Shown: positions 1 to 64,000 of the stretch, piece after piece
How positions within the stretch are numbered: position 1 is the stretch's first letter
How the letters are laid out: every line of letters starts with the position of its first letter
Origin: Bacteroidaceae bacterium
GTDB lineage: Bacteria; Bacteroidota; Bacteroidia; Bacteroidales; Bacteroidaceae
NCBI GenBank assembly: GCA_017480685.1
Contig: JAFUSD010000002.1
Location: forward strand, 14,287 to 78,286
Direction of reading: 5' to 3'
Length of the DNA stretch: 64,000 nucleotides
Translations under genes and position numbers: made by a program
Notes under the pieces: generated by a model
Seen by the model: only the letters and a program-made list of their open reading frames with translations
Told to the model about the DNA's origin: nothing
Databases searched by the model: none

Positions 1-127
1 GTGCATACACTGCCACGAAACCCAGGAACAGCCACAGGAAGAGGCCGCTGCTGAAGATGAGCGGCTCGGATGGGTTGTAGGTGAGTTGCTGTAGTATGTT
101 GTCGAGTATGTGTGGTGTGTCAGTCAT
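1..127 (-). CDS. MBOAT-family membrane O-acyltransferase, N-terminal ~42 codons only (runs off the left edge)
   Basis: Minus-strand ATG at 127 reads MTDTPHILDNILQQLTYNPSEPLIFSSGLFLWLFLGFVAVYA. A short lead followed by a hydrophobic helix is typical of AlgI/DltB-like MBOAT N-termini. It lies directly downstream of an SGNH hydrolase. Confidence 0.45.
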   Translation of the reverse strand, partial: MTDTPHILDNILQQLTYNPSEPLIFSSGLFLWLFLGFVAVYA

Positions 128-181
128 CTCGTTGCTGTTGCTTCAGTGTTTTTTACCTTTATCAGTGTTTTTTTACCTTTA

Positions 182-1567
182 TCAGTGTGTGTTCCCTTCG
201 GTGGGTCTTGAGCCGTTTTGCTCGGTTTCATCGGCATTTTCGGCACGTTTCACTTCGTTGGCGCGCTCTGTCTGGAGGAAGTCGAAGAGCAGTTGGCCGA
301 GCACTTCGCCACCGCGGAAGTTGATGTGTGTGTAGTCATGGTTGGCCTTGCCCTCGGCATGCAGGCGAGCCATGCTGCCTTCGCCTCCCATCGCCTCTTG
401 CAGGTTCCAGAACATGATGCCTTCTTCCTCGGCCATCTGCCGCTGTATCTCCACCAGTTCAAGCACTCCATCCATGGTGTGGAACTGTCCGTCGGCACCA
501 CGCACATCGCGGTCGTTCATGCTTACGAGCAGGATACTGGCCTGTGGGAAGATTTGCTTGTAGAGCTCGATACACTTCTTGAACCGCTCTTTATATGGCT
601 GGTAGGTCCTGACAGTGGGCGATGCCATATTGAGGCCGAAGTGCAGGATGATGAGGTCGTAGGGTCGCAGCCGTGCAAACTGCTGCAGCGTGTGTTCGGG
701 TATGGCACCGATATGGTAGCCTGGACTGCCACGCATGGGGAAGCAGTCGAGCGTGATGCCCCGCCACGACTCGAATGCCATGCCATAGAAGCGGCCATCG
801 CCCTCCACATTCACCCTCACACGCCCCATCTTGCCTTTCAGCGTGAGAGCCACAATGGTGTCGGGCGCGATGGTGTCGTCGTCGCATTGGTAGAGTGGCT
901 GGAAGGCAGTGCCGTTGACTGAGCCGTTGAGTTTCATACCTGGCGACGGGGTGAAAAAGAGAGTAGCACGCAGCATGGTGTCGAGCTGTTCGCCATACAC
1001 ACGTTTCTGTCCGCGAATGTCGATATATGCCCCTGGGGTGGGTGTGTAGTATCGTCCGCTTATACCTTGGAGCTCAGGGTCGAAGCCGCTGCTGTTGCTG
1101 CCTACGGCATTGTGCTCCTGCCATCCGCGACTCATCTCGAGCACCGTAGTGCGGAATCCGGCGGTAGACGACTGGATGTCGACCCATCCCACGCCCTTGC
1201 CTCCATACACCTGCTGGAGCAGGTTGCGCAGGGATGCTGTCATGATGTCGCCCTCGATAAACGAGTCGCCGAAATATGCAATGCGCACAGGACGCAGTCG
1301 GGCCGAGTCGAGTATGGAGAAGAAATGGCCGAGGGTAGGCGGCAGGGTGTCTGCTTCCATGTCTTCACTTATGGTATCGGTGGCGGCAGGTATGGCTTCT
1401 TGTATGTTGTGTGTGGATTCTACAGCTGTTTTGCTCCTGACATCTGATAGTATATCTATATTGCGCAACTCATAATTGCCGATACGCATCGACGGCAGAA
1501 AGTGGAGGCCAATCAAGGCTGCCACTACCATGAGTATCAACAAAAATGTGCGTAGTCCTTTATCCAT
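182..1567 (-). CDS. SGNH/GDSL-family hydrolase or acyl-esterase with an N-terminal membrane anchor
   Basis: 461-aa ORF. N-terminal TM segment LILMVVAALIGLHFL. GDS block in IAYFGDSFIEGDI. Overall AlgX/AlgJ-like SGNH layout. Confidence 0.75.
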   Translation of the reverse strand: MDKGLRTFLLILMVVAALIGLHFLPSMRIGNYELRNIDILSDVRSKTAVESTHNIQEAIPAATDTISEDMEADTLPPTLGHFFSILDSARLRPVRIAYFGDSFIEGDIMTASLRNLLQQVYGGKGVGWVDIQSSTAGFRTTVLEMSRGWQEHNAVGSNSSGFDPELQGISGRYYTPTPGAYIDIRGQKRVYGEQLDTMLRATLFFTPSPGMKLNGSVNGTAFQPLYQCDDDTIAPDTIVALTLKGKMGRVRVNVEGDGRFYGMAFESWRGITLDCFPMRGSPGYHIGAIPEHTLQQFARLRPYDLIILHFGLNMASPTVRTYQPYKERFKKCIELYKQIFPQASILLVSMNDRDVRGADGQFHTMDGVLELVEIQRQMAEEEGIMFWNLQEAMGGEGSMARLHAEGKANHDYTHINFRGGEVLGQLLFDFLQTERANEVKRAENADETEQNGSRPTEGNTH

Positions 1568-1616
1568 TTCTTACTAAAACATCGGCAGGTGGGTATCCTG
1601 CTCGCAAAACGACTGC

Positions 1617-1624
1617 AAAGGTAC
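1617..1624 (-). promoter_or_regulatory. Bacteroidota -7 promoter box TACCTTTG upstream of the SGNH gene
   Basis: The minus strand reads ttcgTACCTTTGcag about 50 nt upstream of the ATG at 1567. This matches the TAnnTTTG consensus. Confidence 0.5.
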
Positions 1625-1780
1625 GAAATATAAATGAATAAAGGGTTACGAATGGAGGATTATTTATAATAATAGGTTCTTATTTTTCTGTTCGGCTTCA
1701 CATCTGGGGCCTTCAAAGCAGAGGGATGCTTATGATGGCATCCCCCTGTGTCTTTATCAAGAAAAAAATCAGTATCGAGG

Positions 1781-3646
1781 TTACAGGCTTTGCAAAAGCT
1801 TCACCAATGCCTGGCGGCGTTCGCTCCATGTCTTGTAGTCGGAGGCTTTCAATTCTTTGGCGCCCTTCACCTTGGCTGTGGTGAGTATGCACGGTTTGGC
1901 CTTACCCTCATGGATGAGTTTGTCGGCAATGAGGTTGGCATGTGCTATCTTGAACCAGCTCTCGGCTGTGTCGGTGGCACCGGGAACGAGGCATATGGTC
2001 ACTGCCTTCGATGCCTTGGCAGCCTGCACCGAGGTGTAGGTGGCTGTCATGGTGCCGCCCTCGTCGATATAGGCCACGGTGCCCATTGGCGTGTCGCCCA
2101 TGTTTTGAAGGTAATATGGATTGGCGGGGTTCTCGAGTATGCTGTGCTTGAATCCGAGGTCGGGTGCGAGGAACATGTTGGTGGGGTCGGCAGTGGGTGT
2201 ACCGTCGACCACGAAACGATACTTATATACGTCGTCGATACCTTCGGTCAGGGTGGTGCTCCACACTCCGTCGGCATCTCTCTGCATGGCCACCGACTCC
2301 TTCAGCATCTCGCCTTGCAGCAACACCTCGTGAGCCGACGGGGCATTGATGCGCAGGGTGACACGGCCGTCGCTGAACTCGGGCGAGGTCACCTGGCGCG
2401 GGAAGAGCTGTGCCATCACTCCGGCAGTGAATTGTGGCTCCTGCCCTGTGGCTGCGGGTGCCGGTTTGCCTGCCTTCATGGCAGCCTCCGATGCTTCGGG
2501 ATTGAACAGCAGGCGCAGGGTACAGTCGAGGAAATAACGGGCGTTCATCCATGTGTGACCAAACTTGTCGGTCGTAAATTCCTTCACGCTGCGTATGCCG
2601 TGGCTGTCGAGGTGAGCCATATAGTCGCGGGCATTGCCGTAGAGGAAGTCGTCAGTGCCTACACCCAACCAAAACAAGTGGATGCGGCTGTTGGTATCGG
2701 TTGCATTGTCGTAGACGCCAGGGATGTTGGTAGCCGTAAACGAGCTGTAGGAACAGAGGTAGGAGAAGTGGTCAAGGTTGCGCAGACCGATGCCAAGTCC
2801 TTGATTTCCACCGCGCGAGAATCCGCCGATGGCTCGATGGTCGCGGTCGGCCAGGGTGCGATAGTGTGAGTCGACATACGGCATGAGGTCGCCCATGAGG
2901 TCGTCGCCCACCACATCGCGCATCATCATACCCATGCCACCCATCATGCCACCTTGTGGCTGGCGCGGAGGCAGCAACTTGGTCGGATTGCCGTAGGGCA
3001 ACACGATGATCATCTCCTGTGCCTTGCCCTCGGCCAACAGGTTGTCGAGTATGTAGTTCATTCGCCCTACCTTATAATATACTTCCTCGGTGTCGGTCGT
3101 GCCGCTCAGCAGGTAGAACACCGGATAACGCTTGTCGATATCTTTGTCGTAACGTGGTGGCAGATAGACGATTGCGTTGTTTACACCACCAAGGCTCTTC
3201 GACTGATAGCTCACATATTCCACGCGTCCGTGAGGCACGTTTCGGGCATCGGATATGAGTGTCCCCGACTTTGGATTCACCCTCAGCAGGCTGTTTTTGA
3301 AACCTTCGTTGGGGAAATAGCCCTCGGCCTTGGGATCCATCACCGAAAGACCATCCACCACGAAGCAATATGGATAGATGTCGGGGGTGGCAGGACCGAG
3401 TGTAACTGTCCACAGGCCGGTTTGCGCATCTTTCTGCATGGCTTTACGCCCTGCAAATTGCACGTCGACCATCACTTCATGAGCTTTGTCGTTCTCGTAT
3501 CTGAAGGTGACAGTGCCGTCGCTGTTTGTGGTGGTAGAACTGAATGTGGTCGTACCCTGTGCCATGAGGCAGGTGGATGCAGTTGGGATTTGCATGACCG
3601 TCATAAGGGCCATTGCCCGCAGTGTGTTTGCCAATGATTTGTTCAT
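1781..3646 (-). CDS. Secreted carbohydrate esterase (esterase-D / CE1-like alpha/beta hydrolase) with two E-set/CBM48-like modules; probable feruloyl or acetyl-xylan esterase
   Basis: 621-aa ORF with a signal peptide. Two Ig-like modules are visible (TVTFRYENDKAHEVMVDVQF..., RVTLRINAPSAHEVLLQGEM...). The esterase core shows RYPVFYLLSG and GGFSRGG nucleophile-elbow-like motifs. Confidence 0.8.
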   Translation of the reverse strand: MNKSLANTLRAMALMTVMQIPTASTCLMAQGTTTFSSTTTNSDGTVTFRYENDKAHEVMVDVQFAGRKAMQKDAQTGLWTVTLGPATPDIYPYCFVVDGLSVMDPKAEGYFPNEGFKNSLLRVNPKSGTLISDARNVPHGRVEYVSYQSKSLGGVNNAIVYLPPRYDKDIDKRYPVFYLLSGTTDTEEVYYKVGRMNYILDNLLAEGKAQEMIIVLPYGNPTKLLPPRQPQGGMMGGMGMMMRDVVGDDLMGDLMPYVDSHYRTLADRDHRAIGGFSRGGNQGLGIGLRNLDHFSYLCSYSSFTATNIPGVYDNATDTNSRIHLFWLGVGTDDFLYGNARDYMAHLDSHGIRSVKEFTTDKFGHTWMNARYFLDCTLRLLFNPEASEAAMKAGKPAPAATGQEPQFTAGVMAQLFPRQVTSPEFSDGRVTLRINAPSAHEVLLQGEMLKESVAMQRDADGVWSTTLTEGIDDVYKYRFVVDGTPTADPTNMFLAPDLGFKHSILENPANPYYLQNMGDTPMGTVAYIDEGGTMTATYTSVQAAKASKAVTICLVPGATDTAESWFKIAHANLIADKLIHEGKAKPCILTTAKVKGAKELKASDYKTWSERRQALVKLLQSL

Positions 3647-3786
3647 AATTGTTGTTGAAAAGATTTGGTTCGATTATGTGATGGTGGTGACAGAGAATTT
3701 ATGTCACGCGATAGCAATGATAGTAAAAAAGGCTCTCACATATATGTATTTAGCCATACTATGTTGAGAGCCTTAATCGGTGTGTG

Positions 3787-5757
3787 CTACTTCGCTACCT
3801 TATACACAGCAAATGTCTTGGCAGGGATGCTGACAGCGTAGGTAGGAGCTGTGACGGTGATTGATTGAGTCTTGGGCTCGTAGCGGTGTGGTTGGTCGAG
3901 GGTGTTCTCGCCTTCGAGCTCGTCGGCATGGAATGTGGTTACACTGCCGCTGTGTTCACCCTTCATGCCTTTGAGGTTGAGGGTAACCGACTGTGCACGG
4001 TCGCCTACGTTCACAATCTTGATGTAGTAGCAGTTGGCTTCCTTGTCGAAGTTGGCCGAAGCAAAGAGTCCGTCCTGGTCGCTGTTGCCTGCAACGGGTT
4101 TGCCTGCCATGGTGAGTGGAACGACATTGGTACCCTTGGTGAGTGAGTACATCTGCTGCACCTGATATGAGCAACTGCGGAACGAGCGGAGGTTGTCGTA
4201 CCAAATCATGTCGGGACGCCACTGCCAGCCTTCCACGTGTGCGAACAGAGGTGCATAGGTTGCCATCTCGACCACATCGGCATTGCGCTCAACGCCGGTG
4301 AGGAATGCAGCCTCGAGCAGTGCTGCGTTGAAGTGGTTCCACTTCTTGCCGCGACCGTGGCATGCATATTCGCCTGCAAACACCTTCGGGCCTTTGCGTG
4401 GATAGTTGTCGTAGCGGTTACCGCTTTGCAGGAACCAAGTCTCGGGGCGGTAGAAGTGTTCGTCGACAAGGTCGGCACCAATCTTGCGCATCTCGGGCCA
4501 CAGGAAGTCGAAGTCGTCGCCTTCGCTGTTGGGGCCTGATGTGCCGATTATCTTGATGTTGGGATACTTCTTGCGCACTTGGTCGACGAATGGCTTCAGG
4601 TGGTCGATGTAGGTCTGACCCCACTGCTCGTTACCGATGGCTACATACTTCAGGTTGAATGGAGCTGGGTGTCCCATGTCGGCACGCAGTTTTGCCCACG
4701 AGTTGGTGGCTGGGTCGCCGTTGGCAAACTCGATGAGGTCGAGCACATCGTCAATGTATGGTTGCAGTTCATCGACTGGCACGTGTGCACTTTCGCTTTG
4801 GTTTTGGAACTGACATGCAAGACCTACGCTGATAACTGGCAGAGGCTCAGAGCCGATTTCTTCGCTCAGGAGGAAATACTCGTAGAATCCGAGTCCGTAG
4901 CTCTGGTAGTAGTCGGGGAAGAAGCGGTAGTCGAATGTGTAGTGCCAGCGGTTTTCGTTGAGCGGACGGTTTTCGACAGGTCCCACCGAGTTCTTCCACT
5001 GATAGCGTGTGGCAAGGTCGGTACCCTCGACGATACATCCGCCTGGGAAGCGGAACACGCCTGGATGGAGGTCGGCCAGTGCTTGTGCCAGGTCTTGACG
5101 CATGCCGTTTTCGTGTCCTTTCCATGTGTCGGTGGGGAAGAGGCTTATGTGCTCGAGGTCAACAAGGCCGTTGCCGCGCAGCATGACGCGCAGTGTGCCC
5201 TTGTCTACAGTCTTTGCCGAGCGCAGCACTGCGGTGTATTTCTTCCATTCGTTGCCTTCGATGTTTACTTGTTGTTCGGTAAACTGCTGGCGCTCGTCCA
5301 TGGTCGAGGGGTCGCAGAGCATGACGCGGATAGTTGCTTTGCCGCCTTCAGGACAGCGTGCCCACACCGAGAAGCGGTAGTCTTTGCCTTGCTCAAGGCC
5401 GATGCCGAAGTATCCGGTGTTTTCCACTCCCGAGAACTTATCGCTGTGGCCGCTGTATCCCACTCGGATGTAGTGTGGGTTTTTGTCGAACGGGCCGTCG
5501 TTCTTCAGTTGTACGTTGCCAAACACGCTCCACCCCATGTAGTGGTCGGGGAATTCGAACGAGCGGTTCTTCACCAGTTCGCCATAGAGACCACCGTCGG
5601 CAGCGTAGTTGATGTCTTCGAAGAATATTCCGTACATGGTCGACGGAATCTGTGCTCCGAGTTTGCCTGTCTGTACCAGGAACTCGTGGCTTTGGGCATT
5701 GACTCCAACAGTAGTGAGTACTGCGGCCAAGGCCAAGGTCAGTCTTTTGTGTTTCAT
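3787..5757 (-). CDS. GH51 alpha-L-arabinofuranosidase
   Basis: 656-aa ORF with a signal peptide. N-terminal MYGIFFEDINYAADGGLYGELVKNRSFEF and catalytic-region AIGNEQWG are characteristic of GH51. Confidence 0.9.
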   Translation of the reverse strand: MKHKRLTLALAAVLTTVGVNAQSHEFLVQTGKLGAQIPSTMYGIFFEDINYAADGGLYGELVKNRSFEFPDHYMGWSVFGNVQLKNDGPFDKNPHYIRVGYSGHSDKFSGVENTGYFGIGLEQGKDYRFSVWARCPEGGKATIRVMLCDPSTMDERQQFTEQQVNIEGNEWKKYTAVLRSAKTVDKGTLRVMLRGNGLVDLEHISLFPTDTWKGHENGMRQDLAQALADLHPGVFRFPGGCIVEGTDLATRYQWKNSVGPVENRPLNENRWHYTFDYRFFPDYYQSYGLGFYEYFLLSEEIGSEPLPVISVGLACQFQNQSESAHVPVDELQPYIDDVLDLIEFANGDPATNSWAKLRADMGHPAPFNLKYVAIGNEQWGQTYIDHLKPFVDQVRKKYPNIKIIGTSGPNSEGDDFDFLWPEMRKIGADLVDEHFYRPETWFLQSGNRYDNYPRKGPKVFAGEYACHGRGKKWNHFNAALLEAAFLTGVERNADVVEMATYAPLFAHVEGWQWRPDMIWYDNLRSFRSCSYQVQQMYSLTKGTNVVPLTMAGKPVAGNSDQDGLFASANFDKEANCYYIKIVNVGDRAQSVTLNLKGMKGEHSGSVTTFHADELEGENTLDQPHRYEPKTQSITVTAPTYAVSIPAKTFAVYKVAK

Positions 5758-5821
5758 ACGTTTGATTAATTAGTTATTGGTTTTGATTATTGTATTATGT
5801 ACTTCGTCTGGCTCCTTCATA

Positions 5822-5935
5822 ACCTCCCTCAAATGGGGGAGTGGTTCTATCCGGATGGCATCATCCTTCCGTCAAATGGGGGTGGTTCTATCTGGATGGC
5901 ATCATCCCCCTTTTGGGGGATAAGAGGGGGCTCTT
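5822..5935. repeat. GC-rich mosaic hairpin element, family copy A: a 43-bp unit x2 plus G5/C5 hairpins
   Basis: tcaaatggggg(a)gtggttctatc(c/t)ggatggcatcatcc occurs at 5829-5866 and 5872-5907. It is followed by the hairpin tccccc-tttt-ggggga. It lies directly after the CE8 stop codon (5936). Confidence 0.8.
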
Positions 5936-7246
5936 CTACTTAAAGGGGTACACCACCTCGGGGCTTCGTGGGCCGAGCCCGCCGTACCAGTTGGCACAGC
6001 GCACACTGAAGCATGCGCCTTCGGGTGCCGAGGTAATGGTGTAGGTGGGTTGGGTGGTGAATGCTATTATCTTGCGGTCGCGACACACGGCGTAGCATCC
6101 GGCTTCGGGGATGTCGTCCCACGTGATTACCTTGCCTTTGGCCTTGAGCAGTGGTGGGCGCACTTGCGCGGCTCGCTGGTCGGGGTGCCATCCGGGAAAC
6201 ACGCGGTCGATGGTGTATGCCTCGGCTTCCGAGTCGGTCAGCACGGGGTTGTATGCCACTTGCTGTTGCTGCCCCATCGGGTTTCTGAAGGTTGTGCGGC
6301 GTGCACTGAGGTCCACCTGTGCGAAGTGGCTGTCGGTGGTGCTGTATTCGGCAAACAGGGCCGGCATGGTGCCGTTCATCTCACACCATCCTTCGGGTGC
6401 GGGTGTTACGTCCATCGAGCAGTTGAGCCACACACACCGCGGCGCGTTTTTCCACGGGCGTCCCAGGTGGAAACGTCCGTCCTGCTCGGGCGAGCCCGAC
6501 ACGTAGCAGTCGGCAAACACATAGCCGTAGGGGCTGGTGGCAGCAGTGGCGGGTGCGGTGATGACATCGCGGTTGCCAGTATCGCCACGGGGCAGCAGGC
6601 GTATGTCGCAGTGGTTGAAGTAGATGGTTCCACCGCCGCAGATGAAGTCGACGGTGCCGCTTATCTTGCAGTCTTCCAGGTAGGTGGTGCCGCCATCGTT
6701 GGTGTAGTATGTGTCTTGTGTCGACAGCAGGCTCACGTTTCTCAGTATGTTGCCGCGGCAGTTCTTCTCGTTGAGCGCCACGGCTCGGTTGGCAAATGCC
6801 CGCGGGTCGTTCTTGTAGTTCGACCACAGCTCCAGGTCTTGTATGTATGTGCTGTCGGCACCCTTCAGAAACAACGTGCTCGTGATGCTGATTCCCTCGT
6901 GCCAAGGACAGTTCTCAATCTGTGTCGAGCCCATGCTCTCGCCTATGATGCTGGTGTTGGGAGCCGTGAGCGTGGTCATGGGGCTTGGAAACTCCACCCT
7001 CTGGCCGTTTTCTACCACAGTTATCATGTTGCCTTCGCCCTTGATGCGATAATACTGCGGATGTATGAAGATTCGGAACCGCTTCGTTTTGTCGGCACGA
7101 TTGTTGGCGGCATGTATGGCATCTACAAACCCGCCATCGCGCGGCACGATGAAGTCGTAGGTCCATTTCCCCTGCGCGCTGCATGTGGTGCCGCTGCTCA
7201 CTACTGCCATGAGCACTATGATTTTTGTGAGTAATGTCGTGGTCAT
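5936..7246 (-). CDS. Pectin methylesterase (CE8)
   Basis: I chose the internal ATG at 7246 (MTTTLLTKIIVLMAVVSSGTTCSAQ signal peptide) over the ORF-track start at 7390. Pectinesterase motifs QDTYY and GTVDFICGGG are present, with a beta-helix-type sequence. Confidence 0.85.
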   Translation of the reverse strand: MTTTLLTKIIVLMAVVSSGTTCSAQGKWTYDFIVPRDGGFVDAIHAANNRADKTKRFRIFIHPQYYRIKGEGNMITVVENGQRVEFPSPMTTLTAPNTSIIGESMGSTQIENCPWHEGISITSTLFLKGADSTYIQDLELWSNYKNDPRAFANRAVALNEKNCRGNILRNVSLLSTQDTYYTNDGGTTYLEDCKISGTVDFICGGGTIYFNHCDIRLLPRGDTGNRDVITAPATAATSPYGYVFADCYVSGSPEQDGRFHLGRPWKNAPRCVWLNCSMDVTPAPEGWCEMNGTMPALFAEYSTTDSHFAQVDLSARRTTFRNPMGQQQQVAYNPVLTDSEAEAYTIDRVFPGWHPDQRAAQVRPPLLKAKGKVITWDDIPEAGCYAVCRDRKIIAFTTQPTYTITSAPEGACFSVRCANWYGGLGPRSPEVVYPFK

Positions 7247-7273
7247 GTGTCCGAGTCTTTTGTAATCGTCATG

Positions 7274-7281
7274 CAAAGTTA
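7274..7281 (-). promoter_or_regulatory. -7 promoter box TAACTTTG upstream of the pectinesterase gene
   Basis: The minus strand reads ctgcTAACTTTGcatg about 28 nt upstream of the ATG at 7246. Confidence 0.5.
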
Positions 7282-7501
7282 GCAGGTTTATGAGAATAAT
7301 GCAAGTTTCAGACAGAAAAACTGGCGATTTCACCGTGCATTTTCTGCATTTCGCACCATTTCCTGGCAATTGGCAACTCCTTAAACCCAAATCAGCAAGA
7401 CATCTGAACTAAAAACAAAAGCTGTTTTCATCATAACGCTAATGACTGGTTTGGGTTAAACAACGGGTTTTGAAGCAATGCCCCTGTGCGGATTGACAAG
7501 C

Positions 7502-7582
7502 GAGGATATCCTTGCGGGTCGTTGAGGATATCCTCGCGGGCTGTTGAGGATATCCTCACAGGGTGTTGAGGATATCCTCGCC
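7502..7582 (+). repeat. 22-bp tandem array, GAGGATATCCTC-core family, ~3.5 units
   Basis: Units: gaggatatccttgcgggtcgtt / gaggatatcctcgcgggctgtt / gaggatatcctcacagggtgtt / gaggatatcctcgcc. Intergenic between the comM stop and the CE8 start. Confidence 0.95.
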
Positions 7583-7656
7583 AACAGGCACCCCGCCATT
7601 ATCCTAAAACCATAACGGTGTGTGGCTTGTTGATGGCCTGTCACCTCACTGCGCCG

Positions 7657-9204
7657 TCAGCGTTCAATCCAGCTTTCGCGGTCGAGGTTGCGATATCCGA
7701 TGGCTTCGGCTATATGCTGTGGCCGGATGTCGGGGGCAGCTTCGAGGTCGGCTATGGTACGTGCAACCTTGAGGATGCGGTCATAGGCTCGCGCCGAGAG
7801 GTTGAGCCGGCGCATGGCATCGCGGAGGCGGGTCGCACTCTGCTCGTCGAGCTGTGCATACTTATGCAGGAGCGAGGTAGTCATCTGGGCATTGCAGTGT
7901 ATGCCTTTCACACCTGCATAGCGCTCTTCCTGAATCTTGCGGGCAGCCACAACCCGCTGGCGTATGGTGGCGCTCGATTCTCCCTTCGGTGCATTGACCA
8001 TATCGTTGAACGGCACGCTCTCCACCTCCACCTGGATGTCGATGCGGTCCATGAGGGGCCCGCTGATGCGGTTCATGTAGCGCTGAATCTGTGTCGGGGT
8101 GCAGACGCAGGTATGGGTGGGATGGTGGAGCCAGCCGCACGGACATGGATTCATCGATGCCACAAGCATGAAAGAGCAAGGCATGGTGATGTTGTATTTG
8201 GCGCGGCTGATGGTGATGATGCGGTCCTCGAGCGGCTGACGCAGGGTTTCGAGTACCGATTTGGAGAACTCAGTGAACTCGTCGAGGAAGAGTACACCGT
8301 TGTGTGCCAGACATATCTCGCCAGGCATGAAGTTGGTGCCGCCACCTACGAGGGCTACATCGGATATTGTGTGATGTGGTGAGCGGAATGGGCGCTGGCT
8401 GATGAGCGATGTGTCGCGACCAATCTTGCCAGCGATGCTGTGTATTTGTGTGGTCTCAAGACTTTCGGACAACGAGAGCGGAGGCAGGATGGATGGCAGA
8501 CGTTTCGACATCATCGACTTGCCACACCCGGGGCTGCCCACAAGCAGAATGTTGTGGCCACCGGCTGCTGCCACCTCGAAGGCGCGTTTCACATTCTCCT
8601 GACCCTTCACCTCGTCGAAGTCGAAATCGAAGTTAGACTGCTGGGCATAAAACTCCTCGCGCGTGTTGACCTCGGTGGGTTCGATAAGGGTGGTGCCGCT
8701 GAGGAAACCTATCACGTCCTGCATGTGGTGTATGCCATACACCTTCAGACGGTTGACCACAGCGGCCTCGCGTGCGTTGTCGTCAGGTACGAACAAGCCT
8801 TCGTAGCCCATCTCGCGTGCTTTAATGGCAATTGGCAGTGCGCCTTTCACGGGTTGCACAGTGCCGTCGAGGCTCAACTCGCCCACAAACATGTAGCGAT
8901 GCAACTGGTCGGTCGGCACCTTGCCCAGCGATGCCATGATGCCGATGGATATAGGCAGGTCGAAGCCCGACCCTTCTTTCTTCACGTCGGCTGGTGCCAG
9001 GTTGACCACCACCTGCTTCATGGCCATCTTGTAGCCATTGGTCTGGAGCGATGAAAGCACTCGCTCCTGGCTTTCGCGCACCGCGCTGTCGGGCAGTCCC
9101 ACGATTGAGAAGCGGAACTGGGGATTGGTGGTGACGCTCACTTCGATGGTGATGGGCAGGGCTTCGAGGCCTTGCATGGTGGCGGATGACAATTTTGCAA
9201 TCAT
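7657..9204 (-). CDS. comM: YifB/ComM-family Mg-chelatase-like AAA+ ATPase
   Basis: 515-aa ORF. N-terminal Lon-protease-like domain (MIAKLSSATMQGLEALPITIEVSV), Walker A LLVGSPGCGKSM, and a C-terminal Mg-chelatase subunit ChlI-like region. Confidence 0.9.
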   Translation of the reverse strand: MIAKLSSATMQGLEALPITIEVSVTTNPQFRFSIVGLPDSAVRESQERVLSSLQTNGYKMAMKQVVVNLAPADVKKEGSGFDLPISIGIMASLGKVPTDQLHRYMFVGELSLDGTVQPVKGALPIAIKAREMGYEGLFVPDDNAREAAVVNRLKVYGIHHMQDVIGFLSGTTLIEPTEVNTREEFYAQQSNFDFDFDEVKGQENVKRAFEVAAAGGHNILLVGSPGCGKSMMSKRLPSILPPLSLSESLETTQIHSIAGKIGRDTSLISQRPFRSPHHTISDVALVGGGTNFMPGEICLAHNGVLFLDEFTEFSKSVLETLRQPLEDRIITISRAKYNITMPCSFMLVASMNPCPCGWLHHPTHTCVCTPTQIQRYMNRISGPLMDRIDIQVEVESVPFNDMVNAPKGESSATIRQRVVAARKIQEERYAGVKGIHCNAQMTTSLLHKYAQLDEQSATRLRDAMRRLNLSARAYDRILKVARTIADLEAAPDIRPQHIAEAIGYRNLDRESWIER

Positions 9205-9238
9205 GAGGCAGTGGGGGCAATTATGAGGGGCGGTGGAG

Positions 9239-10747
9239 CTATTCCTTGCGCCAGAATCCGTGGGTTAGGAGTATGAGTATGGGGAATATCTCGAGACGGC
9301 CGATGAGCATGAGCATGGAGCAGACTATCTTGCCAGGCGCACTGATGATGGCCCATGAATGGGCAGGCCCGTAGTACCCCATGGCAGGACCCACGTTGCT
9401 GAGCGAGGAGAGGGAGACACTGAGTGCCTCGGTGAAATCGTGGCGCAGCAAATTGTGGCCGTCGGTCATCTGTGATATATATGTGTGGTCGACTCCGAAG
9501 AGGATGAGGACGAAGGCCCCGATGAACATCGAACCGACGAACAGGGTGACGAATGCCAGCATGGTTTTCTGTATCGACGTGGGTATCACGTCGTTGCCTA
9601 CTTTCACGCCTGCCACGATGCGCGGATGCAGGATGCGACGGAATTCGCCTTGAAGCACACTCCACAAGATGGCCCAGCGGATGCACTTGAATCCACCCGA
9701 TGTGCTGCCCGAGCAGGCTCCGGCAAACATGAGGAACAGCATGATGGGCATGAGTATTTGTGGCCAGATGGTATAGTCGCACGAAGCAAAACCCGTGGTG
9801 GTCTGTATTGACACTACGGTGAATATCGACTGGCGGAACGAGAGCTCGATATCGCCTTGGTTGTTGTGTATGGTGAGCAGGAGGGTGCAGATGATTGTGG
9901 ACAGGAACACTATGAAGGCATAAATGCGCAGTTCGGGATTGTGGAACAACCGGTGGAGGTGTCCGCGGAAGATGCTGTAGTAAAGCAGTGTGTAGTTCAC
10001 ACCCGAGAGAAACATGAAGAGTGTGGTGACATACTCGATGGCGGCTGAGTTCCATTGATCGTGGAAGAAAGCAGAATGTGGAGAGAAACCGCCTGTGGCT
10101 GTGGTGGTCATCGATATGTTGACGGCATCGAATACACTCATGCCACATACCACCAGCGAGAGGATGCAGAGGAGTGTGAGTGTGAGGTAGACCGACCCAA
10201 TCCACTTCACAGCCACGCTGATACGCGGGTGAATCTTGTCGTGGAGCGGTCCGGTCGATTCGGCAGCGAAGAGTTTCACTTCGCCTACCCCGAATGCCGG
10301 CAGTATGGCAAGGGTGAAGAAGATTATTCCGATACCGCCTATCCATTGTGTCATGCTTCGCCAAAAGATGATGCTGCGAGGCAGGATGTCGATTTTGTCG
10401 ATGATGGTGGCGCCGGTCGATGTGAATCCCGACATGGCTTCGAAGAATGCGCTGGCAAAATCGGGCACGCTGTCGGTCATGATAAATGGTATGGTACCTA
10501 TTGCGGTGAAGATAATCCATACGAGCGATACTATGATATATCCGTCGCGACGACCCAGTCGTTTGCCCTCACCGTGGCCTACGAGTCGGCCTGCGAGCCA
10601 TAGTATGATGCTCAGCACTGTAGTGTAGACGTATGGCATGATGTCTTCATCGTATATGATGGCTACGACCATGGTGATGAGCAGTATGCCTGCCTCGATG
10701 AAGAGGAGCATGCCGAGCACGTTGAATATTTGTCGCCAGTTGATCAT
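9239..10747 (-). CDS. trkH: TrkH-family potassium uptake membrane protein
   Basis: 502-aa polytopic membrane ORF with repeated TrkH pore-loop-type segments (TSTGAT, TTTGFAS, GSTSGG). Located downstream of trkA. Confidence 0.9.
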   Translation of the reverse strand: MINWRQIFNVLGMLLFIEAGILLITMVVAIIYDEDIMPYVYTTVLSIILWLAGRLVGHGEGKRLGRRDGYIIVSLVWIIFTAIGTIPFIMTDSVPDFASAFFEAMSGFTSTGATIIDKIDILPRSIIFWRSMTQWIGGIGIIFFTLAILPAFGVGEVKLFAAESTGPLHDKIHPRISVAVKWIGSVYLTLTLLCILSLVVCGMSVFDAVNISMTTTATGGFSPHSAFFHDQWNSAAIEYVTTLFMFLSGVNYTLLYYSIFRGHLHRLFHNPELRIYAFIVFLSTIICTLLLTIHNNQGDIELSFRQSIFTVVSIQTTTGFASCDYTIWPQILMPIMLFLMFAGACSGSTSGGFKCIRWAILWSVLQGEFRRILHPRIVAGVKVGNDVIPTSIQKTMLAFVTLFVGSMFIGAFVLILFGVDHTYISQMTDGHNLLRHDFTEALSVSLSSLSNVGPAMGYYGPAHSWAIISAPGKIVCSMLMLIGRLEIFPILILLTHGFWRKE

Positions 10748-10792
10748 TACTTCAATTCCTAAGTCTTTCAGTCGTTCAACACTTTAAGATTC

Positions 10793-10905
10793 TAATCCTT
10801 CAATCCTTTAAGGTTTTTAATCCTTCAATCCTTTAAGGTTTTTAATCCTTCAATCCTTTAAGGTTTTTAATCCTTCAATCCTTTAAGGTTTTTAATCCTT
10901 CAATC
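10793..10905. repeat. 25-bp perfect tandem repeat x4.5 filling the trkA-trkH intercistronic spacer
   Basis: taatccttcaatcctttaaggtttt occurs at 10793, 10818, 10843 and 10868, plus a 13-nt partial copy that abuts the trkA stop codon (10906-10908). Degenerate copies continue to about 10750. Confidence 0.95.
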
Positions 10906-12279
10906 TTAATTAAAATATCGTGCCAGTCGTTTCAGTGTCTGGCTGGTGCAGAATACCACGACGCGGTCGCCGCCTTGCAGCCTTGTGCTTCCCGACACCA
11001 GTTCGCCACGGCCATGACGTATCATGCCTCCTATGTTCACTTCGGATGGCAGGCCTATCTCCATGATGGGCTTCTTGGTGGCGCGCGAGCCGTCTTTGAC
11101 TACAAATTCGGCCACGTCGGCATCGGCCACGGTGAGCATCTTCACGTTGTTGACATCGGCCTTGAGCAGCATTTGGTAGATGTGGCTGGCTGCCAGCATC
11201 TTTTTGTTGATGACGGTACCCACGTCGAGCGACTCGGCCATATCGAGGTATGCCAGGTTTTCCACTTGGGCATAGGTGTTGCAGATGCCGTTGCGGCGTG
11301 CTGCCACGCATGCCAGTATGTTTTTCTCGTCGTTGTTGGTGAGGGCTGCAAAGGCTTCTATGTGGTTGTAGCCTTCGTCGCGAAGCAGGTCGAGGTCGTA
11401 GCCGTCGCCGTTGATTATCATGGTGCGCGATTTTACCATGCGACCCAGTTCTTCGCATCGAGCGGCATCGCGCTCAATGATTTTGAGCGACATATTGTCG
11501 GGAATTTCGCTGTCGGTGCGCACGGCCAGTTTGCCTCCGCCTATAATCATCACGTGCTTCACCTGGGGGTAGTTGTCCTTGCCTGCAAGGTGGCGTATGC
11601 TGGTGATTTCGGCCTTGGTGGTCATGAAGAAGACGAGATCGTCGTCCAGTATGCGTTCGTCGCCACTTGGAATGATGGTATCGCCGTCGCGCTTGATGGC
11701 TACCACATGGAATTTGTGTCCGTCCATGCTTATCTCCTTCAGTGTGTGACCAAGCAGCAGGTTTTCGTTTTTCGGTTTGCCGGTGCGGTCGAATGGGTTG
11801 AGCTCATGCATCTTGACGCTAATCAGCACGAGGTCGCCGTCGAAGTCGATGTATTGGCGTACCCAGCTATATTGTGCCGAGGCTGCTATCTCTTTGCCTG
11901 CCAGCATTTCGGGATATATGAGTGAGCTGATGCCCATGTTTTCAAACAGGTAGCGGTGGGATGATTGCATGTATTCGTAGTTGTCGATGCGTGCTACGGT
12001 GCGTTTGGCTCCCAGTTGCTTGGCCAGCATACAGCATGTGAGGTTTTCGCTCTCGTGTGGTGTGACCGCAATAAACAGGTTGGCGCTTTCGATGCCAGCG
12101 CGTTTCAAGGCATCGATCGATGTAGGCGATGCCACCAATGCCATGATGTCGAGGTCGCTGTTGAGCTTGGTGAGCTTGTCCTCGTCGGGGTCGATGAGGA
12201 CAATGTCGAGGTTTTCGTTTGAGAGCATCCTGGCAAGGTGGGTTCCCACTGCGCCGGCTCCGGCTATCACTATTTTCAT
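10906..12279 (-). CDS. trkA: Trk system potassium uptake protein TrkA (two RCK/NAD-binding modules)
   Basis: 457-aa ORF. MKIVIAGAGAVGTHLA and a second IIGGGKLA Rossmann motif give the typical tandem TrkA-N/TrkA-C layout. Confidence 0.9.
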   Translation of the reverse strand: MKIVIAGAGAVGTHLARMLSNENLDIVLIDPDEDKLTKLNSDLDIMALVASPTSIDALKRAGIESANLFIAVTPHESENLTCCMLAKQLGAKRTVARIDNYEYMQSSHRYLFENMGISSLIYPEMLAGKEIAASAQYSWVRQYIDFDGDLVLISVKMHELNPFDRTGKPKNENLLLGHTLKEISMDGHKFHVVAIKRDGDTIIPSGDERILDDDLVFFMTTKAEITSIRHLAGKDNYPQVKHVMIIGGGKLAVRTDSEIPDNMSLKIIERDAARCEELGRMVKSRTMIINGDGYDLDLLRDEGYNHIEAFAALTNNDEKNILACVAARRNGICNTYAQVENLAYLDMAESLDVGTVINKKMLAASHIYQMLLKADVNNVKMLTVADADVAEFVVKDGSRATKKPIMEIGLPSEVNIGGMIRHGRGELVSGSTRLQGGDRVVVFCTSQTLKRLARYFN

Positions 12280-12302
12280 GGGTTGTGAGTGTTTTGGGGG
12301 GG

Positions 12303-14246
12303 TTATTTCATCTCCTGTATCGCTTTGCTTATTGCCGCAGCATCCATGCCGATGAGGTGGCGAAGCTCAGGCACGGTGCCATGTTCGATGAAGCGGTCGG
12401 GGATGCCTATGCGGTGGACGTGTGGGGCGAGGTTGTGGTCGCTCATGTATTCAAGTACGGCACTGCCCAGCCCGCCTTCCACCACTCCGTCTTCCACGGT
12501 AATGATGCGGCTGAACCGGTGGCCCACCTCATGGAGCAGGTCGGTGTCGATGGGTTTCAGGAATCGCATGTCGTAGTGTGCCACGCTCAGCTGACGGCCC
12601 GAGTTGGCTGCTTCCATCTCGGCCATCGTTATGGCTTGTGCCACCTCGGTACCGATGGGCCCTATGCTGAGCACAGCCAGGTCGATGCCCTCTTTCAGAC
12701 AGCGGCCGCGGCCTATGGGCAGTTCCTCGAAGTCGCAGTGCCAGTCGATGAGGGAACCGCAACCGCGGGGGTAGCGTATGACGAAGGTGCCTTTGTCGGG
12801 CAGCTGTGCGGTATACATCAGTTTGCGCAACTCGTGCTCGTCGAGAGGTGATGCTATGGTGAGGTTGGGTATAGGGCGTAGGAATGCCATGTCGAAGGCT
12901 CCGTGGTGAGTAGGGCCGTCTTCGCCCACGATGCCCGCGCGGTCGAGGCAGAGCACCATGTTGAGCCGCATGATGGCTGCATCGTGTATGATGTTGTCGT
13001 AGGCGCGCTGCATGAACGAGGAGTATATGTTGCAGAATGGCAGCAATCCGTCTTTGGCCATTCCGCCCGAGAAGGTGACGGCGTGGCCCTCGGCTATACC
13101 TACATCGAAGGTGCGCCCTGGCATGGCGCGCATCATGATGTTCATGGAGCAGCCGGTGGGCATGGCAGGTGTGACGCCAACTATCTTGTCGTTCTGCTGT
13201 GCCAGTTCGAGCAGGGTCTTGCCGAAAACATCTTGGAACTTAGGCGGATGTGGCGTGCCCGGGTCGCTCTTGATGCGTTCGCCGCTCTCGTAGTCGAACA
13301 GGCCTGGTGCATGCCACACTGTGGCGTTCTGCTCGGCAGGCTGGTAGCCTTTGCCCTTCTTGGTGTGTATGTGCAGGATTTTAGGCCCCTTCATGTCCTT
13401 GATGACACGCAGTATGTGTACCAGTTCGGTCACTCGGTGTCCGTCGGCAGGTCCGAAATAGCGTATGTCGAGGCCTTCGAATATGTTTTGCTGATTGGTG
13501 AGCAACGCTTTCATGCTGTTGTTGAAACGCAGCAGACCCTTCTTGCGACGGTCGTTGAGGATGCCCCACTCATAGAGTTTGAGCGAAGCCTTGTAGCGCA
13601 GGCGGTTGTAGGTGCTGTTGGTGGTGAGTTCGAGTAGCGACTGGCGCATGCCGCCCACACTTTGGTCAATCGACATGTTGTTGTCGTTCAGTATGATGAG
13701 CATGTCGTTGGGGGTGCTCGACACGTTGTTCAAGCCCTCGAAAGCCAGGCCTCCGCTCATGGCCCCGTCGCCAATCACAGCCACCACCTTGCGGTCGATG
13801 CCCTGCTGACGGGCAGCCACGGCCATGCCCAGTGCTGCCGATATGGAATTCGACGCATGTCCGCAGCAGAAAGTGTCGTATTCGCTTTCGGTTGGGAATG
13901 GGAATGGCTTCAGTCCGTGGAACTTGCGGTTGGTGGAGAAGCGCTCCTTGCGTCCGGTCAGAATCTTGTGGGCATATGCCTGATGCCCCACGTCCCACAC
14001 GATACGGTCGTCGGGGGTGTTGAACACATAGTGTAGCGCCACGGTAATCTCTACGGCACCAAGGCTCGAAGCCAGGTGTCCGGGGTTGACCGACAATTCT
14101 TCTATGATGTCCTGCCTGAGTTCGCTGCACAACTGTGGCAATTGACTCACACGCAGCTTTCTCAAGTCGCTTGGATATTCTATCTGTGAAAGGAGGCTGA
14201 GCTCCTTGTTTTCGTCTGTAATCATGAGCAATAAATCAATTGGCAC
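12303..14246 (-). CDS. dxs: 1-deoxy-D-xylulose-5-phosphate synthase
   Basis: 647-aa ORF. Contains [11 protein letters not shown], the [11 protein letters not shown] motif and the TPP-binding GDGAMSGG. The start could instead be the ATG 7 codons downstream (14225). Confidence 0.95.
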
Positions 14247-14297
14247 AGCCCACGGTGCTTAGCGGCTGGCAGGCTGGCACATACTACTGTCAATTTG

Positions 14298-14305
14298 CAA
14301 AAATA
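14298..14305 (-). promoter_or_regulatory. -7 promoter box TATTTTTG upstream of dxs
   Basis: The minus strand reads gctgTATTTTTGcaaattg about 50 nt upstream of the dxs start. Confidence 0.45.
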
Positions 14306-14435
14306 CAGCTTTTTCTCCAAGCAGCAAAGCATAACCATGTTTTTTTAGGTTTTCTGGCGTAAAAACGTATTTATATTGCCTTATATGTGTGGTTTGACAA
14401 TGCAATTTGTCACTTATATATGTGTGTATAAGCAA

Positions 14436-14474
14436 GCAATGCCAGAGCGTCGGCCCTGGCATTGCTTTTTTTTT
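14436..14474 (+). terminator. Strong intrinsic terminator-like hairpin with a T9 tract, not attached to any intact gene
   Basis: gcaatgccag-(10 nt)-ctggcattgc followed by ttttttttt. On the minus strand the same hairpin follows the 14501 gene remnant. Confidence 0.6.
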
Positions 14475-14500
14475 CGTTATAACGGTTTATCGCAACTGTA

Positions 14501-14720
14501 TCACTTCACGATAACCTTCTTGCCGCCAACGATGTTGATGCCCTTCTGCAAGCCTCCCGGGGGCGCTGACCGGCGATGTTGTAGATGCCTGTATGTGCTG
14601 CGGTCGTCGGCGTATGGTATGTGCAGTTTGTTCCATTTGTCGTCGATCATATACTTCAGCACGTCGGCACGCTGTACGTGGAGGTTCACCGTCTGTGCTC
14701 CGTCGTAGATTGAAGCGGCA
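14501..14720 (-). pseudogene. C-terminal remnant of a secreted protein (frameshifted tail ...GIYNIAGQR / ...KGINIVGGKKVIVK)
   Basis: The 62-aa ORF ends in INIVGGKKVIVK. An adjacent frame reads GIYNIAGQR. Together they resemble the conserved C-terminal beta-strand tail seen on many Bacteroidales secreted proteins. No N-terminal part is present. Confidence 0.35.
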
Positions 14721-14721
14721 G

Positions 14722-15057
14722 CCAGCGGAGCTCTGTCGCAACTTGAGGACCGACGAGCTGACGTCTCACATACCAGTGGTAGTCATCACGGCCAAGGCTA
14801 CGGATGCCGACCGCCGTAGTAGGCATCGAGGCAGGAGCAGATGCATATCTCTCCAAGCCATTCAACTCCGACGAACTGTTTGCACGCATCAGTCAGCTGC
14901 TGGAACAACTCGGGCCGCATGAGACGCAAATATGCTCTCCAACCCTATACGCACGGGTGGTGGCAATGCCGTCGGGGGCTGCGGCGTAAGATTAACGCCA
15001 TCACAGGCGTGTCGCCCAAGAAACTCATCATCGACATCCGACAATACTATTACAAAT
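14722..15057 (+). pseudogene. Degenerate remnant of an HTCS C-terminus (receiver domain plus AraC HTH), split over three frames
   Basis: Frame 1 reads LTSHIPVVVITAKATDADR. Frame 2 reads VVGIEAGADAYLSKPFNSDELFARISQLLEQ. Frame 3 reads INAITGVSPKKLIIDIRQYYYK*. These parallel the REC and HTH segments of the intact HTCS at 53647-57582 (KAGADAYLPKPFD..., LKALTGQTPSQFIRSIRL). Confidence 0.55.
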
Positions 15058-15118
15058 AGTAAATAAATAGTAAATCGTCAAATAATTCATAAATAGTAAA
15101 TCTCATAGTTTATACCTG
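15052..15118. repeat. AAAT(A/C)GT heptamer tract (AT-rich family copy)
   Basis: acaaatagtaaataaatagtaaatcgtcaaataattcataaatagtaaatctcatagtttatacc. The end resembles the 34331-34415 tract (gtaaatcccataggttcctatcc). Confidence 0.75.
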
Positions 15119-15170
15119 CAAAAAGAGAGAGGCCGGATAAAAAGGACACACGTCCCATCCGGTCTCTCTA
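15116..15170 (-). terminator. Intrinsic terminator downstream of ddh
   Basis: The minus strand has agagagaccggat...atccggcctctct followed by ctttttgc. Confidence 0.7.
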
Positions 15171-15247
15171 TATATATGTATATGTGTGTATTGATTGTCG
15201 GCCTGGCGTCTTGATGAGGCTTTAGTGGGCCTTGACGCAGGCGGCGT

Positions 15248-16132
15248 CTACACCAGATGTCGTATGATGTCTTCGCGCTCGCCGGGCAACATGTCGATGA
15301 CCGGCAACTCTATCATGGTGTAGGCTCCTGGCTGCTGGCGCATAGAGGCACGTGCCACGTTTACAAGCACCTGAGCAGTAAGGGCCGGGTTGTTGATTTT
15401 CATGTTGAACTCGAAGAGCTGGTTGTGGGTCTTGCCCGACACACCCTTGCGCACGAGATTCACACCATGACCTACGTCGTTGAGCTGGTCTACCGAGTCG
15501 ACCTGCATCACGTGGGTCTCGTCGTTCACGAAATAAGCATCGGCTTTGATGGCTGCCTCCACCGTCTTGAAGTCGGCACCATCCTCAAGCTCCACATACA
15601 CCATGCGGCGATGTATGCCGGTTCCTACAGGTATGGTCATCGACAGTGCGTCGCGTACGCCTGGTATGGCACGCACAGCAACCGAGTGACCCATCGAGCG
15701 ACCCGGGCCGAAGTTGGTGTAGCTGATGCCGCGCGGTGCAAGACTCTCCATCAGAGTGCGCACGATGGAGTCGCTGCCCGGATCCCATCCGGCACTGATG
15801 ATGCTCACGACGCCGTGCTGCTTGGCTATGGGGTCGAGGGTGCGACGGAGGTCGACGATGCTGGTGTGGATGTCGAACGAGTCGACGGTATTGATGCCCA
15901 TAGCAAGGCATTGCTTGGCATACTCCTCAACCTTGCGTGTGGGAGTGGCGAGTATGGCAACATCTACCTTACCCAGTTCACGGATGTCGGTCACTACGGG
16001 GTATCCGCAGATGGTGCTTTCGCTCACCTTGCGGCGCACGATGCCTGCACACTCCATGTCGGGGGCTGCCTCGATGGCTTCGAGGGCATAACGGCCAATG
16101 TTGCCGTAACCTACGATTGCAATTCTTGTCAT
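15248..16132 (-). CDS. ddh: meso-diaminopimelate D-dehydrogenase
   Basis: 294-aa ORF. N-terminal Rossmann MTRIAIVGYGNIGRYALEAI. Length and sequence are typical of Bacteroidales Ddh. Confidence 0.85.
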   Translation of the reverse strand: MTRIAIVGYGNIGRYALEAIEAAPDMECAGIVRRKVSESTICGYPVVTDIRELGKVDVAILATPTRKVEEYAKQCLAMGINTVDSFDIHTSIVDLRRTLDPIAKQHGVVSIISAGWDPGSDSIVRTLMESLAPRGISYTNFGPGRSMGHSVAVRAIPGVRDALSMTIPVGTGIHRRMVYVELEDGADFKTVEAAIKADAYFVNDETHVMQVDSVDQLNDVGHGVNLVRKGVSGKTHNQLFEFNMKINNPALTAQVLVNVARASMRQQPGAYTMIELPVIDMLPGEREDIIRHLV

Positions 16133-16249
16133 AATGTTTTGTTTTGTGTTTGTTGGGTTTGTGAAATGATGTAAAATCGTGTCTCTTACACCTTATTATA
16201 TTTTATATATAAGAATAATACACACTACATGAAATACATACACACTACC

Positions 16250-16300
16250 TCATAAAAACGAAAGTACCCCCTTCCTCCAAGGGATTGAGGCAGGGGGTAC
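16250..16300 (-). terminator. Intrinsic terminator downstream of secDF
   Basis: gtaccccc-(21 nt)-gggggtac, followed on the minus strand by tttcgttttta. Confidence 0.7.
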
Positions 16301-16315
16301 ATGAGGTAATCTGAT

Positions 16316-19300
16316 TTATTCCTCGGCTTCCTCTTTGATCTTGCGTCCCAGCATGAGGTATGCTGTAGGAGCAGCGATGAAGAGTGAAGAGGTGGTACCG
16401 ATGAGCACACCAAGTATCATGGCAAATGCGAAGCTGCGGATGCTGTCACCACCGAAGATGAAGATACAGAGCAGCACGATGAGCGTTGATACCGAGGTGT
16501 TGATGGTACGTGCCAATGTGGAGTTGAGCGACTGGTTGAACACGAGTTGCTTGTCGCGCTTCGGGTAGAGTTTCAACTCTTCACGGATACGGTCGAAGAT
16601 TACCACCTTGTCGTTGATAGAATAACCGATAGCGGTAAGGATGGCACCGATGAATGTCTGGTCGATTTCGAGCGAGAATCCTATCCAGCCCCAGCACAGT
16701 GAGTAAATACCGATGATGAGCAGGGTGTCGAGTGTCAGTGCAACAACTGAGCCGACAGAGAATGCCACGTTGCGGAAGCGAATGAGGATGTAGATGAAGA
16801 TTGCAATAAGTGCAAGAATCACTGACCAGATAGCACCGTAGGTGATGTCTTCAGCTATTGAAGGACCTACCTTCTGCGAGCTGATGATTGAACCACCAGT
16901 GCGGTTGTCGCGGTCGATGAAGTGCTCGAGTGTCACGGTTGAACCGTCGATTTGTCCACCTTCGACGAGGGTCTCATAGATGGTCTTCTCGATTTCAGCG
17001 TCGACGTTCTCGCCGTTTTCGTTGATGCGGTAGTTGGTCGAGATACGTACCATCTTCTTGTCGGTACCCAGGGCGATGACCTGAGTTGTGACCTTGTCGA
17101 CATCTTCCTCGGCATCTGCACGTGCCTGGAACTTGTTTGAGAGGTTGGCGCGGATGTCTTCGGGTTCTACTTCGGTCACGAATTCAACCTTGTAGTTGCG
17201 ACCACCAGTGAAGTCGATTGACTGGCTGAGGCCACGTACTGCAAACGAGATGAGGCAGATGATGAGGAATGCGCCGAATGCGCCGAACGACTTCTTGTAT
17301 GCACCCATGAAGTTGTACTTGGTGCCCTGCATGAGGTTCTTCGAAACAGAAGTGGTGAATGTGAGGTCGAGCCACTTGTCGCGGTTGAGGAAGTGCTCGT
17401 AAACGATACGAGTCAACCAAACGGCGGTGAAGAATGAGCAGACGATACCGATGATGAGTGTCGTTGCGAATCCCTTGATAGGTCCTGTACCGAAGTAGAA
17501 GAGGATGATACCGGTTATGATTGATGTTACGTTAGAGTCGAGGATTGCCGAGAATGCGTTGCTGTAACCTGCAGCCACGGCGTTCTTCAGGTTCTTGCCA
17601 CCCTTGAGTTCTTCCTTCGTACGCTCGTAGATGAGCACGTTGGCATCGACTGCCATACCGAGTGTGAGCACCATACCTGCTATTCCCGACATGGTGAGTG
17701 CGGCTGAGAGCGAGGTGAGGATTCCCAGTGTGAAGAAAAAGTTGAGCAACAGGGCGCTGTTGGCAACCATACCTGGGCGCAGGCCGTACATCATGCACAT
17801 GTAAATCATAAGAACAATGAATGCGATGATGAACGAGATGAAACCGGCGTTGATTGACTCCTGTCCGAGCGATGGACCTACGATGTCTTCCTGTACGATT
17901 TGCATCGGGGCAGGCATCTTACCTGATGAGAGCACGTTGGCAAGGTCTCGGGTCTCGGTTGTGGTGAATGAGCCGGTGATTTGTGTGCTACCGCCTGATA
18001 TCTTGTTTTGCACGTTTGGTGCGCTGTAGACAACATCGTCGAGCACAACGGCTACGCAGTGATCAACGTTTGCTTCGGTCAGTGCGGCCCACTTGCGTGA
18101 ACCTTCTGTGTTCATCTTCATGGTCACGCATGGACGGCTGAACTCGTCGAATGATTCTTTTGATTCGGTCACTACATCACCCTCGATTGGTGCGCGGCCG
18201 TTTTGTCCGGTCATGCGGATTGCGTAGAGTGGATATATGCGTCCGGCTTTGTCTTCCGACTTCACGCCCCACTTGAGCGACATATCGGCTGGCAACACTT
18301 GCTTTGCGATGTCGGAGTGGAGGAGTGCGTTGATTTCAGCCGTGTCTGATGCGAGTGCATATCCTACCATACATCCTGCTGCGCCTTGCATTGGTTGCAG
18401 CATTGCGAAGAGCGGGTTCTGTGCTTTTGCCTTGGCTATGGCAGCAGAGTCGGCTGCTGTGTTGGCACTGATTGCAGGGCCTTGGTCGGTTGCCACTTGT
18501 TCGAGCAGGTTTTCTTCGTTGGCTGTGGTGTCTACGTTTTCTGCTACTTCAGCTTTTTCTGTGGCTGCGTCAGTTTCGGCTGCCTCGGTGTTTTCAGCAA
18601 GTTCTGTGTCTTCTGCGGTTTCTGCCACCTGCTGTGTGTTGCGCAGTGCGGTGTTGAGTTGGTTGAGGAATGGCAGTGCAGCTTGTGTGTCGTATGTTTC
18701 CCAGAATTCGAGGTTGGCGCTTCCTTGCAGGAGTTTGCGTACTCGCTCTGGCTCTCTGATACCAGGAAGTTCAATCATGATTCGTCCCGACTGTCCTTCA
18801 ATTTTCTGTATGTTTGGCTGTACAACACCGAATCGGTCGATACGGTTGCGCAGCACGAGGAACGAGTTGTCGATTGCGCTTTCCAGTTCGTCGCGCAATA
18901 CGCTTTCCACCTCGCTGTCGGTTGAGTTGGTGTTTACTTTGCCCTTGAGTTTCTGCGTGGCGAAGATTTGTGCTAATCGTCCGTCGGGCGCATTCTTTTT
19001 ATAGGCTTTGATAAACAGTGTGATAAAGTCGCTCTGGCTTTCGATTGACTGCTTCTGTGCTTCGCTTACTGCAGCAACGAATGCAGAGTCGGTTTTGTGG
19101 TCGGCTAATGCCTTGACTACTTCGGGCACTGATACTTCCATGATGACGTTCATACCGCCTTTGAGGTCGAGTCCGAGCCCGATGGCAGTTTCGCGGCATT
19201 GCTTCAGGTTGTAGTTGCCCAAGTAGAACGGAGTCGTGCTAAGCGAGTCCAGATAGAGTTCTGCTTGCTTCTCTTCCATCTTTGATGCTTTGTTCTCTAC

Positions 19301-19390
19301 GTAGCTTGTCACTACCGAGAATGACAGATAGAAGATGCAGATAAGTGTTAGCGCAATGGCTAAGAACTTAACAAATCCTTTGTTTTGCAT
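16316..19390 (-). CDS. secDF: Fused protein translocase subunit SecDF
   Basis: 1024-aa ORF. The SecD N-terminus (MQNKGFVKFLAIALTLICIFYLSF, GLDLKGGM) and the SecF half (IDFTGGRNY) are fused, as in Bacteroidota. Confidence 0.95.
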   Translation of the reverse strand: MQNKGFVKFLAIALTLICIFYLSFSVVTSYVENKASKMEEKQAELYLDSLSTTPFYLGNYNLKQCRETAIGLGLDLKGGMNVIMEVSVPEVVKALADHKTDSAFVAAVSEAQKQSIESQSDFITLFIKAYKKNAPDGRLAQIFATQKLKGKVNTNSTDSEVESVLRDELESAIDNSFLVLRNRIDRFGVVQPNIQKIEGQSGRIMIELPGIREPERVRKLLQGSANLEFWETYDTQAALPFLNQLNTALRNTQQVAETAEDTELAENTEAAETDAATEKAEVAENVDTTANEENLLEQVATDQGPAISANTAADSAAIAKAKAQNPLFAMLQPMQGAAGCMVGYALASDTAEINALLHSDIAKQVLPADMSLKWGVKSEDKAGRIYPLYAIRMTGQNGRAPIEGDVVTESKESFDEFSRPCVTMKMNTEGSRKWAALTEANVDHCVAVVLDDVVYSAPNVQNKISGGSTQITGSFTTTETRDLANVLSSGKMPAPMQIVQEDIVGPSLGQESINAGFISFIIAFIVLMIYMCMMYGLRPGMVANSALLLNFFFTLGILTSLSAALTMSGIAGMVLTLGMAVDANVLIYERTKEELKGGKNLKNAVAAGYSNAFSAILDSNVTSIITGIILFYFGTGPIKGFATTLIIGIVCSFFTAVWLTRIVYEHFLNRDKWLDLTFTTSVSKNLMQGTKYNFMGAYKKSFGAFGAFLIICLISFAVRGLSQSIDFTGGRNYKVEFVTEVEPEDIRANLSNKFQARADAEEDVDKVTTQVIALGTDKKMVRISTNYRINENGENVDAEIEKTIYETLVEGGQIDGSTVTLEHFIDRDNRTGGSIISSQKVGPSIAEDITYGAIWSVILALIAIFIYILIRFRNVAFSVGSVVALTLDTLLIIGIYSLCWGWIGFSLEIDQTFIGAILTAIGYSINDKVVIFDRIREELKLYPKRDKQLVFNQSLNSTLARTINTSVSTLIVLLCIFIFGGDSIRSFAFAMILGVLIGTTSSLFIAAPTAYLMLGRKIKEEAEE

Positions 19391-19494
19391 TGTTGATGAT
19401 TAAAGTTGTTTATTTGTTTTATTGTTTTGTTTTATGCACACTTTTTGCGCCGCATTGCCTGGTGGCTGTGCGGTGCATTGTTTCTTTCGAGCTG

Positions 19495-19502
19495 CAAATA
19501 TA
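19495..19502 (-). promoter_or_regulatory. -7 promoter box TATATTTG upstream of secDF
   Basis: The minus strand reads aacacTATATTTGcagctc about 105 nt upstream of the secDF ATG. Confidence 0.45.
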
Positions 19503-19517
19503 GTGTTTTTTTTGGAT

Positions 19518-20627
19518 TCATCGTATCTCTAACGTGCAAAAAATGGGATAATGGTCGCTTTCTTGCACGGTTTTGTCTACTTTTGCTCCGTAGGAGGTGA
19601 AACTTTCGCTTGCGAGAATGTGGTCGATTCGGAAGTACATTGCGTTGCGGTTGTACGACCATCCGGGCCCGTTGCCCGACTGTGTGTAGGCGTCGTTGAG
19701 TTGTTGGGTGAGGCGTTGGTGTACGTAGGATACGGGTGAATCGTTGAAGTCGCCACACACGATGATGTGGCGGTGGGTGTTGAGCAGGCTGTCGATTCTT
19801 GTTGCTATGATGTCGGCCTGGCGTGCGCGCAGGCTGTTGGCTTTTGCCAGTTTGCCTTCGAGCCACCAGAAACTTTGCTTCATGTCGATGACGGCTTCAT
19901 CGGTGGCGGCTGAGGTGTTGTCGCCTATCATGGCCGAGTTTTTTATCATTTGCTTGTACATGTGTTTGTCGTCGTCGTCGAGCTGGTAGGATTCGAGGTG
20001 GAGGTTGATGACCACTATCGTGTCGCCGTCAGCATCGATGGTGTATTCGCATCCTGATGCCGACTTGGTGTTGAGTTGTATGGTGTCGGCCGTGAGGATG
20101 GGGTGGCGCGAGAGTATTGCGTTTTTGGTTTCGCTCTCGTTGTCGACCATGATGTAGGGGTATGCCTGGTCGAGGCGTGCGCGTATGGCATCGCGTTTTA
20201 TCTTGTTGACTTCTTGCAGGCATACTATGTCGGCCTCGGCGGCTGTGATGTATTCAATGACTGAGCTGTCGCCTTCGTCGAGTGCTTTGCCTCCGAATGA
20301 GTATACGTTGTATGACAGTATCTTGAGGGTCTTTCCTGTGGGTGTGCCTTGCATGGGGTTGATGGGGCAGTAGTTGCGTATGCTGTTCCAGCACAGGGCT
20401 ATGCCTGCTATGCTTATGAGTGTGTATTTCCACTTCACTATGAGCCATAGTGGAATGAATGCCAGTGTGAGCACTATGCATGCGGGCAGCACCATGCCCA
20501 GGTATGACCAGTTGGGAAATTGTTCGGGGCTGAGGTATATTGAGTATGAGCATACGCCCATTGCTGCCACACAGATGATGTTGATGATGGCGAGGGTGTA
20601 GCGTATGATGTTGCGCAGTATTTTCAT
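19518..20627 (-). CDS. Endonuclease/exonuclease/phosphatase (EEP) family membrane protein
   Basis: 369-aa ORF. Three N-terminal TM segments, then an EEP core (LKILSYNV, CLQEV, GDFND, SDHYP). Confidence 0.8.
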   Translation of the reverse strand: MKILRNIIRYTLAIINIICVAAMGVCSYSIYLSPEQFPNWSYLGMVLPACIVLTLAFIPLWLIVKWKYTLISIAGIALCWNSIRNYCPINPMQGTPTGKTLKILSYNVYSFGGKALDEGDSSVIEYITAAEADIVCLQEVNKIKRDAIRARLDQAYPYIMVDNESETKNAILSRHPILTADTIQLNTKSASGCEYTIDADGDTIVVINLHLESYQLDDDDKHMYKQMIKNSAMIGDNTSAATDEAVIDMKQSFWWLEGKLAKANSLRARQADIIATRIDSLLNTHRHIIVCGDFNDSPVSYVHQRLTQQLNDAYTQSGNGPGWSYNRNAMYFRIDHILASESFTSYGAKVDKTVQESDHYPIFCTLEIR

Positions 20628-21436
20628 TTCTTGCTTGCGTTGAAGAGCTGTTGTTTTTCACTCTCGGTCAGGCTTCCGTAGCCGTCGCGGCGTATTTTGT
20701 CGAGTATTCGGTCTATTTCTTCGCTCTCGGCTTTGCGCTGTGCGTTGTATTCCCAGTCGGTCTGCCGTTCGCTTTTGTTGTAGTGTGCTTCCATGTTGGG
20801 GTGTGTGGCTGTGGTGTGCCATCCGCCGCCGGTTTTGCTGCCGAAGTGTTGTCGTTGCGTCTGTGCCGTCTTTTTCCAGAACATGATCATGATGAATCCG
20901 GCGAGCATGCCTGCCAGGTGTGCTGTGTGGGCTGTGAGGTCGTTGACGAAGAGTGCCGAGCCGAGTTCTATGAATACGTATCCGATGATTAGCCATTTGG
21001 CCTTGATGGGTATGGGTATCGGAATGATGAATATGCGCTCGTTGGGGTATAGCATTCCGAATGCGAGCAGTATGCCGTAGATGGCTCCGCTGGCTCCCAC
21101 GCAGATGCTGTAGGGGTTGATTAGTCCGAACAGCTGGCCGGCCTCCCATGCTATGGCGCCTGCCAGGCCGCACACGAAGTAGTAGATGAGGAACCGCTTG
21201 GTGCCGAGTGTCGGTTCGACGGTGCGGCCGAACATCCACAGGGCGAACATGTTGAGCACTATGTGCCACATGTCGCGATAGCTGTGCACAAACATGTATG
21301 TTATGGGTTGCCATGGCAGGAAGCCTTTGGCAAGTACATAGTGCAGGCCGAAGAGGTCTGACACGTTTATCACGAATCCTATTACGTAGACTGCTACGTT
21401 GGCTATGAGCAGCCATTTCACGGCTTTCGACATCAT
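20624..21436 (-). CDS. Rhomboid-family intramembrane serine protease
   Basis: 270-aa ORF with the catalytic GASGAIYG motif and the downstream HLAG histidine. Its stop overlaps the EEP start (ATGA). Confidence 0.85.
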   Translation of the reverse strand: MMSKAVKWLLIANVAVYVIGFVINVSDLFGLHYVLAKGFLPWQPITYMFVHSYRDMWHIVLNMFALWMFGRTVEPTLGTKRFLIYYFVCGLAGAIAWEAGQLFGLINPYSICVGASGAIYGILLAFGMLYPNERIFIIPIPIPIKAKWLIIGYVFIELGSALFVNDLTAHTAHLAGMLAGFIMIMFWKKTAQTQRQHFGSKTGGGWHTTATHPNMEAHYNKSERQTDWEYNAQRKAESEEIDRILDKIRRDGYGSLTESEKQQLFNASKK

Positions 21437-21506
21437 TGTTTCGTTTACTTGTTTTTCGCTTTACGCGATGATGGATTATTATCGTTCAATTCTTATTTTG
21501 CGGCTG

Positions 21507-21514
21507 CAAAGTTA
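21507..21514 (-). promoter_or_regulatory. -7 promoter box TAACTTTG upstream of the rhomboid/EEP operon
   Basis: The minus strand reads aacacTAACTTTGcagccg about 70 nt upstream of the ATG at 21436. Confidence 0.45.
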
Positions 21515-21663
21515 GTGTTTTTTTATGAAACAAAGGGTAGGAACTGCCAATTTTTAAGTACTTTTAATGTTTCGAGACACATAATATATATATAATGCGC
21601 GCCTTGGGCGGCATGTTCCCATGTCGGTGCTTGCTTGCAGGTGTCTGTAAGGGTGGCGTGAAA

Positions 21664-21743
21664 TGAGGATATCCTCACAGGCCCGCAAGGATATCCTCAC
21701 AGGCCTGCAAGGATATCGTCAACGCGTGTCGAGGATATCGTCG
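21664..21743 (-). repeat. 22-bp tandem array, GAGGATATCCTC-core family, ~3.5 units, reverse orientation
   Basis: Reverse complement reads gacgatatcctcgacacgcgtt / gacgatatccttgcaggcctgt / gaggatatccttgcgggcctgt / gaggatatcctca. Lies in the divergent rhomboid / rpsO intergenic region. Confidence 0.9.
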
Positions 21744-21890
21744 TTTTCCGTGCGGTGCGTCGGTGTCGTATGGCCGGGGCTTTGTGTTTTTTTGTGTCGT
21801 CAGAGGTCAAAAACATGATAAAACACGTGAAAAAGCTGGTTTTAGGGCAAAAAAACTCATATTTTTCGCTTCCGGTTGTGAAATTATTCG

Positions 21891-21898
21891 TACCTTTG
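21891..21898 (+). promoter_or_regulatory. -7 promoter box TACCTTTG upstream of rpsO
   Basis: attcgTACCTTTGcagcc, 77 nt upstream of the rpsO ATG. Confidence 0.55.
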
Positions 21899-21974
21899 CA
21901 GCCGCTTTCCGCCCAAGAGAGGGTGGCGAGTATGTAAGAATTCACAGATTTATTAACCAAACAACCCAAACTCT

Positions 21975-22244
21975 ATGTACTTAGATTCAGCTAAGAAGCA
22001 AGAAATCTTTGGTAAGTACGGAAAGTCTAACACTGATACCGGTTCATGCGAGAGCCAGATAGCATTGTTTTCCTACCGTATCGACCGTTTGACCGAGCAC
22101 GTAAAGGCCAATCACAAAGATTATAGTACTAACAGAGCACTTGTAAGACTTGTAGGTCAGCGTCGCAGTTTGCTGAGCTATCTTAAGCGCAAGGACATTG
22201 AGCGCTACCGCGCCATTGTTAAGGCTCTGGGTCTGCGTAAGTAA
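21975..22244 (+). CDS. rpsO: 30S ribosomal protein S15
   Basis: 89-aa ORF MYLDSAKKQEIFGKYGKSNTDTGS...HLKANHKDYSTNRALVRLVGQRRSLLSYL, canonical for S15. Confidence 0.97.
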   Translation: MYLDSAKKQEIFGKYGKSNTDTGSCESQIALFSYRIDRLTEHVKANHKDYSTNRALVRLVGQRRSLLSYLKRKDIERYRAIVKALGLRK

Positions 22245-22266
22245 TTACGACGACATTAAACAACTC

Positions 22267-22312
22267 ACGCGCACTGATGCATGGCAACCTTGCATCGTGC
22301 GCGTTGTTTTTT
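22267..22312 (+). terminator. Intrinsic terminator of rpsO
   Basis: acgcgcactgatgca-(9 nt)-tgcatcgtgcgcgt followed by tgtttttt. Confidence 0.8.
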
Positions 22313-22366
22313 GTGGCAGACGGTGTGCTCCGTCAGCTTGCAGTCGCAGCCCTGCGGAGCTGTGGG

Positions 22367-22522
22367 CTACCAGAACCGGCGGTGCTCGCTGCTATATTCA
22401 AAACCAGCCGCCTGGAGGGTGGCAACAAGGCTGTCGCGGTCTATGTCGAGTGCGGCACACAGTTCGTCGAGCGATGTGTACTGGTCTCTCAGCTTCATGT
22501 TGACAAAGCTGAGGAGCATCAT
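22367..22522 (-). CDS. DUF4250-family small protein (51 aa), missing from the ORF track because it is under 60 aa
   Basis: My own minus-strand translation is MMLLSFVNMKLRDQYTSLDELCAALDIDRDSLVATLQAAGFEYSSEHRRFW*. It starts 5 nt after the xerD stop. The sequence pattern matches the small DUF4250 proteins common in Bacteroidota. Confidence 0.7.
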   Translation of the reverse strand: MMLLSFVNMKLRDQYTSLDELCAALDIDRDSLVATLQAAGFEYSSEHRRFW

Positions 22523-22526
22523 GGGG

Positions 22527-23447
22527 TCAGATGGAATGTTGGGCATAACGTGGATGATGTGTCAGTATTTCCTCACGCAGGTGAGTTGTGTCAATGTGCA
22601 TGTATATCTCTGTGGTTGAAATAGACTCGTGTCCGAGCATTGCCTGTATGGCCCTGATGTTGGCTCCCCCTTCAAGCAGGCTGGTGGCAAACGAGTGTCT
22701 GAAGGTGTGTGGGCTCACCGTCTTGTGTATGCCGGCCAGGGCCACGAGTTCTTTCACCATGTGGAACACCATGATTCTCGACAACCCCTGCTTTCGCAGT
22801 TTGCTCACAAACACAAAGTCTTCATTGCCTGGCTTCAGGTCTATGTGGCAACGCTCTGTGAAGTACAGCTGCAACTCATGTACCGCTTTCTGCGAAATGG
22901 GCACCAGCCGCTGTTTCGCCCCCTTGCCTGTGACGCGTATGAAACCCTCGTCGAGATAGAGGTCTGACATCCGCAACTGGCACAACTCGCTCACCCGCAG
23001 ACCGCAGCTGAACAAAGTCTCGATGATCGCCTTGTTGCGCTGACCCTCGGCGGCCGAGAGGTCTATGGCTGCCTCGATGCAGTCCACCTCGTCTACAGTC
23101 AACACGTCGGGCAGGTGTTGCGGCTTACGCGGAAAGTCGAGCAGTTCCATGGGGTCGTCGTCGAGCTCGCCGGTCATCACCAGAAACTTGTAGAAGCTGT
23201 GGACACCCATGAGTATGCGATAGAGCGACGTGGGGTGGATGCCCACACTGGTCATGGCCGACGCAAAGCCCTGGAAATCCTCAAGCCTGGCACTCAGGGG
23301 GTCGGTGTTCGTGTCGCGGATGAAACTGAGGAACTTGTCGAGGTCGCGGCCGTAAGCATCGACCGTGTTTGCCGAGTATGACTTCTCCAGCTTCAAGTAT
23401 TGATAATATCTGCGAAGCAATGCTGCAGAACGATTCGTTTCATTCAT
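22527..23447 (-). CDS. xerD: Tyrosine site-specific recombinase XerD
   Basis: I chose the start at the internal ATG 23447 (MNETNRSAALLRRYYQYLKLEKSYSANTVDAYGRDL). The C-terminal catalytic region reads HTFRHSFATSLLEGGANIRAIQAMLGHESISTTEIY. Confidence 0.85.
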   Translation of the reverse strand: MNETNRSAALLRRYYQYLKLEKSYSANTVDAYGRDLDKFLSFIRDTNTDPLSARLEDFQGFASAMTSVGIHPTSLYRILMGVHSFYKFLVMTGELDDDPMELLDFPRKPQHLPDVLTVDEVDCIEAAIDLSAAEGQRNKAIIETLFSCGLRVSELCQLRMSDLYLDEGFIRVTGKGAKQRLVPISQKAVHELQLYFTERCHIDLKPGNEDFVFVSKLRKQGLSRIMVFHMVKELVALAGIHKTVSPHTFRHSFATSLLEGGANIRAIQAMLGHESISTTEIYMHIDTTHLREEILTHHPRYAQHSI

Positions 23448-23623
23448 ATTTACAGTTATCGTGTGTACTGACGTCGCACAACTACCTGCAAAGTTACGAA
23501 ACTTTAGCAAAAGACGACTCCATTCTTTAACTTTTCAGTCGTCATGGCGTCATTTTTTTTCTCAGCAGGCCCCACTTTTCATCATAATCGGGCAAAAGAC
23601 TTGGCTGTGTCGGGAAAAAGTCG

Positions 23624-23631
23624 TACCTTTG
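23624..23631 (+). promoter_or_regulatory. -7 promoter box TACCTTTG upstream of the SulP permease
   Basis: aagtcgTACCTTTGcagcc, 43 nt upstream of the ATG at 23674. Confidence 0.55.
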
Positions 23632-23645
23632 CAGCCGATTAGTTT

Positions 23646-23679
23646 TTAGGATATAAATGAATTTAGGATATAAATGAAA
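23646..23679 (+). repeat. 17-bp tandem duplication spanning the SulP start codon, creating a 6-codon uORF
   Basis: ttaggatataaatgaat / ttaggatataaatgaaa. The first ATG (23657) reads MNLGYK*, and its TGA overlaps the main ATG (23674) as ATGA. Confidence 0.85.
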
Positions 23680-25383
23680 AAGAAAACGAACATGACAAAG
23701 GTATATCAACCCAAGTTCTTCCACGTCTTTCAGAAAGGCTATTACAATAAACAGAAGTTCACCTCCGACCTCATAGCCGGAATCATCGTAGGCATCATTG
23801 CACTGCCGCTTGCCATTGCGTTTGGAATAGCAAGCGGAGTAAGTCCCCAGCAAGGCCTCATCACAGCCATCATAGCAGGCTTCATAGTGTCGGTCTTCGG
23901 CGGCAGCCGCTTCCTCATAGGCGGACCCACAGGCGCCTTCATAGTAATAGTAGCCGGCATCGTAGCACAATACGGCCTGCAAGGACTCACCATTGCCACC
24001 ATCATGGCAGGCGTGTTTCTCATAATCATGGGCCTGTGCCGCATGGGTGCAATCTTCAAGTTCATACCTTATCCCATCGTCGTGGGCTTCACATCGGGCA
24101 TCGCCGTCACCATATTCTCAACCCAGGTGAAAGACTTCCTGGGCATCACGGCCGCCATCCCGTCGGGATTCCTGCCACAGTGGGGAGCATACTTCGCACA
24201 CATCTCCGACATCAACCCAGCCGAGACACTGATGAGCCTTGGCTGCCTGCTGGTCATCATCGTGTGGGGACGCTTCGTAAAAAAGATTCCCGGCTCGCTC
24301 ATCGCCCTCATCCTGGGTACAGCCGCCTCGGTGTTGCTGGCCAGGTTTGGCAACATACAGCTGGCAACAATCGGCACTAAATTCCCTGAACTGGCACAAG
24401 GACTCCCCATGCCATCGCCCGTGGCACCAACCATGGACTATGACACCATCAAGAGCCTTGTATCGCCGGCATTCACCATAGCAGTGCTCTGCGCAATAGA
24501 GTCGCTGCTGGCAGCCATGGTAGCCGACGGTGTGACCGGAAAACACCACGACTCAAACACCGAACTCATAGGACAGGGCCTGGCCAACGTGGTAACACCG
24601 CTCTTTGGCGGCATACCCGCCACCGGAGCCATTGCACGCACCATGGCTAACATCAACAACGGCGGAAAATCGCCCGTGGCAGGAGTGATACACGCCGTCG
24701 TACTACTGCTCATCTACCTGTTCCTAATGCCCTATGCAGTTTACATCCCACTCTCATGCCTGGCTGCCATACTCATCATGGTGGCATACAACATGAGCGA
24801 ATGGCGCACATTCCGCTACCTGCTGCGCGGCGACAAGAGCGATGTGGCAGTCCTCCTGCTCACCTTCTTCCTCACCGTGGTGGTAGACCTCACCGTCGCA
24901 ATCGAAGTGGGAATGGTGCTGGCCGTAGCACTGTTCGTACGCCGAGTGATGGAAACATCCGACATAACCGTGATTGAAGAAGACACACTGTTGGCCACAG
25001 AAAACGACGAAGTGACCCATCCCGACGACATCGAACACCTCGACATCCCGCGCGGAGTGGAAGTGTACGAGGTGAACGGACCGTTCTTCTTCGGCCTGGC
25101 CAGCAAGTTCGAAGAGTTCAACCGCATGAGCGATGAAAATGTGAAGGTGAGAATCATACGCATGAGAAAAGTGCCGTTCATAGACTCCACCGGAGTGAAC
25201 AACCTCCGCAACCTGTGCGAACGTACACGCCGCCGCGGTGTACAAGTCGTGTTGTCGGGTGTAAACGACAAGGTCAGACACACACTCGAAAAGTATAGAA
25301 TAGACCAACAACTCGGCGCCGATAACATACAACCACACATATCGTTGGCACTGAAGCAGGCACGCAAGCATCTGCACGAATGA
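23674..25383 (+). CDS. SulP-family anion (sulfate/bicarbonate) permease with a C-terminal STAS domain
   Basis: 569-aa ORF. Polytopic SulP core (IAGIIVGIIALPLAIAFGIASG) and a STAS tail (VRIIRMRKVPFIDSTGVNNLRNL). Confidence 0.9.
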   Translation: MKKKTNMTKVYQPKFFHVFQKGYYNKQKFTSDLIAGIIVGIIALPLAIAFGIASGVSPQQGLITAIIAGFIVSVFGGSRFLIGGPTGAFIVIVAGIVAQYGLQGLTIATIMAGVFLIIMGLCRMGAIFKFIPYPIVVGFTSGIAVTIFSTQVKDFLGITAAIPSGFLPQWGAYFAHISDINPAETLMSLGCLLVIIVWGRFVKKIPGSLIALILGTAASVLLARFGNIQLATIGTKFPELAQGLPMPSPVAPTMDYDTIKSLVSPAFTIAVLCAIESLLAAMVADGVTGKHHDSNTELIGQGLANVVTPLFGGIPATGAIARTMANINNGGKSPVAGVIHAVVLLLIYLFLMPYAVYIPLSCLAAILIMVAYNMSEWRTFRYLLRGDKSDVAVLLLTFFLTVVVDLTVAIEVGMVLAVALFVRRVMETSDITVIEEDTLLATENDEVTHPDDIEHLDIPRGVEVYEVNGPFFFGLASKFEEFNRMSDENVKVRIIRMRKVPFIDSTGVNNLRNLCERTRRRGVQVVLSGVNDKVRHTLEKYRIDQQLGADNIQPHISLALKQARKHLHE

Positions 25384-25505
25384 AACATGCACGGTTGTAA
25401 ACTCCAGTTTGCACACCTCGTTGCATTTGCATACCGCCAGGCAGTACAACTGTGAAATAATCCTAAAAAACACAGCCAACGCTTGGTCATGTGAAAAACT
25501 ATTAT

Positions 25506-25513
25506 TAACTTTG
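25506..25513 (+). promoter_or_regulatory. -7 promoter box TAACTTTG upstream of ndk
   Basis: attatTAACTTTGcgcc, about 73 nt upstream of the ATG at 25586. Confidence 0.5.
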
Positions 25514-25585
25514 CGCCGAATAGCGGTATGCCACATGAGAAAATGAGTGCATCCGCACCAGTCAAACCAAACTACCGACGACAAG

Positions 25586-26047
25586 ATGGAAAAAACCTTG
25601 GTAATACTGAAGCCCAGTGCCGTACAGCGCGCCATAGTAGGCGAGGTGACAGCACGATTCGAACGGAAAGGCTTGCGCCTGTGTGGCATGAAAATGATGC
25701 AGCTGACCGACGAACTGCTCAACAAACACTATGCCCACCTCGCATCGAAACCCTTCTTCCAGCGCATCAAAGACTCAATGATGGCAGCACCCGTGATATG
25801 TTGCTGCTACGAAGGAGTCGATGCCGTAGAGACCGTCCGAACCATGACCGGCAGTACCAACGGACGCAAAGCAGCACCCGGAACCATACGTGGCGATTAT
25901 GGCATGAGTTTCCAGGAAAACATCATACACACATCAGACTCGCCGGAGAATGCAGTGGCCGAACTGGCTCGCTTCTTCAAAGCTGACGAGATATTCGACT
26001 ACAAGCAGTCTACATTCCAATATCTATACGCAAACGACGAGTATTAA
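25586..26047 (+). CDS. ndk: Nucleoside diphosphate kinase
   Basis: I chose the start at MEKTLVILKPSAVQR (13 codons inside the ORF-track start). The active-site region reads NIIHTSDS. Confidence 0.95.
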   Translation: MEKTLVILKPSAVQRAIVGEVTARFERKGLRLCGMKMMQLTDELLNKHYAHLASKPFFQRIKDSMMAAPVICCCYEGVDAVETVRTMTGSTNGRKAAPGTIRGDYGMSFQENIIHTSDSPENAVAELARFFKADEIFDYKQSTFQYLYANDEY

Positions 26048-26069
26048 CCGATAGCAATAAACAGAAATT

Positions 26070-27056
26070 ATGCCTACAATCAAACATACCATTGCAATCA
26101 TAGCCCTTTCAGCATTTGCTGCAAGTGCATCGGCCCAAGACCTGCTGGCCAACCATGCACCGTCAGACCGCAAACTGACCGACCTGAAAGCAGTAAAGAT
26201 AAATACAGCCAACTCAACCATCGACCTAAGCAACCCGGCAGGCGACATATATTCCACCTGGGACAACAAGTCGGCACTCATAGCTCCAGGCACACTGCCC
26301 GCAAACTTCAAGGTAGACCTGCGCGGATTCGCGATGCCCACACCAAGCCGCAAAATAACCTCGCAATACGGACCACGATGGGGCAAACAACACAAGGGAA
26401 TCGATGTAAAAGTATACATAGGCGACACTATCTATGCCGCGTTCGACGGCAAAGTGCGCATAGCAAAATACAACGCAGGTGGATGGGGATACTACATAGT
26501 GCTGCGCCATCCCAACGGCCTTGAAACCCTCTATGGACACCTCAGCCGCCAACTGGTGAAGGAAGACCAGATAGTACGTGCCGGACAGCCAATAGGTCTT
26601 GGCGGAGCTACCGGACACGTCACAGGTTCACACCTACACTTCGAGACCCGACTGCTCGGTCAGGCAATCAACCCTGCACTCATGTTCGACTTCGAGGCAC
26701 AAGACGTGACGGGCGACTTCTATGTAGTGAAGAGCGGAACCATACAGAACTCGAAACAGACAGCAGTGGCACAAACAAACAAAACCACAGCTACAACAAC
26801 AACTACTACTACTACACCAGCCCCGGCAGCAACCAAGACCACACAACAGCTGACGGAAAGCAGAGGGGGAGAAACAAGCCAAAACCAACAAGAACCCGAA
26901 GCCACACGACAGGAAACGACATACATAGTGAAAGATGGTGACAACCTCTTCCGCATAGCACAAAACCACGGACTCACCCTCGACCAGCTGTGCCGCCTCA
27001 ACGGCTTGAATCGCAACAGCGTCATTGTGCGCGGACAAGTGCTGAAATGCTCTTGA
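26070..27056 (+). CDS. M23-family peptidoglycan metalloendopeptidase with a C-terminal LysM domain
   Basis: 328-aa ORF with a signal peptide. M23 motifs HKGIDV and GHVTGSHLHFE. A Thr-rich linker precedes the LysM (YIVKDGDNLFRIAQNHGLTLDQLCRLNGL). Confidence 0.85.
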   Translation: MPTIKHTIAIIALSAFAASASAQDLLANHAPSDRKLTDLKAVKINTANSTIDLSNPAGDIYSTWDNKSALIAPGTLPANFKVDLRGFAMPTPSRKITSQYGPRWGKQHKGIDVKVYIGDTIYAAFDGKVRIAKYNAGGWGYYIVLRHPNGLETLYGHLSRQLVKEDQIVRAGQPIGLGGATGHVTGSHLHFETRLLGQAINPALMFDFEAQDVTGDFYVVKSGTIQNSKQTAVAQTNKTTATTTTTTTTPAPAATKTTQQLTESRGGETSQNQQEPEATRQETTYIVKDGDNLFRIAQNHGLTLDQLCRLNGLNRNSVIVRGQVLKCS

Positions 27057-27157
27057 CGATGACAGGCATGGATAGCAAACACACAGAATAACACATAAAA
27101 TAACGTTCAGACCCATCGGTTTGAACGTTATTATTTTGTTCACAAAATAAAAAACAC

Positions 27158-27165
27158 TACCTTTG
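27158..27165 (+). promoter_or_regulatory. -7 promoter box TACCTTTG upstream of the DUF1599 gene
   Basis: aacacTACCTTTGcacac, immediately followed by the 20-bp repeat array. Confidence 0.55.
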
Positions 27166-27245
27166 CACACTGAAAGCAGTACAATCACACTGAAAGCAAT
27201 ACAATCACACTGAAAGCAGTACAATCACACTGAAAGCAATAAATA
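27166..27245 (+). repeat. 20-bp tandem repeat x4 occupying the predicted 5' UTR of the DUF1599 gene
   Basis: cacactgaaagca(g/a)tacaat x4, with alternating g/a variants (units 1 and 3 are identical; 2 and 4 match until the last unit degenerates). Confidence 0.95.
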
Positions 27246-27253
27246 AAGAAACG

Positions 27254-27796
27254 ATGGCAGATACATCCGAACAGTTTAAGCAGGAAATGGCAAAATGCCG
27301 TAAAGTGTTCTCACAGAAACTATACGACTACGGAGCCTCATGGCGGATACTGCGTCCGGCATCGGTGACCGACCAGATACTAATCAAGGCCAAACGCATC
27401 AGAAGCCTTGAAGTGAAAGGCGTGTCACTTGTAGGCGAAGGAATATATCCTGAGTTTCAAGCAATCGTCAACTATGGTATTATAGGACTCATACAACTGA
27501 CACACCACTATGCTGACACCGTAGACATGACAGCCGATGAAGCAATGGCGCTCTATGACCAATATGCACAGAGTGCACTTGACCTCATGATAAAGAAAAA
27601 CCACGACTATGATGAAGCATGGCGCTCAATGCGCATCAGCTCATACACCGACCTGATACTGCAAAAAATTAATCGTACGAAGGAAATTGAAGGACACGAC
27701 GGCAAAACACTCGTATCAGAAGGCATAGATGCCAACTATCTGGACATGATCAACTACTCAGTGTTTGGACTCATCAAACTTGATGAATGCGAATGA
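27254..27796 (+). CDS. DUF1599 domain protein
   Basis: 180-aa ORF. ASWRILRPASVTDQILIKAKRIRSLE and KNHDYDEAWRSMR blocks are typical of DUF1599. Conserved position upstream of the DoxX-like gene and tpiA in Bacteroidota. Confidence 0.8.
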   Translation: MADTSEQFKQEMAKCRKVFSQKLYDYGASWRILRPASVTDQILIKAKRIRSLEVKGVSLVGEGIYPEFQAIVNYGIIGLIQLTHHYADTVDMTADEAMALYDQYAQSALDLMIKKNHDYDEAWRSMRISSYTDLILQKINRTKEIEGHDGKTLVSEGIDANYLDMINYSVFGLIKLDECE

Positions 27797-27812
27797 CGAT
27801 AAAACCACAGAC

Positions 27813-28955
27813 ATGAGCAGCAAAATCAAACATATAGCACTCAGCACCGCGGTCAATGTGAGCCGGATGATAATGGCCGCCACATTGCTCTTTTCTGGCT
27901 TTGTGAAAGCAAACGACCCCATGGGCACCGTCTTCAAACTCCAAGACTATATGTCTGCCTGGGGGATGACAAGCATGCCGGAGGTGGTAATGCTCATTGC
28001 TGCATTGTTCATGGTCCTGATTGAATTCGGGCTGGGAGTCTACTTGTTATTCGGTATGCGCCGACGCATTGTCTCGGTTGTCACACTCTTGTTCATGACG
28101 CTAATGACACTCCTCACTGTATATATAGCGATCTACAACCCTGTGAGCGACTGCGGCTGCTTTGGCGATGCAATAATACTGACTAATACACAGACCCTAC
28201 TAAAAAACATACTGCTGCTGGCATGTGCGTTCATGGTGTTCAGATGGTACAAGCTGCAGATGCCACTAATCAGCCGGCAAATATATTGGATTGTGTCTAC
28301 GCTGGCCATGCTTGCCATCATTTCATTTGCCGTCTATTGCATCTATTCACAACCATTTATCGATTTCAGACCCTACAAGATAGGCTCCGACTTGCGCCAG
28401 AAAGCAACCGTTCCGGCCAGTCAGCGACCGCAGTTTGAAGTAACAATCATATACGAGCGCAACGGAGAAACCCTTGAACTCGGAATCGATGACGACGACC
28501 CCGACGACTCGTGGACATATGTAGAGACACGCCGCAAACAATTGAAGCAAGCCGACATCGACATCATCAACGACTTCTACATGCAAGACGCCGACGGTGA
28601 AGACCTTGCTACCGATATATTGGAAGCCGACGGTTATACTCTGCTGCTCACTGCCCCCGACTTGCTCAGCGCCGACCAAAGCATCATGGGGCTAATCAAC
28701 GATATCTACGACTATGCTTCCGAGGCAGGAGTCAACTTTGTTGCACTCACACCCTCGACCGAAGAAGCACGAAGCCGATGGATAGACTACACAGGCGCTG
28801 AATACTCATTCCTCACTGCCGACGAGCGCACACTCAAGACCATGGTGAGAGGCAACCCGGGCTTGATGCTACTGCACGACGGTGTGGTAAAAGCCAAGTG
28901 GAGTAACTGGAATTTCCCCACGACCGAACAATTAACTGAAATAATAACCAAGTAA
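27813..28955 (+). CDS. DoxX-like membrane protein with a C-terminal thioredoxin-like soluble domain (BT_3928-like)
   Basis: The ORF-track start at 27765 is a TTG inside the previous gene, so I prefer the ATG at 27813 (MSSKIKHIALSTAVNVSRMIMAATLLFSGFVKANDPMG). Four TM helices including the DCGCFG motif, then a soluble domain. Confidence 0.65.
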   Translation: MSSKIKHIALSTAVNVSRMIMAATLLFSGFVKANDPMGTVFKLQDYMSAWGMTSMPEVVMLIAALFMVLIEFGLGVYLLFGMRRRIVSVVTLLFMTLMTLLTVYIAIYNPVSDCGCFGDAIILTNTQTLLKNILLLACAFMVFRWYKLQMPLISRQIYWIVSTLAMLAIISFAVYCIYSQPFIDFRPYKIGSDLRQKATVPASQRPQFEVTIIYERNGETLELGIDDDDPDDSWTYVETRRKQLKQADIDIINDFYMQDADGEDLATDILEADGYTLLLTAPDLLSADQSIMGLINDIYDYASEAGVNFVALTPSTEEARSRWIDYTGAEYSFLTADERTLKTMVRGNPGLMLLHDGVVKAKWSNWNFPTTEQLTEIITK

Positions 28956-28973
28956 CAAACAAAACAAGAAAAC

Positions 28974-29732
28974 ATGAGAAAGAAAATCGTAGCAGGCAAC
29001 TGGAAAATGAACAAGAACCTGCAAGAAGGCGTTGCACTTGCAACCGAACTCAACGAAGTACTGAAAGCAGAGAAAGCAAACTGCGACGTAGTGATTTGCA
29101 CACCATTCATACACCTCGCTACCGTTTCGGGTATCATCGACCACAATGTGCTGGGTCTTGGAGCCGAGAACTGCGCCGACAAGGCATCAGGAGCATTCAC
29201 AGGTGAAGTAAGCGCCGAGATGGTGAAGTCTACCGGAGCAGAATACGTAATACTGGGTCACTCCGAGCGCCGCGAATACTACCACGAGACTCCAGAAATC
29301 CTGAAAGAGAAAGTAGACCTCGCGCTCGCCAACGGTCTCAAGGTCATCTTCTGCATCGGCGAAAGCCTTGCACAGCGCGAAGCTAATGAGCAGAACGCAG
29401 TCGTTAAGGCCGAACTCGAAGGCAGCGTGTTCCACCTCTCGGCCGAAGAGTTTGCCAACATCGTCATCGCCTACGAACCAATCTGGGCAATCGGTACCGG
29501 CAAGACAGCCACAAGCGACCAAGCCGAGGAAATACATGCCTACATCCGCTCAATCATTGCAGGGAAGTATGGACAGACTGTAGCCGACTCTACATCAATC
29601 CTCTACGGAGGGTCATGCAAGGCATCAAATGCCCCCGAACTCTTTGCCAAGCCCGACATCGACGGTGGACTCATCGGAGGTGCATCGCTCAAGGTGGCCG
29701 ACTTCAAGGGCATCATCGATGCTTGGAAATAA
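28974..29732 (+). CDS. tpiA: Triosephosphate isomerase
   Basis: 252-aa ORF with [32 protein letters not shown] and GGASLK. Confidence 0.95.
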
Positions 29733-29753
29733 GTTTCACCTCAACACTGCAAT

Positions 29754-30320
29754 ATGAAACTATTGACAATCATCATCCTTACATTCATGGCAGCCCTCCC
29801 TGCTGCCATGAATGCACAGGTACGCTTCACCGACAAACTACAGCAGCAGGTGGAGGGAGAGGGAACCATAACCCTTGACCAAGACCCTCTGCTCACCGAC
29901 ATCCTAAATGGCGACATAGTGGTTCCGAGTAATATCGCAACCACCACAAAGGTGTCGGCCATCACCACCGAAACCAAGGTAAGACAAGATGCTGAAGAAA
30001 TGCACGGTAAGGTGTCGGGCATGCATCAGAAGGTGCGCGGCTATCGTGTACAAGTCTATTTTGGAGGCAACCAACGTGCCAACCAGACACAAGCACAGAA
30101 GGTTGGGACACGTGTCACAGGCATGTTTCCGGAACTGAGGGCATACACCACCTTCGAGTCGCCCCACTGGCGCTGCCGAGTAGGCGATTTCATCACATAC
30201 GACGATGCGTCGGCCTACATGCACAAAATCAAAGCCAGGGGCATTGCCGAGGCTATGGTGGTGAAAAGCGAGATATATGTCACCGCCGAACAACTGAAGA
30301 AAGAACAACAGAAGAAATAA
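29754..30320 (+). CDS. SPOR-domain protein
   Basis: 188-aa ORF with a signal peptide and a C-terminal SPOR-like [23 protein letters not shown]...[26 protein letters not shown]. Confidence 0.8.
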
Positions 30321-30907
30321 TGTATATCACTACTTTAGAGGGAAAGCAAGCCGAGATTGAAGCCTTGAAATCAAATGTGGAGACGATGCTCGACATTATT
30401 GGCGAAGACCGGCATCGTGAAGGATTGCAGCGCACCCCCGAACGTGTTGCAAAGAGCCTGCTTCAACTTGTGGGAGGATACAGCGCCGACCCCATCTCCG
30501 TTCTCAATTCGGCCAAATTCACCGAACAATATGCAAAGCCCGTCATAGTGAAGAACATTGAATTCTACTCATTGTGCGAGCATCACATCCTCCCATTCTT
30601 CGGGAAAGTACATATTGCCTATATCCCCGACGGATATATTGTTGGATTAAGCAAGATACCGCGTGTGGTCGACATCTTGTCACACCGCCTGCAGGTGCAG
30701 GAGCGCTTCACACGCGAGATATGCCAGTGCATACAAGGCGCCCTTCAGCCACGTGGTGTCATGGTGGCAGTAGAGGCGCAGCACATGTGTATGCAGATGA
30801 GGGGAATAGAGAAGCAAGGTGCTGTGACGGTCACTTACGACTATACCGGCGAATATCAAGACGAGTCCTTGCGCAACGAATTCCTCAAGGCACTAAAAGC
30901 CCTCTGA
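30320..30907 (+). CDS. folE: GTP cyclohydrolase I
   Basis: 195-aa [35 protein letters not shown] and LQVQERFT are canonical FolE motifs. The start overlaps the previous stop (TAATG). Confidence 0.95.
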
Positions 30908-30941
30908 TTAACACCCTCCCCCCCCCACACACACTACTATC

Positions 30942-33026
30942 ATGATATCTCCTGCTACCATAGAACGCATTCGCAGTGCTGCCAACATAGTCGATGTGGT
31001 GTCAGAATATGTCACCCTGCGACGTGCCGGCTCCAGTTTCCGTGGGCTCTGCCCCTTCCACGACGACACTACCCCCTCTTTCTCTGTATCTCCTGCACGT
31101 GGCATCTGTAAGTGCTTTGCTTGCGGCGAGGGGGGCGACGTTGTAGGCTTCATCATGAAGCAGGAACAGCTGGGATACTACGATGCCCTCAAGTTCCTTG
31201 CCAAGAAATATGGCATCGAAGTAGAGGAACGCGACCTCACGCCCGAGGAGCGGCGCTCGCAAAGTGAGCGCGAGAGCATGTATGCCGTCAACGAATGGGC
31301 CAGCCAATACTTCCACAACACACTGCTCAACACCGAGGAAGGGCAGACCATAGGCCTTGCCTATTGTCGGAGTCGTGGTTTTCGCGACGACATCATCAGC
31401 CGCTTCCGCCTCGGCTTTTCTCCTTCAACCTACGATGCAATGTCGGCCGCTGCCTTGAAAGAAGGTTATAAGGAGGAGTATCTTCTCAAGACCGGACTCT
31501 CCTACAAGCGCGAGGGCGGCTCCCTCTACGACAAATACCATGGCCGCGTCATCTTCCCGTGGTTCGGAATCAGCGGCAAGATCGTGGGATTTGGCGGCCG
31601 TGTGCTCGATGCACGCACCAAGGGTGTAAACCAGAAGTATATCAATTCGGCCGAGTCGGAGATATATCACAAAGCCAAAGAACTATACGGACTCTTCCAA
31701 GCCAAGAAAGCCATCGCTCGCGAACACAATGTTTTCATGGTCGAAGGCTACACCGATGTCATATCGATGCATCAGTGTGGCATTGAGAACGTGGTGGCCA
31801 ATTCGGGCACAGCTCTCAGCGAAGACCAAATCAGCATACTCCACCGCTTCACCAACAACATCACCCTGCTCTACGACGGCGATACAGCCGGACAGAAGGC
31901 TGCACTGCGCGGAACCGACATGCTCCTGGCACGAGGCATGCGCATCAAGATTCTCCTGCTGCCCGACGGCGACGACCCCGACTCCTTTGCACGCAAACAC
32001 AGTGCAGCCCAGTTCCGAGAGTATGTAGACACACATCAAGTCGACTTCATAACATTCAAGACCAACCTGCTCAAACACGACGCAGCCGACGACCCCGACC
32101 GCATGTCAGACCTCATACGCAGCATTGTGGAATCTATCGCGGTGGTGCCTGAGGAGATTGAGCGCTCGGTTTATGTGCACCGTTGCAGCGAGATACTTCA
32201 GGTCGACGAAAAGATGTTGCTTCGCGAAGTGGCACGCACCCGCAAACGCAACTGGGAGCAGAAGTTGCGCGAGAAAGAGAATGCCGAGAATCGTCGCCGG
32301 ATGCTCGATGAAAGCCAGGCTCCCACAAATTCCGCCACTGCCGGCGATGAACAGGGTGTCTCCCAAGATGTCTCCTCGTCATCTCCCGACAGTGACAGTG
32401 GTGGCAGTGCTCTGGGTCCTACCCATTCAGGGCAGCCGAAACCTGCTGGTGCAGTGGCATCAGTGGCAACCACAGATGCCGAGACTGTCGAAGAACGTAA
32501 ACTTCATGCCATAGAAGGACTTATACTCCAGCAGATTATACGATATCCACATGTGCAAATCAGCTCAACCGAGGCATCAGAAGCAGCCACCACCACCTTC
32601 ACTAAATATGTAGCCGACCAGTTGACCGCACTTTCAGTCACATTCCAGACACCCCTCTATCGCGACATGTTCGACGCCCTCTGCCAAGGCGGAGAAGCCG
32701 CCAGCAGCAACCCCGCGCAGTTTTTCCTCAACAGCAGCCAGCCCCGTTTCAACAGCGTGGCGGCAAGCATGCTGAGCGACCAGTACATGCTCTCGTCGCG
32801 CGATACCGACGAAGACCCGTCACTTTGTGTCGAACAGATGAAACGCCTGATGCTCGACTACAAAAACCTCATCATCACCATCGAGATAAAACGGGTGATG
32901 GAGCAACTCAACAGTCCCGAAGTGCTCGCCGACAGCCAGAAACTCATGTCGCTAATGCGCCGTCAGATGGAACTTACACAGCAGAAGCAACAACTGACAA
33001 ACCAAGGAAAGACATTGCCACACTGA
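30942..33026 (+). CDS. dnaG: DNA primase
   Basis: 694-aa ORF. Zinc ribbon CPFHDDTTPSFSVSPARGICKCFACGEGGD and TOPRIM region VFMVEGYTDVISMHQCG...LLYDGDTAGQKAA. Confidence 0.93.
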   Translation: MISPATIERIRSAANIVDVVSEYVTLRRAGSSFRGLCPFHDDTTPSFSVSPARGICKCFACGEGGDVVGFIMKQEQLGYYDALKFLAKKYGIEVEERDLTPEERRSQSERESMYAVNEWASQYFHNTLLNTEEGQTIGLAYCRSRGFRDDIISRFRLGFSPSTYDAMSAAALKEGYKEEYLLKTGLSYKREGGSLYDKYHGRVIFPWFGISGKIVGFGGRVLDARTKGVNQKYINSAESEIYHKAKELYGLFQAKKAIAREHNVFMVEGYTDVISMHQCGIENVVANSGTALSEDQISILHRFTNNITLLYDGDTAGQKAALRGTDMLLARGMRIKILLLPDGDDPDSFARKHSAAQFREYVDTHQVDFITFKTNLLKHDAADDPDRMSDLIRSIVESIAVVPEEIERSVYVHRCSEILQVDEKMLLREVARTRKRNWEQKLREKENAENRRRMLDESQAPTNSATAGDEQGVSQDVSSSSPDSDSGGSALGPTHSGQPKPAGAVASVATTDAETVEERKLHAIEGLILQQIIRYPHVQISSTEASEAATTTFTKYVADQLTALSVTFQTPLYRDMFDALCQGGEAASSNPAQFFLNSSQPRFNSVAASMLSDQYMLSSRDTDEDPSLCVEQMKRLMLDYKNLIITIEIKRVMEQLNSPEVLADSQKLMSLMRRQMELTQQKQQLTNQGKTLPH

Positions 33027-33132
33027 GCCCCTCTTCTCCCGCCCACAGCAATGCTTCGCCTCCTGGCAAAAGCTCTATAACGAATGTCGTTCAGGCGCGG
33101 CATACACCTTCTCTTATTTTTTTCGCGCGTGT

Positions 33133-33233
33133 GAGAATATCCTCGCGGGCTGTTGAGGATATCCTCGCGGGCTGTTGAGGATATCCTTGCGGGCTGTTGA
33201 GGATATCCTCGCAGTGTGCCAGAGGATATCGAT
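33133..33233 (+). repeat. 22-bp tandem array, GAGGATATCCTC-core family, ~4.5 units
   Basis: gagaatatcctcgcgggctgtt / gaggatatcctcgcgggctgtt / gaggatatccttgcgggctgtt / gaggatatcctcgcagtgtgcca / gaggatatcgat. Lies between the dnaG stop and the pyrE promoter. Confidence 0.95.
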
Positions 33234-33372
33234 TGTTGCAGTGTTTTCCGTATCATCAAACTGACCCTCCATTTTCTCTTCTTTATACACGACGTAACCA
33301 TCATAATGAGCAAAATCAGAGTGTTGTTGCAGTTTTATAGGACAAAAGGAGGGCGGAATGAAAACAAATTTG

Positions 33373-33380
33373 TATCTTTG
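33373..33380 (+). promoter_or_regulatory. -7 promoter box TATCTTTG upstream of pyrE
   Basis: aatttgTATCTTTGcacatc, 36 nt upstream of the pyrE ATG. Confidence 0.55.
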
Positions 33381-33415
33381 CACATCAAAATAAATCTATA
33401 AATCGTAAATAAAAT

Positions 33416-34057
33416 ATGATGACGACTACTCTCTCAACTATGTTTGCAGCCAAGTTGCTCGACGTGAAAGCCATAAAGCTGCAACCCGACGACCCGTTCA
33501 CATGGGCATCGGGCTGGAAATCTCCGTTCTATTGCGACAACCGCAAGACGCTGTCGTATCCTGCCCTGCGCTCGTTTGTCAAGACCGAACTCACCCGACT
33601 CGTCATGGAAGAGTTTCCCGAGGCAACAGCGGTGGCAGGCGTGGCAACCGGAGCCATAGCTCAAGGAGCACTGGTGGCCGACCAGCTGGGCATGCCTTTC
33701 GCCTACGTGCGCTCTAAACCCAAGGACCACGGAATGGGCAACCTCATCGAGGGCACACTGCCCGAAGGCTCGAAAGTAATCGTCGTTGAAGACCTCATAT
33801 CCACCGGCGGCAGCAGCCTGAAGGCCGTAGAGGCATTGCGTCAGGCAGGATTCGAGGTAGTAGGCATGGTGGCCAGCTACACCTACGGATTTCCCGTGGC
33901 AGAGCAGGCATTCAGCGATGCAAACGTACGCCTGGTGACACTCACCAACTACGAAGCAGTGCTCCAGGTAGCATTGCAGACGGGCTACATCACTGCCGAC
34001 CAGATACCGACTCTCAACGAGTGGCGCAGCAATCCGGCTGAGTGGAAGGGAAAGTAG
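33416..34057 (+). CDS. pyrE: Orotate phosphoribosyltransferase
   Basis: 213-aa ORF with the PRPP-binding loop VIVVEDLISTGGSS and N-terminal FTWASGWKSPFYCDNR. Confidence 0.93.
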   Translation: MMTTTLSTMFAAKLLDVKAIKLQPDDPFTWASGWKSPFYCDNRKTLSYPALRSFVKTELTRLVMEEFPEATAVAGVATGAIAQGALVADQLGMPFAYVRSKPKDHGMGNLIEGTLPEGSKVIVVEDLISTGGSSLKAVEALRQAGFEVVGMVASYTYGFPVAEQAFSDANVRLVTLTNYEAVLQVALQTGYITADQIPTLNEWRSNPAEWKGK

Positions 34058-34320
34058 AAGGGGAACCCCTCTCTTATCTCCCCCAAGGGGAGAGGATACC
34101 ATCCGGATGGATAAAGCTCCTCCCCTTCGGGGAGGCGGGGGAGAGGTTAAAGGGAATAGAAGGGGAGTTAAAGGGAAGTTAAAGGGACGAATGTCACCAT
34201 CCGGGGAGAAGACCCCCTCCCCCTGCGAGTACTCCCCCTTTCAGGTGGGAGAGTCCATCCGGATGGAAATAACCTCCCCTAACCCCTCCCAAGGAGGGGA
34301 ATTCCATCCGGATGGTAATA
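34058..34320. repeat. GC-rich mosaic hairpin element, family copy B (largest): three CCATCCGGATGG palindromes plus several G5/C5 stem-loops
   Basis: Contains ctcccc-caa-ggggag, cctcccc-ttcg-ggggagg and cccctcc-caa-ggagggg hairpins. ccatccggatgg appears at ~34094, ~34253 and ~34300. gttaaaggga occurs x3. It starts right at the pyrE stop. Confidence 0.85.
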
Positions 34321-34330
34321 ACCAAATAAT

Positions 34331-34415
34331 TAAATAGTACATAAATCGTAAATAGTAAATCGTCAAATCGTAAATAACAATAAATCGTAAAATCGTAAAT
34401 CCCATAGGTTCCTAT
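34331..34415. repeat. AAAT(C/A)GT heptamer tract (AT-rich family), about 9 units
   Basis: taaatagtacataaatcgtaaatagtaaatcgtcaaatcgtaaataacaataaatcgtaaaatcgtaaatcccatagg. Confidence 0.85.
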
Positions 34416-34437
34416 CCATTCCTAAAACAATAATACC

Positions 34438-37338
34438 ATGAAACGAACATGCATCTTGTTTGCAGCAATGTGTCTGTACACACTTGCATTTGCTGCACCC
34501 TCGGCGAACTATCAGCTCATCATCTCACTGACCGATGGTGGCAAGTTGACCTACCACCTAAGCGACCAGCCGAAACTGCTCTGGGAGGGCGACTCGCTCT
34601 ATGTGAGCGCAGTCGGAAACAAGATAGAAAGCATGACGCGCAAGGGCCTGCGCAGCCTGCAGTTCATAGCAAACGAGGAACCTGCACCAAGCCCCGACGA
34701 TGTGAACGGTGACGGACAAACCGACACGCAAGACGTGCTGTCGGTCTATGAATACATGCAGAGCGGCAACAGCCCGCAAGCCGAACGACTCGACGTGAAT
34801 GGCGACGGGACGGTCGATACACAGGATGTGCTGCACATCTACGAATCGATGATGACTGCCGAAGCACCGGCAAGGGCCGGCAATGCTCCCGACCAGATGG
34901 TAGTGGTCACCACCCGGGGTAACCTCGTGGCATACACCATCACGAGTGCTACGGCACTGAACTACAGCACAGCCACCGACACCATCACCATAGGCAACGG
35001 TGTGGAACTGGCTACATACGAATGTGGCGAGATAAAGCAGATATACTTCGACAACAAGGCATCGGTGGATGCCGACCCATACATCGTACCCACAACCGAC
35101 GACTACATCAACCCCAACCTCGTCGATCCTGAAAAGACAGCGTATGAAGTCGTACAACTCGACACCACGCTCTGTCGCGCACGCATAAGGTTTGAAGGCG
35201 ATGCGCCGCAGATGTATGTCGGTCAAATCTACATATCACACACCGACAGCATCCACCTGGGCATGTATCTGCTCACCTTCGACCCCGTCGACAGCCATCA
35301 GGTCGATATCCGCTACCGCCCGGCTCAACTGCAAGAGATGGTGTATAACTGCGAAATAACCCTGAGCTCGTTCCCCTGTGGCGACAGCTACTTCGACAGC
35401 AACGAGGCCTACGTGAAGTTGCGCGACACACGCCGGCGTGAGGAAGGTGTCAACTTCGACCAGTTTGAATCGCTCGAACCGGTGAAGGTGATAAAACAAG
35501 TGGCCGACATATTCAAAAACAGCGGTTTCAGCTTCGGCAGCGACTACTCTACAGAACTGGGAGTGGAACTGAAAGTGCTTGTGGGCGAACCCAAGACACA
35601 AGAAAACTGGATACGAGAAATAGCATCAAAACTGGAATACGTAGGACTCGTCTTCAGAGGCAAGCAGACGATAACCAGCAAAAGCAAAGTCAAGATCGAA
35701 GCAGGAATCGAACTGCCCGACATAGACAGGCAGATATCGCCCGACCTGTTCACACACCATCAGTATTTCCAGGTGGGGCCGGCTCCGGTCGTGCTTTCGT
35801 ATGATGCATCGATATGGGCTATGCTGAAATCCGAACTGAAAATACAAATGATGTCGGCAGTGACCGTGACCGAAGGATGCGAAATAGCAATCGGAGCCGA
35901 ATACGATGCAGCAAAAGGTACCCTCTCGCCCATCAACAGCGTGAAATACACATACAAAATCGATGACAATCAAATCGATGTACTCAACGGACACGCACAC
36001 TTCCGCGCATCGCCCTATCTGAGGCTCAACCTGTATCTGTATCTGGTGCTCGGATTCCATATCGACATCATGCCATTCCTCGACGGGACATTCGACGGCA
36101 TGATGTACAACAACAAACCATTCTGGCAAGGCAGCATCGACATGGGACTCAACTTCCGTGCAGGATTCTTTGTAGAAGGACCACGATTCAACTTCGTAAA
36201 GCGCGACGACAACAGCAAGATGCCTATCGACCAGATATCTTACACCTCGCCCGACCTCATACGCAAAAACATAATTCACTATCCCGACACAATGGTCGAT
36301 ATCGACTCGCTGAAACGTGAATATGCCGCCTACGACACCAGCAGCAGTTTCCGTTTCAAGACCTACGGACGAATACACCCCGAGAGCAATATAAGCAAAT
36401 TGTGGGAATCGACCGGCAGCTCATCGGTGAACCAGCAGTGCTTGAGCGACTTCCCATACGAAGAGTGGCAGAGCGTGAACCCCGAAGACCTCGTAATCGA
36501 GACCGGAGGTGATGAGGGTGATGATGGCGACTACAATGTTATATACACCAAGGTACGCAACCGTATGCCTGCCAAGATACGGGCTATGTTGCCACAACTG
36601 CCACATGCACCCATCATCAGGGTGAAACGCAAGATAGAACCATCAAGCCAACTGAGGCCTATAGGTCCGTCGTGGGCTACACAAGCTGGCGATGATGGCA
36701 TAATCAACACCACATTTACCTCGCCAGTACCGCTCGGATACCGCACCGTGCTGCGCACCAGCCTGCTCGACGGAGAAGGCAACCCGCTGCTCGATATGGA
36801 CCGCGAAATGCCGTGGGAAATCCAGAACTACGATGCCGCCATTTCCGGCACAATGGGATTCTCGGGCACCATAGAATATCGCAACGGAGGAAAGCACATA
36901 CACGAAGTGGAGCACATCGATGGAGGTACGCTGGAATACACGTGGAACGGCACCGACACCCACATGAAGATGTCGATACAAGGTATGCAGATGGAATACA
37001 CCTACAAAGGCGAATTCATCTGCCCGATAGCCGCCATAATGGGCTACAACGTAAACCACAACCCTGGAGTCTTCATCAGCGACATACAAGAGTATGACGT
37101 GATGCGATGGATGAACAAAGAACTGGGAGTGGAATTCCCTGGCATCAGTTTCGGCGAGACATTCTATCTGGGACATGATTGCAAGACCCTGCGCGAGGTG
37201 ACCCCCGAAGGAAGCGGCACGACGGTGATGTATCAAAACCTCATCTTAAGGCTGCTCTCGACGGAAGGCGATATGAACGTGACGAGCCTCAAGATATACG
37301 ACGAGATAGAAAACCCGATAACCATTACCCGACATTGA
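34438..37338 (+). CDS. Large secreted protein of unknown function with an N-proximal dockerin-type duplicated Ca-binding repeat
   Basis: 966-aa ORF with signal peptide MKRTCILFAAMCLYTLAFA. DVNGDGQTDTQDVLSVYEYM and DVNGDGTVDTQDVLHIYESM lie 11 residues apart (nt ~34696-34860). I recognise no domain in the rest. Confidence 0.7.
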   Translation: MKRTCILFAAMCLYTLAFAAPSANYQLIISLTDGGKLTYHLSDQPKLLWEGDSLYVSAVGNKIESMTRKGLRSLQFIANEEPAPSPDDVNGDGQTDTQDVLSVYEYMQSGNSPQAERLDVNGDGTVDTQDVLHIYESMMTAEAPARAGNAPDQMVVVTTRGNLVAYTITSATALNYSTATDTITIGNGVELATYECGEIKQIYFDNKASVDADPYIVPTTDDYINPNLVDPEKTAYEVVQLDTTLCRARIRFEGDAPQMYVGQIYISHTDSIHLGMYLLTFDPVDSHQVDIRYRPAQLQEMVYNCEITLSSFPCGDSYFDSNEAYVKLRDTRRREEGVNFDQFESLEPVKVIKQVADIFKNSGFSFGSDYSTELGVELKVLVGEPKTQENWIREIASKLEYVGLVFRGKQTITSKSKVKIEAGIELPDIDRQISPDLFTHHQYFQVGPAPVVLSYDASIWAMLKSELKIQMMSAVTVTEGCEIAIGAEYDAAKGTLSPINSVKYTYKIDDNQIDVLNGHAHFRASPYLRLNLYLYLVLGFHIDIMPFLDGTFDGMMYNNKPFWQGSIDMGLNFRAGFFVEGPRFNFVKRDDNSKMPIDQISYTSPDLIRKNIIHYPDTMVDIDSLKREYAAYDTSSSFRFKTYGRIHPESNISKLWESTGSSSVNQQCLSDFPYEEWQSVNPEDLVIETGGDEGDDGDYNVIYTKVRNRMPAKIRAMLPQLPHAPIIRVKRKIEPSSQLRPIGPSWATQAGDDGIINTTFTSPVPLGYRTVLRTSLLDGEGNPLLDMDREMPWEIQNYDAAISGTMGFSGTIEYRNGGKHIHEVEHIDGGTLEYTWNGTDTHMKMSIQGMQMEYTYKGEFICPIAAIMGYNVNHNPGVFISDIQEYDVMRWMNKELGVEFPGISFGETFYLGHDCKTLREVTPEGSGTTVMYQNLILRLLSTEGDMNVTSLKIYDEIENPITITRH

Positions 37339-37346
37339 TTGACATA

Positions 37347-37386
37347 AAATCAGGGCTGATGCCAAAAGCGGTATCAGCCCTGATTT
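37347..37386. terminator. Bidirectional intrinsic terminator between convergent genes
   Basis: aaatcagggctgat-(11 nt)-atcagccctgattt with A/T runs on both sides. Confidence 0.75.
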
Positions 37387-37433
37387 GTCATGATGAGGAA
37401 TGTATAGCAGTCGGTATTATAGCAATGCAATGA

Positions 37434-38591
<1,158 letters not shown>

Positions 38592-38677
38592 TTAAGTTAA
38601 TACTTTCTTATAATATCACAGTTATTTTATAATATCGAGGATTTGTCGGTATGAACAAACGACGGGTCATCGTGCTG

Positions 38678-38685
38678 CAAAATTA
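38678..38685 (-). promoter_or_regulatory. -7 promoter box TAATTTTG upstream of the 37434-38579 esterase
   Basis: The minus strand reads aaattacTAATTTTGcagcac about 100 nt upstream of the ATG at 38579. Confidence 0.4.
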
Positions 38686-38833
38686 GTAATTTATTTTTAA
38701 TGTCATGCCAATATATCAAAATAAATCTGCAAAAAGAGCACGAGATATGCAAGAAATCAAAGTATGTGGATGAAACAAAAGGCTCATTTTGCAAATAATG
38801 CGTGAAAAACTTCTTCATACGAAAAGAAGGTAG

Positions 38834-38841
38834 TATCTTTG
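38834..38841 (+). promoter_or_regulatory. -7 promoter box TATCTTTG upstream of the 38888 lipoprotein gene
   Basis: aggtagTATCTTTGcatag, 47 nt upstream of the ATG. Confidence 0.5.
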
Positions 38842-38887
38842 CATAGTCAAAAACAATGACAGAAAAACCACGACAGCCATTAAGAAT

Positions 38888-39658
38888 ATGAACAAGACAG
38901 CATATACAGCACTTGCCATTATTTGTGTATCGGCTTTGATGATAGCATGCAATGGTACGGGTAGCAGGGAAGATGGGAATATGAGTGGGTCGGTAATCAT
39001 CGACACACTGCCCGGGGTGCGTATCTATACCCCGCAGTTCAGCAGTATCGACCTACGATGCGGCACCATGCCCGACACGTCGGAGCGGAACGTGGTGTTC
39101 TGTGCCGAAGCAGCGTTTACTCATGCCCTGCTCGACACATTCAGCCACTCAAACATCGACGGCAACCACGTGAGCGGCGGACGATGGTATGAGGGTGCTA
39201 CATGCATCGAGACCTCTGAGCGCGTGGGCAACACCGGAGGCTTTGTGTGGTATGACAACCATTTCGAGTTTCTGCCCGACACGGCAGCAGCCGAGGCAGC
39301 ACTACGACGGGCAGCCGAGGCGGGTGGCATGGGGTTCTGCCAGGAATACATCATTCACGAAGGCCACTACCAACCCAATACCCGCACCGAAAACCCACGG
39401 TTCAACCGCGTGGAGATGTATCGTGTGCTGGCACTCATCGCCGACACACTGCGCATCGTTGAGAACACGGAGCCCATGCACTTCTCCGACTTCGTGCCCC
39501 TGCTGCTGAAAGCCAGGGTGATGGAAGCACTGTATATGGACATGGGTGCCGGATGGAATCACTCGTGGTATCGAACCGCTGACGGCACCGTACACGAGAT
39601 TCACCCCACCGACTTCAAGTCGCAGTATTGCACCAACTGGATTACATTCTACGAATAA
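38888..39658 (+). CDS. Hypothetical lipoprotein; its last 12 codons lie inside the left copy of the 42-bp direct repeat
   Basis: 256-aa ORF with lipobox ALMIAC. I recognise no family. Confidence 0.6.
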   Translation: MNKTAYTALAIICVSALMIACNGTGSREDGNMSGSVIIDTLPGVRIYTPQFSSIDLRCGTMPDTSERNVVFCAEAAFTHALLDTFSHSNIDGNHVSGGRWYEGATCIETSERVGNTGGFVWYDNHFEFLPDTAAAEAALRRAAEAGGMGFCQEYIIHEGHYQPNTRTENPRFNRVEMYRVLALIADTLRIVENTEPMHFSDFVPLLLKARVMEALYMDMGAGWNHSWYRTADGTVHEIHPTDFKSQYCTNWITFYE

Positions 39659-39659
39659 A
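39618..39659 (+). repeat. Left copy of the perfect 42-bp direct repeat bounding the AT-rich insertion
   Basis: agtcgcagtattgcaccaactggattacattctacgaataaa is identical to 43102-43143. Confidence 0.95.
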
Positions 39660-39812
39660 TTTTATTAAATGAGAAGAAAACGTGTTCATCAGATTATCAA
39701 TATTGTAGATTAGAAAATATTTATAATATTATTTGGTAGTATTTTTATTAACTCCTCCAAATATGAAGAATTATCGAACCAGATACGCATACATTGGACT
39801 ATTATCGGACTT

Positions 39813-41279
39813 ATGATATATGCTGGATTTTGGGGCATAAAGAACTTAAACAGTAATAATGTGGTGCATCTTTCGATAAATAGAATTTTAAATTCAATAT
39901 ATTTTATTGGCTGGCTGGAGGTTCTGTATGTTATACTACAGATATTTGAAATACTACCTAAACACAGTCATTTCTTTGTATTTACAGGAAACTTCGATAA
40001 TCCCGCTATCGTTGCAATGCTTCTCTCTTTTTGCATACCCATCGGCTTATATCGTATAATGCATGCCAAAAGTACTATGTATAAATCAATATGGATAAAT
40101 ACCACCATCATTATATTTATTGTAATTATAATATCAGGAAGTCGTACTGGTATTATATCATCAATAATATCTACATTATATTTAAAGAAACAAATAAGAC
40201 CAAATAAGTTGTAACGTAGAAGATTTACATTATGGATAATTACTATATTAGCATTTATCATACTCTTAATTCTCTATACAATTAAAAAAGATTCAGCTAT
40301 TGGGAGATTATATATTTGGCGCATATCTTTGCAAATGATTACAGACAAACCATTATTAGGGTTTGGATTAGATGGATTTGCATCTCACTTTATGTGGTAT
40401 CAATCAAAATTCTTATCGGCACATCCGAATTCTCCATTTTTGCTCTTAGCAGATAATATCACTAATCCATTTAATGAATTCCTTTATATTGGTATAAGTT
40501 ATGGAACGATTGGTTTAATATGCACTATCATTTTTTTTACATTAATGTGGCAACAAATATCACTAATTAAATGTAAACAAAAGAAAATCCTATCAGCATT
40601 GTACCTTATTCTCATGTGTTGGTGTATGTTTTCGTATCCCCTGCATGTTCCTTTTGTGTGGATTATTATTTTACTTATTACGATTACAATTTTGAGCCGA
40701 CTTCATCATAAATCATTGATTGTCATTTCACATACAGTTATAATAACAAGTATAATTGTAATACTTTCATCTATATATTCAGTGAGGTTCAGAGCCGAAT
40801 GGGGTGTCGTGCAAGCCCATTCACTTTTTGGACATGAAGATACTGCCATATTAGATTTTAAGCGATTATATAAACATCTTTCGAAAGACGGTAGATTCCT
40901 ATATAATTACGGAGCAGAACTACACATTGCTGAACGTTATGAAGAAAGCAAAAATATACTAAACGAATGTGCTTCATTATTAAATGACTATAATCTTCAT
41001 ATGATAATGGGAGATGATTATATGCAGATTTGTAAGTCTGACTCTGCAATTCTTCATTACAGCATTGCATCAAATATGGTACCAAACAGGTTGCTTCCTC
41101 TGTACCAAATTATGAATATATATTCAAATCAAGGAGACTCTATTAATGCCAAGAAGATTGCATTGATTATCCTAAATAAACGTGTAAAAATCAGATCAAA
41201 TGTAACAGATTTTATAATCAGGAAAGCAATTGAAGTACAATCCGATGATACAACAATAAGAGAAGAACAGTACATTTAA
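39813..41279 (+). pseudogene. O-antigen-ligase/Wzy_C-like membrane protein with a C-terminal TPR-like region, interrupted by a single in-frame TAA (40212-40214)
   Basis: ORFs 39813-40214 and 40329-41279 are in the same frame, and the 114 nt between them contain no further stop (RRRFTLWIITILAFIILLILYTIKKDSAIGRLYIWRISLQ). The downstream part reads DKPLLGFGLDGFASHF...NPFNEFLYIGISYG. A possible additional frameshifted N-terminus begins at the ATG 39763. Confidence 0.65.
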
Positions 41280-41320
41280 TAAATATTACACAATGTGTTT
41301 GTGGTTTTAAAAAAAAAGTG

Positions 41321-41328
41321 TATCTTTG
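41321..41328 (+). promoter_or_regulatory. -7 promoter box TATCTTTG inside the islet, upstream of the 41353 gene
   Basis: aaagtgTATCTTTGcacatc, 25 nt upstream of the ATG. Confidence 0.5.
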
Positions 41329-41352
41329 CACATCAAATAAACAAATTGTCAC

Positions 41353-42006
41353 ATGAACTCTATTAATAAATTAAAATTATTATCATATACCGTATCAATA
41401 ATAACCTCTGTAATTATCACATATTTTGCATGCTCTTCTGATGAAGAAGATGATGATATGTATTATTATAGTCTCAACATTAATGACATTATACCACGTA
41501 CACGCAGTACAGTAGGAGATGCTTTCATATCAAATGATATTCCTACAAGAGACTATTGCGCAATTTGGTGTATTTGGCAACTATGTGGTGGTTCTGACTA
41601 TTATCAAGGTAAGGTTGAAGCAAAAGCTGGTGAACTACTTGGGTGGACAAGAGAAAAACACAGGCCACTTACCCAACCAGAAATATCCATATTAGCAGCT
41701 GCATTTAATAAACCAAGCAACTGGTATCCGAATACAGAGGTAACTAATAATAATGACACAATACCGAATGGAAATGCAATTAAGGCTGTTTATGACTTAA
41801 TAAATAATAATAATATAAAGGCAGATAAAGATAGTACATATGTTTTACCTTACGAGATATTAGTAGTTTCTAATTTTAATCATTGCCAAATAGGGAAAAA
41901 GATAAACTTCTTCACTGGAACGATTTATATATTTTCAAACGAACATAAAAATGGTAAATCAAAGTACGACATACCTCTATCCACAGTTACAGACGTATAT
42001 CTTTAA
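41353..42006 (+). CDS. Hypothetical lipoprotein with a Cys...His arrangement (possible cysteine peptidase/amidase fold)
   Basis: 217-aa ORF. Lipobox ITYFAC followed by acidic SSDEEDDD. Cys cluster RDYCAIWCIWQLCGG (C69/C73/C78) and NFNHCQIG (H177). Confidence 0.6.
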   Translation: MNSINKLKLLSYTVSIITSVIITYFACSSDEEDDDMYYYSLNINDIIPRTRSTVGDAFISNDIPTRDYCAIWCIWQLCGGSDYYQGKVEAKAGELLGWTREKHRPLTQPEISILAAAFNKPSNWYPNTEVTNNNDTIPNGNAIKAVYDLINNNNIKADKDSTYVLPYEILVVSNFNHCQIGKKINFFTGTIYIFSNEHKNGKSKYDIPLSTVTDVYL

Positions 42007-42008
42007 AT

Positions 42009-43073
42009 ATGACATTAACAATGACCGAAATACACATAAGACACAAATTCACCATGATGCTATACCTCGCAATGACATCTATGGGATGGGCACAGAATGT
42101 TGTTCCTACATATCAGCTTGATAGCATTATAAGGAACGATGACCTCAACCTCAAGAAGATTGCATATCGCTACGACAACATCGGAAACGTGACCATGAAG
42201 AAATACTACATTAAAAGGAATAATGTCTGGTTGCTATGCGACAGTACGGTATATACATACATAGGGAATAACAAAACTAGTGCCACACTCTATGGTATTG
42301 AAGAAAATGAGGTTGTACCATTTAGTCTGACAGAATACTATTATAATAATGGTGTGCTATATAAAGAAACCAAATATAGTTTTGCAGCATCTACATGGCT
42401 TCCTATACAAGAAAAAGACTATGAATACACCGATGATATGATAAGCATAGAAAGGACCTACTCATTGGAGAAAGGACGCAAATCATTAGTCACTACAACC
42501 CAGTATTCATACAACGACGGATTGCTAAGAAGCAAACAAACCGACCATCATTTAGGTGATGGAACCACAAACCCATGCATGCGATGGATCTATACATGGA
42601 GTGATGGAACCACTCCTAAATGTACACAAATAAAGATATGTGAATACAACCTGCATCAATGGCAAATATCAGAGCAAGACACATTTATATACGATGAAGC
42701 AGGTGTACTAATCGGGAAGTATGACGAAGTTGGATGGGGAAATGGTGTAATCGATTTCATACAGAAAACAGAATTCTGCTATGACATATCAGGCAATATC
42801 ATAAGTATACGATATTATAATAAGACGGGCGAAAATGCATGGCAGCCAGTGTACGACACACATTTTATGTATAATAGCAACATTCCACTTGACAATATTG
42901 TAAACACCACACTTGTGCGGGAACTATGGGGAATAGATATCGGTATACCAACGCATTCCTTTGCGATACAACACTGCAACAACATGCCGACAGCTATAGT
43001 GACTCTTGATGCTCCTCATCCCGACAACATAGATGAATACACACAATATTATTACTCGATATTAGAAGAGTAA
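42009..43073 (+). CDS. Small YD/RHS-repeat-like secreted protein
   Basis: 354-aa ORF. The signal peptide probably starts at MMLYLAMTSMGWAQ (ATG ~42054). Recurring YD-type repeats: IAYRYDNIGNV, EYYYNNGVLYKE, YSYNDGLLRS, FIYDEAGVLIGKY, FCYDISGNIISIRYY. Confidence 0.6.
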   Translation: MTLTMTEIHIRHKFTMMLYLAMTSMGWAQNVVPTYQLDSIIRNDDLNLKKIAYRYDNIGNVTMKKYYIKRNNVWLLCDSTVYTYIGNNKTSATLYGIEENEVVPFSLTEYYYNNGVLYKETKYSFAASTWLPIQEKDYEYTDDMISIERTYSLEKGRKSLVTTTQYSYNDGLLRSKQTDHHLGDGTTNPCMRWIYTWSDGTTPKCTQIKICEYNLHQWQISEQDTFIYDEAGVLIGKYDEVGWGNGVIDFIQKTEFCYDISGNIISIRYYNKTGENAWQPVYDTHFMYNSNIPLDNIVNTTLVRELWGIDIGIPTHSFAIQHCNNMPTAIVTLDAPHPDNIDEYTQYYYSILEE

Positions 43074-43101
43074 CATTAGATTAATACTATATATTCATCT
43101 T

Positions 43102-43143
43102 AGTCGCAGTATTGCACCAACTGGATTACATTCTACGAATAAA
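43102..43143 (+). repeat. Right copy of the perfect 42-bp direct repeat
   Basis: Identical to 39618-39659. Non-coding here. Confidence 0.95.
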
Positions 43144-43169
43144 CAAAAGACAAGATAAGACGATAAACA

Positions 43170-43640
43170 ATGAAGACTGAAAGCAACGTAAAGACAGTGA
43201 TGGCACCGCAAGATGTGGTGTACGCACGGCTGTCGGACCTCACGAACGTGAGCAAAGTGCGCGAACGACTCGACGACCCTGACTTCCAGCAGCAGTTGAG
43301 CCAGCAGATGCCCGACGGACACAAGATCGACGAGATACGCGAGCGGCTCGACTCTATGCAGTTTGATGCCGACTCGGTGAGCATGGATGTGCCGCCAATT
43401 GGCAACATAGCAATACGCATCATAGAGCGCGAACCCGAGAAGTGCATCAAGTTCGAATCGGTCAACTCGCCAATACACTTCTACCTGTGGATTCAACTGC
43501 TGCCGCTGACCGACACATCGAGCAAGATGCGCCTCACGGTAGATGCCGACGTGAACCCATTCATGCGTATGATGGTAGAGAAACCGCTGAAGGAAGGAGT
43601 GGAGAAGCTGGCCGACATGCTGGCAAGCCTGCCGTATTAA
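43170..43640 (+). CDS. SRPBCC-like (START/polyketide-cyclase fold) small protein, tentative
   Basis: 156-aa ORF. Its length and the N-terminal pattern (VKTVMAPQDVVYARLSDLTN) resemble SRPBCC ligand-binding proteins. The assignment is weak. Confidence 0.5.
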   Translation: MKTESNVKTVMAPQDVVYARLSDLTNVSKVRERLDDPDFQQQLSQQMPDGHKIDEIRERLDSMQFDADSVSMDVPPIGNIAIRIIEREPEKCIKFESVNSPIHFYLWIQLLPLTDTSSKMRLTVDADVNPFMRMMVEKPLKEGVEKLADMLASLPY

Positions 43641-43657
43641 AGAAAAGAGGAAAAAAG

Positions 43658-43800
43658 ACCCTCTCCCCAACCCTCCCCCGTCATCCCCCTGCGGGGGATT
43701 GAGGGGGGACAAATCGGTTCTTCTCCCCCTCGCACTCCCCCAGGGGAGAGGGGGAGGGAGGCCATCCAAATGAATCTCCTCATAAAATGGGGGAGAGATG
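43658..43800. repeat. GC-rich mosaic hairpin element, family copy C
   Basis: Contains atccccc-tgc-gggggat and ctcccc-cag-gggag hairpins, a degenerate ccatccaaatga half-palindrome, and aaatgggggag shared with copy A. It lies right after the SRPBCC stop. Confidence 0.75.
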
Positions 43801-43847
43801 TATGAAAGAGAGAGAGGGTGCGTAATTAATTATTCATTATATTAGGA

Positions 43848-45182
43848 ATGAACAAACTTTGGACAAAAAACGTTGAAATGACCGATGAAATCGAGCGTTT
43901 CACCGTAGGTCGCGACCGCGAGATGGACCTCTATCTCGCACCTTACGACGTGCTTGGCTCGATGGCTCACATCACGATGCTCGAGTCGATAGGGCTGCTG
44001 AGCAAATCGGAACTCGACCAACTGCTCGTGGAACTGAAAACAATCTACGACACCTGCGTGCGCGGGGAGTTCAAGATAGAGGACGGAGTGGAGGATGTGC
44101 ACTCGCAAGTGGAGCTGATGCTCACACGCCGGCTGGGCGATGTGGGAAAAAAGATCCACTCGGGACGCTCAAGGAACGACCAGGTGCTCGTCGACCTCAA
44201 ACTCTTCATCCGCCAACAACTGCGTGAAATTGTGGAACTGACCGACACGCTGTTCCGCCACCTCATCAAGCGGAGCGAAGAATGTAAAGACATACTCATG
44301 CCAGGATATACCCACCTGCAGGTTGCCATGCCCTCATCGTTTGGATTGTGGTTTGGAGCGTATGCTGAAAGCCTTGTCGACGATATGCAATACCTGCTGG
44401 CTGCATGGCGCATCACCAACCGCAACCCGCTGGGCTCGGCTGCAGGATATGGCAGCTCGTTCCCGCTCAACCGACAGATGACCACCGACCTGCTGGGGTT
44501 CGACTCGATGGACTACAATGTGGTGTATGCACAGATGGGTCGTGGCAAGACTGAGCGCAACGTGGCCTTCTCGCTCGCAAGCGTGGCAGGCACACTGGCC
44601 AAGTTGGCGTTCGATGCATGTATGTTCAGCAGTCAGAACTTCGCATTCGTACACCTGCCCGACAACTGCACCACCGGGTCGAGCATCATGCCCCACAAGA
44701 AAAACCCCGACGTCTTTGAGCTCACACGTGCCAAATGCAACAAACTGCAGGCACTGCCACAGACCGTCATGATGATAATGAACAACCTGCCGTCGGGCTA
44801 CTTCCGCGACCTGCAAATCATAAAGGAGACATTCCTCCCTGCATTCGACGAACTGAAGGACTGCCTGCGCATGGCTTCCTACATCATCGAGCGTATGGAC
44901 GTGAACCCCGACATACTGTCCAACCCGATATACGACAACATGTTCTCCGTGGAGGAGGTGAACCGCCTGGCAGCAGCCGGAATGCCCTTCCGCGATGCAT
45001 ACCGCAAGGTGGGGCTCGACATCGAGGCTCATCAGTTCACGCCCGACAAGAACATACACCATACCCACGAGGGTAGCATAGGCAACCTGTGCAACGACCG
45101 CATAGCGCTACTTATGGACAATATCCTCGGCCAGTTCAACTTCAGTAAAGTAGACAATGCAATACAGACGCTCAGGAAATAG
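43848..45182 (+). CDS. argH: Argininosuccinate lyase
   Basis: 444-aa ORF. Fumarate-lyase signature GSSIMPHKKNPD, plus SGRSRNDQV and YTHLQVAMP. Confidence 0.95.
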   Translation: MNKLWTKNVEMTDEIERFTVGRDREMDLYLAPYDVLGSMAHITMLESIGLLSKSELDQLLVELKTIYDTCVRGEFKIEDGVEDVHSQVELMLTRRLGDVGKKIHSGRSRNDQVLVDLKLFIRQQLREIVELTDTLFRHLIKRSEECKDILMPGYTHLQVAMPSSFGLWFGAYAESLVDDMQYLLAAWRITNRNPLGSAAGYGSSFPLNRQMTTDLLGFDSMDYNVVYAQMGRGKTERNVAFSLASVAGTLAKLAFDACMFSSQNFAFVHLPDNCTTGSSIMPHKKNPDVFELTRAKCNKLQALPQTVMMIMNNLPSGYFRDLQIIKETFLPAFDELKDCLRMASYIIERMDVNPDILSNPIYDNMFSVEEVNRLAAAGMPFRDAYRKVGLDIEAHQFTPDKNIHHTHEGSIGNLCNDRIALLMDNILGQFNFSKVDNAIQTLRK

Positions 45183-46128
45183 TGGCATACAGTTGCCGGT
45201 GTTGTCGCTCGGATTATGGCACAACTTCGGAGCCGACGACCCCTACGACGTGGCCCGCGATATGGTGCTCACGGCTTTCGACCGTGGCATCTGCCATTTC
45301 GATTTGGCCAACAACTACGGCCCGCCACCCGGAAGTGCAGAGCTTACATTCGGGCGCATCATGAAAGAAGAACTACGCAGCCACCGCGACGAGATGTTCA
45401 TTTCGTCGAAGGCAGGTCACGACATGTGGCCTGGGGTATATGGCACTGGTTCGTCGCGCAAGAACATCATTGCATCATGCAACCAGAGCCTGCAGCGAAC
45501 CGGTCTTGACTATTTCGACGTGTTTTATTCTCACCGCTACGATTCCTCGACCCCAATCGAAGAGACCATGCAGGCACTTGTAGATTTGGTGCATCAGGGC
45601 AAGGCATTGTATGTAGGTATTTCGAAATATCCTGCCGAGCAGCAGCTGGAGGCCTACAACTACCTGCTGCGCGAACATGTGCCATGTCTGCTCAGCCAGT
45701 ATCGCTGTTCGCTGTTCGACCTCAAAGCACGCCGCGACAACTTTGCCGGAGCCGTGGGTGCCGGAAGCGGAATCATCTGCTTCTCGCCCTTGGCGCAAGG
45801 CTTGCTCACCGGCAAGTATTCTGACTGCATACCGGCCGACAGCCGTGTGGCAAAACACAGTCCGTTTCTCACCCAGTCGCACATTACACCCCAACGCATC
45901 GAAGCAGCCCGAAAGCTCGGTGAAATCGCAAAAAAACGAAATCAGACGCTTGCTCAGATGGCGCTGGCATGGATACTGGCCGACGAGCGGGTGACATCGG
46001 TCATAATGGGAACATCAAGTGTAAAGCAATTGGAAAGCAATATCGAAGCATTAGATAATACTGTTTTCAGCAATGAAGAGCTTAAAACCATCGATGAAAT
46101 CGTTAATAATCCGCAAATATCGTTCTGA
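45157..46128 (+). CDS. Aldo/keto reductase (YghZ / L-glyceraldehyde-3-phosphate reductase-like)
   Basis: 323-aa ORF. MQYRRSGNSGIQLPVLSLGLWHNFG and FDLANNYG are typical AKR motifs. It overlaps the argH end by 26 nt. Confidence 0.9.
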   Translation: MQYRRSGNSGIQLPVLSLGLWHNFGADDPYDVARDMVLTAFDRGICHFDLANNYGPPPGSAELTFGRIMKEELRSHRDEMFISSKAGHDMWPGVYGTGSSRKNIIASCNQSLQRTGLDYFDVFYSHRYDSSTPIEETMQALVDLVHQGKALYVGISKYPAEQQLEAYNYLLREHVPCLLSQYRCSLFDLKARRDNFAGAVGAGSGIICFSPLAQGLLTGKYSDCIPADSRVAKHSPFLTQSHITPQRIEAARKLGEIAKKRNQTLAQMALAWILADERVTSVIMGTSSVKQLESNIEALDNTVFSNEELKTIDEIVNNPQISF

Positions 46129-46162
46129 GACCCAAGGGCGTCTCAGAGTCCTGCTCTGCTGC

Positions 46163-46690
46163 ATGACGGTGGTTGCCGCCATGCTGCTGGTGGTGTCGTG
46201 CAAAGACGACATCAACAGCACCTATTCCACCAAATACCCCGTGCGCTTCTATTTCGAAGTTGCCACGAGCAGTGAGTTGTATAACGCAATTGGCAATCCA
46301 GGACAGTTTGTCAGCATACGTCCCATCGGTGGCAAGATACGCATCAGCAACTCACTTGGCAGCAATGACTACTCGCTTTCGCAGATAGGCAGCCGCGAGT
46401 TTGAGTATGGGCTTGGCGGACTGATAGTCGGCACGAGTTCCACTCCCAACATGCAGAACGGCTTTGACCTTATGGCCTATGACCTGGCTTGCCCCAAGTG
46501 TGACCGCCAGACCTATCGGCTCAGTCTACACGACAACGGCACAGCCCTGTGTTCTCACTGCGGAACATCATACGACCTCAACAACTATGGTTGGGTGATT
46601 GGCGTGGCAGAAGAAGCACAGCCGGCACGTGCACTGTTGCGATACAGAATTGCGTTCAACGGCGTAGCTATAAATGTGAGCAACAGGTAA
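46163..46690 (+). CDS. Hypothetical lipoprotein with a CxxC...CxxC zinc-ribbon-like motif
   Basis: I prefer the start at the ATG 46163 (MTVVAAMLLVVSCKDD lipobox). It contains CPKCDRQ...(16 aa)...CSHCGTSYD. Confidence 0.6.
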   Translation: MTVVAAMLLVVSCKDDINSTYSTKYPVRFYFEVATSSELYNAIGNPGQFVSIRPIGGKIRISNSLGSNDYSLSQIGSREFEYGLGGLIVGTSSTPNMQNGFDLMAYDLACPKCDRQTYRLSLHDNGTALCSHCGTSYDLNNYGWVIGVAEEAQPARALLRYRIAFNGVAINVSNR

Positions 46691-46702
46691 GGCAATAACG
46701 AG

Positions 46703-48175
46703 ATGACACACACAGGCCATACATTGAAAGACAAAACGGCACGCGGGTTGCTGTGGGGCTTCATCAGTAGCAGCTCCATGCAGGTGTTGAACGTCGTGTT
46801 CGGCATCGTGCTCACATTCTGTCTGTCCAGCGAGGATTATGGCATGATGGCAGTGCTCAGCATCTACTCGGCCATAGCGGCATCGCTGCAAGACAGCGGG
46901 TTCGTGGCTGCACTTACCAACAAGCCCAGACCCACACACCGCGACTACAACTCGGTCTTCTGGTTCAACATTTCGTGTAGCGCCTTTATATACATTGTCT
47001 TGTGGTTCTGTGCTCCACTCATTGCCGACTACAACCACGATCCACGGCTCATACCACTCTCGCGATACACGTTCATCGGTTTCTTTGTGGCAAGCTTCTC
47101 AATCACTCCGAGGGCCATTCTTTTCAAGCAGATGCGGGTGAAAGAACAGACCATCATCAACCTCGTGGCACTCATCGTCTCTGGCATCGTGGGCATAAGC
47201 ATGGCATTGTGCAAGATGGCATTCTGGAGCATTGCCACCCAAAGCATTGTGTTTGTAGGAATAACGGCACTGCTCAGTTGGCATCTCTCGGGTTGGCGCC
47301 CTTCGTTTTCCATCAGTCTCCGACCCATAAGCCAGATGCTGCCTTTCAGCTTCAAACTGCTCATCACCAACATTTTTTTCAACATCAACAAGTTTGCATT
47401 CGAGAGCGTGCTCGGCAATTTCTATCCTAAGACCGACATCGGATTCTACTCGCAAGCCAACAAATGGAATCAGATGGGCAGCCAGACCATAAGCGGCATG
47501 GTGCAAAGTGTGGCACAACCCATGTTTGTGGAAGTAGGAAACGACACTGAACGTCAACGCCGTGTGTTTATCAAGATGCTGCAGTTCACCGCCTTCGTGG
47601 CGTTTCCTGCACTGTTCGGACTCTCGCTCATTGCCCACCAGCTCATAAGCCTGCTGCCACAGCGATGGATGCCTGCAGCCGACTACCTGCAGCTGCTCGC
47701 TATAGCCGGAGCATTCATGCCACTGGCTACTCTCTACTCCAACTTCATCATTGCACAGGGAAAGTCTAACATCTACATGTGGAACATGATAGCACAAAGC
47801 ATCGTAATACTGCTCAACATCTTTGCCGTGCAATACTTCCACATCCACATCCTGAACCTGTCGGGCATTTGGCTCATGATAGCAGTCTACATAACGGCCA
47901 ACATCGTGTGGATACCCATCTGGCACATATTTGTATACCGCCAGATACAGTTGCAACCATGGGGAGCTCTGCGTGCAATACTGCCGTCGATGGCCGCTGC
48001 AGCCATTGCAATGATTGCCACACACTACGCCACAGCGGCCATCACATCAAGCCACCTGCTGCTACTCATCATGCGCATACCTATGGCTGCAGCAATATAT
48101 ATATGCACCATGCGCATCACTCGCTCCGACATTCTCGACGAATGCATCAACTACATACGGCACCGCAATCACTGA
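46703..48175 (+). CDS. Polysaccharide/oligosaccharide flippase (Wzx-like, MOP superfamily)
   Basis: 490-aa ORF with ~12-14 TM helices and the N-terminal pattern KTARGLLWGFISSSSMQVLNVVFGIVL, typical of Wzx/RfbX-like proteins. Confidence 0.8.
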   Translation: MTHTGHTLKDKTARGLLWGFISSSSMQVLNVVFGIVLTFCLSSEDYGMMAVLSIYSAIAASLQDSGFVAALTNKPRPTHRDYNSVFWFNISCSAFIYIVLWFCAPLIADYNHDPRLIPLSRYTFIGFFVASFSITPRAILFKQMRVKEQTIINLVALIVSGIVGISMALCKMAFWSIATQSIVFVGITALLSWHLSGWRPSFSISLRPISQMLPFSFKLLITNIFFNINKFAFESVLGNFYPKTDIGFYSQANKWNQMGSQTISGMVQSVAQPMFVEVGNDTERQRRVFIKMLQFTAFVAFPALFGLSLIAHQLISLLPQRWMPAADYLQLLAIAGAFMPLATLYSNFIIAQGKSNIYMWNMIAQSIVILLNIFAVQYFHIHILNLSGIWLMIAVYITANIVWIPIWHIFVYRQIQLQPWGALRAILPSMAAAAIAMIATHYATAAITSSHLLLLIMRIPMAAAIYICTMRITRSDILDECINYIRHRNH

Positions 48176-48176
48176 T

Positions 48177-48298
48177 AAGGATATCCTCAACGCACCGCAA
48201 GGATATCCTCAACACACCGCAAGGATATCCTCAACGCACCGCAAGGATATCCTCAATGCATTGCAAGGATATCCTCAACGCACCGCAAGGATATCCTC
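48177..48298 (-). repeat. 22-bp tandem array, GAGGATATCCTC-core family, 5.5 units (largest), reverse orientation
   Basis: The forward strand reads aaggatatcctcaacgcaccgc x5.5, with cores at 48177, 48199, 48221, 48243, 48265 and 48287. The reverse complement is gaggatatccttgcggtgcgtt. It starts 1 nt after the flippase stop codon. Confidence 0.95.
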
Positions 48299-48348
48299 AC
48301 GTTTACTCATACCACCTTACAGCCGGTGTCGTTTCATAAGAATCGTGT

Positions 48349-48398
48349 AAAAAAAACAGCAGAAAACCCCGATGAAACCGAGATTTTCTGCTGTTTTT
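48349..48398. terminator. Bidirectional intrinsic terminator between the flippase and argF'
   Basis: aacagcagaaaa-(17 nt)-ttttctgctgtt, flanked by an A8 run upstream and a T run downstream. Confidence 0.8.
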
Positions 48399-48466
48399 GC
48401 ATCTCCACGCCCCTATAGCAGCCTTCCCCTACCTGCAAATGCGCAAATCAATAAGCAGCTCAGCCG

Positions 48467-49429
48467 CTAAAGCGATTGCAACATACGTTTCAGCACCACC
48501 TGGGCCGAAATCTCGCGATTGGCGGCTTCAGGAATGACGATGCTGGTGGGTGCTTCTATGACCGAGTCGGTCACTATCATGTTTCGACGCACGGGCAGGC
48601 AGTGCATGAAATAAGCATTGTCAGTCACAGCCATGTGGCGGTCGTCCACAGTCCACGAGCGGTCGGTGTTGAGAATCTGGCCATATTGCTCCGGACGTGT
48701 CACACCCGGGCAGCTCCAGTTTTTGGCATAGATAAAGTCTGCCCCCTCGAATGCATGCATCTGGTCGTAGTCTACGGGTGTATCGCCAATGAACTGCGGG
48801 TCAAGCTCATAGCCTTCGGGATGGGTGATTACAAACTCTACATCAGCAGCACGCATCCATTCGGCAAACGAGTTTGGCACTGCTTGAGGCAGAGCCTTGG
48901 GGTGTGGCGCCCATGTGAGCACCACCTTCGGGCGTTCCTTGCGTTTGAACTCCTCGATGGTGATGAGGTCGGCAAAAGCCTGCAGGGGATGCACCGTGGC
49001 ACTCTCCATGAAGAAGACCGGGCGTCCGCTGTAGCGTATGAACTGGTTGAGGATGCGTTCCTCGTAGTCGTCGGCACGATTTTGGAAGGTGGCGAAACTG
49101 CGCACACCGATGATGTCGCAATAGCATCCCATGACCGGTATGGCCTCGAGCAGGTGCTCACTCTTGTCGCCATCCATGATGACTCCACGTTCCGTCTCGA
49201 GCTTCCATGCCCCCTGATTGACATCGAGCACGATGACGTTCATGCCGAGGTTCATGGCTGCCTTCTGGGTGCTGAGGCGGGTGCGCAAACTGTTGTTGAA
49301 AAAAATGAGCAGGCACGTCTTGTTCTTGCCCAACGAATCCCAGGCATAGCGATCGTTCTTCACTTCCAAGGCCTCCTGTAATGCAGTGTGGAGGTCGCCT
49401 ATATCGGTTACGTGTTGAAAAAGTTTCAT
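48467..49429 (-). CDS. argF: N-succinyl/N-acetyl-ornithine carbamoyltransferase (Bacteroidota ArgF' type)
   Basis: 320-aa ORF. FFNSLRTRLSTQKAAMNLGMNVIVLDVNQGAWKLETERGVIMDGDKSEHLLEAIPVMGCYCDIIGVRSF closely follows the Bacteroides argF' pattern I recall. HCLPVRRN is also present. Confidence 0.9.
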   Translation of the reverse strand: MKLFQHVTDIGDLHTALQEALEVKNDRYAWDSLGKNKTCLLIFFNNSLRTRLSTQKAAMNLGMNVIVLDVNQGAWKLETERGVIMDGDKSEHLLEAIPVMGCYCDIIGVRSFATFQNRADDYEERILNQFIRYSGRPVFFMESATVHPLQAFADLITIEEFKRKERPKVVLTWAPHPKALPQAVPNSFAEWMRAADVEFVITHPEGYELDPQFIGDTPVDYDQMHAFEGADFIYAKNWSCPGVTRPEQYGQILNTDRSWTVDDRHMAVTDNAYFMHCLPVRRNMIVTDSVIEAPTSIVIPEAANREISAQVVLKRMLQSL

Positions 49430-49447
49430 TGTAGTGAGATTATTTAG

Positions 49448-49511
49448 GTTATGATTCAGTCGAAATATATGTTATGATTCAGACGAAATATGTTATGATT
49501 CAGTCGAACAG
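49448..49511. repeat. ~22-bp tandem triplication that includes the stop codon and last codons of the PfkB kinase gene
   Basis: gttatgattcagtcgaaatatat / gttatgattcagacgaaatat / gttatgattcagtcgaacag. The third copy supplies ...LFD-TGA of the 49500-50450 gene. Confidence 0.9.
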
Positions 49512-50450
49512 AGAGGTCTTCTGAGGCGGGTTGATGTAGTTCTCGGCAAACTCCTTCGATATTGAGTTGTTGAGACTCTGACATACATGAGCCGAGAAAT
49601 CGACGGCAGGGCGCATGATGCTATCCCACTGCTGCTCAGTCATGTTATGGATGTTGGCACGAGTGATGCCCTCGCGCACCAGGCCGAACACAATTCCGGC
49701 ATTGAAGTTGTCACCAGCTCCGATAGTGCTCACCGTAGGCACAGACTTCACACTATAGTCTTTTTTCACCTGCGGCGAGATGAGGCGTATGCTGCCACCC
49801 CCATCGGTGCAAATCATGTTCTTGCAATAAAACTCCACCTCCTTATGGAAGACACGGTCGGGGTCGTTGTCACCAAACATGTTGTCAATATCCTCTGTAG
49901 AGCCACGGACAATATCTGCAAACTCCAGGTTCTCGAGTATGTCGGGATAGAGTTTCATAGCCTCGCCCTTGTGGCTGTTGCGGAAATTGAAGTCGTAGTA
50001 TATGATTGCCTCGCGTTCCTTGGCATAGTTCAGGAACTCAAGCACCTTGCTTCTCAATACCGGATTGAGCACAAAATAAGACCCCATGATTACAATGTCG
50101 TCGCGCTCTATGCGAGGCCAGATAACGTCGAGGCGGGCCTTGGGATAGTCTTTGTAGAACTCATATTCAGCATCATTCTGCTGGTTGAGCCATGCAAGAG
50201 ATATGGGTGTACGTCCGTCGTAGTATACGCATACGTTTTCGTTGTTGACGCCGTTGTCGGCCAGGAAGTCGAGTATGATGCGGCCCACGCGGTCGTTGCC
50301 TGTCTCACTGATGAATGTGACGTTGAGACCGAGGCGTCCGAGGGTAATGACTGAGTTGAATACCGACCCTCCGGGCACTGCGGCTGTGGGTTGTCCGTTC
50401 TTGAAGATGATGTCCATGATGGTCTCACCTATTCCTATTATCTTGCGCAT
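49500..50450 (-). CDS. PfkB-family carbohydrate kinase (fructokinase-like)
   Basis: 316-aa ORF. N-terminal GIGETIMDIIF...PGGSVFN and C-terminal DTIGAGDNFNAG-type motif (VSTIGAGDNFNAGIVFG). Confidence 0.85.
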   Translation of the reverse strand: MRKIIGIGETIMDIIFKNGQPTAAVPGGSVFNSVITLGRLGLNVTFISETGNDRVGRIILDFLADNGVNNENVCVYYDGRTPISLAWLNQQNDAEYEFYKDYPKARLDVIWPRIERDDIVIMGSYFVLNPVLRSKVLEFLNYAKEREAIIYYDFNFRNSHKGEAMKLYPDILENLEFADIVRGSTEDIDNMFGDNDPDRVFHKEVEFYCKNMICTDGGGSIRLISPQVKKDYSVKSVPTVSTIGAGDNFNAGIVFGLVREGITRANIHNMTEQQWDSIMRPAVDFSAHVCQSLNNSISKEFAENYINPPQKTSLFD

Positions 50451-50541
50451 ATAAAAAAGTGTTGAGTTATGTGGTAGTTAATGTATTTATTGCCTCTTTA
50501 TTAAATGTTTCCCCTATATCAGGTTTACTGACAGGCCTGTT

Positions 50542-51081
50542 TTAGTTACCGGCCAAAGCGTTGGTCAGTTGGTCGAATGTATCGACTTTTATCATAAAAC
50601 GGTCGAGGGGCTTGTTGACGGCACCCGCCTGCTGCATAGAGTCGAGCATGGCGAACAAACCGTCCCAGAAGTGGTCGACATTCCAGAATATCACTCGTTT
50701 GGTGCTGTTGCCTATCGATGCTTCGCCTATGACGGTGAATGCCTCGTCGAGTGTGCCGACACTGCCTGGCAATGCTACGAAGACATCGCTTATCTTCATC
50801 ATCCACGTCTTGCGGTCGGTGAGGTTCTCGGTGGGTATCTTGATGCCTATCTGCTGGCTCACCATATCTCGGTCGATAAGTATTTTTGGCACTACACCTA
50901 TCACGTTGATGCTTCCGGCGTGGCGCACCGCTGTGGCCACCGACTCCATCAGCCCGCAGCGTGCTCCGCCATATACCAGTGTGTGCCCGTTTTCGCCTAT
51001 CCAGCGACCCAGTTGCACGGCTGCATCATAGTATTGGGTGGGCAGTTTGTCGGACGACGAACAGAATACTCCAATCTTCAT
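50542..51081 (-). CDS. LOG-family / TIGR00730 Rossmann-fold nucleotide-binding protein
   Basis: 179-aa ORF with GGARCGLM and the PGSVGTLDE motif (PGGxGTxxE). Confidence 0.85.
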   Translation of the reverse strand: MKIGVFCSSSDKLPTQYYDAAVQLGRWIGENGHTLVYGGARCGLMESVATAVRHAGSINVIGVVPKILIDRDMVSQQIGIKIPTENLTDRKTWMMKISDVFVALPGSVGTLDEAFTVIGEASIGNSTKRVIFWNVDHFWDGLFAMLDSMQQAGAVNKPLDRFMIKVDTFDQLTNALAGN

Positions 51082-51105
51082 TATAGACTTGTAATACTTG
51101 TTTTC

Positions 51106-51864
51106 TTATGCTTGTAGTGTGAGTTCCACAGGGCAGTGGTCGGAGCCCATCACCTCTGTGTGTATTTTTGCACCGTCGAGTTGTGGTGCCATGCGCTGGG
51201 AACATACGAAGTAGTCGATGCGCCACCCTGCGTTGTTCTCGCGTGCATGGAATCGGTACGACCACCATGAATAGATGTCGGTTTCATCGGGGTGGAAGTG
51301 TCGGAATGTGTCGATGAAACCACTGTCGAGCAGTTGGGTGAACTGCTGGCGTTCTTCGTCGGTGAAACCGGCATTGCGGCGGTTGGATTGCGGGTTCTTC
51401 AAGTCGATTTCCTTGTGGGCTACGTTCATGTCGCCACAGATGACTACGGGTTTCTGTTGGTCGAGGCGTTGTACGTAAGCACGGAAGTCGTCATCCCACT
51501 GCATGCGGTAGTCGAGCCGGCGCAGGCCGTCTTGCGAGTTTGGGGTGTAGACGGTGACAAGGTAGAAGGTGTCGAACTCGAGTGTGATGACACGTCCTTC
51601 GTGGTCGTGAAGGTCGATACCGAGGCCATAGCTGACGCTCAACGGGTTGAGGCGTGTGTAGATGGCAGTGCCCGAGTATCCTTTCTTGTCGGCATAGTTC
51701 CAGAATGACTGGTAGCCAGGGAAGGCCAGGTCCAACTGCCCTGCCTGCATTTTGGTTTCTTGCAGGCAGAAGCAGTCGGCGTCGAGTGTGTTGAATGTAT
51801 CGGCAAACCCTTTGCCGGCACAGGCTCGAAGGCCGTTAACATTCCATGAGATAAGCCTTATCAT
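51106..51864 (-). CDS. xth: Exodeoxyribonuclease III
   Basis: 252-aa ORF with [26 protein letters not shown] and SDHCPV. Confidence 0.93.
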
Positions 51865-51927
51865 TTACGATTTGACTATTTACTATTTACGATTCAGTTG
51901 TCGCAGCGTATATGGATTTACGATTAG
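51863..51927. repeat. AAAT(C/A)GT heptamer tract running directly into the xth start codon
   Basis: The minus strand reads ...aatcgtaaatcc...gaatcgtaaatagtaaatagtcaaatcgtaaATG. Confidence 0.8.
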
Positions 51928-51940
51928 ACTTCTCAGGAAC

Positions 51941-53440
51941 TTATTGTGCATACTTGCTGAAGTCGACGAGGTGCATGTCGCCTTCGCGCAGGAATGTGTC
52001 GTGGAATGCGTGTGTGGCAGCCATGTTGTGGCATGAGTGTCCCTTGGTCGATATCTTGAGGTAGTCCCAAAGCAGTTGCTTGTAGTCGGGGTGTGCACAG
52101 TTTTCGATGATTGCCTTGGCGCGTTCCATTGGGCCTTTGCCTCGGAGGTCTGCCACTCCTTGCTCGGTCACGATGATGTTGACGTCGTGTTCGGTGTGGT
52201 CGATGTGTGAACAGAAGGGCACGATGCTCGATATCATGCCACCCTTGGCAACCGACGGACATGTGAAGATGCTAAGGAAGGCGTTGCGCTCGAAGTCGCC
52301 CGAACCGCCGATGCCGTTCATCATCTTGGTGCCGCATATCTGTGTTGAGTTGGCGTGGCCGTAGATGTCGACTTCGATTGCGGTGTTGATGGCGATAAGT
52401 CCCAGACGACGTATTACCTCGGCATTGTTTGATATCTCTGACTGTCGCAGCACGAGTTTGTCGCGGAAGAAGTCGATGTTGTCGTAGATGCTGAGGAGTT
52501 TGTCGTTGGTGACGGTGAGTGAACATGTAGATGCGCATTTAACCTTGCCTTCGAACATGAGGTCTACGATGGCGTTCTGCAGCACTTCGGTGTAGATTTC
52601 CATTGCAGGCATTTCGGGGTTGCTACCCAGTGCGAATAGTATGGCGTTGGCTGTGGTGCCTACACCGCTCTGGAATGGGAGGAAGCCTGGAGGGATGATG
52701 CCGCGCTTCTTTTCGCCCATGAGGAAGTGCTCTACGTTTTCACCTATCTTGGTTGTGATTGGGTCGGCACCCTTGAAGTCGCGTGCCTCGTCGGGCAGGT
52801 TGCATTCCACTACGCCCACAATCTTCTTGGGGTCGATTTGCAGGTAGGTGGTACCGATGCGGTCGGTGACGTGTTCGATTGGAATTGGCTTGCGCTGAGG
52901 AGGGTCGAGTGGTTCGTAGACATCGTGTATGCCGATTGACTTAGGAGAGTGGAAGGCGTTGAGCTCGAGTATGACACCCTTGCGTGCCAGGCGTGCTATG
53001 GTTGGCGATATGCCACCGGCTGCTGTGAGGTATACCTTGCCGTCGGGTTCGATGGCACATACTTCGATGATTGCCCAGTCTACAGGGCCGAGGAATCCGT
53101 AGCGCAGGTCTTGAGCCATCATGCCGAGGTGCAGGTCGCTGTATGCCAGTTCGCCTGCATTGACGTGTTTGCGGAAGTCGGGGTTGGTGGTGTAGGGTGC
53201 GCGATAGCGTATGGCATGTTCGTTCGACAATGCTCCGTCGCACGACTGTCCGGTTGATGCACCGGTGAACACTCCCACTTGGAATGGGCGTCCTGCCTCG
53301 TGCTCTGCATGTGCACGTTTTGCTAACTCTGAAGTCACTGCCTTGGCTGTGCCGGCAGGTGTAAATCCACTGAGACCGATGTTGTCTCCGTGTTGAATCA
53401 TGGCCGCAGCTTCGGCGGCTGTAATGCGTGTAAATGACAT
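51941..53440 (-). CDS. Acetyl-CoA hydrolase/transferase family protein (succinyl-CoA:acetate CoA-transferase-like)
   Basis: I prefer the start at the ATG 53440 (MSFTRITAAEAAAMIQHGDNIGLSGFT). It contains GIGGSGDF and the typical two-domain CoA-transferase layout. Confidence 0.9.
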   Translation of the reverse strand: MSFTRITAAEAAAMIQHGDNIGLSGFTPAGTAKAVTSELAKRAHAEHEAGRPFQVGVFTGASTGQSCDGALSNEHAIRYRAPYTTNPDFRKHVNAGELAYSDLHLGMMAQDLRYGFLGPVDWAIIEVCAIEPDGKVYLTAAGGISPTIARLARKGVILELNAFHSPKSIGIHDVYEPLDPPQRKPIPIEHVTDRIGTTYLQIDPKKIVGVVECNLPDEARDFKGADPITTKIGENVEHFLMGEKKRGIIPPGFLPFQSGVGTTANAILFALGSNPEMPAMEIYTEVLQNAIVDLMFEGKVKCASTCSLTVTNDKLLSIYDNIDFFRDKLVLRQSEISNNAEVIRRLGLIAINTAIEVDIYGHANSTQICGTKMMNGIGGSGDFERNAFLSIFTCPSVAKGGMISSIVPFCSHIDHTEHDVNIIVTEQGVADLRGKGPMERAKAIIENCAHPDYKQLLWDYLKISTKGHSCHNMAATHAFHDTFLREGDMHLVDFSKYAQ

Positions 53441-53477
53441 GTTATAATTATATGTTTTGATGTAATGTTTCAATTTG

Positions 53478-53485
53478 CAAAGGTA
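53478..53485 (-). promoter_or_regulatory. -7 promoter box TACCTTTG upstream of the CoA-transferase gene
   Basis: The minus strand reads atttcgTACCTTTGcaaattg, 38 nt upstream of the ATG at 53440. Confidence 0.55.
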
Positions 53486-53491
53486 CGAAAT

Positions 53492-53516
53492 AATTGACAA
53501 TTGATGGTTGTCAATT
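53492..53516. promoter_or_regulatory. Perfect 9-bp inverted repeat (AATTGACAA-N7-TTGTCAATT) just upstream of the -7 box; candidate operator
   Basis: Read directly from the sequence. It spans about 7-31 nt upstream of the TACCTTTG box on the minus strand. Confidence 0.35.
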
Positions 53517-53646
53517 GGTAATAATTTGCATTTGGGCCCATGTTTTTGGATACATAGGGCTTAATCTATCTGTTTCGGGGTCTTTAGTATGTTGCACGTA
53601 AGGCCGTGACCTGCCTTGTGTTGCTGCCCCCTGCTGCTGCATTGTT

Positions 53647-56600
53647 TCAGTGTACGGCTCCTGGGGTAATTCCGAACATATCCTTGAATGCAAGGGTGAA
53701 CGATCGTTGGTCGTTGTAGCCCACCCTGTACATTGCTTCTGCCACTCCTATGGTTTGGTTTTGTAGCAACTGGTATGCATATCTCAGCCTTATGCTTCTT
53801 ATGAATTGTGATGGTGTCTGCCCTGTCAGTGCTTTCAGTTTGCGGGTGAGGGTTGATCGGCTCATCATCATGTCTGAGCACAATGCTTCAACGTCGTATT
53901 CTGACTCGGATATGTGTTGTTCTACTATGTTGATGGCGTGTTGCACAAACTGGCGGTCTATGTCGCCCACTTCCATCTCGTCGGCCGATGTCTGTGCAGC
54001 TGTATGCTGGAAGTGTTGCTGCATCTTTGCCCGTCCTGCCATGAGACTTTCGAGCAGTGAGAGCAGCACTGGTGTGTCGAATGGTTTGGGCAGGTAGGCA
54101 TCGGCTCCGGCTTTATATGATTCCACTTGGGTCTGCACCCCGGTCATGGCAGTGAGCAGTACGATGATGGTGTGGCTGAAGCGTATGTCGTTTTTTATTG
54201 TGTTGCATAGTTGTATTCCGTCCATGCGTGGCATGCTTATGTCGCTCACCACTATGCTGATGTCTTCGTTTTCTATTATGTCGAGTGCTTCTATGCCGTC
54301 GTGTGCACAGAAGACGGTGTAGTGTGTTGACAGCATGTCTTGCATTGCAGCCAGCAGTTCCAGGTTGTCTTCCACCATGAGCAGCGATGTGGTGTGTGAT
54401 GGTATGTTGGGTGTATCTGTGTGTTGTGCTGTCTTTGAGGTGGCTATGTTGGTTGTGTCGATTTGTGGTTCTCCCAGTTCGGTCTCGTCATAGCTTTGTG
54501 CGTCTATCGGCAGTTCCACCTTGAACGTGGAACCTTTGCGTGGCTGGCTTTCGAGGCTGATGGTTCCGTGGTGCAGTGTCACGAGTTCTTTGGTCAGCGA
54601 GAGTCCTATGCCGTTGCTTATGGTGCCGGCGTTTTTGCGTGATGAGTAGAAGCGGTTGAAGATGTATTTCTGTTCTTTCGGTTCTATGCCTATGCCTTCA
54701 TCGCTCACGCTCAGTGTCAGTATGTTTGCCTGCTCGGTGGCGCTGAGTGTCACCTTGCGCCCTGTGGGTGTGTATTTCATGGCGTTCGACACGAGGTTGA
54801 ACATTATCTTTTCTATCTTGTCGCGGTCTACGTATCCTTCTATGTCGTGTACAGGCAGGAGTGTCATGAACTGTATGTTGCTGTCGACCGCGAGTGGTTC
54901 GAAGCTCTCGCGGCATATTGTGCGCAGCATTTCGGTTATGTTGGTATGTTCCACATATAGTTTCATGTTGTTGCTCTCCACCTTTCTGAAGTCGAGCACC
55001 TGTTGCAGCAGTCGTTTCAGTCGCATGACGTTGGCTTGTATCAGTCGTGGTTCGTCGCTGTCTTGCTGTGGTTTCAGGCGTCCGGCCAGCAGGTTGATTA
55101 TGGTGAGTGGGGTGAGCAGTTCGTGGCTTATGCTGGTGAAGTATGTCATCTTGGCCTGCGTTATGTTGTCGGCCAGTTTCTTCTGGTTTTGCTTTTCCAG
55201 ATGGCGTTTGTAGAGCATGATGACCGTAGTTGCTGCCGCGATTGCTATCAGTGTGTAGATGATGTATGCCAGTATGGTTTCATACCATGCCGGCTGGCGA
55301 TATACGTAGAGTCGTGTTTCGGCATCGCTCCATAGTCCGTTGGTGTCGGTAGACTTTATGTGTAGTGTGTGTCGGCCTCGTGGCAGGCGGTTGTATATGG
55401 CTGTGTTGTGTCCGGCGTCCAGTTCTGTCCAGTCGTCGTCCACTCCGTCCATCTTGTATGCGTAGCGTATGTTTTGCAGGTTGGCAAAATCGAGCGACGA
55501 GAAGCTGATGGTGATGTTGTGTGCGTTGTGGCCGAGGGTTATCTCGCCGGGGCGTGCATGGTTCTTAGGGTCGAACCACACGGAGGCACCTGCCACTGAT
55601 ACATCGGTTATGTGTGGTATGACCCGTGTGGGTTTGCTTTCCAGTTTTTTCGATGGGCTCAGGGTCATGAATCCCGGAATACCTCCTATGTATATGAGGC
55701 TGTCGGTGGGGTCTATGAATACTGACGATGGCAGCAGTCTCAGCAGTGGGCACGAGGGGGTTGCGGTGGTTGTGGTGCGGAATGCTCCGTTGGCGGGGTT
55801 GTATTCTTTCACTCCCTGACTGGTCATTATCCACAGGTGGTTGAAGCAGTCGGTGTCGAGGTGTTCTATGCTTTCGCCGTTCATGCCGCAGTCTTCGGTG
55901 AAGTCGCTGTATCGTTTGCCCTCGTCTTGCGATTCGTCGAACCGGTATACGCGTCCTTCGCGTGTACCTATCCAGATGTAGGGTGCGGCGGTGGTCACGG
56001 TTATTATGTCGATTCCTAACGGGTATAGGTGTGACTCGCCGCCTGGGGTCACCTTCAGCAGTCCTTGTCCGCGCACAGCACACCAGATGTTGTGTTGTCT
56101 GTCTTCTGCCATGTCGGCTATCTCGCCGTCGGTGGTGCCTATGTGTCGTGGCAGGCTGCTGTCGTGGGGCATCATGTATAGTCCGTGTCGGGTACCCATC
56201 CACAGGTTGCAGCCTGTGTCTTCGTATGCAGTGGTGATTCCGGCTCTCTCGTCTTGCTCCACACCGGTGCTCACCCGCTTTATCATTGTCAGGTTCATGC
56301 CTTGGCGCTCCAGCAGTATGGCTTCGTAGCTATAGACAGCCCATACGCGCTGTGTGTGCGTGTGTGATGGTATGAGGTGTTGTGTGAGGTATAGCGGCAG
56401 CTTGTTCACCTGTGGCAGTTTCATGTAGTCGGTCCATGAGTCGGTGGCGGCATCATACAGCCACAGGTTGTTGCGTTTCTGCATCACCCAGTACACACCG
56501 CCGCCGTCTCTGCATAGTGCCATCACCGATGGTGCGAAGTGTGTGAGGTGTGCCAGTGTGGGCAGGGTGTCGTATTTTATGCGGTTGCCGTCAAGGTCTA

Positions 56601-57582
56601 TGACGAAGCTCTGCGAGTCGAAGCCGGTGACCCACAGGCGCCCGTCGCCGCGTTTGTCTATGCTGTTGTATATGTAGTTGTTCTGCGGCAGCATTCCGGC
56701 GGTGGAGAGCCGTTGCAGATGGCCCTCGGCAGAGGGTCGGAACACGTACAGGCCGCGGTAGTATGCAATTGCCCAGATGTATCCGTAGCGGTCGTCCTGC
56801 ACCAGGTGGGTGTAGAGCGTGATGCGGTGTCCGTAGTCGTCCATCACGTCGGGTTGCCGTTCTACCACGGGTGGTGTGCCGTCGTGTCCTTCCACGTATT
56901 TCATGAAACCATCGTTGCGGTCGCAGAGCCAGTAGCAGCCGTTGGCACGATCGTGAATCATGGCCGACACCTCAATGCCTTCCACCTTGGTGTCAAACCG
57001 CCCGGTGGCCACATCCAGCACCTGAAGCCCCATTCCGTAGCGCGATACCCAGAGGCGTCCGTAGCCATCTTCATAGAGGCAGAAGATGGGCCCCGTGTCG
57101 TACATCCTCAGTATCCGGCCCTCGGCACTTATGTGATACAGGTGGCGGGTGCCCATGGCCCATATCGAGCCGTCGGCCGATGCCAGCATAAACTCCACAC
57201 GTGTGTTCATCAGCTCATCGTCGCCCACGCGCTCCATCTCAAACGTGCCGGGGTTCATGCGTATGAGCCCTGCCGAGGTGGCTACCCACAAGTGGTCCGA
57301 CCCGTCTTCGGCTATGACCGTCACCTCGTTCACATCGAGAGCATCGGGGCGGAACACATTCTTGCGAAACACGTGTATTGCATAGCCGTCGTCGCGGCAC
57401 AGGCCGTTCGTGGTGCCATACCACACATAGCCATGCGAGTCTTGAAACACCTGGGTCACCTCGTTCAGAGGCTGGCTGCCGCTATGGCTGAGGGGCGATA
57501 TGCTCACATCCTCGAGCTGGGCATGCACACAGCAGGTTTCCCACAGCATGGCTGCAAACAGCACAATCAGACGTATGTTCAT
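53647..57582 (-). CDS. Hybrid two-component system sensor/regulator (HTCS): periplasmic beta-propeller/Y_Y_Y, HisKA-HATPase, receiver, AraC HTH
   Basis: 1311-aa ORF with a signal peptide. Reg_prop-type repeats (GYVWYGTTNGL, LWVATSAGL). One TM helix. H-box SISHELLTPL. The ATPase has an N box (LVSNAMKY) and GIGLSL. Receiver DISMPRMDG...KPFD. The C-terminal AraC HTH ends MFGITPGAVH. Confidence 0.92.
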   Translation of the reverse strand: MNIRLIVLFAAMLWETCCVHAQLEDVSISPLSHSGSQPLNEVTQVFQDSHGYVWYGTTNGLCRDDGYAIHVFRKNVFRPDALDVNEVTVIAEDGSDHLWVATSAGLIRMNPGTFEMERVGDDELMNTRVEFMLASADGSIWAMGTRHLYHISAEGRILRMYDTGPIFCLYEDGYGRLWVSRYGMGLQVLDVATGRFDTKVEGIEVSAMIHDRANGCYWLCDRNDGFMKYVEGHDGTPPVVERQPDVMDDYGHRITLYTHLVQDDRYGYIWAIAYYRGLYVFRPSAEGHLQRLSTAGMLPQNNYIYNSIDKRGDGRLWVTGFDSQSFVIDLDGNRIKYDTLPTLAHLTHFAPSVMALCRDGGGVYWVMQKRNNLWLYDAATDSWTDYMKLPQVNKLPLYLTQHLIPSHTHTQRVWAVYSYEAILLERQGMNLTMIKRVSTGVEQDERAGITTAYEDTGCNLWMGTRHGLYMMPHDSSLPRHIGTTDGEIADMAEDRQHNIWCAVRGQGLLKVTPGGESHLYPLGIDIITVTTAAPYIWIGTREGRVYRFDESQDEGKRYSDFTEDCGMNGESIEHLDTDCFNHLWIMTSQGVKEYNPANGAFRTTTTATPSCPLLRLLPSSVFIDPTDSLIYIGGIPGFMTLSPSKKLESKPTRVIPHITDVSVAGASVWFDPKNHARPGEITLGHNAHNITISFSSLDFANLQNIRYAYKMDGVDDDWTELDAGHNTAIYNRLPRGRHTLHIKSTDTNGLWSDAETRLYVYRQPAWYETILAYIIYTLIAIAAATTVIMLYKRHLEKQNQKKLADNITQAKMTYFTSISHELLTPLTIINLLAGRLKPQQDSDEPRLIQANVMRLKRLLQQVLDFRKVESNNMKLYVEHTNITEMLRTICRESFEPLAVDSNIQFMTLLPVHDIEGYVDRDKIEKIMFNLVSNAMKYTPTGRKVTLSATEQANILTLSVSDEGIGIEPKEQKYIFNRFYSSRKNAGTISNGIGLSLTKELVTLHHGTISLESQPRKGSTFKVELPIDAQSYDETELGEPQIDTTNIATSKTAQHTDTPNIPSHTTSLLMVEDNLELLAAMQDMLSTHYTVFCAHDGIEALDIIENEDISIVVSDISMPRMDGIQLCNTIKNDIRFSHTIIVLLTAMTGVQTQVESYKAGADAYLPKPFDTPVLLSLLESLMAGRAKMQQHFQHTAAQTSADEMEVGDIDRQFVQHAINIVEQHISESEYDVEALCSDMMMSRSTLTRKLKALTGQTPSQFIRSIRLRYAYQLLQNQTIGVAEAMYRVGYNDQRSFTLAFKDMFGITPGAVH

Positions 57583-57818
57583 GATATATGATGAGTGATG
57601 ATTAATTAATATGATTAAGCAATAAGCGGGAGAATTTCCCCCTCATTCTGCAGCTGCGGGGCGACGAAAACGGCACGCACACACGTCAAGCCTGCTGAAA
57701 AGATACGAAATAATACGATATGCAGGTTGACTAAAGCACAACAAAATGCCCCGAAAGCCCGAAAAAAACGGCAAAAGCAAGAGCATGCATCCACCTGCCG
57801 GTATCGATGGCAGGAAAC

Positions 57819-57919
57819 AACGATATCCTCGCGGGCCGTTGACGATATCCTCGCAGGGCGTTGACGATATCCTCGCGGGCCGTTGACGATATCCTCGCAG
57901 GGCGTTGACGATATCCTCA
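57819..57919 (+). repeat. 22-bp tandem array, variant GACGATATCCTC core, 4.5 units with a 44-bp higher-order alternation
   Basis: aacgatatcctcgcgggccgtt / gacgatatcctcgcagggcgtt / gacgatatcctcgcgggccgtt / gacgatatcctcgcagggcgtt / gacgatatcctca. Lies in the divergent HTCS / thioesterase intergenic region. Confidence 0.95.
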
Positions 57920-58109
57920 TTTTTCACCACCCATATCAGTGCACCAAAACACTACCACCTACTGACTGCACCGACACCCACGCCGCCGCCCGCTGCGCCC
58001 CCCGTCGTTTTTACACCCGTTATGAAGAAAACGGACACTGACAGTCATGTTTTTTTGCCTCTGCATAAAAATAATACGCAATAAACATCCAGCATAATGA
58101 ATTATTTCG

Positions 58110-58117
58110 TACCTTTG
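58110..58117 (+). promoter_or_regulatory. -7 promoter box TACCTTTG upstream of the thioesterase gene
   Basis: tatttcgTACCTTTGtctcg, 37 nt upstream of the ATG at 58154. Confidence 0.55.
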
Positions 58118-58153
58118 TCTCGCCTACCTCCATAAGGAGCAGGCACACACGCC

Positions 58154-58576
58154 ATGCTTACACAAGAAGAATGCAACCTACTGAACCACCACACCGCCGG
58201 CACCATGATGCAGGCGCTGGGCATGACATTCGTACCTACCGACGACGATGCCGTGGTGGTAGACATGCCCATATCGCCGGCCTGCAGGCAACACCAAGGC
58301 ATAGTTCATGGCGGAGCCTACCTGGCACTGGCCGAGACGGCAGCAGGAGCCGGCTCGATACACGTGGCAGGCACAGACTGCAGCGTGTGCGGCATAGAAG
58401 TGAGCGGCAACCACCTCGCCATGTCGCCCACAGAGGGAGTGGTGAGGGCCAGGGCAACACTGCTCTCGGCAGGACGGACAATACACGTCTGGAACGTAGA
58501 TATTGCCGATGAAACCGGACAAACACTGTCGACTGCAAGAGTGGTGAACCGCATAAATAAAGTAACAGACAATTGA
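58154..58576 (+). CDS. PaaI-family hotdog-fold acyl-CoA thioesterase
   Basis: 140-aa ORF. NHHTAGTMMQALGMTFV...QGIVHGGAYLALAETAAG is the typical PaaI/YdiI pattern. Confidence 0.85.
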   Translation: MLTQEECNLLNHHTAGTMMQALGMTFVPTDDDAVVVDMPISPACRQHQGIVHGGAYLALAETAAGAGSIHVAGTDCSVCGIEVSGNHLAMSPTEGVVRARATLLSAGRTIHVWNVDIADETGQTLSTARVVNRINKVTDN

Positions 58577-58640
58577 CAACATACGACAGCCATCCAGATG
58601 ATGGACACATAAACAAACAACCAAGTCCAAATATATATAT

Positions 58641-58943
58641 ATGATGAAGAAAACAATCACGACACTCATAGCCGCAGCAATTGCAATGACGGCATGTGTG
58701 AACGACGGCCAAAAGACGCATGACGACAGACCAACCGACACTGGCGGCGAGGTGATAGGCATCGTGGGCGACGGCACGTCGATGCATGCCCTCGAACTCA
58801 TAAGCCTCGACACAGGCGACTCACTCTACTTCACATTCGAAGTGAACCAGACCGACGGCATCGAAATAGGCGACACAGTGCGTGTGACCTACGACTCATG
58901 CTCAGGCGACGAGGCTGCAGTCAGTATCGAGAAAATAAACTGA
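58641..58943 (+). CDS. Small hypothetical lipoprotein
   Basis: 100-aa ORF with lipobox AIAMTAC. No recognisable domain. Confidence 0.55.
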   Translation: MMKKTITTLIAAAIAMTACVNDGQKTHDDRPTDTGGEVIGIVGDGTSMHALELISLDTGDSLYFTFEVNQTDGIEIGDTVRVTYDSCSGDEAAVSIEKIN

Positions 58944-58959
58944 ACACACCCCAGAACAC

Positions 58960-61707
58960 ATGAGACAACCATTGCCGATAACATCGCTGTGCTGCATGCT
59001 CTGCATGATGCTCATAACCACATACGCGCATGCCGGCGACCCCACCACCCCCGTGCTGCCAGTGCAGGAAAAAGTATACATGCACTTCGACAACAACTGC
59101 TACTTCCAGGGCGACACCATCTGGTATAAAGCCTACGTAGTGCTGGCCGACGACAACAGCCCCGAACCACTCAGCCGAGTGCTCTACACCGAACTGCTCA
59201 ACGAACAGGGATACCTCATGGAACGCCAGCAACTGGTGGTAGACGAGCACGGACAAGCCAACGGATGCTTTGCCGTGAGCGACACGGCATTCGCCGGATA
59301 CTACGAAGTGAGAGCATACACCAAGTGGATGCTCAACTTCGGATTCGAAGTGATACCATCGTGGAACTCACGAAACCTCACCGCTGCCAACCGCGAAGCA
59401 ATACTGAACGAAGAAAGAGACAACGAGACACAATATGCCCTGACACGCACCAACCTGGACCGCGGATGGGTGAAGTATGACGAAGAAGGCAACCCCATCT
59501 TCTTCAACGACGAGTACGACTCCGGATTCAACATCGACAGCGACGTGATGACAACCAACTACCGCCTCTACAACAACCTCTACTCAAGAGTGATACCAAT
59601 ATACACACGTCCAGACAGTGCACAAAACTACATGCGGCGCATCATACCAGTGAAAATAACAATGGGCGACTACGAAGTGAGATGGAAAACACCCGACTTC
59701 AACATAAACTTCTACCCCGAAAGCGGAATGCTCATTGACGGAATGCCATGCCGAGTGGCATGGGAAGCCGTAAACCAAAAACTGGAACGACTCAACATAA
59801 CAGCACTGCTCGAAGAAGAAGGCGAAGTGGTAGACACACTACGCCCAATCCATGCAGGACGCGGCATGTTCACATTCACACCACACAGAGGCAGGAAATA
59901 CAGAGTGACATACAGCACCCCCGACAAAAACTTCTCATTCAACCTGCCCGAAATAGAACGCGACGGCGGACGCATCATCGTGGAACAAGACAAGGAAGCA
60001 GTATACTTCGACGTGGCACAACACTTCAGCACACCACACGACCTCCAACTCAGCATCTTCTGCCGAGGCAGGAAAATAGCAACATACAAAGTAGACAAAT
60101 CGCCACGATGGGCAACCGCAACCTACCTCGACGACCTGCCGGAAGGAGTGAACCAAGTAGTGCTACACGACAGCACCGGCACCGTCTTTGCCGACCGACT
60201 CTTCTTCGTCAACAAACTATACGAGTCGAAAGGAAAAATCACAATAGCAGGAATAGCCAACCGCCCATACCAACCACTCGAACACATACGCCTCAACCTG
60301 CTCGCCACCGACCCACGCGGCAAAGCACTGGCAGGACAGACCATGTCGGTGGCAGTGCGCGATGCAACACAACTCTCACCATCATTCGCCACCGGCAACA
60401 TCATGACCAACCTGCTCCTCGAGTCAGAAATCAAAGGATTCGTAGAAATGCCCGACTACTACTTCGAGGCCGACGACGAACACCACCGCCAGGCACTCGA
60501 CCTGCTGCTCATGGTACAAGGATGGCGACGATATGACTGGCACGACATAGTGAACCCCGAAGCATCCAACCTGCGATACCTGCCAGAACAAAAGATGGTA
60601 ATATTCGGCGAAGCAAAGGCACTGCGCAAGCAACTGTTCAAGAAAGGCGAACGCAAACTACAAATTGCATGCTCAATACTCAACATGAACGACGACCTGC
60701 AAGAAGGAGACTACTACAGGTTCAAGGGAGTGGTCGAAGCCGACACCAACGGACGATTCTCATTCGCATACGACCCCTTCTACGGATACGTCACACTGGC
60801 ACTGAGAGCCAAGTTTGTAGACAAGATAGAGAAAAACAAGAAGAAATACGACATGCTCACCCACGACCCGCAGATATTCCTGCGCAAGCAATACTTCTAT
60901 CCCCAGGGACTCAAAGAATACAGCTGGTATGAGACAAACAGCCCCGACAGCGTGAAAGACAAGAAAATAACATGGGAGGACATATCAGAAGACATATACG
61001 CATCCGACTGGATTCCGCAGGTCACAATCAAAGCATCACGACGTGCACACGCACAGCGCAACCGCAACAAGCCCGTATACACCACATCCATCATCGATTT
61101 CGTCAACGACATGTGGGACCAGGGATACTATAACACAAACGACCTGCTCGACTACAGAGAGACTTCGCTGGATGCAATCATCAGTTTCTTCCACAGCTAC
61201 ACCGTCCTGCAATACATGACATCCATGAACAACGAAGAGGTGGGATGGACCGAGGTAGACGGAGTAGGCCAGTATTCATTGGTGCAAGCCAACAACAACT
61301 TCCTCCCCATATTGCGCAACATAAGCGTAGTGACCGACGCGCCACGCAGGCCGACGCCCTACGAGCACTACCACCAAGACAGGAAAGCAGGCAATGGGCA
61401 GACATACGGTGTGGACCGTGTAATCATGGTGACCACCTATCCCAACGACAGCACACACATCATTCGCGGACGCGAATACAACTTCCAAGGATTCACACGC
61501 CCGGTAGAATACTACAATCCCGACTACAGCCACGCCTCCCTGCCCGAGATTCACGACTACCGACGCACCCTGTACTGGAACCCAAACGTCACGACCGACC
61601 GCTACGGGCAAGCCACCATAGAGTTCTACAACAACTCTGTATGCACCCTCATCGATGTCTCGGCCGAAGGCATCAGCAAGTACGGGCAGTTCCTGGTAGG
61701 GGAATAA
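58960..61707 (+). CDS. Large secreted protein with an MG2/alpha-2-macroglobulin-like N-terminal module; function unknown
   Basis: 915-aa ORF with a signal peptide. KVYMHFDNNCYFQGDTIWYKAYVV...GYYEVRAYTKWMLNF resembles the N-terminal bait-less MG2-type modules of large Bacteroidota hypothetical proteins. The family call is tentative. Confidence 0.6.
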   Translation: MRQPLPITSLCCMLCMMLITTYAHAGDPTTPVLPVQEKVYMHFDNNCYFQGDTIWYKAYVVLADDNSPEPLSRVLYTELLNEQGYLMERQQLVVDEHGQANGCFAVSDTAFAGYYEVRAYTKWMLNFGFEVIPSWNSRNLTAANREAILNEERDNETQYALTRTNLDRGWVKYDEEGNPIFFNDEYDSGFNIDSDVMTTNYRLYNNLYSRVIPIYTRPDSAQNYMRRIIPVKITMGDYEVRWKTPDFNINFYPESGMLIDGMPCRVAWEAVNQKLERLNITALLEEEGEVVDTLRPIHAGRGMFTFTPHRGRKYRVTYSTPDKNFSFNLPEIERDGGRIIVEQDKEAVYFDVAQHFSTPHDLQLSIFCRGRKIATYKVDKSPRWATATYLDDLPEGVNQVVLHDSTGTVFADRLFFVNKLYESKGKITIAGIANRPYQPLEHIRLNLLATDPRGKALAGQTMSVAVRDATQLSPSFATGNIMTNLLLESEIKGFVEMPDYYFEADDEHHRQALDLLLMVQGWRRYDWHDIVNPEASNLRYLPEQKMVIFGEAKALRKQLFKKGERKLQIACSILNMNDDLQEGDYYRFKGVVEADTNGRFSFAYDPFYGYVTLALRAKFVDKIEKNKKKYDMLTHDPQIFLRKQYFYPQGLKEYSWYETNSPDSVKDKKITWEDISEDIYASDWIPQVTIKASRRAHAQRNRNKPVYTTSIIDFVNDMWDQGYYNTNDLLDYRETSLDAIISFFHSYTVLQYMTSMNNEEVGWTEVDGVGQYSLVQANNNFLPILRNISVVTDAPRRPTPYEHYHQDRKAGNGQTYGVDRVIMVTTYPNDSTHIIRGREYNFQGFTRPVEYYNPDYSHASLPEIHDYRRTLYWNPNVTTDRYGQATIEFYNNSVCTLIDVSAEGISKYGQFLVGE

Positions 61708-61826
61708 ACCGAAGAAGGGGAGTGAAAAGTGAAGACTGAAGAGTGGAAAATCTGAGCAACTCACTCCGCCTCACACACCACAAAGGAGAAAGGAATCGTA
61801 ACTCCGCACGGAAAAGAATGGAGTAT

Positions 61827-61936
61827 TGGTAGATTTACCAATAACAAACTGTAGATGTACTAATATAAAACCGTGGATGTACTAATATAAAACCGTGGAT
61901 GTACTAATATAAAACCGTGGATGTACAAATAATAAA
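61827..61936. repeat. 22-bp tandem repeat, 2 perfect plus 3 degenerate units, upstream of tdk; followed by an AAATAGT heptamer tract (61937-61968)
   Basis: ccgtggatgtactaatataaaa at 61871 and 61893. Variants at 61849 (ctgtagatg...) and 61915 (...gtacaaataataaa), plus a degenerate copy at 61827. Then tggtaaatagtaaattagtaaatagtaaataag. Confidence 0.9.
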
Positions 61937-61972
61937 TGGTAAATAGTAAATTAGTAAATAGTAAATAAGACC

Positions 61973-62560
61973 GTGTCCAACCCAGTAGATTATCGCAATG
62001 GCGAGATGATGCGTACCGGACGCATCGAAGTAGTGTGTGGCTCCATGTTCTCGGGCAAGACCGAGGAACTCATACGCCGCATGAAGCGTGCACAATTCGC
62101 ACACCAGAATGTCGAGATATTCAAACCCGCTATCGACACCAGGTACTCTGATGCCGATGTAGTGACGCACGAGGGTGTTTCCATCAATTCAACTCCTGTA
62201 GACAACTCGTCGAGCATCCTCCTGCTTGGCTCCGACTGCGACGTGATAGGTATTGACGAGGCTCAGTTCTTCGACGAGGGCATTGTCGATGTGTGCAACC
62301 AGTTGGCCCGACGTGGGGTGAGGGTTATTGTGGCTGGTCTCGACATGGACTTCCGCGGCATACCTTTCGGCCCCATGCCTGCGCTGTGTGCCATTGCCGA
62401 CGATGTTACGAAGGTGCATGCCATCTGCGTGAAGTGTGGTGCACTGGCATACGTGTCGCATCGTAAGGTGACCGACGAGCGCCGTGTGTTGCTGGGCGAG
62501 GTCAACGAATATGAGCCCCTCTGCCGATATTGCTATCAGGAAGTGACTGGTGAGAATTAA
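61973..62560 (+). CDS. tdk: Thymidine kinase
   Basis: [22 protein letters not shown]-loop and C-terminal zinc-binding CVKCG...CRYCY. The ORF-track start at 61973 is a GTG. An alternative ATG start lies at 62006. Confidence 0.93.
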
Positions 62561-62579
62561 TTGTTTTTTGATTTGACAG

Positions 62580-63419
62580 ATGGCTACATACGAAATACGT
62601 CCTTTACAATTGCGTCTGCTCGACATTTTGCTGGCAATTGACGCTATGTGTTCCCTGCATGGTCTGCGCTATTATCTGGTGGATGGCAGTTTGCTTGGTG
62701 CCGTTCGTCATAAGGGTTTTATTCCTTGGGATGATGATATGGACATTGCCATGCCTCGCGAGGATTACGAACAGCTGATTGTTCACTGCCGCGAGTGGCT
62801 GCCTGCTCCCTACGAGTTTGTGTCGTTTGAGACTGATTCTTCTTATCCACTGCATTTTGGCAAGGTGCAGGATGCCAGCACCACGCTGATTGAGCGTCCG
62901 CATTTGTACTATCTGGGTGGTGTATATGTGGATGTGTTTCCTATCGACGGAGCTCCCGAGGGGTGGCTCAGCCAGCGTCTTTACGATTTGCGCTATAAGT
63001 ATCTGAAGAAGGCTCTGTACTTTCTCTTCCGCGACCCCTACCGTCATGGTCGCGGTCCGTCGTCGTGGATTCCGCTGCTGGTCCGCCGCCTGTATACCCT
63101 GGCGGGGCTGCAAGGTGAAATCAAGGCACACATGATGAAGTACGACTTGCGCACAAGCCGGCTGGCTGCCGTGAACCATAACGACGGGCTGGGCAGCATG
63201 GTCGATAAGGTGGCAGTGTTGGGCGAGCCCACGCCTGTGGAGTTTGAGGGCCGTAGGGTGATGGGTATGCGGGATAACGATAGTTATCTCTCTCAGTTGT
63301 TTGGCGACTACATGACGCCTCCGCCTGCCGATAAGATTCATCAGCACAACTTTTTCTATATGGACTTGGAACATCCGTATCGTGAGTTCGACACGTCGTT
63401 GCTGGATGTGAAGGCTTAG
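62580..63419 (+). CDS. LicD-family phosphotransferase (phosphocholine / phospho-alditol transfer to glycans)
   Basis: 279-aa ORF. YYLVDGSLLGAVRHKGFIPWDDDMDIAMPREDY is the LicD signature region. Confidence 0.85.
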   Translation: MATYEIRPLQLRLLDILLAIDAMCSLHGLRYYLVDGSLLGAVRHKGFIPWDDDMDIAMPREDYEQLIVHCREWLPAPYEFVSFETDSSYPLHFGKVQDASTTLIERPHLYYLGGVYVDVFPIDGAPEGWLSQRLYDLRYKYLKKALYFLFRDPYRHGRGPSSWIPLLVRRLYTLAGLQGEIKAHMMKYDLRTSRLAAVNHNDGLGSMVDKVAVLGEPTPVEFEGRRVMGMRDNDSYLSQLFGDYMTPPPADKIHQHNFFYMDLEHPYREFDTSLLDVKA

Positions 63420-63420
63420 T

Positions 63421-63825
63421 TTACATTCCTCGTATCAGTTCTTTCAGCTCGGTCGACGAGATGCCTTCGGTTCGTGGCAGCACCACGATTTCCTTGCCGT
63501 TTGAGCGGCACCACTCTTCTGCGGCCTTGAATCCGTCGTGGCATTGGTCGGGGCCTTTGGCAAAGCAGTCGAAGTCTACCGTCTTCACTATGTCTTTCAC
63601 GTTGCGGTATACCACCACTTGGTCTACATAGCGTATGGCTTTTACCATGTAGCAGCGTTCCTCGGTGGTGTATACAAGGTGTGCATCGGGCTTAAAGGCT
63701 TTCACGACTTCTGAGTCTTGCACAGCCACAACGAGGTGGTCGCCCAATGCGCGTGCCTTGCGGAACAGCTCTACATGGCCTATGTGTAGCAGGTCGTAGA
63801 CTCCGACGGTGAGTATTGTCTTCAT
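63421..63825 (-). CDS. Cytidylyltransferase-family protein (glycerol-3-phosphate cytidylyltransferase TagD-like)
   Basis: 134-aa ORF. MKTILTVGVYDLLHIGHVELFRKARALGDHLVVAV carries the HxGH nucleotidyltransferase motif. Confidence 0.88.
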   Translation of the reverse strand: MKTILTVGVYDLLHIGHVELFRKARALGDHLVVAVQDSEVVKAFKPDAHLVYTTEERCYMVKAIRYVDQVVVYRNVKDIVKTVDFDCFAKGPDQCHDGFKAAEEWCRSNGKEIVVLPRTEGISSTELKELIRGM

Positions 63826-63862
63826 ATTCTATCTTGTACTATTATTTCGTAAGTTTGGTTTT

Positions 63863-64000
63863 TTACAGGCAACTCTCATACACTGCCATCAGCTGGTGTG
63901 CCAGTGTCTGTGGGTGGAATGCCTGCATGGCGTAGTGTCGTGCCTGCATGCCTGTCTGCCGTCGCAGGTTTTCGTCGGTAATGAGCGTCTGCATCATCTG
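63863..64000 (-). CDS. 3' end of an unidentified gene running off the right edge
   Basis: The minus-strand frame stays open to the edge and ends ...AHQLMAVYESCL-TAA at 63863-63865. Too short to identify. Confidence 0.3.
   Translation of the reverse strand, partial: QMMQTLITDENLRRQTGMQARHYAMQAFHPQTLAHQLMAVYESCL

Follow-up and report, generated by a model that had tools for sequence, protein, structure and literature searches.

A dispersed family of 22-bp palindromic tandem arrays between the chromosomal genes of an uncultured Bacteroidales lineage

The chromosomes of an uncultured gut or bioreactor Bacteroidales lineage carry a real and previously undescribed family of 22-bp palindromic tandem arrays. 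The element is a non-coding module of about 78 bp, in which four GAGGATATCCTC palindromes alternate with three G+C-rich spacers of 10 bp. Copies of the whole module enter intergenic DNA irrespective of the neighboring genes or their direction, stay at a site for long periods and occasionally gain units, reaching five or six palindromes. The units are kept uniform both in each array and genome-wide, and a related lineage has a different core at the same kind of site. The arrays are a new family of a known general kind of bacterial repeat rather than a new kind of system: they are closest to the REP/BIME and BrickBuilt repeats and are unlike plasmid iterons, plasmid centromeres and CRISPR. In our judgment, they are probably, though by no means certainly, copies of a REP/BIME-like “fold-back minisatellite.”

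The DNA analyzed, hereafter the window, is a 64-kb stretch of the genome of a Bacteroidaceae bacterium (GCA_017480685.1, contig JAFUSD010000002.1, positions 14,287-78,286, forward strand). It has the composition of ordinary chromosome (~52% G+C) and contains dnaG, rpsO, secDF, dxs, tpiA, ndk, pyrE, a polysaccharide locus, glycoside hydrolases and a hybrid two-component system (HTCS). Pfam scans of the window genes revealed no transposase, rep, par or cas genes. Five intergenic regions contain arrays of a 22-bp unit composed of the 12-bp palindrome and the 10-bp spacer RCRGGSYGTT. These arrays, with the orientation given by spacer polarity, and their neighbors are as follows.

Array 1, 7502-7579, + strand: four palindromes (GAGGATATCCTT/C) and three 10-bp spacers; flanked by two minus-strand genes, namely a YifB/ComM-like ATPase gene (7657-9204), which ends toward it, and a pectinesterase gene (5936-7390), which starts on its other side.
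Array 2, 21665-21742, - strand: four palindromes, two of which are GAGGATATCGTC; divergent region between a rhomboid gene (20624-21436, -) and rpsO (21975-22244, +).
Array 3, 33133-33233, + strand: four palindromes and a degenerate fifth (GAGGATATCGAT); 107 bp past the dnaG stop and upstream of pyrE.
Array 4, 48177-48298, - strand: six palindromes (AAGGATATCCTC on the + strand); 1 nt past the stop of a Polysacc_synt_3 flippase gene (46703-48175), in a convergent region.
Hairpin, 48354-48396: strong and terminator-like, separate from array 4 and 55 nt downstream of it.
Array 5, 57819-57918, + strand: five palindromes of the homogenized variant GACGATATCCTC; divergent region, upstream of both its neighbors, by ~237 bp for the HTCS gene (53647-57582, -) and by 235 bp for a thioesterase gene (58154, +).

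An earlier note on this DNA had proposed five arrays with the orientations +, -, +, -, +, and both the arrays and their polarities are borne out. Tandem Repeats Finder placed period-22 arrays at 7502-7581 (3.7 copies), 21666-21742 (3.5 copies), 33132-33212 (3.7 copies), 48177-48299 (5.6 copies) and 57820-57918 (4.5 copies). With at most one mismatch allowed, the 12-bp palindrome had 21 matches in the window, all 21 of them within the five arrays, as opposed to 0.13 expected by chance from shuffles; 21 matches were obtained in none of 100 shuffles. The palindrome had been called perfect or near-perfect. A 12-bp palindrome is indeed present, but imperfect variants extend over entire arrays (AAGGATATCCTC in array 4 and GACGATATCCTC in array 5), and half of array 2 has been homogenized to GAGGATATCGTC. 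All five arrays are intergenic and, as had been claimed, non-coding; the arrays create spurious ORF calls.

The family extends beyond the window and is therefore genuinely dispersed. Genomes were scanned with the pattern GATATCCTC-N13-GATATCCTC, which itself imposes the 9-mer and the period. Among the genome matches listed, the GTDB Bacteroidales MAG RGIG3770 (L007) carries the same family with six units, and a Prevotellaceae MAG (L001) carries a related 22-bp unit. Arrays of GATATCCTC with a 22-bp period were also found in Firmicutes (L002, L012, L013, L022 and L028) and in a Dehalococcoidia MAG (L021). These have only one or two further bases in common with the family and lack the 12-bp palindrome, so we treated them as unrelated and rejected the notion of a cross-phylum family. 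A scan of metagenomes for two palindromes 8-12 bp apart yielded 23 contigs, ~18 of which carry the 22-bp palindrome family; 15 of those came from one metagenome, all with different flanks. One further sequence (L058) has many TGAGGATATCCTCA copies, yet its ORFs are eukaryote-like and of low complexity, and it too was considered unrelated. Matches to the repeat family were absent from viral_contigs, INPHARED phages and PLSDB plasmids, and a phage, plasmid or viral origin was rejected. The window has no gathering-level match in Rfam, and a permissive scan of array 4 returned nothing except sub-threshold, miRNA-like hairpin noise.

Loci of related species are compared below by the identity of their DnaG or HTCS protein to that of the window. 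The DnaG homologs bear the source names “Bacteroidaceae bacterium” and “Prevotellaceae bacterium” (MAGs).

L036, DnaG 83% identical: three arrays in 22 kb.
L067, DnaG 80% identical: one array, directly after dnaG.
L040 and L065, DnaG 68% identical: no arrays in 40 kb.
L064, HTCS 61% identical: three arrays in 24 kb.

Taken together, the three related genomes represented by the window, L036 and L064 contain 11 arrays in 110 kb, in agreement with the high density that had been suspected. All 11 are intergenic or overlap only the last codons of a gene. Extrapolation from these array-containing regions gives a genome-wide count of ~300 per 3 Mb, or roughly one array per 10 kb. Arrays occupy intergenic regions of all three kinds (tandem, convergent and divergent) and lie either way round relative to transcription, and their neighbors in the window and the related loci are all housekeeping genes. 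Several abut gene ends: the distance to the flippase stop is 1 nt in two species, another array follows a peptidase gene by 27 nt, and one in L064 covers the last rnpA codons. Array placement thus has no preferred transcriptional context or polarity.

A sequence logo was built from 99 palindromes and 76 spacers. The palindrome reads G A G/c G A T A T C C T C/t and is followed by the spacer R C R G G S Y G T T. Palindrome positions 2, 5-9 and 11 are invariant, positions 4 and 10 are nearly invariant, and positions 1, 3 and 12 are variable. The variable positions change one-sidedly and without compensation; position 3 varies, whereas its partner, position 10, does not. The spacer end that precedes the palindrome is YGTT, with CGTC in a few copies only, and the units carry no invariant GTAG or CGTC tag. 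Spacer polarity is uniform in most arrays and mixed only in L045, L048 and L057.

Array size is quantized at four palindromes. Among the 27 complete arrays, the count was four palindromes (78 bp) in 21, five in 4 and six in 2, and it never fell below four. The 110 kb of the window, L036 and L064 contain no palindromes that stand alone or in pairs.

Immediately outside the arrays (26 examined), position -1 is always Y and position +1 is always R, and the left flank is rich in A. In a subset of arrays, the ends form a short inverted repeat, (G)AAAAT ... ATTTT(C). A conserved leader or tail was detected in 0 of 27 arrays, with pairwise alignments of the flanks giving at most 10-20 nt of weak similarity. 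No terminal inverted repeats of the IS5 type were found at the arrays. The earlier note's statement that terminal inverted repeats are missing is only approximately true, because dyad symmetry reaches slightly beyond the arrays: among the first 10 flank positions, a mean of 4.3 are complementary as opposed to 2.5 expected (p ~1e-4). No direct repeats flank the arrays, and the flanks of sites that are filled in the window or L036 and empty in the other are too diverged for a target-site duplication or an exact filled/empty junction to be defined. No transposase is nearby, and the arrays do not lie inside an obvious IS or MITE, as had been stated.

These flanks bear on the relationship of the arrays to BrickBuilt, to our knowledge the only characterized case of a dispersed palindromic repeat in Bacteroidales. 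BrickBuilt is a 23-nt minisatellite/MITE present at 19 intergenic loci of Porphyromonas gingivalis (Klein et al. 2015, PMC4596501). The arrays might be remnants or internal minisatellites of an IS-derived MITE of this type, whose leader, tail and terminal inverted repeats have been lost or are very short, although we regard such an origin as improbable. Both repeats belong to the order Bacteroidales, consist of tandem units without unique spacers, are dispersed and intergenic, and have no Rfam match. The BrickBuilt consensus, AGAYCATARTATCCTCTCRTRTG, has the octamer RTATCCTC in common with the 22-bp unit and contains a 12-bp palindrome of its own, also centered on ATAT (TCTCRTRTGAGA). Moreover, leader and tail are both missing in 3 of the 19 BrickBuilt copies (PMC4596501), and the inverted ends seen in a subset of our arrays are in line with such an origin. 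However, most BrickBuilt copies carry a leader of up to 285 nt and a tail of up to 318 nt, with IS5-type terminal inverted repeats, and the number of repeats ranges from 1 to 23 with none preferred (PMC4596501), whereas the arrays here peak at four palindromes, have no conserved leader or tail and have yielded neither IS5-type ends nor a target-site duplication. BrickBuilt is also confined to P. gingivalis and P. gulae (PMC4596501). The periods differ (23 versus 22 bp), and the remainder of the 22-bp unit is unrelated to AGAYCATARTATCCTCTCRTRTG. The 8 common nucleotides sit elsewhere in the architecture, and we estimate the probability of such an 8-mer match by chance at ~0.03.

Single strands of the arrays are predicted to fold strongly, either as P1:P2 plus P3:P4 or as nested P1:P4 plus P2:P3, where P1 to P4 are the successive palindromes (z of -3.6 to -9.7 for RNA and DNA). 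Arrays 1 and 4 and L041 have strong predicted RNA folds (z of -6.7 to -9.7). Array 5, which is composed of the GAC variant GACGATATCCTC, is an exception, its fold being no more stable than those of shuffles (z = 0.03 and -1.7); thus, a stable single-strand fold is not maintained everywhere. Some copies have a T-run at their ends on both strands.

Such hairpins, when transcribed in tandem, could act as terminators, shield 3' ends or serve as sites for an RNA-binding protein. The strong folds of arrays 1, 4 and L041, the terminal T-runs and the arrays that abut stop codons (those of the flippase gene in two species, the peptidase gene and rnpA in L064) are consistent with an RNA-level role, but we consider it very improbable as the explanation of the family. 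Two of the five window arrays, as well as the L064 array at 4535, are located in divergent promoter regions, a setting in which one would not expect a 3' end. For array 4, the earlier note had described a position 1 nt past the flippase stop, followed by a terminator, and had concluded that the array would be transcribed into the 3' untranslated region. The position and the hairpin are as described, but the conclusion does not generalize, given the two arrays in divergent promoter regions. Furthermore, array 4 is followed, 55 nt downstream, by a separate canonical terminator of its own. Orientation relative to the transcript of the upstream gene is mixed (antisense for arrays 1 and 4, sense for array 3), the T-runs of arrays 2 and 5 are directed into gene starts, array 5 lacks a fold better than that of shuffles, and Rfam offers no match.

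The arrays are stable over short evolutionary distances. In contigs that encode the window's exact DnaG (99.8-99.9% DNA identity), arrays 2 and 3 have an unchanged copy number, and a few SNPs are found in the first unit of array 3. With this constancy at the two arrays, current mobility is not demonstrated. Between related species, by contrast, sites are gained and lost: the array-2 site is empty in L036, and an L036 array downstream of rpsO has an empty counterpart in the window. Two arrays are orthologous in the window and L036, namely those after dnaG (array 3) and directly after the flippase stop (array 4). Their units are homogenized species-wise, to GAG with GCGGGCTGTT in one species and to GAC with GCGGGGYGTT in the other.

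Copying of whole modules is indicated by two arrays, L045 and L047, which adjoin different genes yet have spacers s1 and s2 in common, including the unusual GCAATACG, together with their short ends (left AATGAAAT, right ATTTC). Their third spacers, GCGACCCCGC and GCGGGGTCGC, are exact reverse complements, so a spacer can flip between two palindromes. In L047 and L064, where a second small repeat sits inserted in arrays, the terminal unit is directly duplicated over 25-28 bp. More remotely, this duplication could reflect an integrase making whole-repeat staggered cuts, by analogy with CRISPR adaptation.

The same pair of arrays bears on the possibility of ordinary minisatellites that originated independently at each site by replication slippage, without any mechanism of dispersal. 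Other, unrelated minisatellites of 20-25 bp are present in the window (10775-10905, 27166-27238, 49448-49508 and 61832-61936), and the units within arrays are homogenized, both of which are in keeping with slippage. Nevertheless, the specific spacer combination found at the different loci of L045 and L047 and a copy number that is sharply peaked at four rather than broad effectively refute slippage alone. The recurrence of the same 22-bp unit, with its asymmetric spacer, at >25 unrelated loci likewise makes independent origins exceedingly unlikely.

A sister family agrees with this one in its GAG...CTC arms, its spacer type and its ~four palindromes but has a different core, TGCGCA (GAGTGCGCACTC). 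It was found in L038, L066 and L068 and is absent from the window. The two cores meet upstream of HTCS orthologs of three species (61-64% pairwise identity), each of which has an array ~190-270 bp upstream of the start codon, in the same polarity and aligned in register. The palindromes there are GAGGATATCGTC x5 in the window, GAGGATATC(C/G)TC x4 in L064 and GACTGCGCACTC x4 in L068; that is, the core is GATATC in the window and L064 and TGCGCA in L068. The orthology of these arrays rests on position, polarity and register, as their flanks are not alignable. Since ~12% of intergenic regions carry an array, three independent insertions in the same orientation upstream of the HTCS gene are unlikely (estimated chance below 0.01). 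The simpler reading is that the array is old and that its core was replaced in one lineage, which implies homogenization across dispersed copies. The presence of the sister core at the same site upstream of an orthologous gene indicates genome-wide concerted turnover. A change of smaller scale is seen in two L064 palindromes that read GAGGACGTCCTC, in which the central AT has become CG symmetrically; no one-sided mutants of the palindrome center were seen.

Symmetric changes of this kind would be expected if the arrays were phased duplex docking platforms for a dimeric host protein (nucleoid-associated, partition-like or global regulatory), with four dimers bound 22 bp, or about two helical turns, apart and the arrays kept by selection rather than by selfish spread. 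The palindrome data agree with such a protein in several respects: in 99 palindromes, no change is seen in the central GATATC or at positions 2 and 11, whereas the spacers vary, the 22-bp period is fixed, four sites are found in both core families, and the sister core TGCGCA is again palindromic. Arrays have also been retained upstream of HTCS orthologs, after dnaG and after the flippase gene, and either orientation is tolerated, as for a duplex site. Against this, no candidate binding protein is known, the arrays show no preference for promoters, gene ends or a class of genes, and sites are gained and lost between close species. The outer positions 1, 3 and 12 vary on one side without compensation, and an asymmetric variant occupies arrays 4 and 5 throughout. 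Finally, relatives with 68% DnaG identity are array-free in 40 kb, which makes an essential chromosomal role unlikely. On balance, we regard docking of a host protein as an unlikely, though not negligible, explanation of the family. We view with greater doubt the idea that the modules are phased docking sites for a putative dimeric Bacteroidales protein, a chromosome organizer or a domesticated transposase, whose specificity co-evolves with the core. If docking were true, the arrays would constitute a natural system of protein-DNA co-evolution over hundreds of chromosomal sites.

We favor the REP/BIME-like reading on the basis of the many intergenic copies, their indifference to context and orientation, module copying, fold-back potential, lineage-specific gain and loss, a species-specific consensus and the coexistence of small palindromic repeats. 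REP elements of Proteobacteria and other phyla are mobilized by RAYT/TnpA-REP Y1 transposases, and the driver gene, where known, is single-copy and located elsewhere in the genome. Spread and homogenization of the 22-bp module would require a protein that acts in trans, recognizes a specific sequence and is encoded at another place in the genome. The best candidate would be an enzyme akin to the transposases behind REP/REPIN elements. Such an enzyme may recognize the palindromes as duplex dimer sites or as hairpins in single-stranded DNA, for which P1:P2 plus P3:P4, or nested P1:P4 plus P2:P3, are candidates. Slippage and palindrome-templated repair would then maintain the array, and effects on neighboring genes would be by-products rather than the reason for the arrays' existence. 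More speculatively, four palindromes, equivalent to two 12-bp hairpins or one nested fold-back, would suit an element that needs two structured ends.

Several observations count against the REP/BIME-like reading. No transposase or other candidate driver gene was found in ~300 kb of the window and related loci, and the Y1_Tnp domain is absent from all genes of the loci examined. The near-invariant palindrome center, the variable spacers and the symmetric AT-to-CG changes fit a host protein equally well. The units are head-to-tail and carry no conserved tag, array 5 folds no better than shuffles, and no exact junctions could be defined. Copy number is also constant among strains nearly identical to the window.

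The arrays and REP/BIME/REPIN elements have the following in common. Both kinds of repeat are short, palindromic, non-coding, strictly intergenic and high-copy (hundreds per genome here by extrapolation). Both are found beside unrelated housekeeping genes, often abutting stop codons, form regular composite structures of ~80-100 bp that fold back, and have a species-specific consensus, with several families per genome. The earlier note's view that the arrays match no known repeat class was thus too strong, since REP/BIME elements behave alike and BrickBuilt is a Bacteroidales minisatellite of 23 nt with a 12-bp palindrome (PMC4596501). A replacement of one REP class by another at the same site, or “orthoswitch,” is known between related strains in REP/RAYT systems (PMC3686654), and REP-rich genomes typically hold several coexisting repeat families (PMC3733652). 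Further small palindromic repeat families share the genome with the 22-bp arrays. The differences concern architecture. REPs are imperfect hairpins arranged mostly as inverted pairs, head-to-tail dimers being rare (PMC3733652), whereas the palindromes here are loopless, 12 bp long and arranged head-to-tail with a period of 22. The unpaired GTAG or CGTC tag found at the base of REP hairpins is missing from the 22-bp family, and quantization of size at four palindromes is a feature of the 22-bp family and not of REP. Linkage to RAYT is a REP feature, and no RAYT gene was linked to the 22-bp arrays at the loci examined.

Other known repeats resemble the arrays less completely. BOX of Streptococcus pneumoniae is a dispersed, intergenic, modular repeat with a tandem middle module and a stable secondary structure, and we know of no transposase for it. 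Unlike the 22-bp family, BOX has distinct boxA and boxC ends, a 45-bp boxB, no perfect palindrome and no fixed copy number. Iterons and type II plasmid centromeres, exemplified by the four 22-bp iterons of pPS10 and the four 20-bp repeats of pSK41 parC, have 3-7 head-to-tail repeats of ~20-22 bp with two-helical-turn phasing, as here, and are bound by arrays of protein. However, they occur once per replicon beside rep or par, and their units are not perfect palindromes, whereas the arrays described here are many per chromosome and their sites turn over. The analogy with iterons and plasmid centromeres drawn in the earlier note is not supported. Five arrays per 64 kb are situated beside dnaG, rpsO, pyrE, the flippase gene and the HTCS gene, in a region of chromosomal housekeeping genes that also includes secDF, dxs and tpiA and has no rep or par; they occupy every transcriptional context in both orientations and are gained and lost between related species. 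The lack of matches in PLSDB plasmids also bears on this analogy. CRISPR arrays have 23-50-bp repeats, unique spacers of similar length and neighboring cas genes or a leader. The 10-bp spacers here are variants of one consensus, RCRGGSYGTT, rather than unique, the period is 22 bp and there are no cas genes, so the exclusion of CRISPR in the earlier note stands.

We rejected four further candidates. GATATC and TGCGCA are the EcoRV and FspI sites, respectively, and the arrays could have been decoys for restriction-modification, but GATATC is not avoided outside the arrays (16 observed versus 19 expected). The + - + - + alternation of the window arrays (chance 1/16) recalls paired transposon ends, but the intervening DNA consists of housekeeping genes. 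Clusters of DnaA boxes were considered since ATATCCTCA matches TTATCCACA at 7 of 9 positions; this reading was rejected because the TGCGCA family has no such match. A XerD-like recombinase encoded beside array 2 was dismissed as the driver, being a XerD of the housekeeping type that is syntenic in relatives. Its score was 312 bits, just under the equivalog cut-off and over that of the tyrosine-recombinase subfamily.

Dispersed palindromic repeats are well studied in Proteobacteria and almost undescribed in Bacteroidales, a dominant group of the gut and rumen. The family described here is unusually regular, with its 22-bp period, its four palindromes and a sister family with a swapped core at orthologous sites. 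What stands out most is its regular module of four palindromes, together with the exchange of the core at conserved sites. This regularity makes it a clean system for asking how repeats spread, how they stay homogeneous and which protein reads them, and the arrays could serve as lineage markers. Atypical subclasses of Y1 transposases, flanked by atypical secondary structures, have been described in Bacteroidetes (PMC6006769), which makes a trans-acting enzyme a testable lead. The array copies also break metagenome assemblies, and many are found at the ends of contigs.

Relatives with marker proteins 62-73% identical host a sister family of arrays, in which about four palindromes, GAGTGCGCACTC (GACTGCGCACTC in L068), recur with a period of 22 bp and the spacer is of the same type as in the main GATATC-core family. 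These arrays occupy 4268-4351 in L038, 618-693 in L066 and 9733-9815 in L068. Two further 22-bp arrays, at L067 3-118 (a related species with a main-family array) and L065 1082-1145 (a more distant relative), contain 10-mers, ATGGCCCTGC and ACGGCCTGTT, similar to the G+C-rich spacer of the main family; their remaining 12 bases (GTTCCGCTGAGA, GCTATGAGCGAA) are non-palindromic. At 17234-17306 of L064, another related-species locus, a 27-bp tandem repeat with the palindrome GAGTACTC directly adjoins a GAGGATATCCTC array, which overlaps the final codons of the called rnpA.

Among the genome-scan matches listed were also 22-bp tandem arrays of GTGATATCCTCGCTATGCTCGG, with up to 13 copies, in Firmicutes/Phascolarctobacterium bins (L002, L012, L013, L022, L028) and in Dehalococcoidia (L021). 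Their terminal units form perfect hairpins. They probably represent a family unrelated to the 22-bp arrays of the window and retrieved because the search pattern itself fixed the 9-mer and the period.

A second small dispersed repeat, CCCCCTCGCRCTCCCCMAGGGGAGAG, with the hairpin CTCCCC..GGGGAG, was found at 43725-43750 of the window, at about 9785-9815 of L064 and at about 545-575 of the metagenome contig L047. In the latter two loci, it is placed directly past the final palindrome of a 22-bp array and has on both sides a direct duplication of 25-28 bp, consisting of spacer, palindrome and 3-6 nt of flank. The L047 paralogue, L045, is without this repeat.

The window contains several other repeats.

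Additional repeats in the window
34099, 34255 and 34304: perfect 12-bp palindrome CCATCCGGATGG, a third repeat, three copies in one intergenic region (34060-34330)
5847 and 5888: CCATCCGGATGG variants within a 41-bp tandem repeat (5825-5907)
15053-15102, 34342-34401, 61927-61967 and 51863-51894 (the last on the minus strand): heptamer arrays (TAAATCG/TAAATAG)n
10775-10905: minisatellite, 25 bp x5.3, trkH/trkA intergenic
27166-27238: minisatellite, 20 bp x3.7
49448-49508: minisatellite, 21 bp x2.8
61832-61936: minisatellite, 22 bp x4.7, unit GATGTACTAATATAAAACCGTG

With up to two mismatches allowed, CCATCCGGATGG has 8 matches in the window, as opposed to 2.9 expected, and region 34060-34330 is rich in CCCC/GGGG hairpins. 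Three of the four heptamer arrays lie immediately 5' of start codons (34438, 61973 and 51864) in the orientation of the gene; they may be 5'-leader elements. The four minisatellites are intergenic and have unrelated units. The source lineage apparently tends to accumulate tandem repeats with units of 20-25 bp.

GATATC and TGCGCA occur in the whole window at the expected frequency; CTAG-containing hexamer palindromes (CCTAGG, GCTAGC and TCTAGA, 0 each) and AGATCT (0) are absent from it. The G+C content falls to 0.37, versus about 0.52, at 40001-44000, within a polysaccharide-biosynthesis cluster flanked by arrays 3 (33133..33233, plus strand) and 4 (48177..48298, minus strand). In L036, a related species, the equivalent interval is shorter by about 5 kb. 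Together, the low G+C content and the shorter counterpart suggest a cassette exchanged horizontally.

What the first reader, a model, noticed from the sequence alone, without database searches (positions are those of the whole stretch)
57819..57919. Variant array of the 22-bp family with an imperfect core and a 44-bp higher-order period in a divergent regulatory region
Here the core is GACGATATCCTC, so the palindrome is broken at one position. The spacers strictly alternate gcgggccgtt / gcagggcgtt, so units 1 and 3 have identical spacers, as do units 2 and 4. The array therefore expanded as a 44-bp dimer, not as single units.

It sits in the 571-bp divergent region between the HTCS sensor (start 57582) and the PaaI thioesterase promoter (box at 58110). 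Protein binding or altered DNA structure here could affect both promoters.

Just upstream lies a short hairpin, cctgcc-ggtatcgat-ggcagg, containing another small palindrome (ATCGAT). The same GAC variant core appears in two units of the 21664-21743 array, which links the loci by descent or by gene conversion.
Basis: seen in the sequence. Interest (0 to 1): 0.6.

Follow-up and report, generated by a model that had tools for sequence, protein, structure and literature searches.

The report
Promoter-phased palindrome array upstream of HTCS
This 100-bp repeat is one of about 160 four-palindrome arrays that sit a whole number of DNA turns upstream of promoters in an uncultured rumen Bacteroidales species, and the sister species carries arrays with a different palindrome in many of the same places.

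Summary
In detail: five cores 22 bp apart at 57819-57918, with spacers alternating A/B (44-bp period, 100% match).

- The GAC core is not a private link to the 21664 array. It makes up 36% of all 669 cores genome-wide.
- Strains carry 5 cores (ABAB or ACAB), 4 (CAB) or 3 (AB), so both 22-bp and 44-bp steps occur. The 3-core allele may be an assembly collapse.
- ABAB and ACAB differ by a single base.

The array belongs to a family of about 160 intergenic arrays, with a modal copy number of 4.
- Closely related species carry the same architecture with core GAGTGCGCACTC, often in the same intergenic slots. One such array lies upstream of this HTCS gene's orthologues.
- Array edges lie at helically phased distances from outward-facing Bacteroidetes -7 boxes (period 10.9 bp, p=7e-10). 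The sister species replicates this (p=3e-6, same phase).
- This array is on phase with both flanking promoters.

My best reading (confidence 0.5) is a stack of dimer-binding sites acting on promoters from one face of the helix.

The parts
57819..57918 (.). The array. Five 12-bp cores at 57819, 57841, 57863, 57885 and 57907 (AACGATATCCTC, then GACGATATCCTC x4). They are separated by 10-bp spacers A=gcgggccgtt and B=gcagggcgtt in the order A B A B.
   Evidence: strain alleles
57794..57814 (.). Small hairpin cctgcc-ggtatcgat-ggcagg next to the array on the HTCS side. The stretch 57797-57818 matches a unit at 10 of 22 positions (counted by eye). It may be a decayed unit, or old flank.
   Evidence: partial homology to the G017 flank TTTCCTGCCAATCG
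57698..57713 (-). Likely HTCS promoter, TTATTTCGTATCTTTT. Its -7-like box TATCTTTT is at 57705-57698, 113 bp from the array edge (3 mod 11).
   Evidence: The motif matches CATTTATTTCGTAAnTTTGCA upstream of the HTCS orthologues in G014 and G017, where the array-to-box distance is 70 bp.
58100..58117 (+). PaaI/4HBT promoter, AATTATTTCGTACCTTTG. Its -7 box TACCTTTG is at 58110-58117, 191 bp from the array edge (4 mod 11).
   Evidence: identical motif in L003 and G024
53647..57582 (-). Hybrid two-component system gene, 1311 aa (Y_Y_Y, HisKA, HATPase_c, Response_reg, HTH_18).
58154..58576 (+). 4HBT (PaaI-type) thioesterase gene, 140 aa.
7502..7579 (.). Family array, 4 cores. A GACYGCGCACTC array occupies the same slot in sister species G024 (L086 11109).
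21665..21742 (.). Family array between the rhomboid gene and rpsO, 4 cores (4, 5 or 6 among strains). GAGTGCGCACTC-type arrays lie upstream of the rhomboid gene in G014 and G017. G024 has none there.
33133..33210 (.). Family array between dnaG and pyrE, 4 cores in all strains seen. GAGTGCGCACTC-type arrays lie upstream of pyrE in G024, G014 and G017.
48177..48298 (.). Family array, 6 cores (AAGGATATCCTC), starting 1 bp after a stop codon. A GAGTGCGCACTC-type array follows the orthologous gene in G024.

Best explanation
The array is one locus of a lineage-specific family of intergenic modules. Each module has four or more copies of a 12-16-bp palindrome (RY-GAGGATATCCTC-RY) spaced exactly 22 bp apart. 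That spacing equals two turns of DNA as measured in living bacteria, so all sites face the same side of the helix.

This locus is the old upstream module of the HTCS gene. Two related species have an equivalent array upstream of the orthologous HTCS promoter, with the ancestral core GAGTGCGCACTC.

I infer that each palindrome binds a dimer of one abundant sequence-specific protein. The resulting stack would act on promoters 6-17 helical turns away, by bending, looping or direct contact. This reading is consistent with array edges lying at distances of about 70+11k bp from outward-facing -7 boxes. Here the distances are 113 bp to the HTCS box and 191 bp to the PaaI box.

The GAC core is a common subfamily variant. 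The ABAB spacer pattern and the strain differences (3, 4 or 5 cores) are ordinary unit-level slippage or conversion. Changes in whole units keep the helical phase.

In this species a minor core variant (GATATC centre) has replaced the ancestral TGCGCA centre at most loci. That implies copying between loci, or re-insertion at the same slots.

Shown here: the anatomy, the census, the strain alleles, the shared positions and the promoter phasing. Inferred: the binding protein, the effect on transcription and the replacement mechanism.
For: Census in this genome:
- 159 arrays with at least 3 cores. Clusters under a strict core definition: 4 cores (84, of which 82 lie away from contig ends), 5 (40), 6 (16), 3 (15), 2 (10).
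- Cores are nearly invariant (1.3-2.0 bits per position). The central spacer positions are close to random, and 77 of 150 arrays have all spacers different.

Promoter link:
- 153 outward-facing against 39 inward-facing TAnnTTTG boxes lie within 400 bp of array edges, with a mode at 122-127 bp.
- The distances are periodic at 10.9 bp (R=0.37, p=7e-10, n=152) and not at 22 bp (p=0.08). Both halves of the genome give the same phase.
- The intervening sequences are unrelated to one another.
- 68% of arrays have an outward box at 60-215 bp, against 21% of control intergenic points.
- Replication in sister species G024, which has a different core: 49 arrays, mode 4 copies, 43 outward against 10 inward boxes, R=0.55, p=2.6e-6, same phase.
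- The effective helical repeat in vivo is about 11 bp per turn (PMC3001091).

This locus:
- GACTGCGCACTC x4 and GAGTGCGCAGTC x3 arrays lie 70 bp from the -7 box of the HTCS orthologues in G014 and G017.

Shared positions:
- 24 of 49 G024 arrays have an array in the same slot in this genome. By comparison, 14% of this genome's intergenic regions hold one.
- Four of the five window arrays have counterparts in relatives.

Founder:
- The one GATATC-type array in G024 is orthologous to C271:30474 in this genome.
Against: - No binding protein was identified, and no expression data could be used.
- Phasing could come from a targeted insertion mechanism rather than from function.
- About a third of arrays have no canonical -7 box nearby, and 18 lie between convergent genes.
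- Gene calls came from a crude ORF picker, and promoters were recognised only by the TAnnTTTG motif.
- Copy number at this locus varies among strains, so the exact number is not strictly constrained.
- 25 of 49 sister-species arrays have no counterpart here, so gain and loss are frequent, as expected of mobile DNA.
- Sequence identity across about 160 loci needs a copying process, and I could not identify one.
Confidence: 0.5

Rival explanations
1. Selfish, non-autonomous mobile minisatellite of the REP/BIME, REPIN or BrickBuilt kind. An unidentified enzyme copies arrays into intergenic DNA, preferring a defined distance and helix face upstream of promoters. Arrays have no host function, and the subfamily take-over is ordinary mobile-element dynamics.
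For: - A species-level subfamily replaced another, starting from a single founder-type array.
- Gains and losses between sister species are frequent: 25 of 49 arrays are unshared.
- Flanks carry A/T tracts (gaaaaaY ... Rttttt or ttttgc ... gcaaaa) in both core families, which could mark element ends or a target preference.
- Arrays occur in all intergenic contexts roughly in proportion to the long spacers available.
- Copy number is polymorphic.
Against: - No Y1 (RAYT) transposase, no rve integrase and no reverse transcriptase was found in the 90%-complete assembly.
- There are no conserved leader or tail sequences, no terminal inverted repeats beyond about 6 bp, and no target-site duplications were evident in the flank listing.
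- Cores stay identical while spacers differ within arrays.
- Slots are retained across four species while the surrounding intergenic DNA has become unalignable.
- Copy number has a sharp mode at 4 in two species.
Confidence: 0.25
2. Protein-independent DNA structural element. Phased palindromes with GC-rich spacers and flanking A/T tracts would give curvature, cruciform or slipped structures. These would modulate nearby promoters or supercoiling without a dedicated binding protein.
For: - The 22-bp lattice, the A/T-tract flanks and the helical phasing with promoters.
- The centre of the core can be swapped entirely (TGCGCA to GATATC) while palindromy, frame and phase are kept.
Against: - A purely structural role does not explain why about 690 cores in one genome share one exact hexamer.
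- The single-strand DNA fold of this array is no better than shuffled sequence (z=+0.33).
- A 12-bp palindrome is short for cruciform extrusion (general knowledge).
Confidence: 0.1
3. RNA-level element. Adjacent self-complementary cores would pair into 12-bp stems followed by a U run, giving bidirectional intrinsic terminators or 3'-end stabilisers.
For: - Many arrays start 5-40 bp after a stop codon.
- About 37% of flanks are RTTTT.
- T-runs are somewhat more frequent on sides where a terminator would be needed: 48% against 34%, p=0.016.
Against: - For stop-proximal arrays the distal T-run is no more common than the proximal one (44% against 33%, p=0.23).
- 35 arrays, including this one, lie between divergent genes.
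- The orientation of asymmetric cores is independent of gene direction (p=0.43).
- GAC cores would give C-C mismatches in core-core stems, yet they are the second commonest type.
- RNA folds of this array give z=-1.2 and -1.7.
- Terminators give no reason for 11-bp phasing with downstream -7 boxes.
Confidence: 0.07

Closest known systems
REP / BIME / REPIN elements with their RAYT transposases (Proteobacteria)
   Same: - Hundreds of extragenic palindromic repeats per genome.
- Species-specific sequence classes that change between related lineages (PMC3686654).
- Some serve as binding sites for nucleoid proteins (PMC2817692 abstract).
   Different: - Here the units are head-to-tail at a fixed 22 bp with a modal copy number of 4, not inverted pairs or alternating clusters.
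- The palindrome is 12-16 bp, not about 35 bp.
- No Y1 transposase is detectable.
- Arrays are helically phased with promoters.
BrickBuilt minisatellite/MITE of Porphyromonas gingivalis (PMC4596501)
   Same: - Bacteroidales host.
- Tandem 23-nt units, always intergenic (49-591 nt from genes).
- Species-restricted.
- Linked to promoter activity.
   Different: - BrickBuilt has 19 copies, no spacer structure, conserved leader and tail subunits with inverted-repeat ends, and carries promoters itself.
- Here there are about 160 copies, a palindromic core plus a variable spacer, and no leader or tail.
- Promoters lie 70-200 bp away in unique DNA.
Helically phased upstream activator or architectural sites (for example Fis sites upstream of E. 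coli rRNA promoters, or CRP and IHF sites); stated from general knowledge
   Same: - Multiple dimer sites upstream of a promoter.
- Position is restricted to one face of the helix.
- Effective period is near 11 bp in vivo (PMC3001091).
   Different: - Those sites are degenerate and few per promoter, and are not exact tandem repeats.
- Here the same exact 4-site cassette recurs at about 160 loci and is replaced wholesale between sister species.
- No protein is known.
Plasmid iterons
   Same: Direct repeats of 17-22 bp, 3-7 copies, about 22-bp register, same helix face (general knowledge).
   Different: Iterons sit at one origin next to a rep gene and an AT-rich region. These arrays sit at about 160 chromosomal intergenic sites beside housekeeping genes.

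Membership tests
REP/BIME/REPIN-RAYT | A cognate RAYT (Y1 tyrosine transposase, PF01797) gene in the genome, flanked by the repeats | tested here: not met
   PF01797 gave no match in the 90%-complete assembly, while the control genomes did match.
REP/BIME/REPIN-RAYT | Units occur as inverted pairs or in alternating orientation | tested here: not met
   All arrays are head-to-tail at 22 bp.
REP/BIME/REPIN-RAYT | Abundant, extragenic, palindromic | tested here: met
   159 arrays, all intergenic apart from spurious ORFs created by the repeat itself; 12-bp perfect palindrome core.
BrickBuilt-type MITE minisatellite | Conserved leader and tail subunits with small inverted-repeat ends around the tandem units | tested here: not met
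   Flank information content is below 0.3 bits beyond position +2. Only an R-Y step and an A/T tract recur.
BrickBuilt-type MITE minisatellite | Tandem units of about 23 nt, intergenic, species-restricted | tested here: met
   22-bp units. One foreign hit in 185,579 species genomes, on a contig whose array flank is identical over 50 bp to this genome's C83 locus (by eye). 0 of 24 same-genus genomes have the GATATC type with three cores.
BrickBuilt-type MITE minisatellite | Sequence similarity to the BrickBuilt unit | not tested
   The BrickBuilt sequence was not retrieved.
Intrinsic terminator | Stable hairpin followed by a U run at the 3' end of transcription units | tested here: not met
   This array lies between divergent genes. 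Fold z-scores are -1.2 and -1.7. The genome-wide T-run test is weak or null.
Plasmid iteron origin | Adjacent rep gene and AT-rich region; one or a few loci per replicon | tested here: not met
   The neighbours here are HTCS and a thioesterase; elsewhere rpsO, pyrE and dnaG. There are about 160 loci.
Phased upstream protein-binding (architectural/activator) sites | Located upstream of promoters, oriented towards them | tested here: met
   153 outward against 39 inward -7 boxes; 68% against 21% in controls; 43 against 10 in G024.
Phased upstream protein-binding (architectural/activator) sites | Distance to the promoter restricted to one helix face | tested here: met
   Period 10.9 bp, p=7e-10. 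Split halves and the sister species agree in phase.
Phased upstream protein-binding (architectural/activator) sites | A protein binds the sites and changes transcription | not testable with these tools

The most novel reading that the evidence does not exclude
A previously unknown global promoter-architecture system in a rumen Bacteroidales clade. One abundant DNA-binding protein would read cassettes of four phased palindromes placed a whole number of helical turns upstream of more than 100 promoters. The cassette sequence would be rewritten genome-wide when specificity shifts: TGCGCA to GATATC between sister species, at shared slots. That would be concerted evolution of dispersed cis-elements by an unknown copying or homing mechanism.
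Probability: 0.3. Interest if true: 0.85.

Novelty: new variant of a known kind. Interest (0 to 1): 0.68.

Why it matters
If the arrays are protein-binding cassettes, they mark a large, cleanly defined regulon-like architecture in Bacteroidales, a group whose promoter-upstream control is poorly understood. The cassette is exact and portable, which makes it easy to test.

The sister-species core swap at shared slots is a natural experiment in how a dispersed set of cis-elements and its reader co-evolve, or in how a repeat family homogenises across about 100 loci.

There is also a practical point. These arrays break short-read assemblies: many contigs end in them. They are also copy-number polymorphic, so they are useful strain markers and a source of assembly artefacts.

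Tried and rejected
- **Rfam** scan of the spacer gave only a chance snoRNA hit at E=0.74.
- **Literature** search for the core strings and for Bacteroidales tandem repeats found nothing relevant.
- **Restriction-modification avoidance** as the driver of the core swap was rejected. TGCGCA and GATATC outside arrays have observed/expected ratios of 0.74-0.90 in both species.
- **RAYT, rve integrase or reverse transcriptase** as the mobiliser or writer: none was found.
- **Terminator** reading: weak or null.
- **Strand-specific function**: asymmetric-core orientation is independent of gene direction.
- **Retention of old spacers** at converted loci: orthologous spacers are not significantly more alike than random pairs (P=0.16-0.26).
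- **Replacement of the immediate flanks**: not interpretable, because intergenic DNA is mostly unalignable at this divergence.
- **Empty site**: the apparent one (L060) is a scaffold gap of Ns.
- **My first orthology estimate** (11 of 13) was too high. With three times more sister-genome sequence it is 24 of 49, or 24 of 35 counting only cases where an array was found or both flanks mapped.
- **Founder-locus neighbours** (nhaA, two AraC-type genes) gave no convincing candidate reader.

Full report
**Observation.** The array is exactly as described. Five cores lie 22 bp apart at 57819-57918. The first reads AACGATATCCTC and the other four GACGATATCCTC. The spacers alternate gcgggccgtt (A) and gcagggcgtt (B). 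TRF scores the 44-bp period at 100% matches. Cores of this family (up to 1 mismatch) occur 21 times in the window against 0.13 expected. The flanking genes are a 1311-aa hybrid two-component system (HTCS) on the minus strand, starting at 57582, and a 140-aa 4HBT/PaaI-type thioesterase starting at 58154.

**The family in this genome.**
- The window is part of a 2.83-Mb, 288-contig, 51% GC assembly. Same-species contigs come from ruminant gut metagenomes.
- I found 159 arrays with at least 3 cores in 22-bp register.
- Under a strict core definition the copy-number distribution is sharply peaked. Counting all clusters, including the few at contig ends: 4 cores (84), 5 (40), 6 (16), 3 (15), 2 (10), solo (15, many of them chance matches inside genes).
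- Core positions carry 1.3-2.0 bits each, while the middle of the spacer is nearly random.
- The spacer frame is [GC|AC|AAC]nnnn[GC|GT|GTT], so the real site is a 16-bp palindrome, RY-GAGGATATCCTC-RY.
- 77 of 150 arrays have all spacers different, and only 7 have all spacers identical.
- Flanks are not conserved beyond an R-Y step and an A/T tract (gaaaaaY...Rttttt or ttttgc...gcaaaa).
- All arrays are intergenic. That call used a crude ORF picker. The 'inside gene' cases are ORFs created by the repeat itself, as at 57615-57920.

- The GAC core is not special. GACGATATCCTC or its complement GAGGATATCGTC makes up 244 of 669 cores, dominates 55 of 150 arrays and occurs in 74 of 150.
- GAC-type arrays are somewhat longer than symmetric-core arrays (mean 4.7-4.9 against 4.3 cores). 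They are also more homogeneous (neighbouring-spacer identity 0.83-0.85 against 0.71).
- Strict spacer alternation is rare: 8 of 142 arrays, and only this one and C275:3415 show a full ABAB.

*Strain comparison.* Looking up contigs that encode the identical thioesterase gave other strains.

| Spacer order | Cores | Contigs |
|---|---|---|
| A B A B | 5 | window, L046, L051 |
| A C A B (C=gcaggccgtt) | 5 | L048, L050, L052 |
| C A B | 4 | L049 |
| A B | 3 | L047, plus 2 similar contigs not shown |

- Caveat: L047 and L046 have 0 differences over 6.4 kb and come from different assemblers. The 3-core allele may therefore be a collapsed perfect repeat.
- ABAB and ACAB differ by one base. Flanking SNPs do not polarise the events. 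The ACAB strains form a tight group, yet the most divergent strain also carries C.
- The rpsO array has 4, 5 or 6 cores among strains. The pyrE array always has 4, with point differences in both a core and a spacer.

**Distribution and core replacement.**
- Two perfect GATATC cores at 22 bp occur in only one other record among 185,579 species genomes. That record is a 2.5-kb contig. Its flank next to the array is identical over 50 bp to the flank of this genome's C83:12399 array (compared by eye), and it carries 6 cores instead of 4.
- None of 24 same-genus genomes has three GATATC cores in register.
- The three closest species by thioesterase identity are G024 (87%), G014 (77%) and G017 (73%). 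They carry the same architecture with core GAGTGCGCACTC and GC-rich 10-bp spacers.
- In 1.17 Mb of G024 I found 49 such arrays, 34 of them with 4 cores.
- This genome keeps five relic arrays of that type.
- G024 and G014 each keep one GATATC-type array. The one in G024 is orthologous to C271:30474 here, downstream of nhaA.
- So a minor variant took over in this lineage.
- Other core centres exist at low copy elsewhere: GAGGTGCACCTC in G001 and GAGGGTATGCTC in G069. In 200 genomes from 33 genera of the family, the three-core pattern is otherwise almost absent.

**Shared positions.**
- Of the 49 G024 arrays, 24 have an array in the same slot here (22 GATATC type, 2 relics). Another 11 have none with both flanks mapped, and 14 have none with one flank mapped.
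- The background rate is 125 of 885 intergenic regions (14%).
- At the L085/C204 locus, homology runs to within about 20-60 bp of both arrays.
- Four of the five window arrays have counterparts of the other core type in at least one relative.
- The pyrE array is present in all four species although the surrounding spacer no longer aligns.

*This array's own history.* The HTCS orthologues of G014 and G017 (59-60% aa identity) each have a GAGTGCGCACTC-family array in their divergent upstream region: GACTGCGCACTC x4 and GAGTGCGCAGTC x3. In both species the array ends 70 bp before the -7 box of a conserved promoter motif, CATTTATTTCGTAAnTTTGCA.

In this genome the same motif (TTATTTCGTATCTTTT, 57713-57698, minus strand) lies 113 bp from the array. 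The other neighbour differs between species. PaaI is not next to the HTCS in G024, L003, G014 or G017. So the array travels with the HTCS side.

**Promoter association and phasing.** This is the main new result.
- Within 400 bp of array edges there are 153 outward-facing TAnnTTTG boxes (the Bacteroidetes -7 element) against 39 inward-facing ones. The mode is at 122-127 bp.
- At 1-bp resolution the distances fall in a ladder: about 70, 81, 92, 102, 114, 124, 136, 147, 158, 169, 180, 191.
- The Rayleigh test peaks at 10.8-11.0 bp (R=0.37, p=7e-10 at 10.9 bp, n=152). There is no signal at 22 bp (p=0.08) or at other periods. Control motifs give no clear signal at 11 or 22 bp (p 0.08-0.97, n=13-26).
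- Both halves of the contig set give the same phase (p=1.3e-5 and 2.9e-4).
- The DNA between array and promoter is unique at each locus, so the promoter is not part of a repeated element.
- 68% of arrays have at least one outward box at 60-215 bp, against 21% of control points in array-free spacers.
- The sister species, with its different core, replicates the result independently: 43 outward against 10 inward boxes, R=0.55, p=2.6e-6, same phase (3.5 against 3.9 at period 11).
- The effective helical repeat measured by looping in living E. coli is about 11 bp per turn (PMC3001091). That matches both the 22-bp unit and this periodicity.
- The present array lies 191 bp from the PaaI box and 113 bp from the HTCS box. 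These give residues 4 and 3 mod 11, inside the peak at residues 3-6.
- Whole-unit copy-number changes preserve the relative phase of the two divergent promoters.

**Rivals tested.**
- *Terminator or RNA hairpin.* T-runs are only weakly enriched where a terminator would be needed (48% against 34%, p=0.016). They are not enriched on the distal side of stop-proximal arrays (44% against 33%, p=0.23). Core asymmetry ignores gene direction. Folds of this array are unexceptional (z=-1.2, -1.7 and +0.33).
- *Restriction avoidance* does not explain the core swap.
- *Mobile-element machinery.* No Y1 transposase, rve integrase or reverse transcriptase was found. The assembly is 90% complete, and repeats are often unassembled in MAGs.
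- A targeted-insertion, no-function reading remains the main rival. It is favoured by the frequent gain and loss between sister species and by the subfamily take-over.

**Mechanism.**
- Shown: the exact 22-bp lattice of palindromes, a modal copy number of four in two species, promoter-proximal placement with helical phasing, positional conservation with sequence replacement, and unit-level slippage among strains.
- Inferred: that a dimeric protein binds each palindrome, that the stack influences promoters, and that replacement proceeds by copying between arrays or re-insertion at the same slots.
- All six central bases differ between the two core types, so gradual point mutation is excluded. 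Homology between the two array types is too short for ordinary RecA-dependent conversion (general knowledge).

**Comparison and novelty.** The family works most like phased upstream architectural sites and looks most like REP/BIME and BrickBuilt repeats. It fails defining features of each (see the membership table). I found no description of either core in the searchable literature. The scan had already flagged the family in this genome (e1-3827517, follow-up) and the GAGTGCGCACTC type in two other genomes (e1-4304886, e1-4434925). The promoter phasing, the slot-sharing with core replacement and the strain alleles do not appear in the summaries of those notes that I could see.

Noticed in passing
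whole genome G000 (for example window 10775-10905, 27166-27238, 49448-49508, 61832-61936): The tandem-repeat period histogram has a large spike at 22 bp (282 arrays, 160 of them the GATATC family) and at 21 bp (90). Same-genus genomes also show many 21-22-bp arrays with other sequences. The non-family 21-23-bp arrays also favour outward-facing -7 boxes (87 against 40), but no phasing could be detected.
   Followed up: partly
G000 C207:568-833, C47:3333-3631, C6:6776-7075, C3:19963-20188; G024 L087 15539-15953, L088 19569-19837: About 35 composite elements. Each has a left arm of 22-bp units (GCGAGTGCG..AATTTTGCT type), then four 21-bp AT-rich palindromes (TAATTTGCGACGTAAATTTAA), then a right arm that is the inverted complement of the left. 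They often lie just upstream of a -7 box and a large gene. The sister species has them too.
   Followed up: partly
L003 1578-1668 and L076 (G024) about 2110-2160: Upstream of PaaI in the two nearest relatives, a different 22-bp unit (GGTTTCATTGYTGCAAAGCAAG) is repeated 4 times in L003 and 2 times in G024. It overlaps the start codon of the divergent neighbouring gene.
   Followed up: no
G000 C38:4079-4134, C116:315-426, C137:6791-6910, C190, C223:1210-1389, C263: Some arrays continue with cores spaced 55-60 bp apart. The long spacers carry another repeat (ttccccctcgcRctcccccaggggagag) with its own inverted repeat.
   Followed up: no
whole genome G000 and the 400-kb sample of G024: CATATG is strongly under-represented (observed/expected 0.21 and 0.36). 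This suggests a restriction system of that specificity in the clade.
   Followed up: no
L044 (JAFTFL010000019.1, MAG RGIG3770) 1140-1261: A 2.5-kb contig binned into another species. Its array flank is identical over 50 bp (by eye) to the flank of G000 C83:12399, but the array has 6 cores instead of 4. It is probably the same species, mis-binned.
   Followed up: partly
window 57919-58100 versus L076 and L003: HTCS-PaaI adjacency is peculiar to this species. Homology with relatives on the PaaI side starts only at the promoter motif, so a rearrangement breakpoint lies between the array and the PaaI promoter.
   Followed up: partly
G001:C59:435-512; G069:C19:14913-14968 and C38:78-133: Low-copy arrays with further core centres in the same GAG-N6-CTC, 22-bp frame: GAGGTGCACCTC and GAGGGTATGCTC.
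   Followed up: no
window 10775-10905 and L086 14496-14602: The 25-bp x5 trkA-trkH array (TTCAATCCTTTAAGGTTTTTAATCC) recurs with a near-identical unit (one base different) in the sister species.
   Followed up: no
G000 C66:41456, C212:5517, C238:25037: In three arrays the terminal unit has core AAGGACGTCCTT (GACGTC centre) next to GATATC cores.
   Followed up: no
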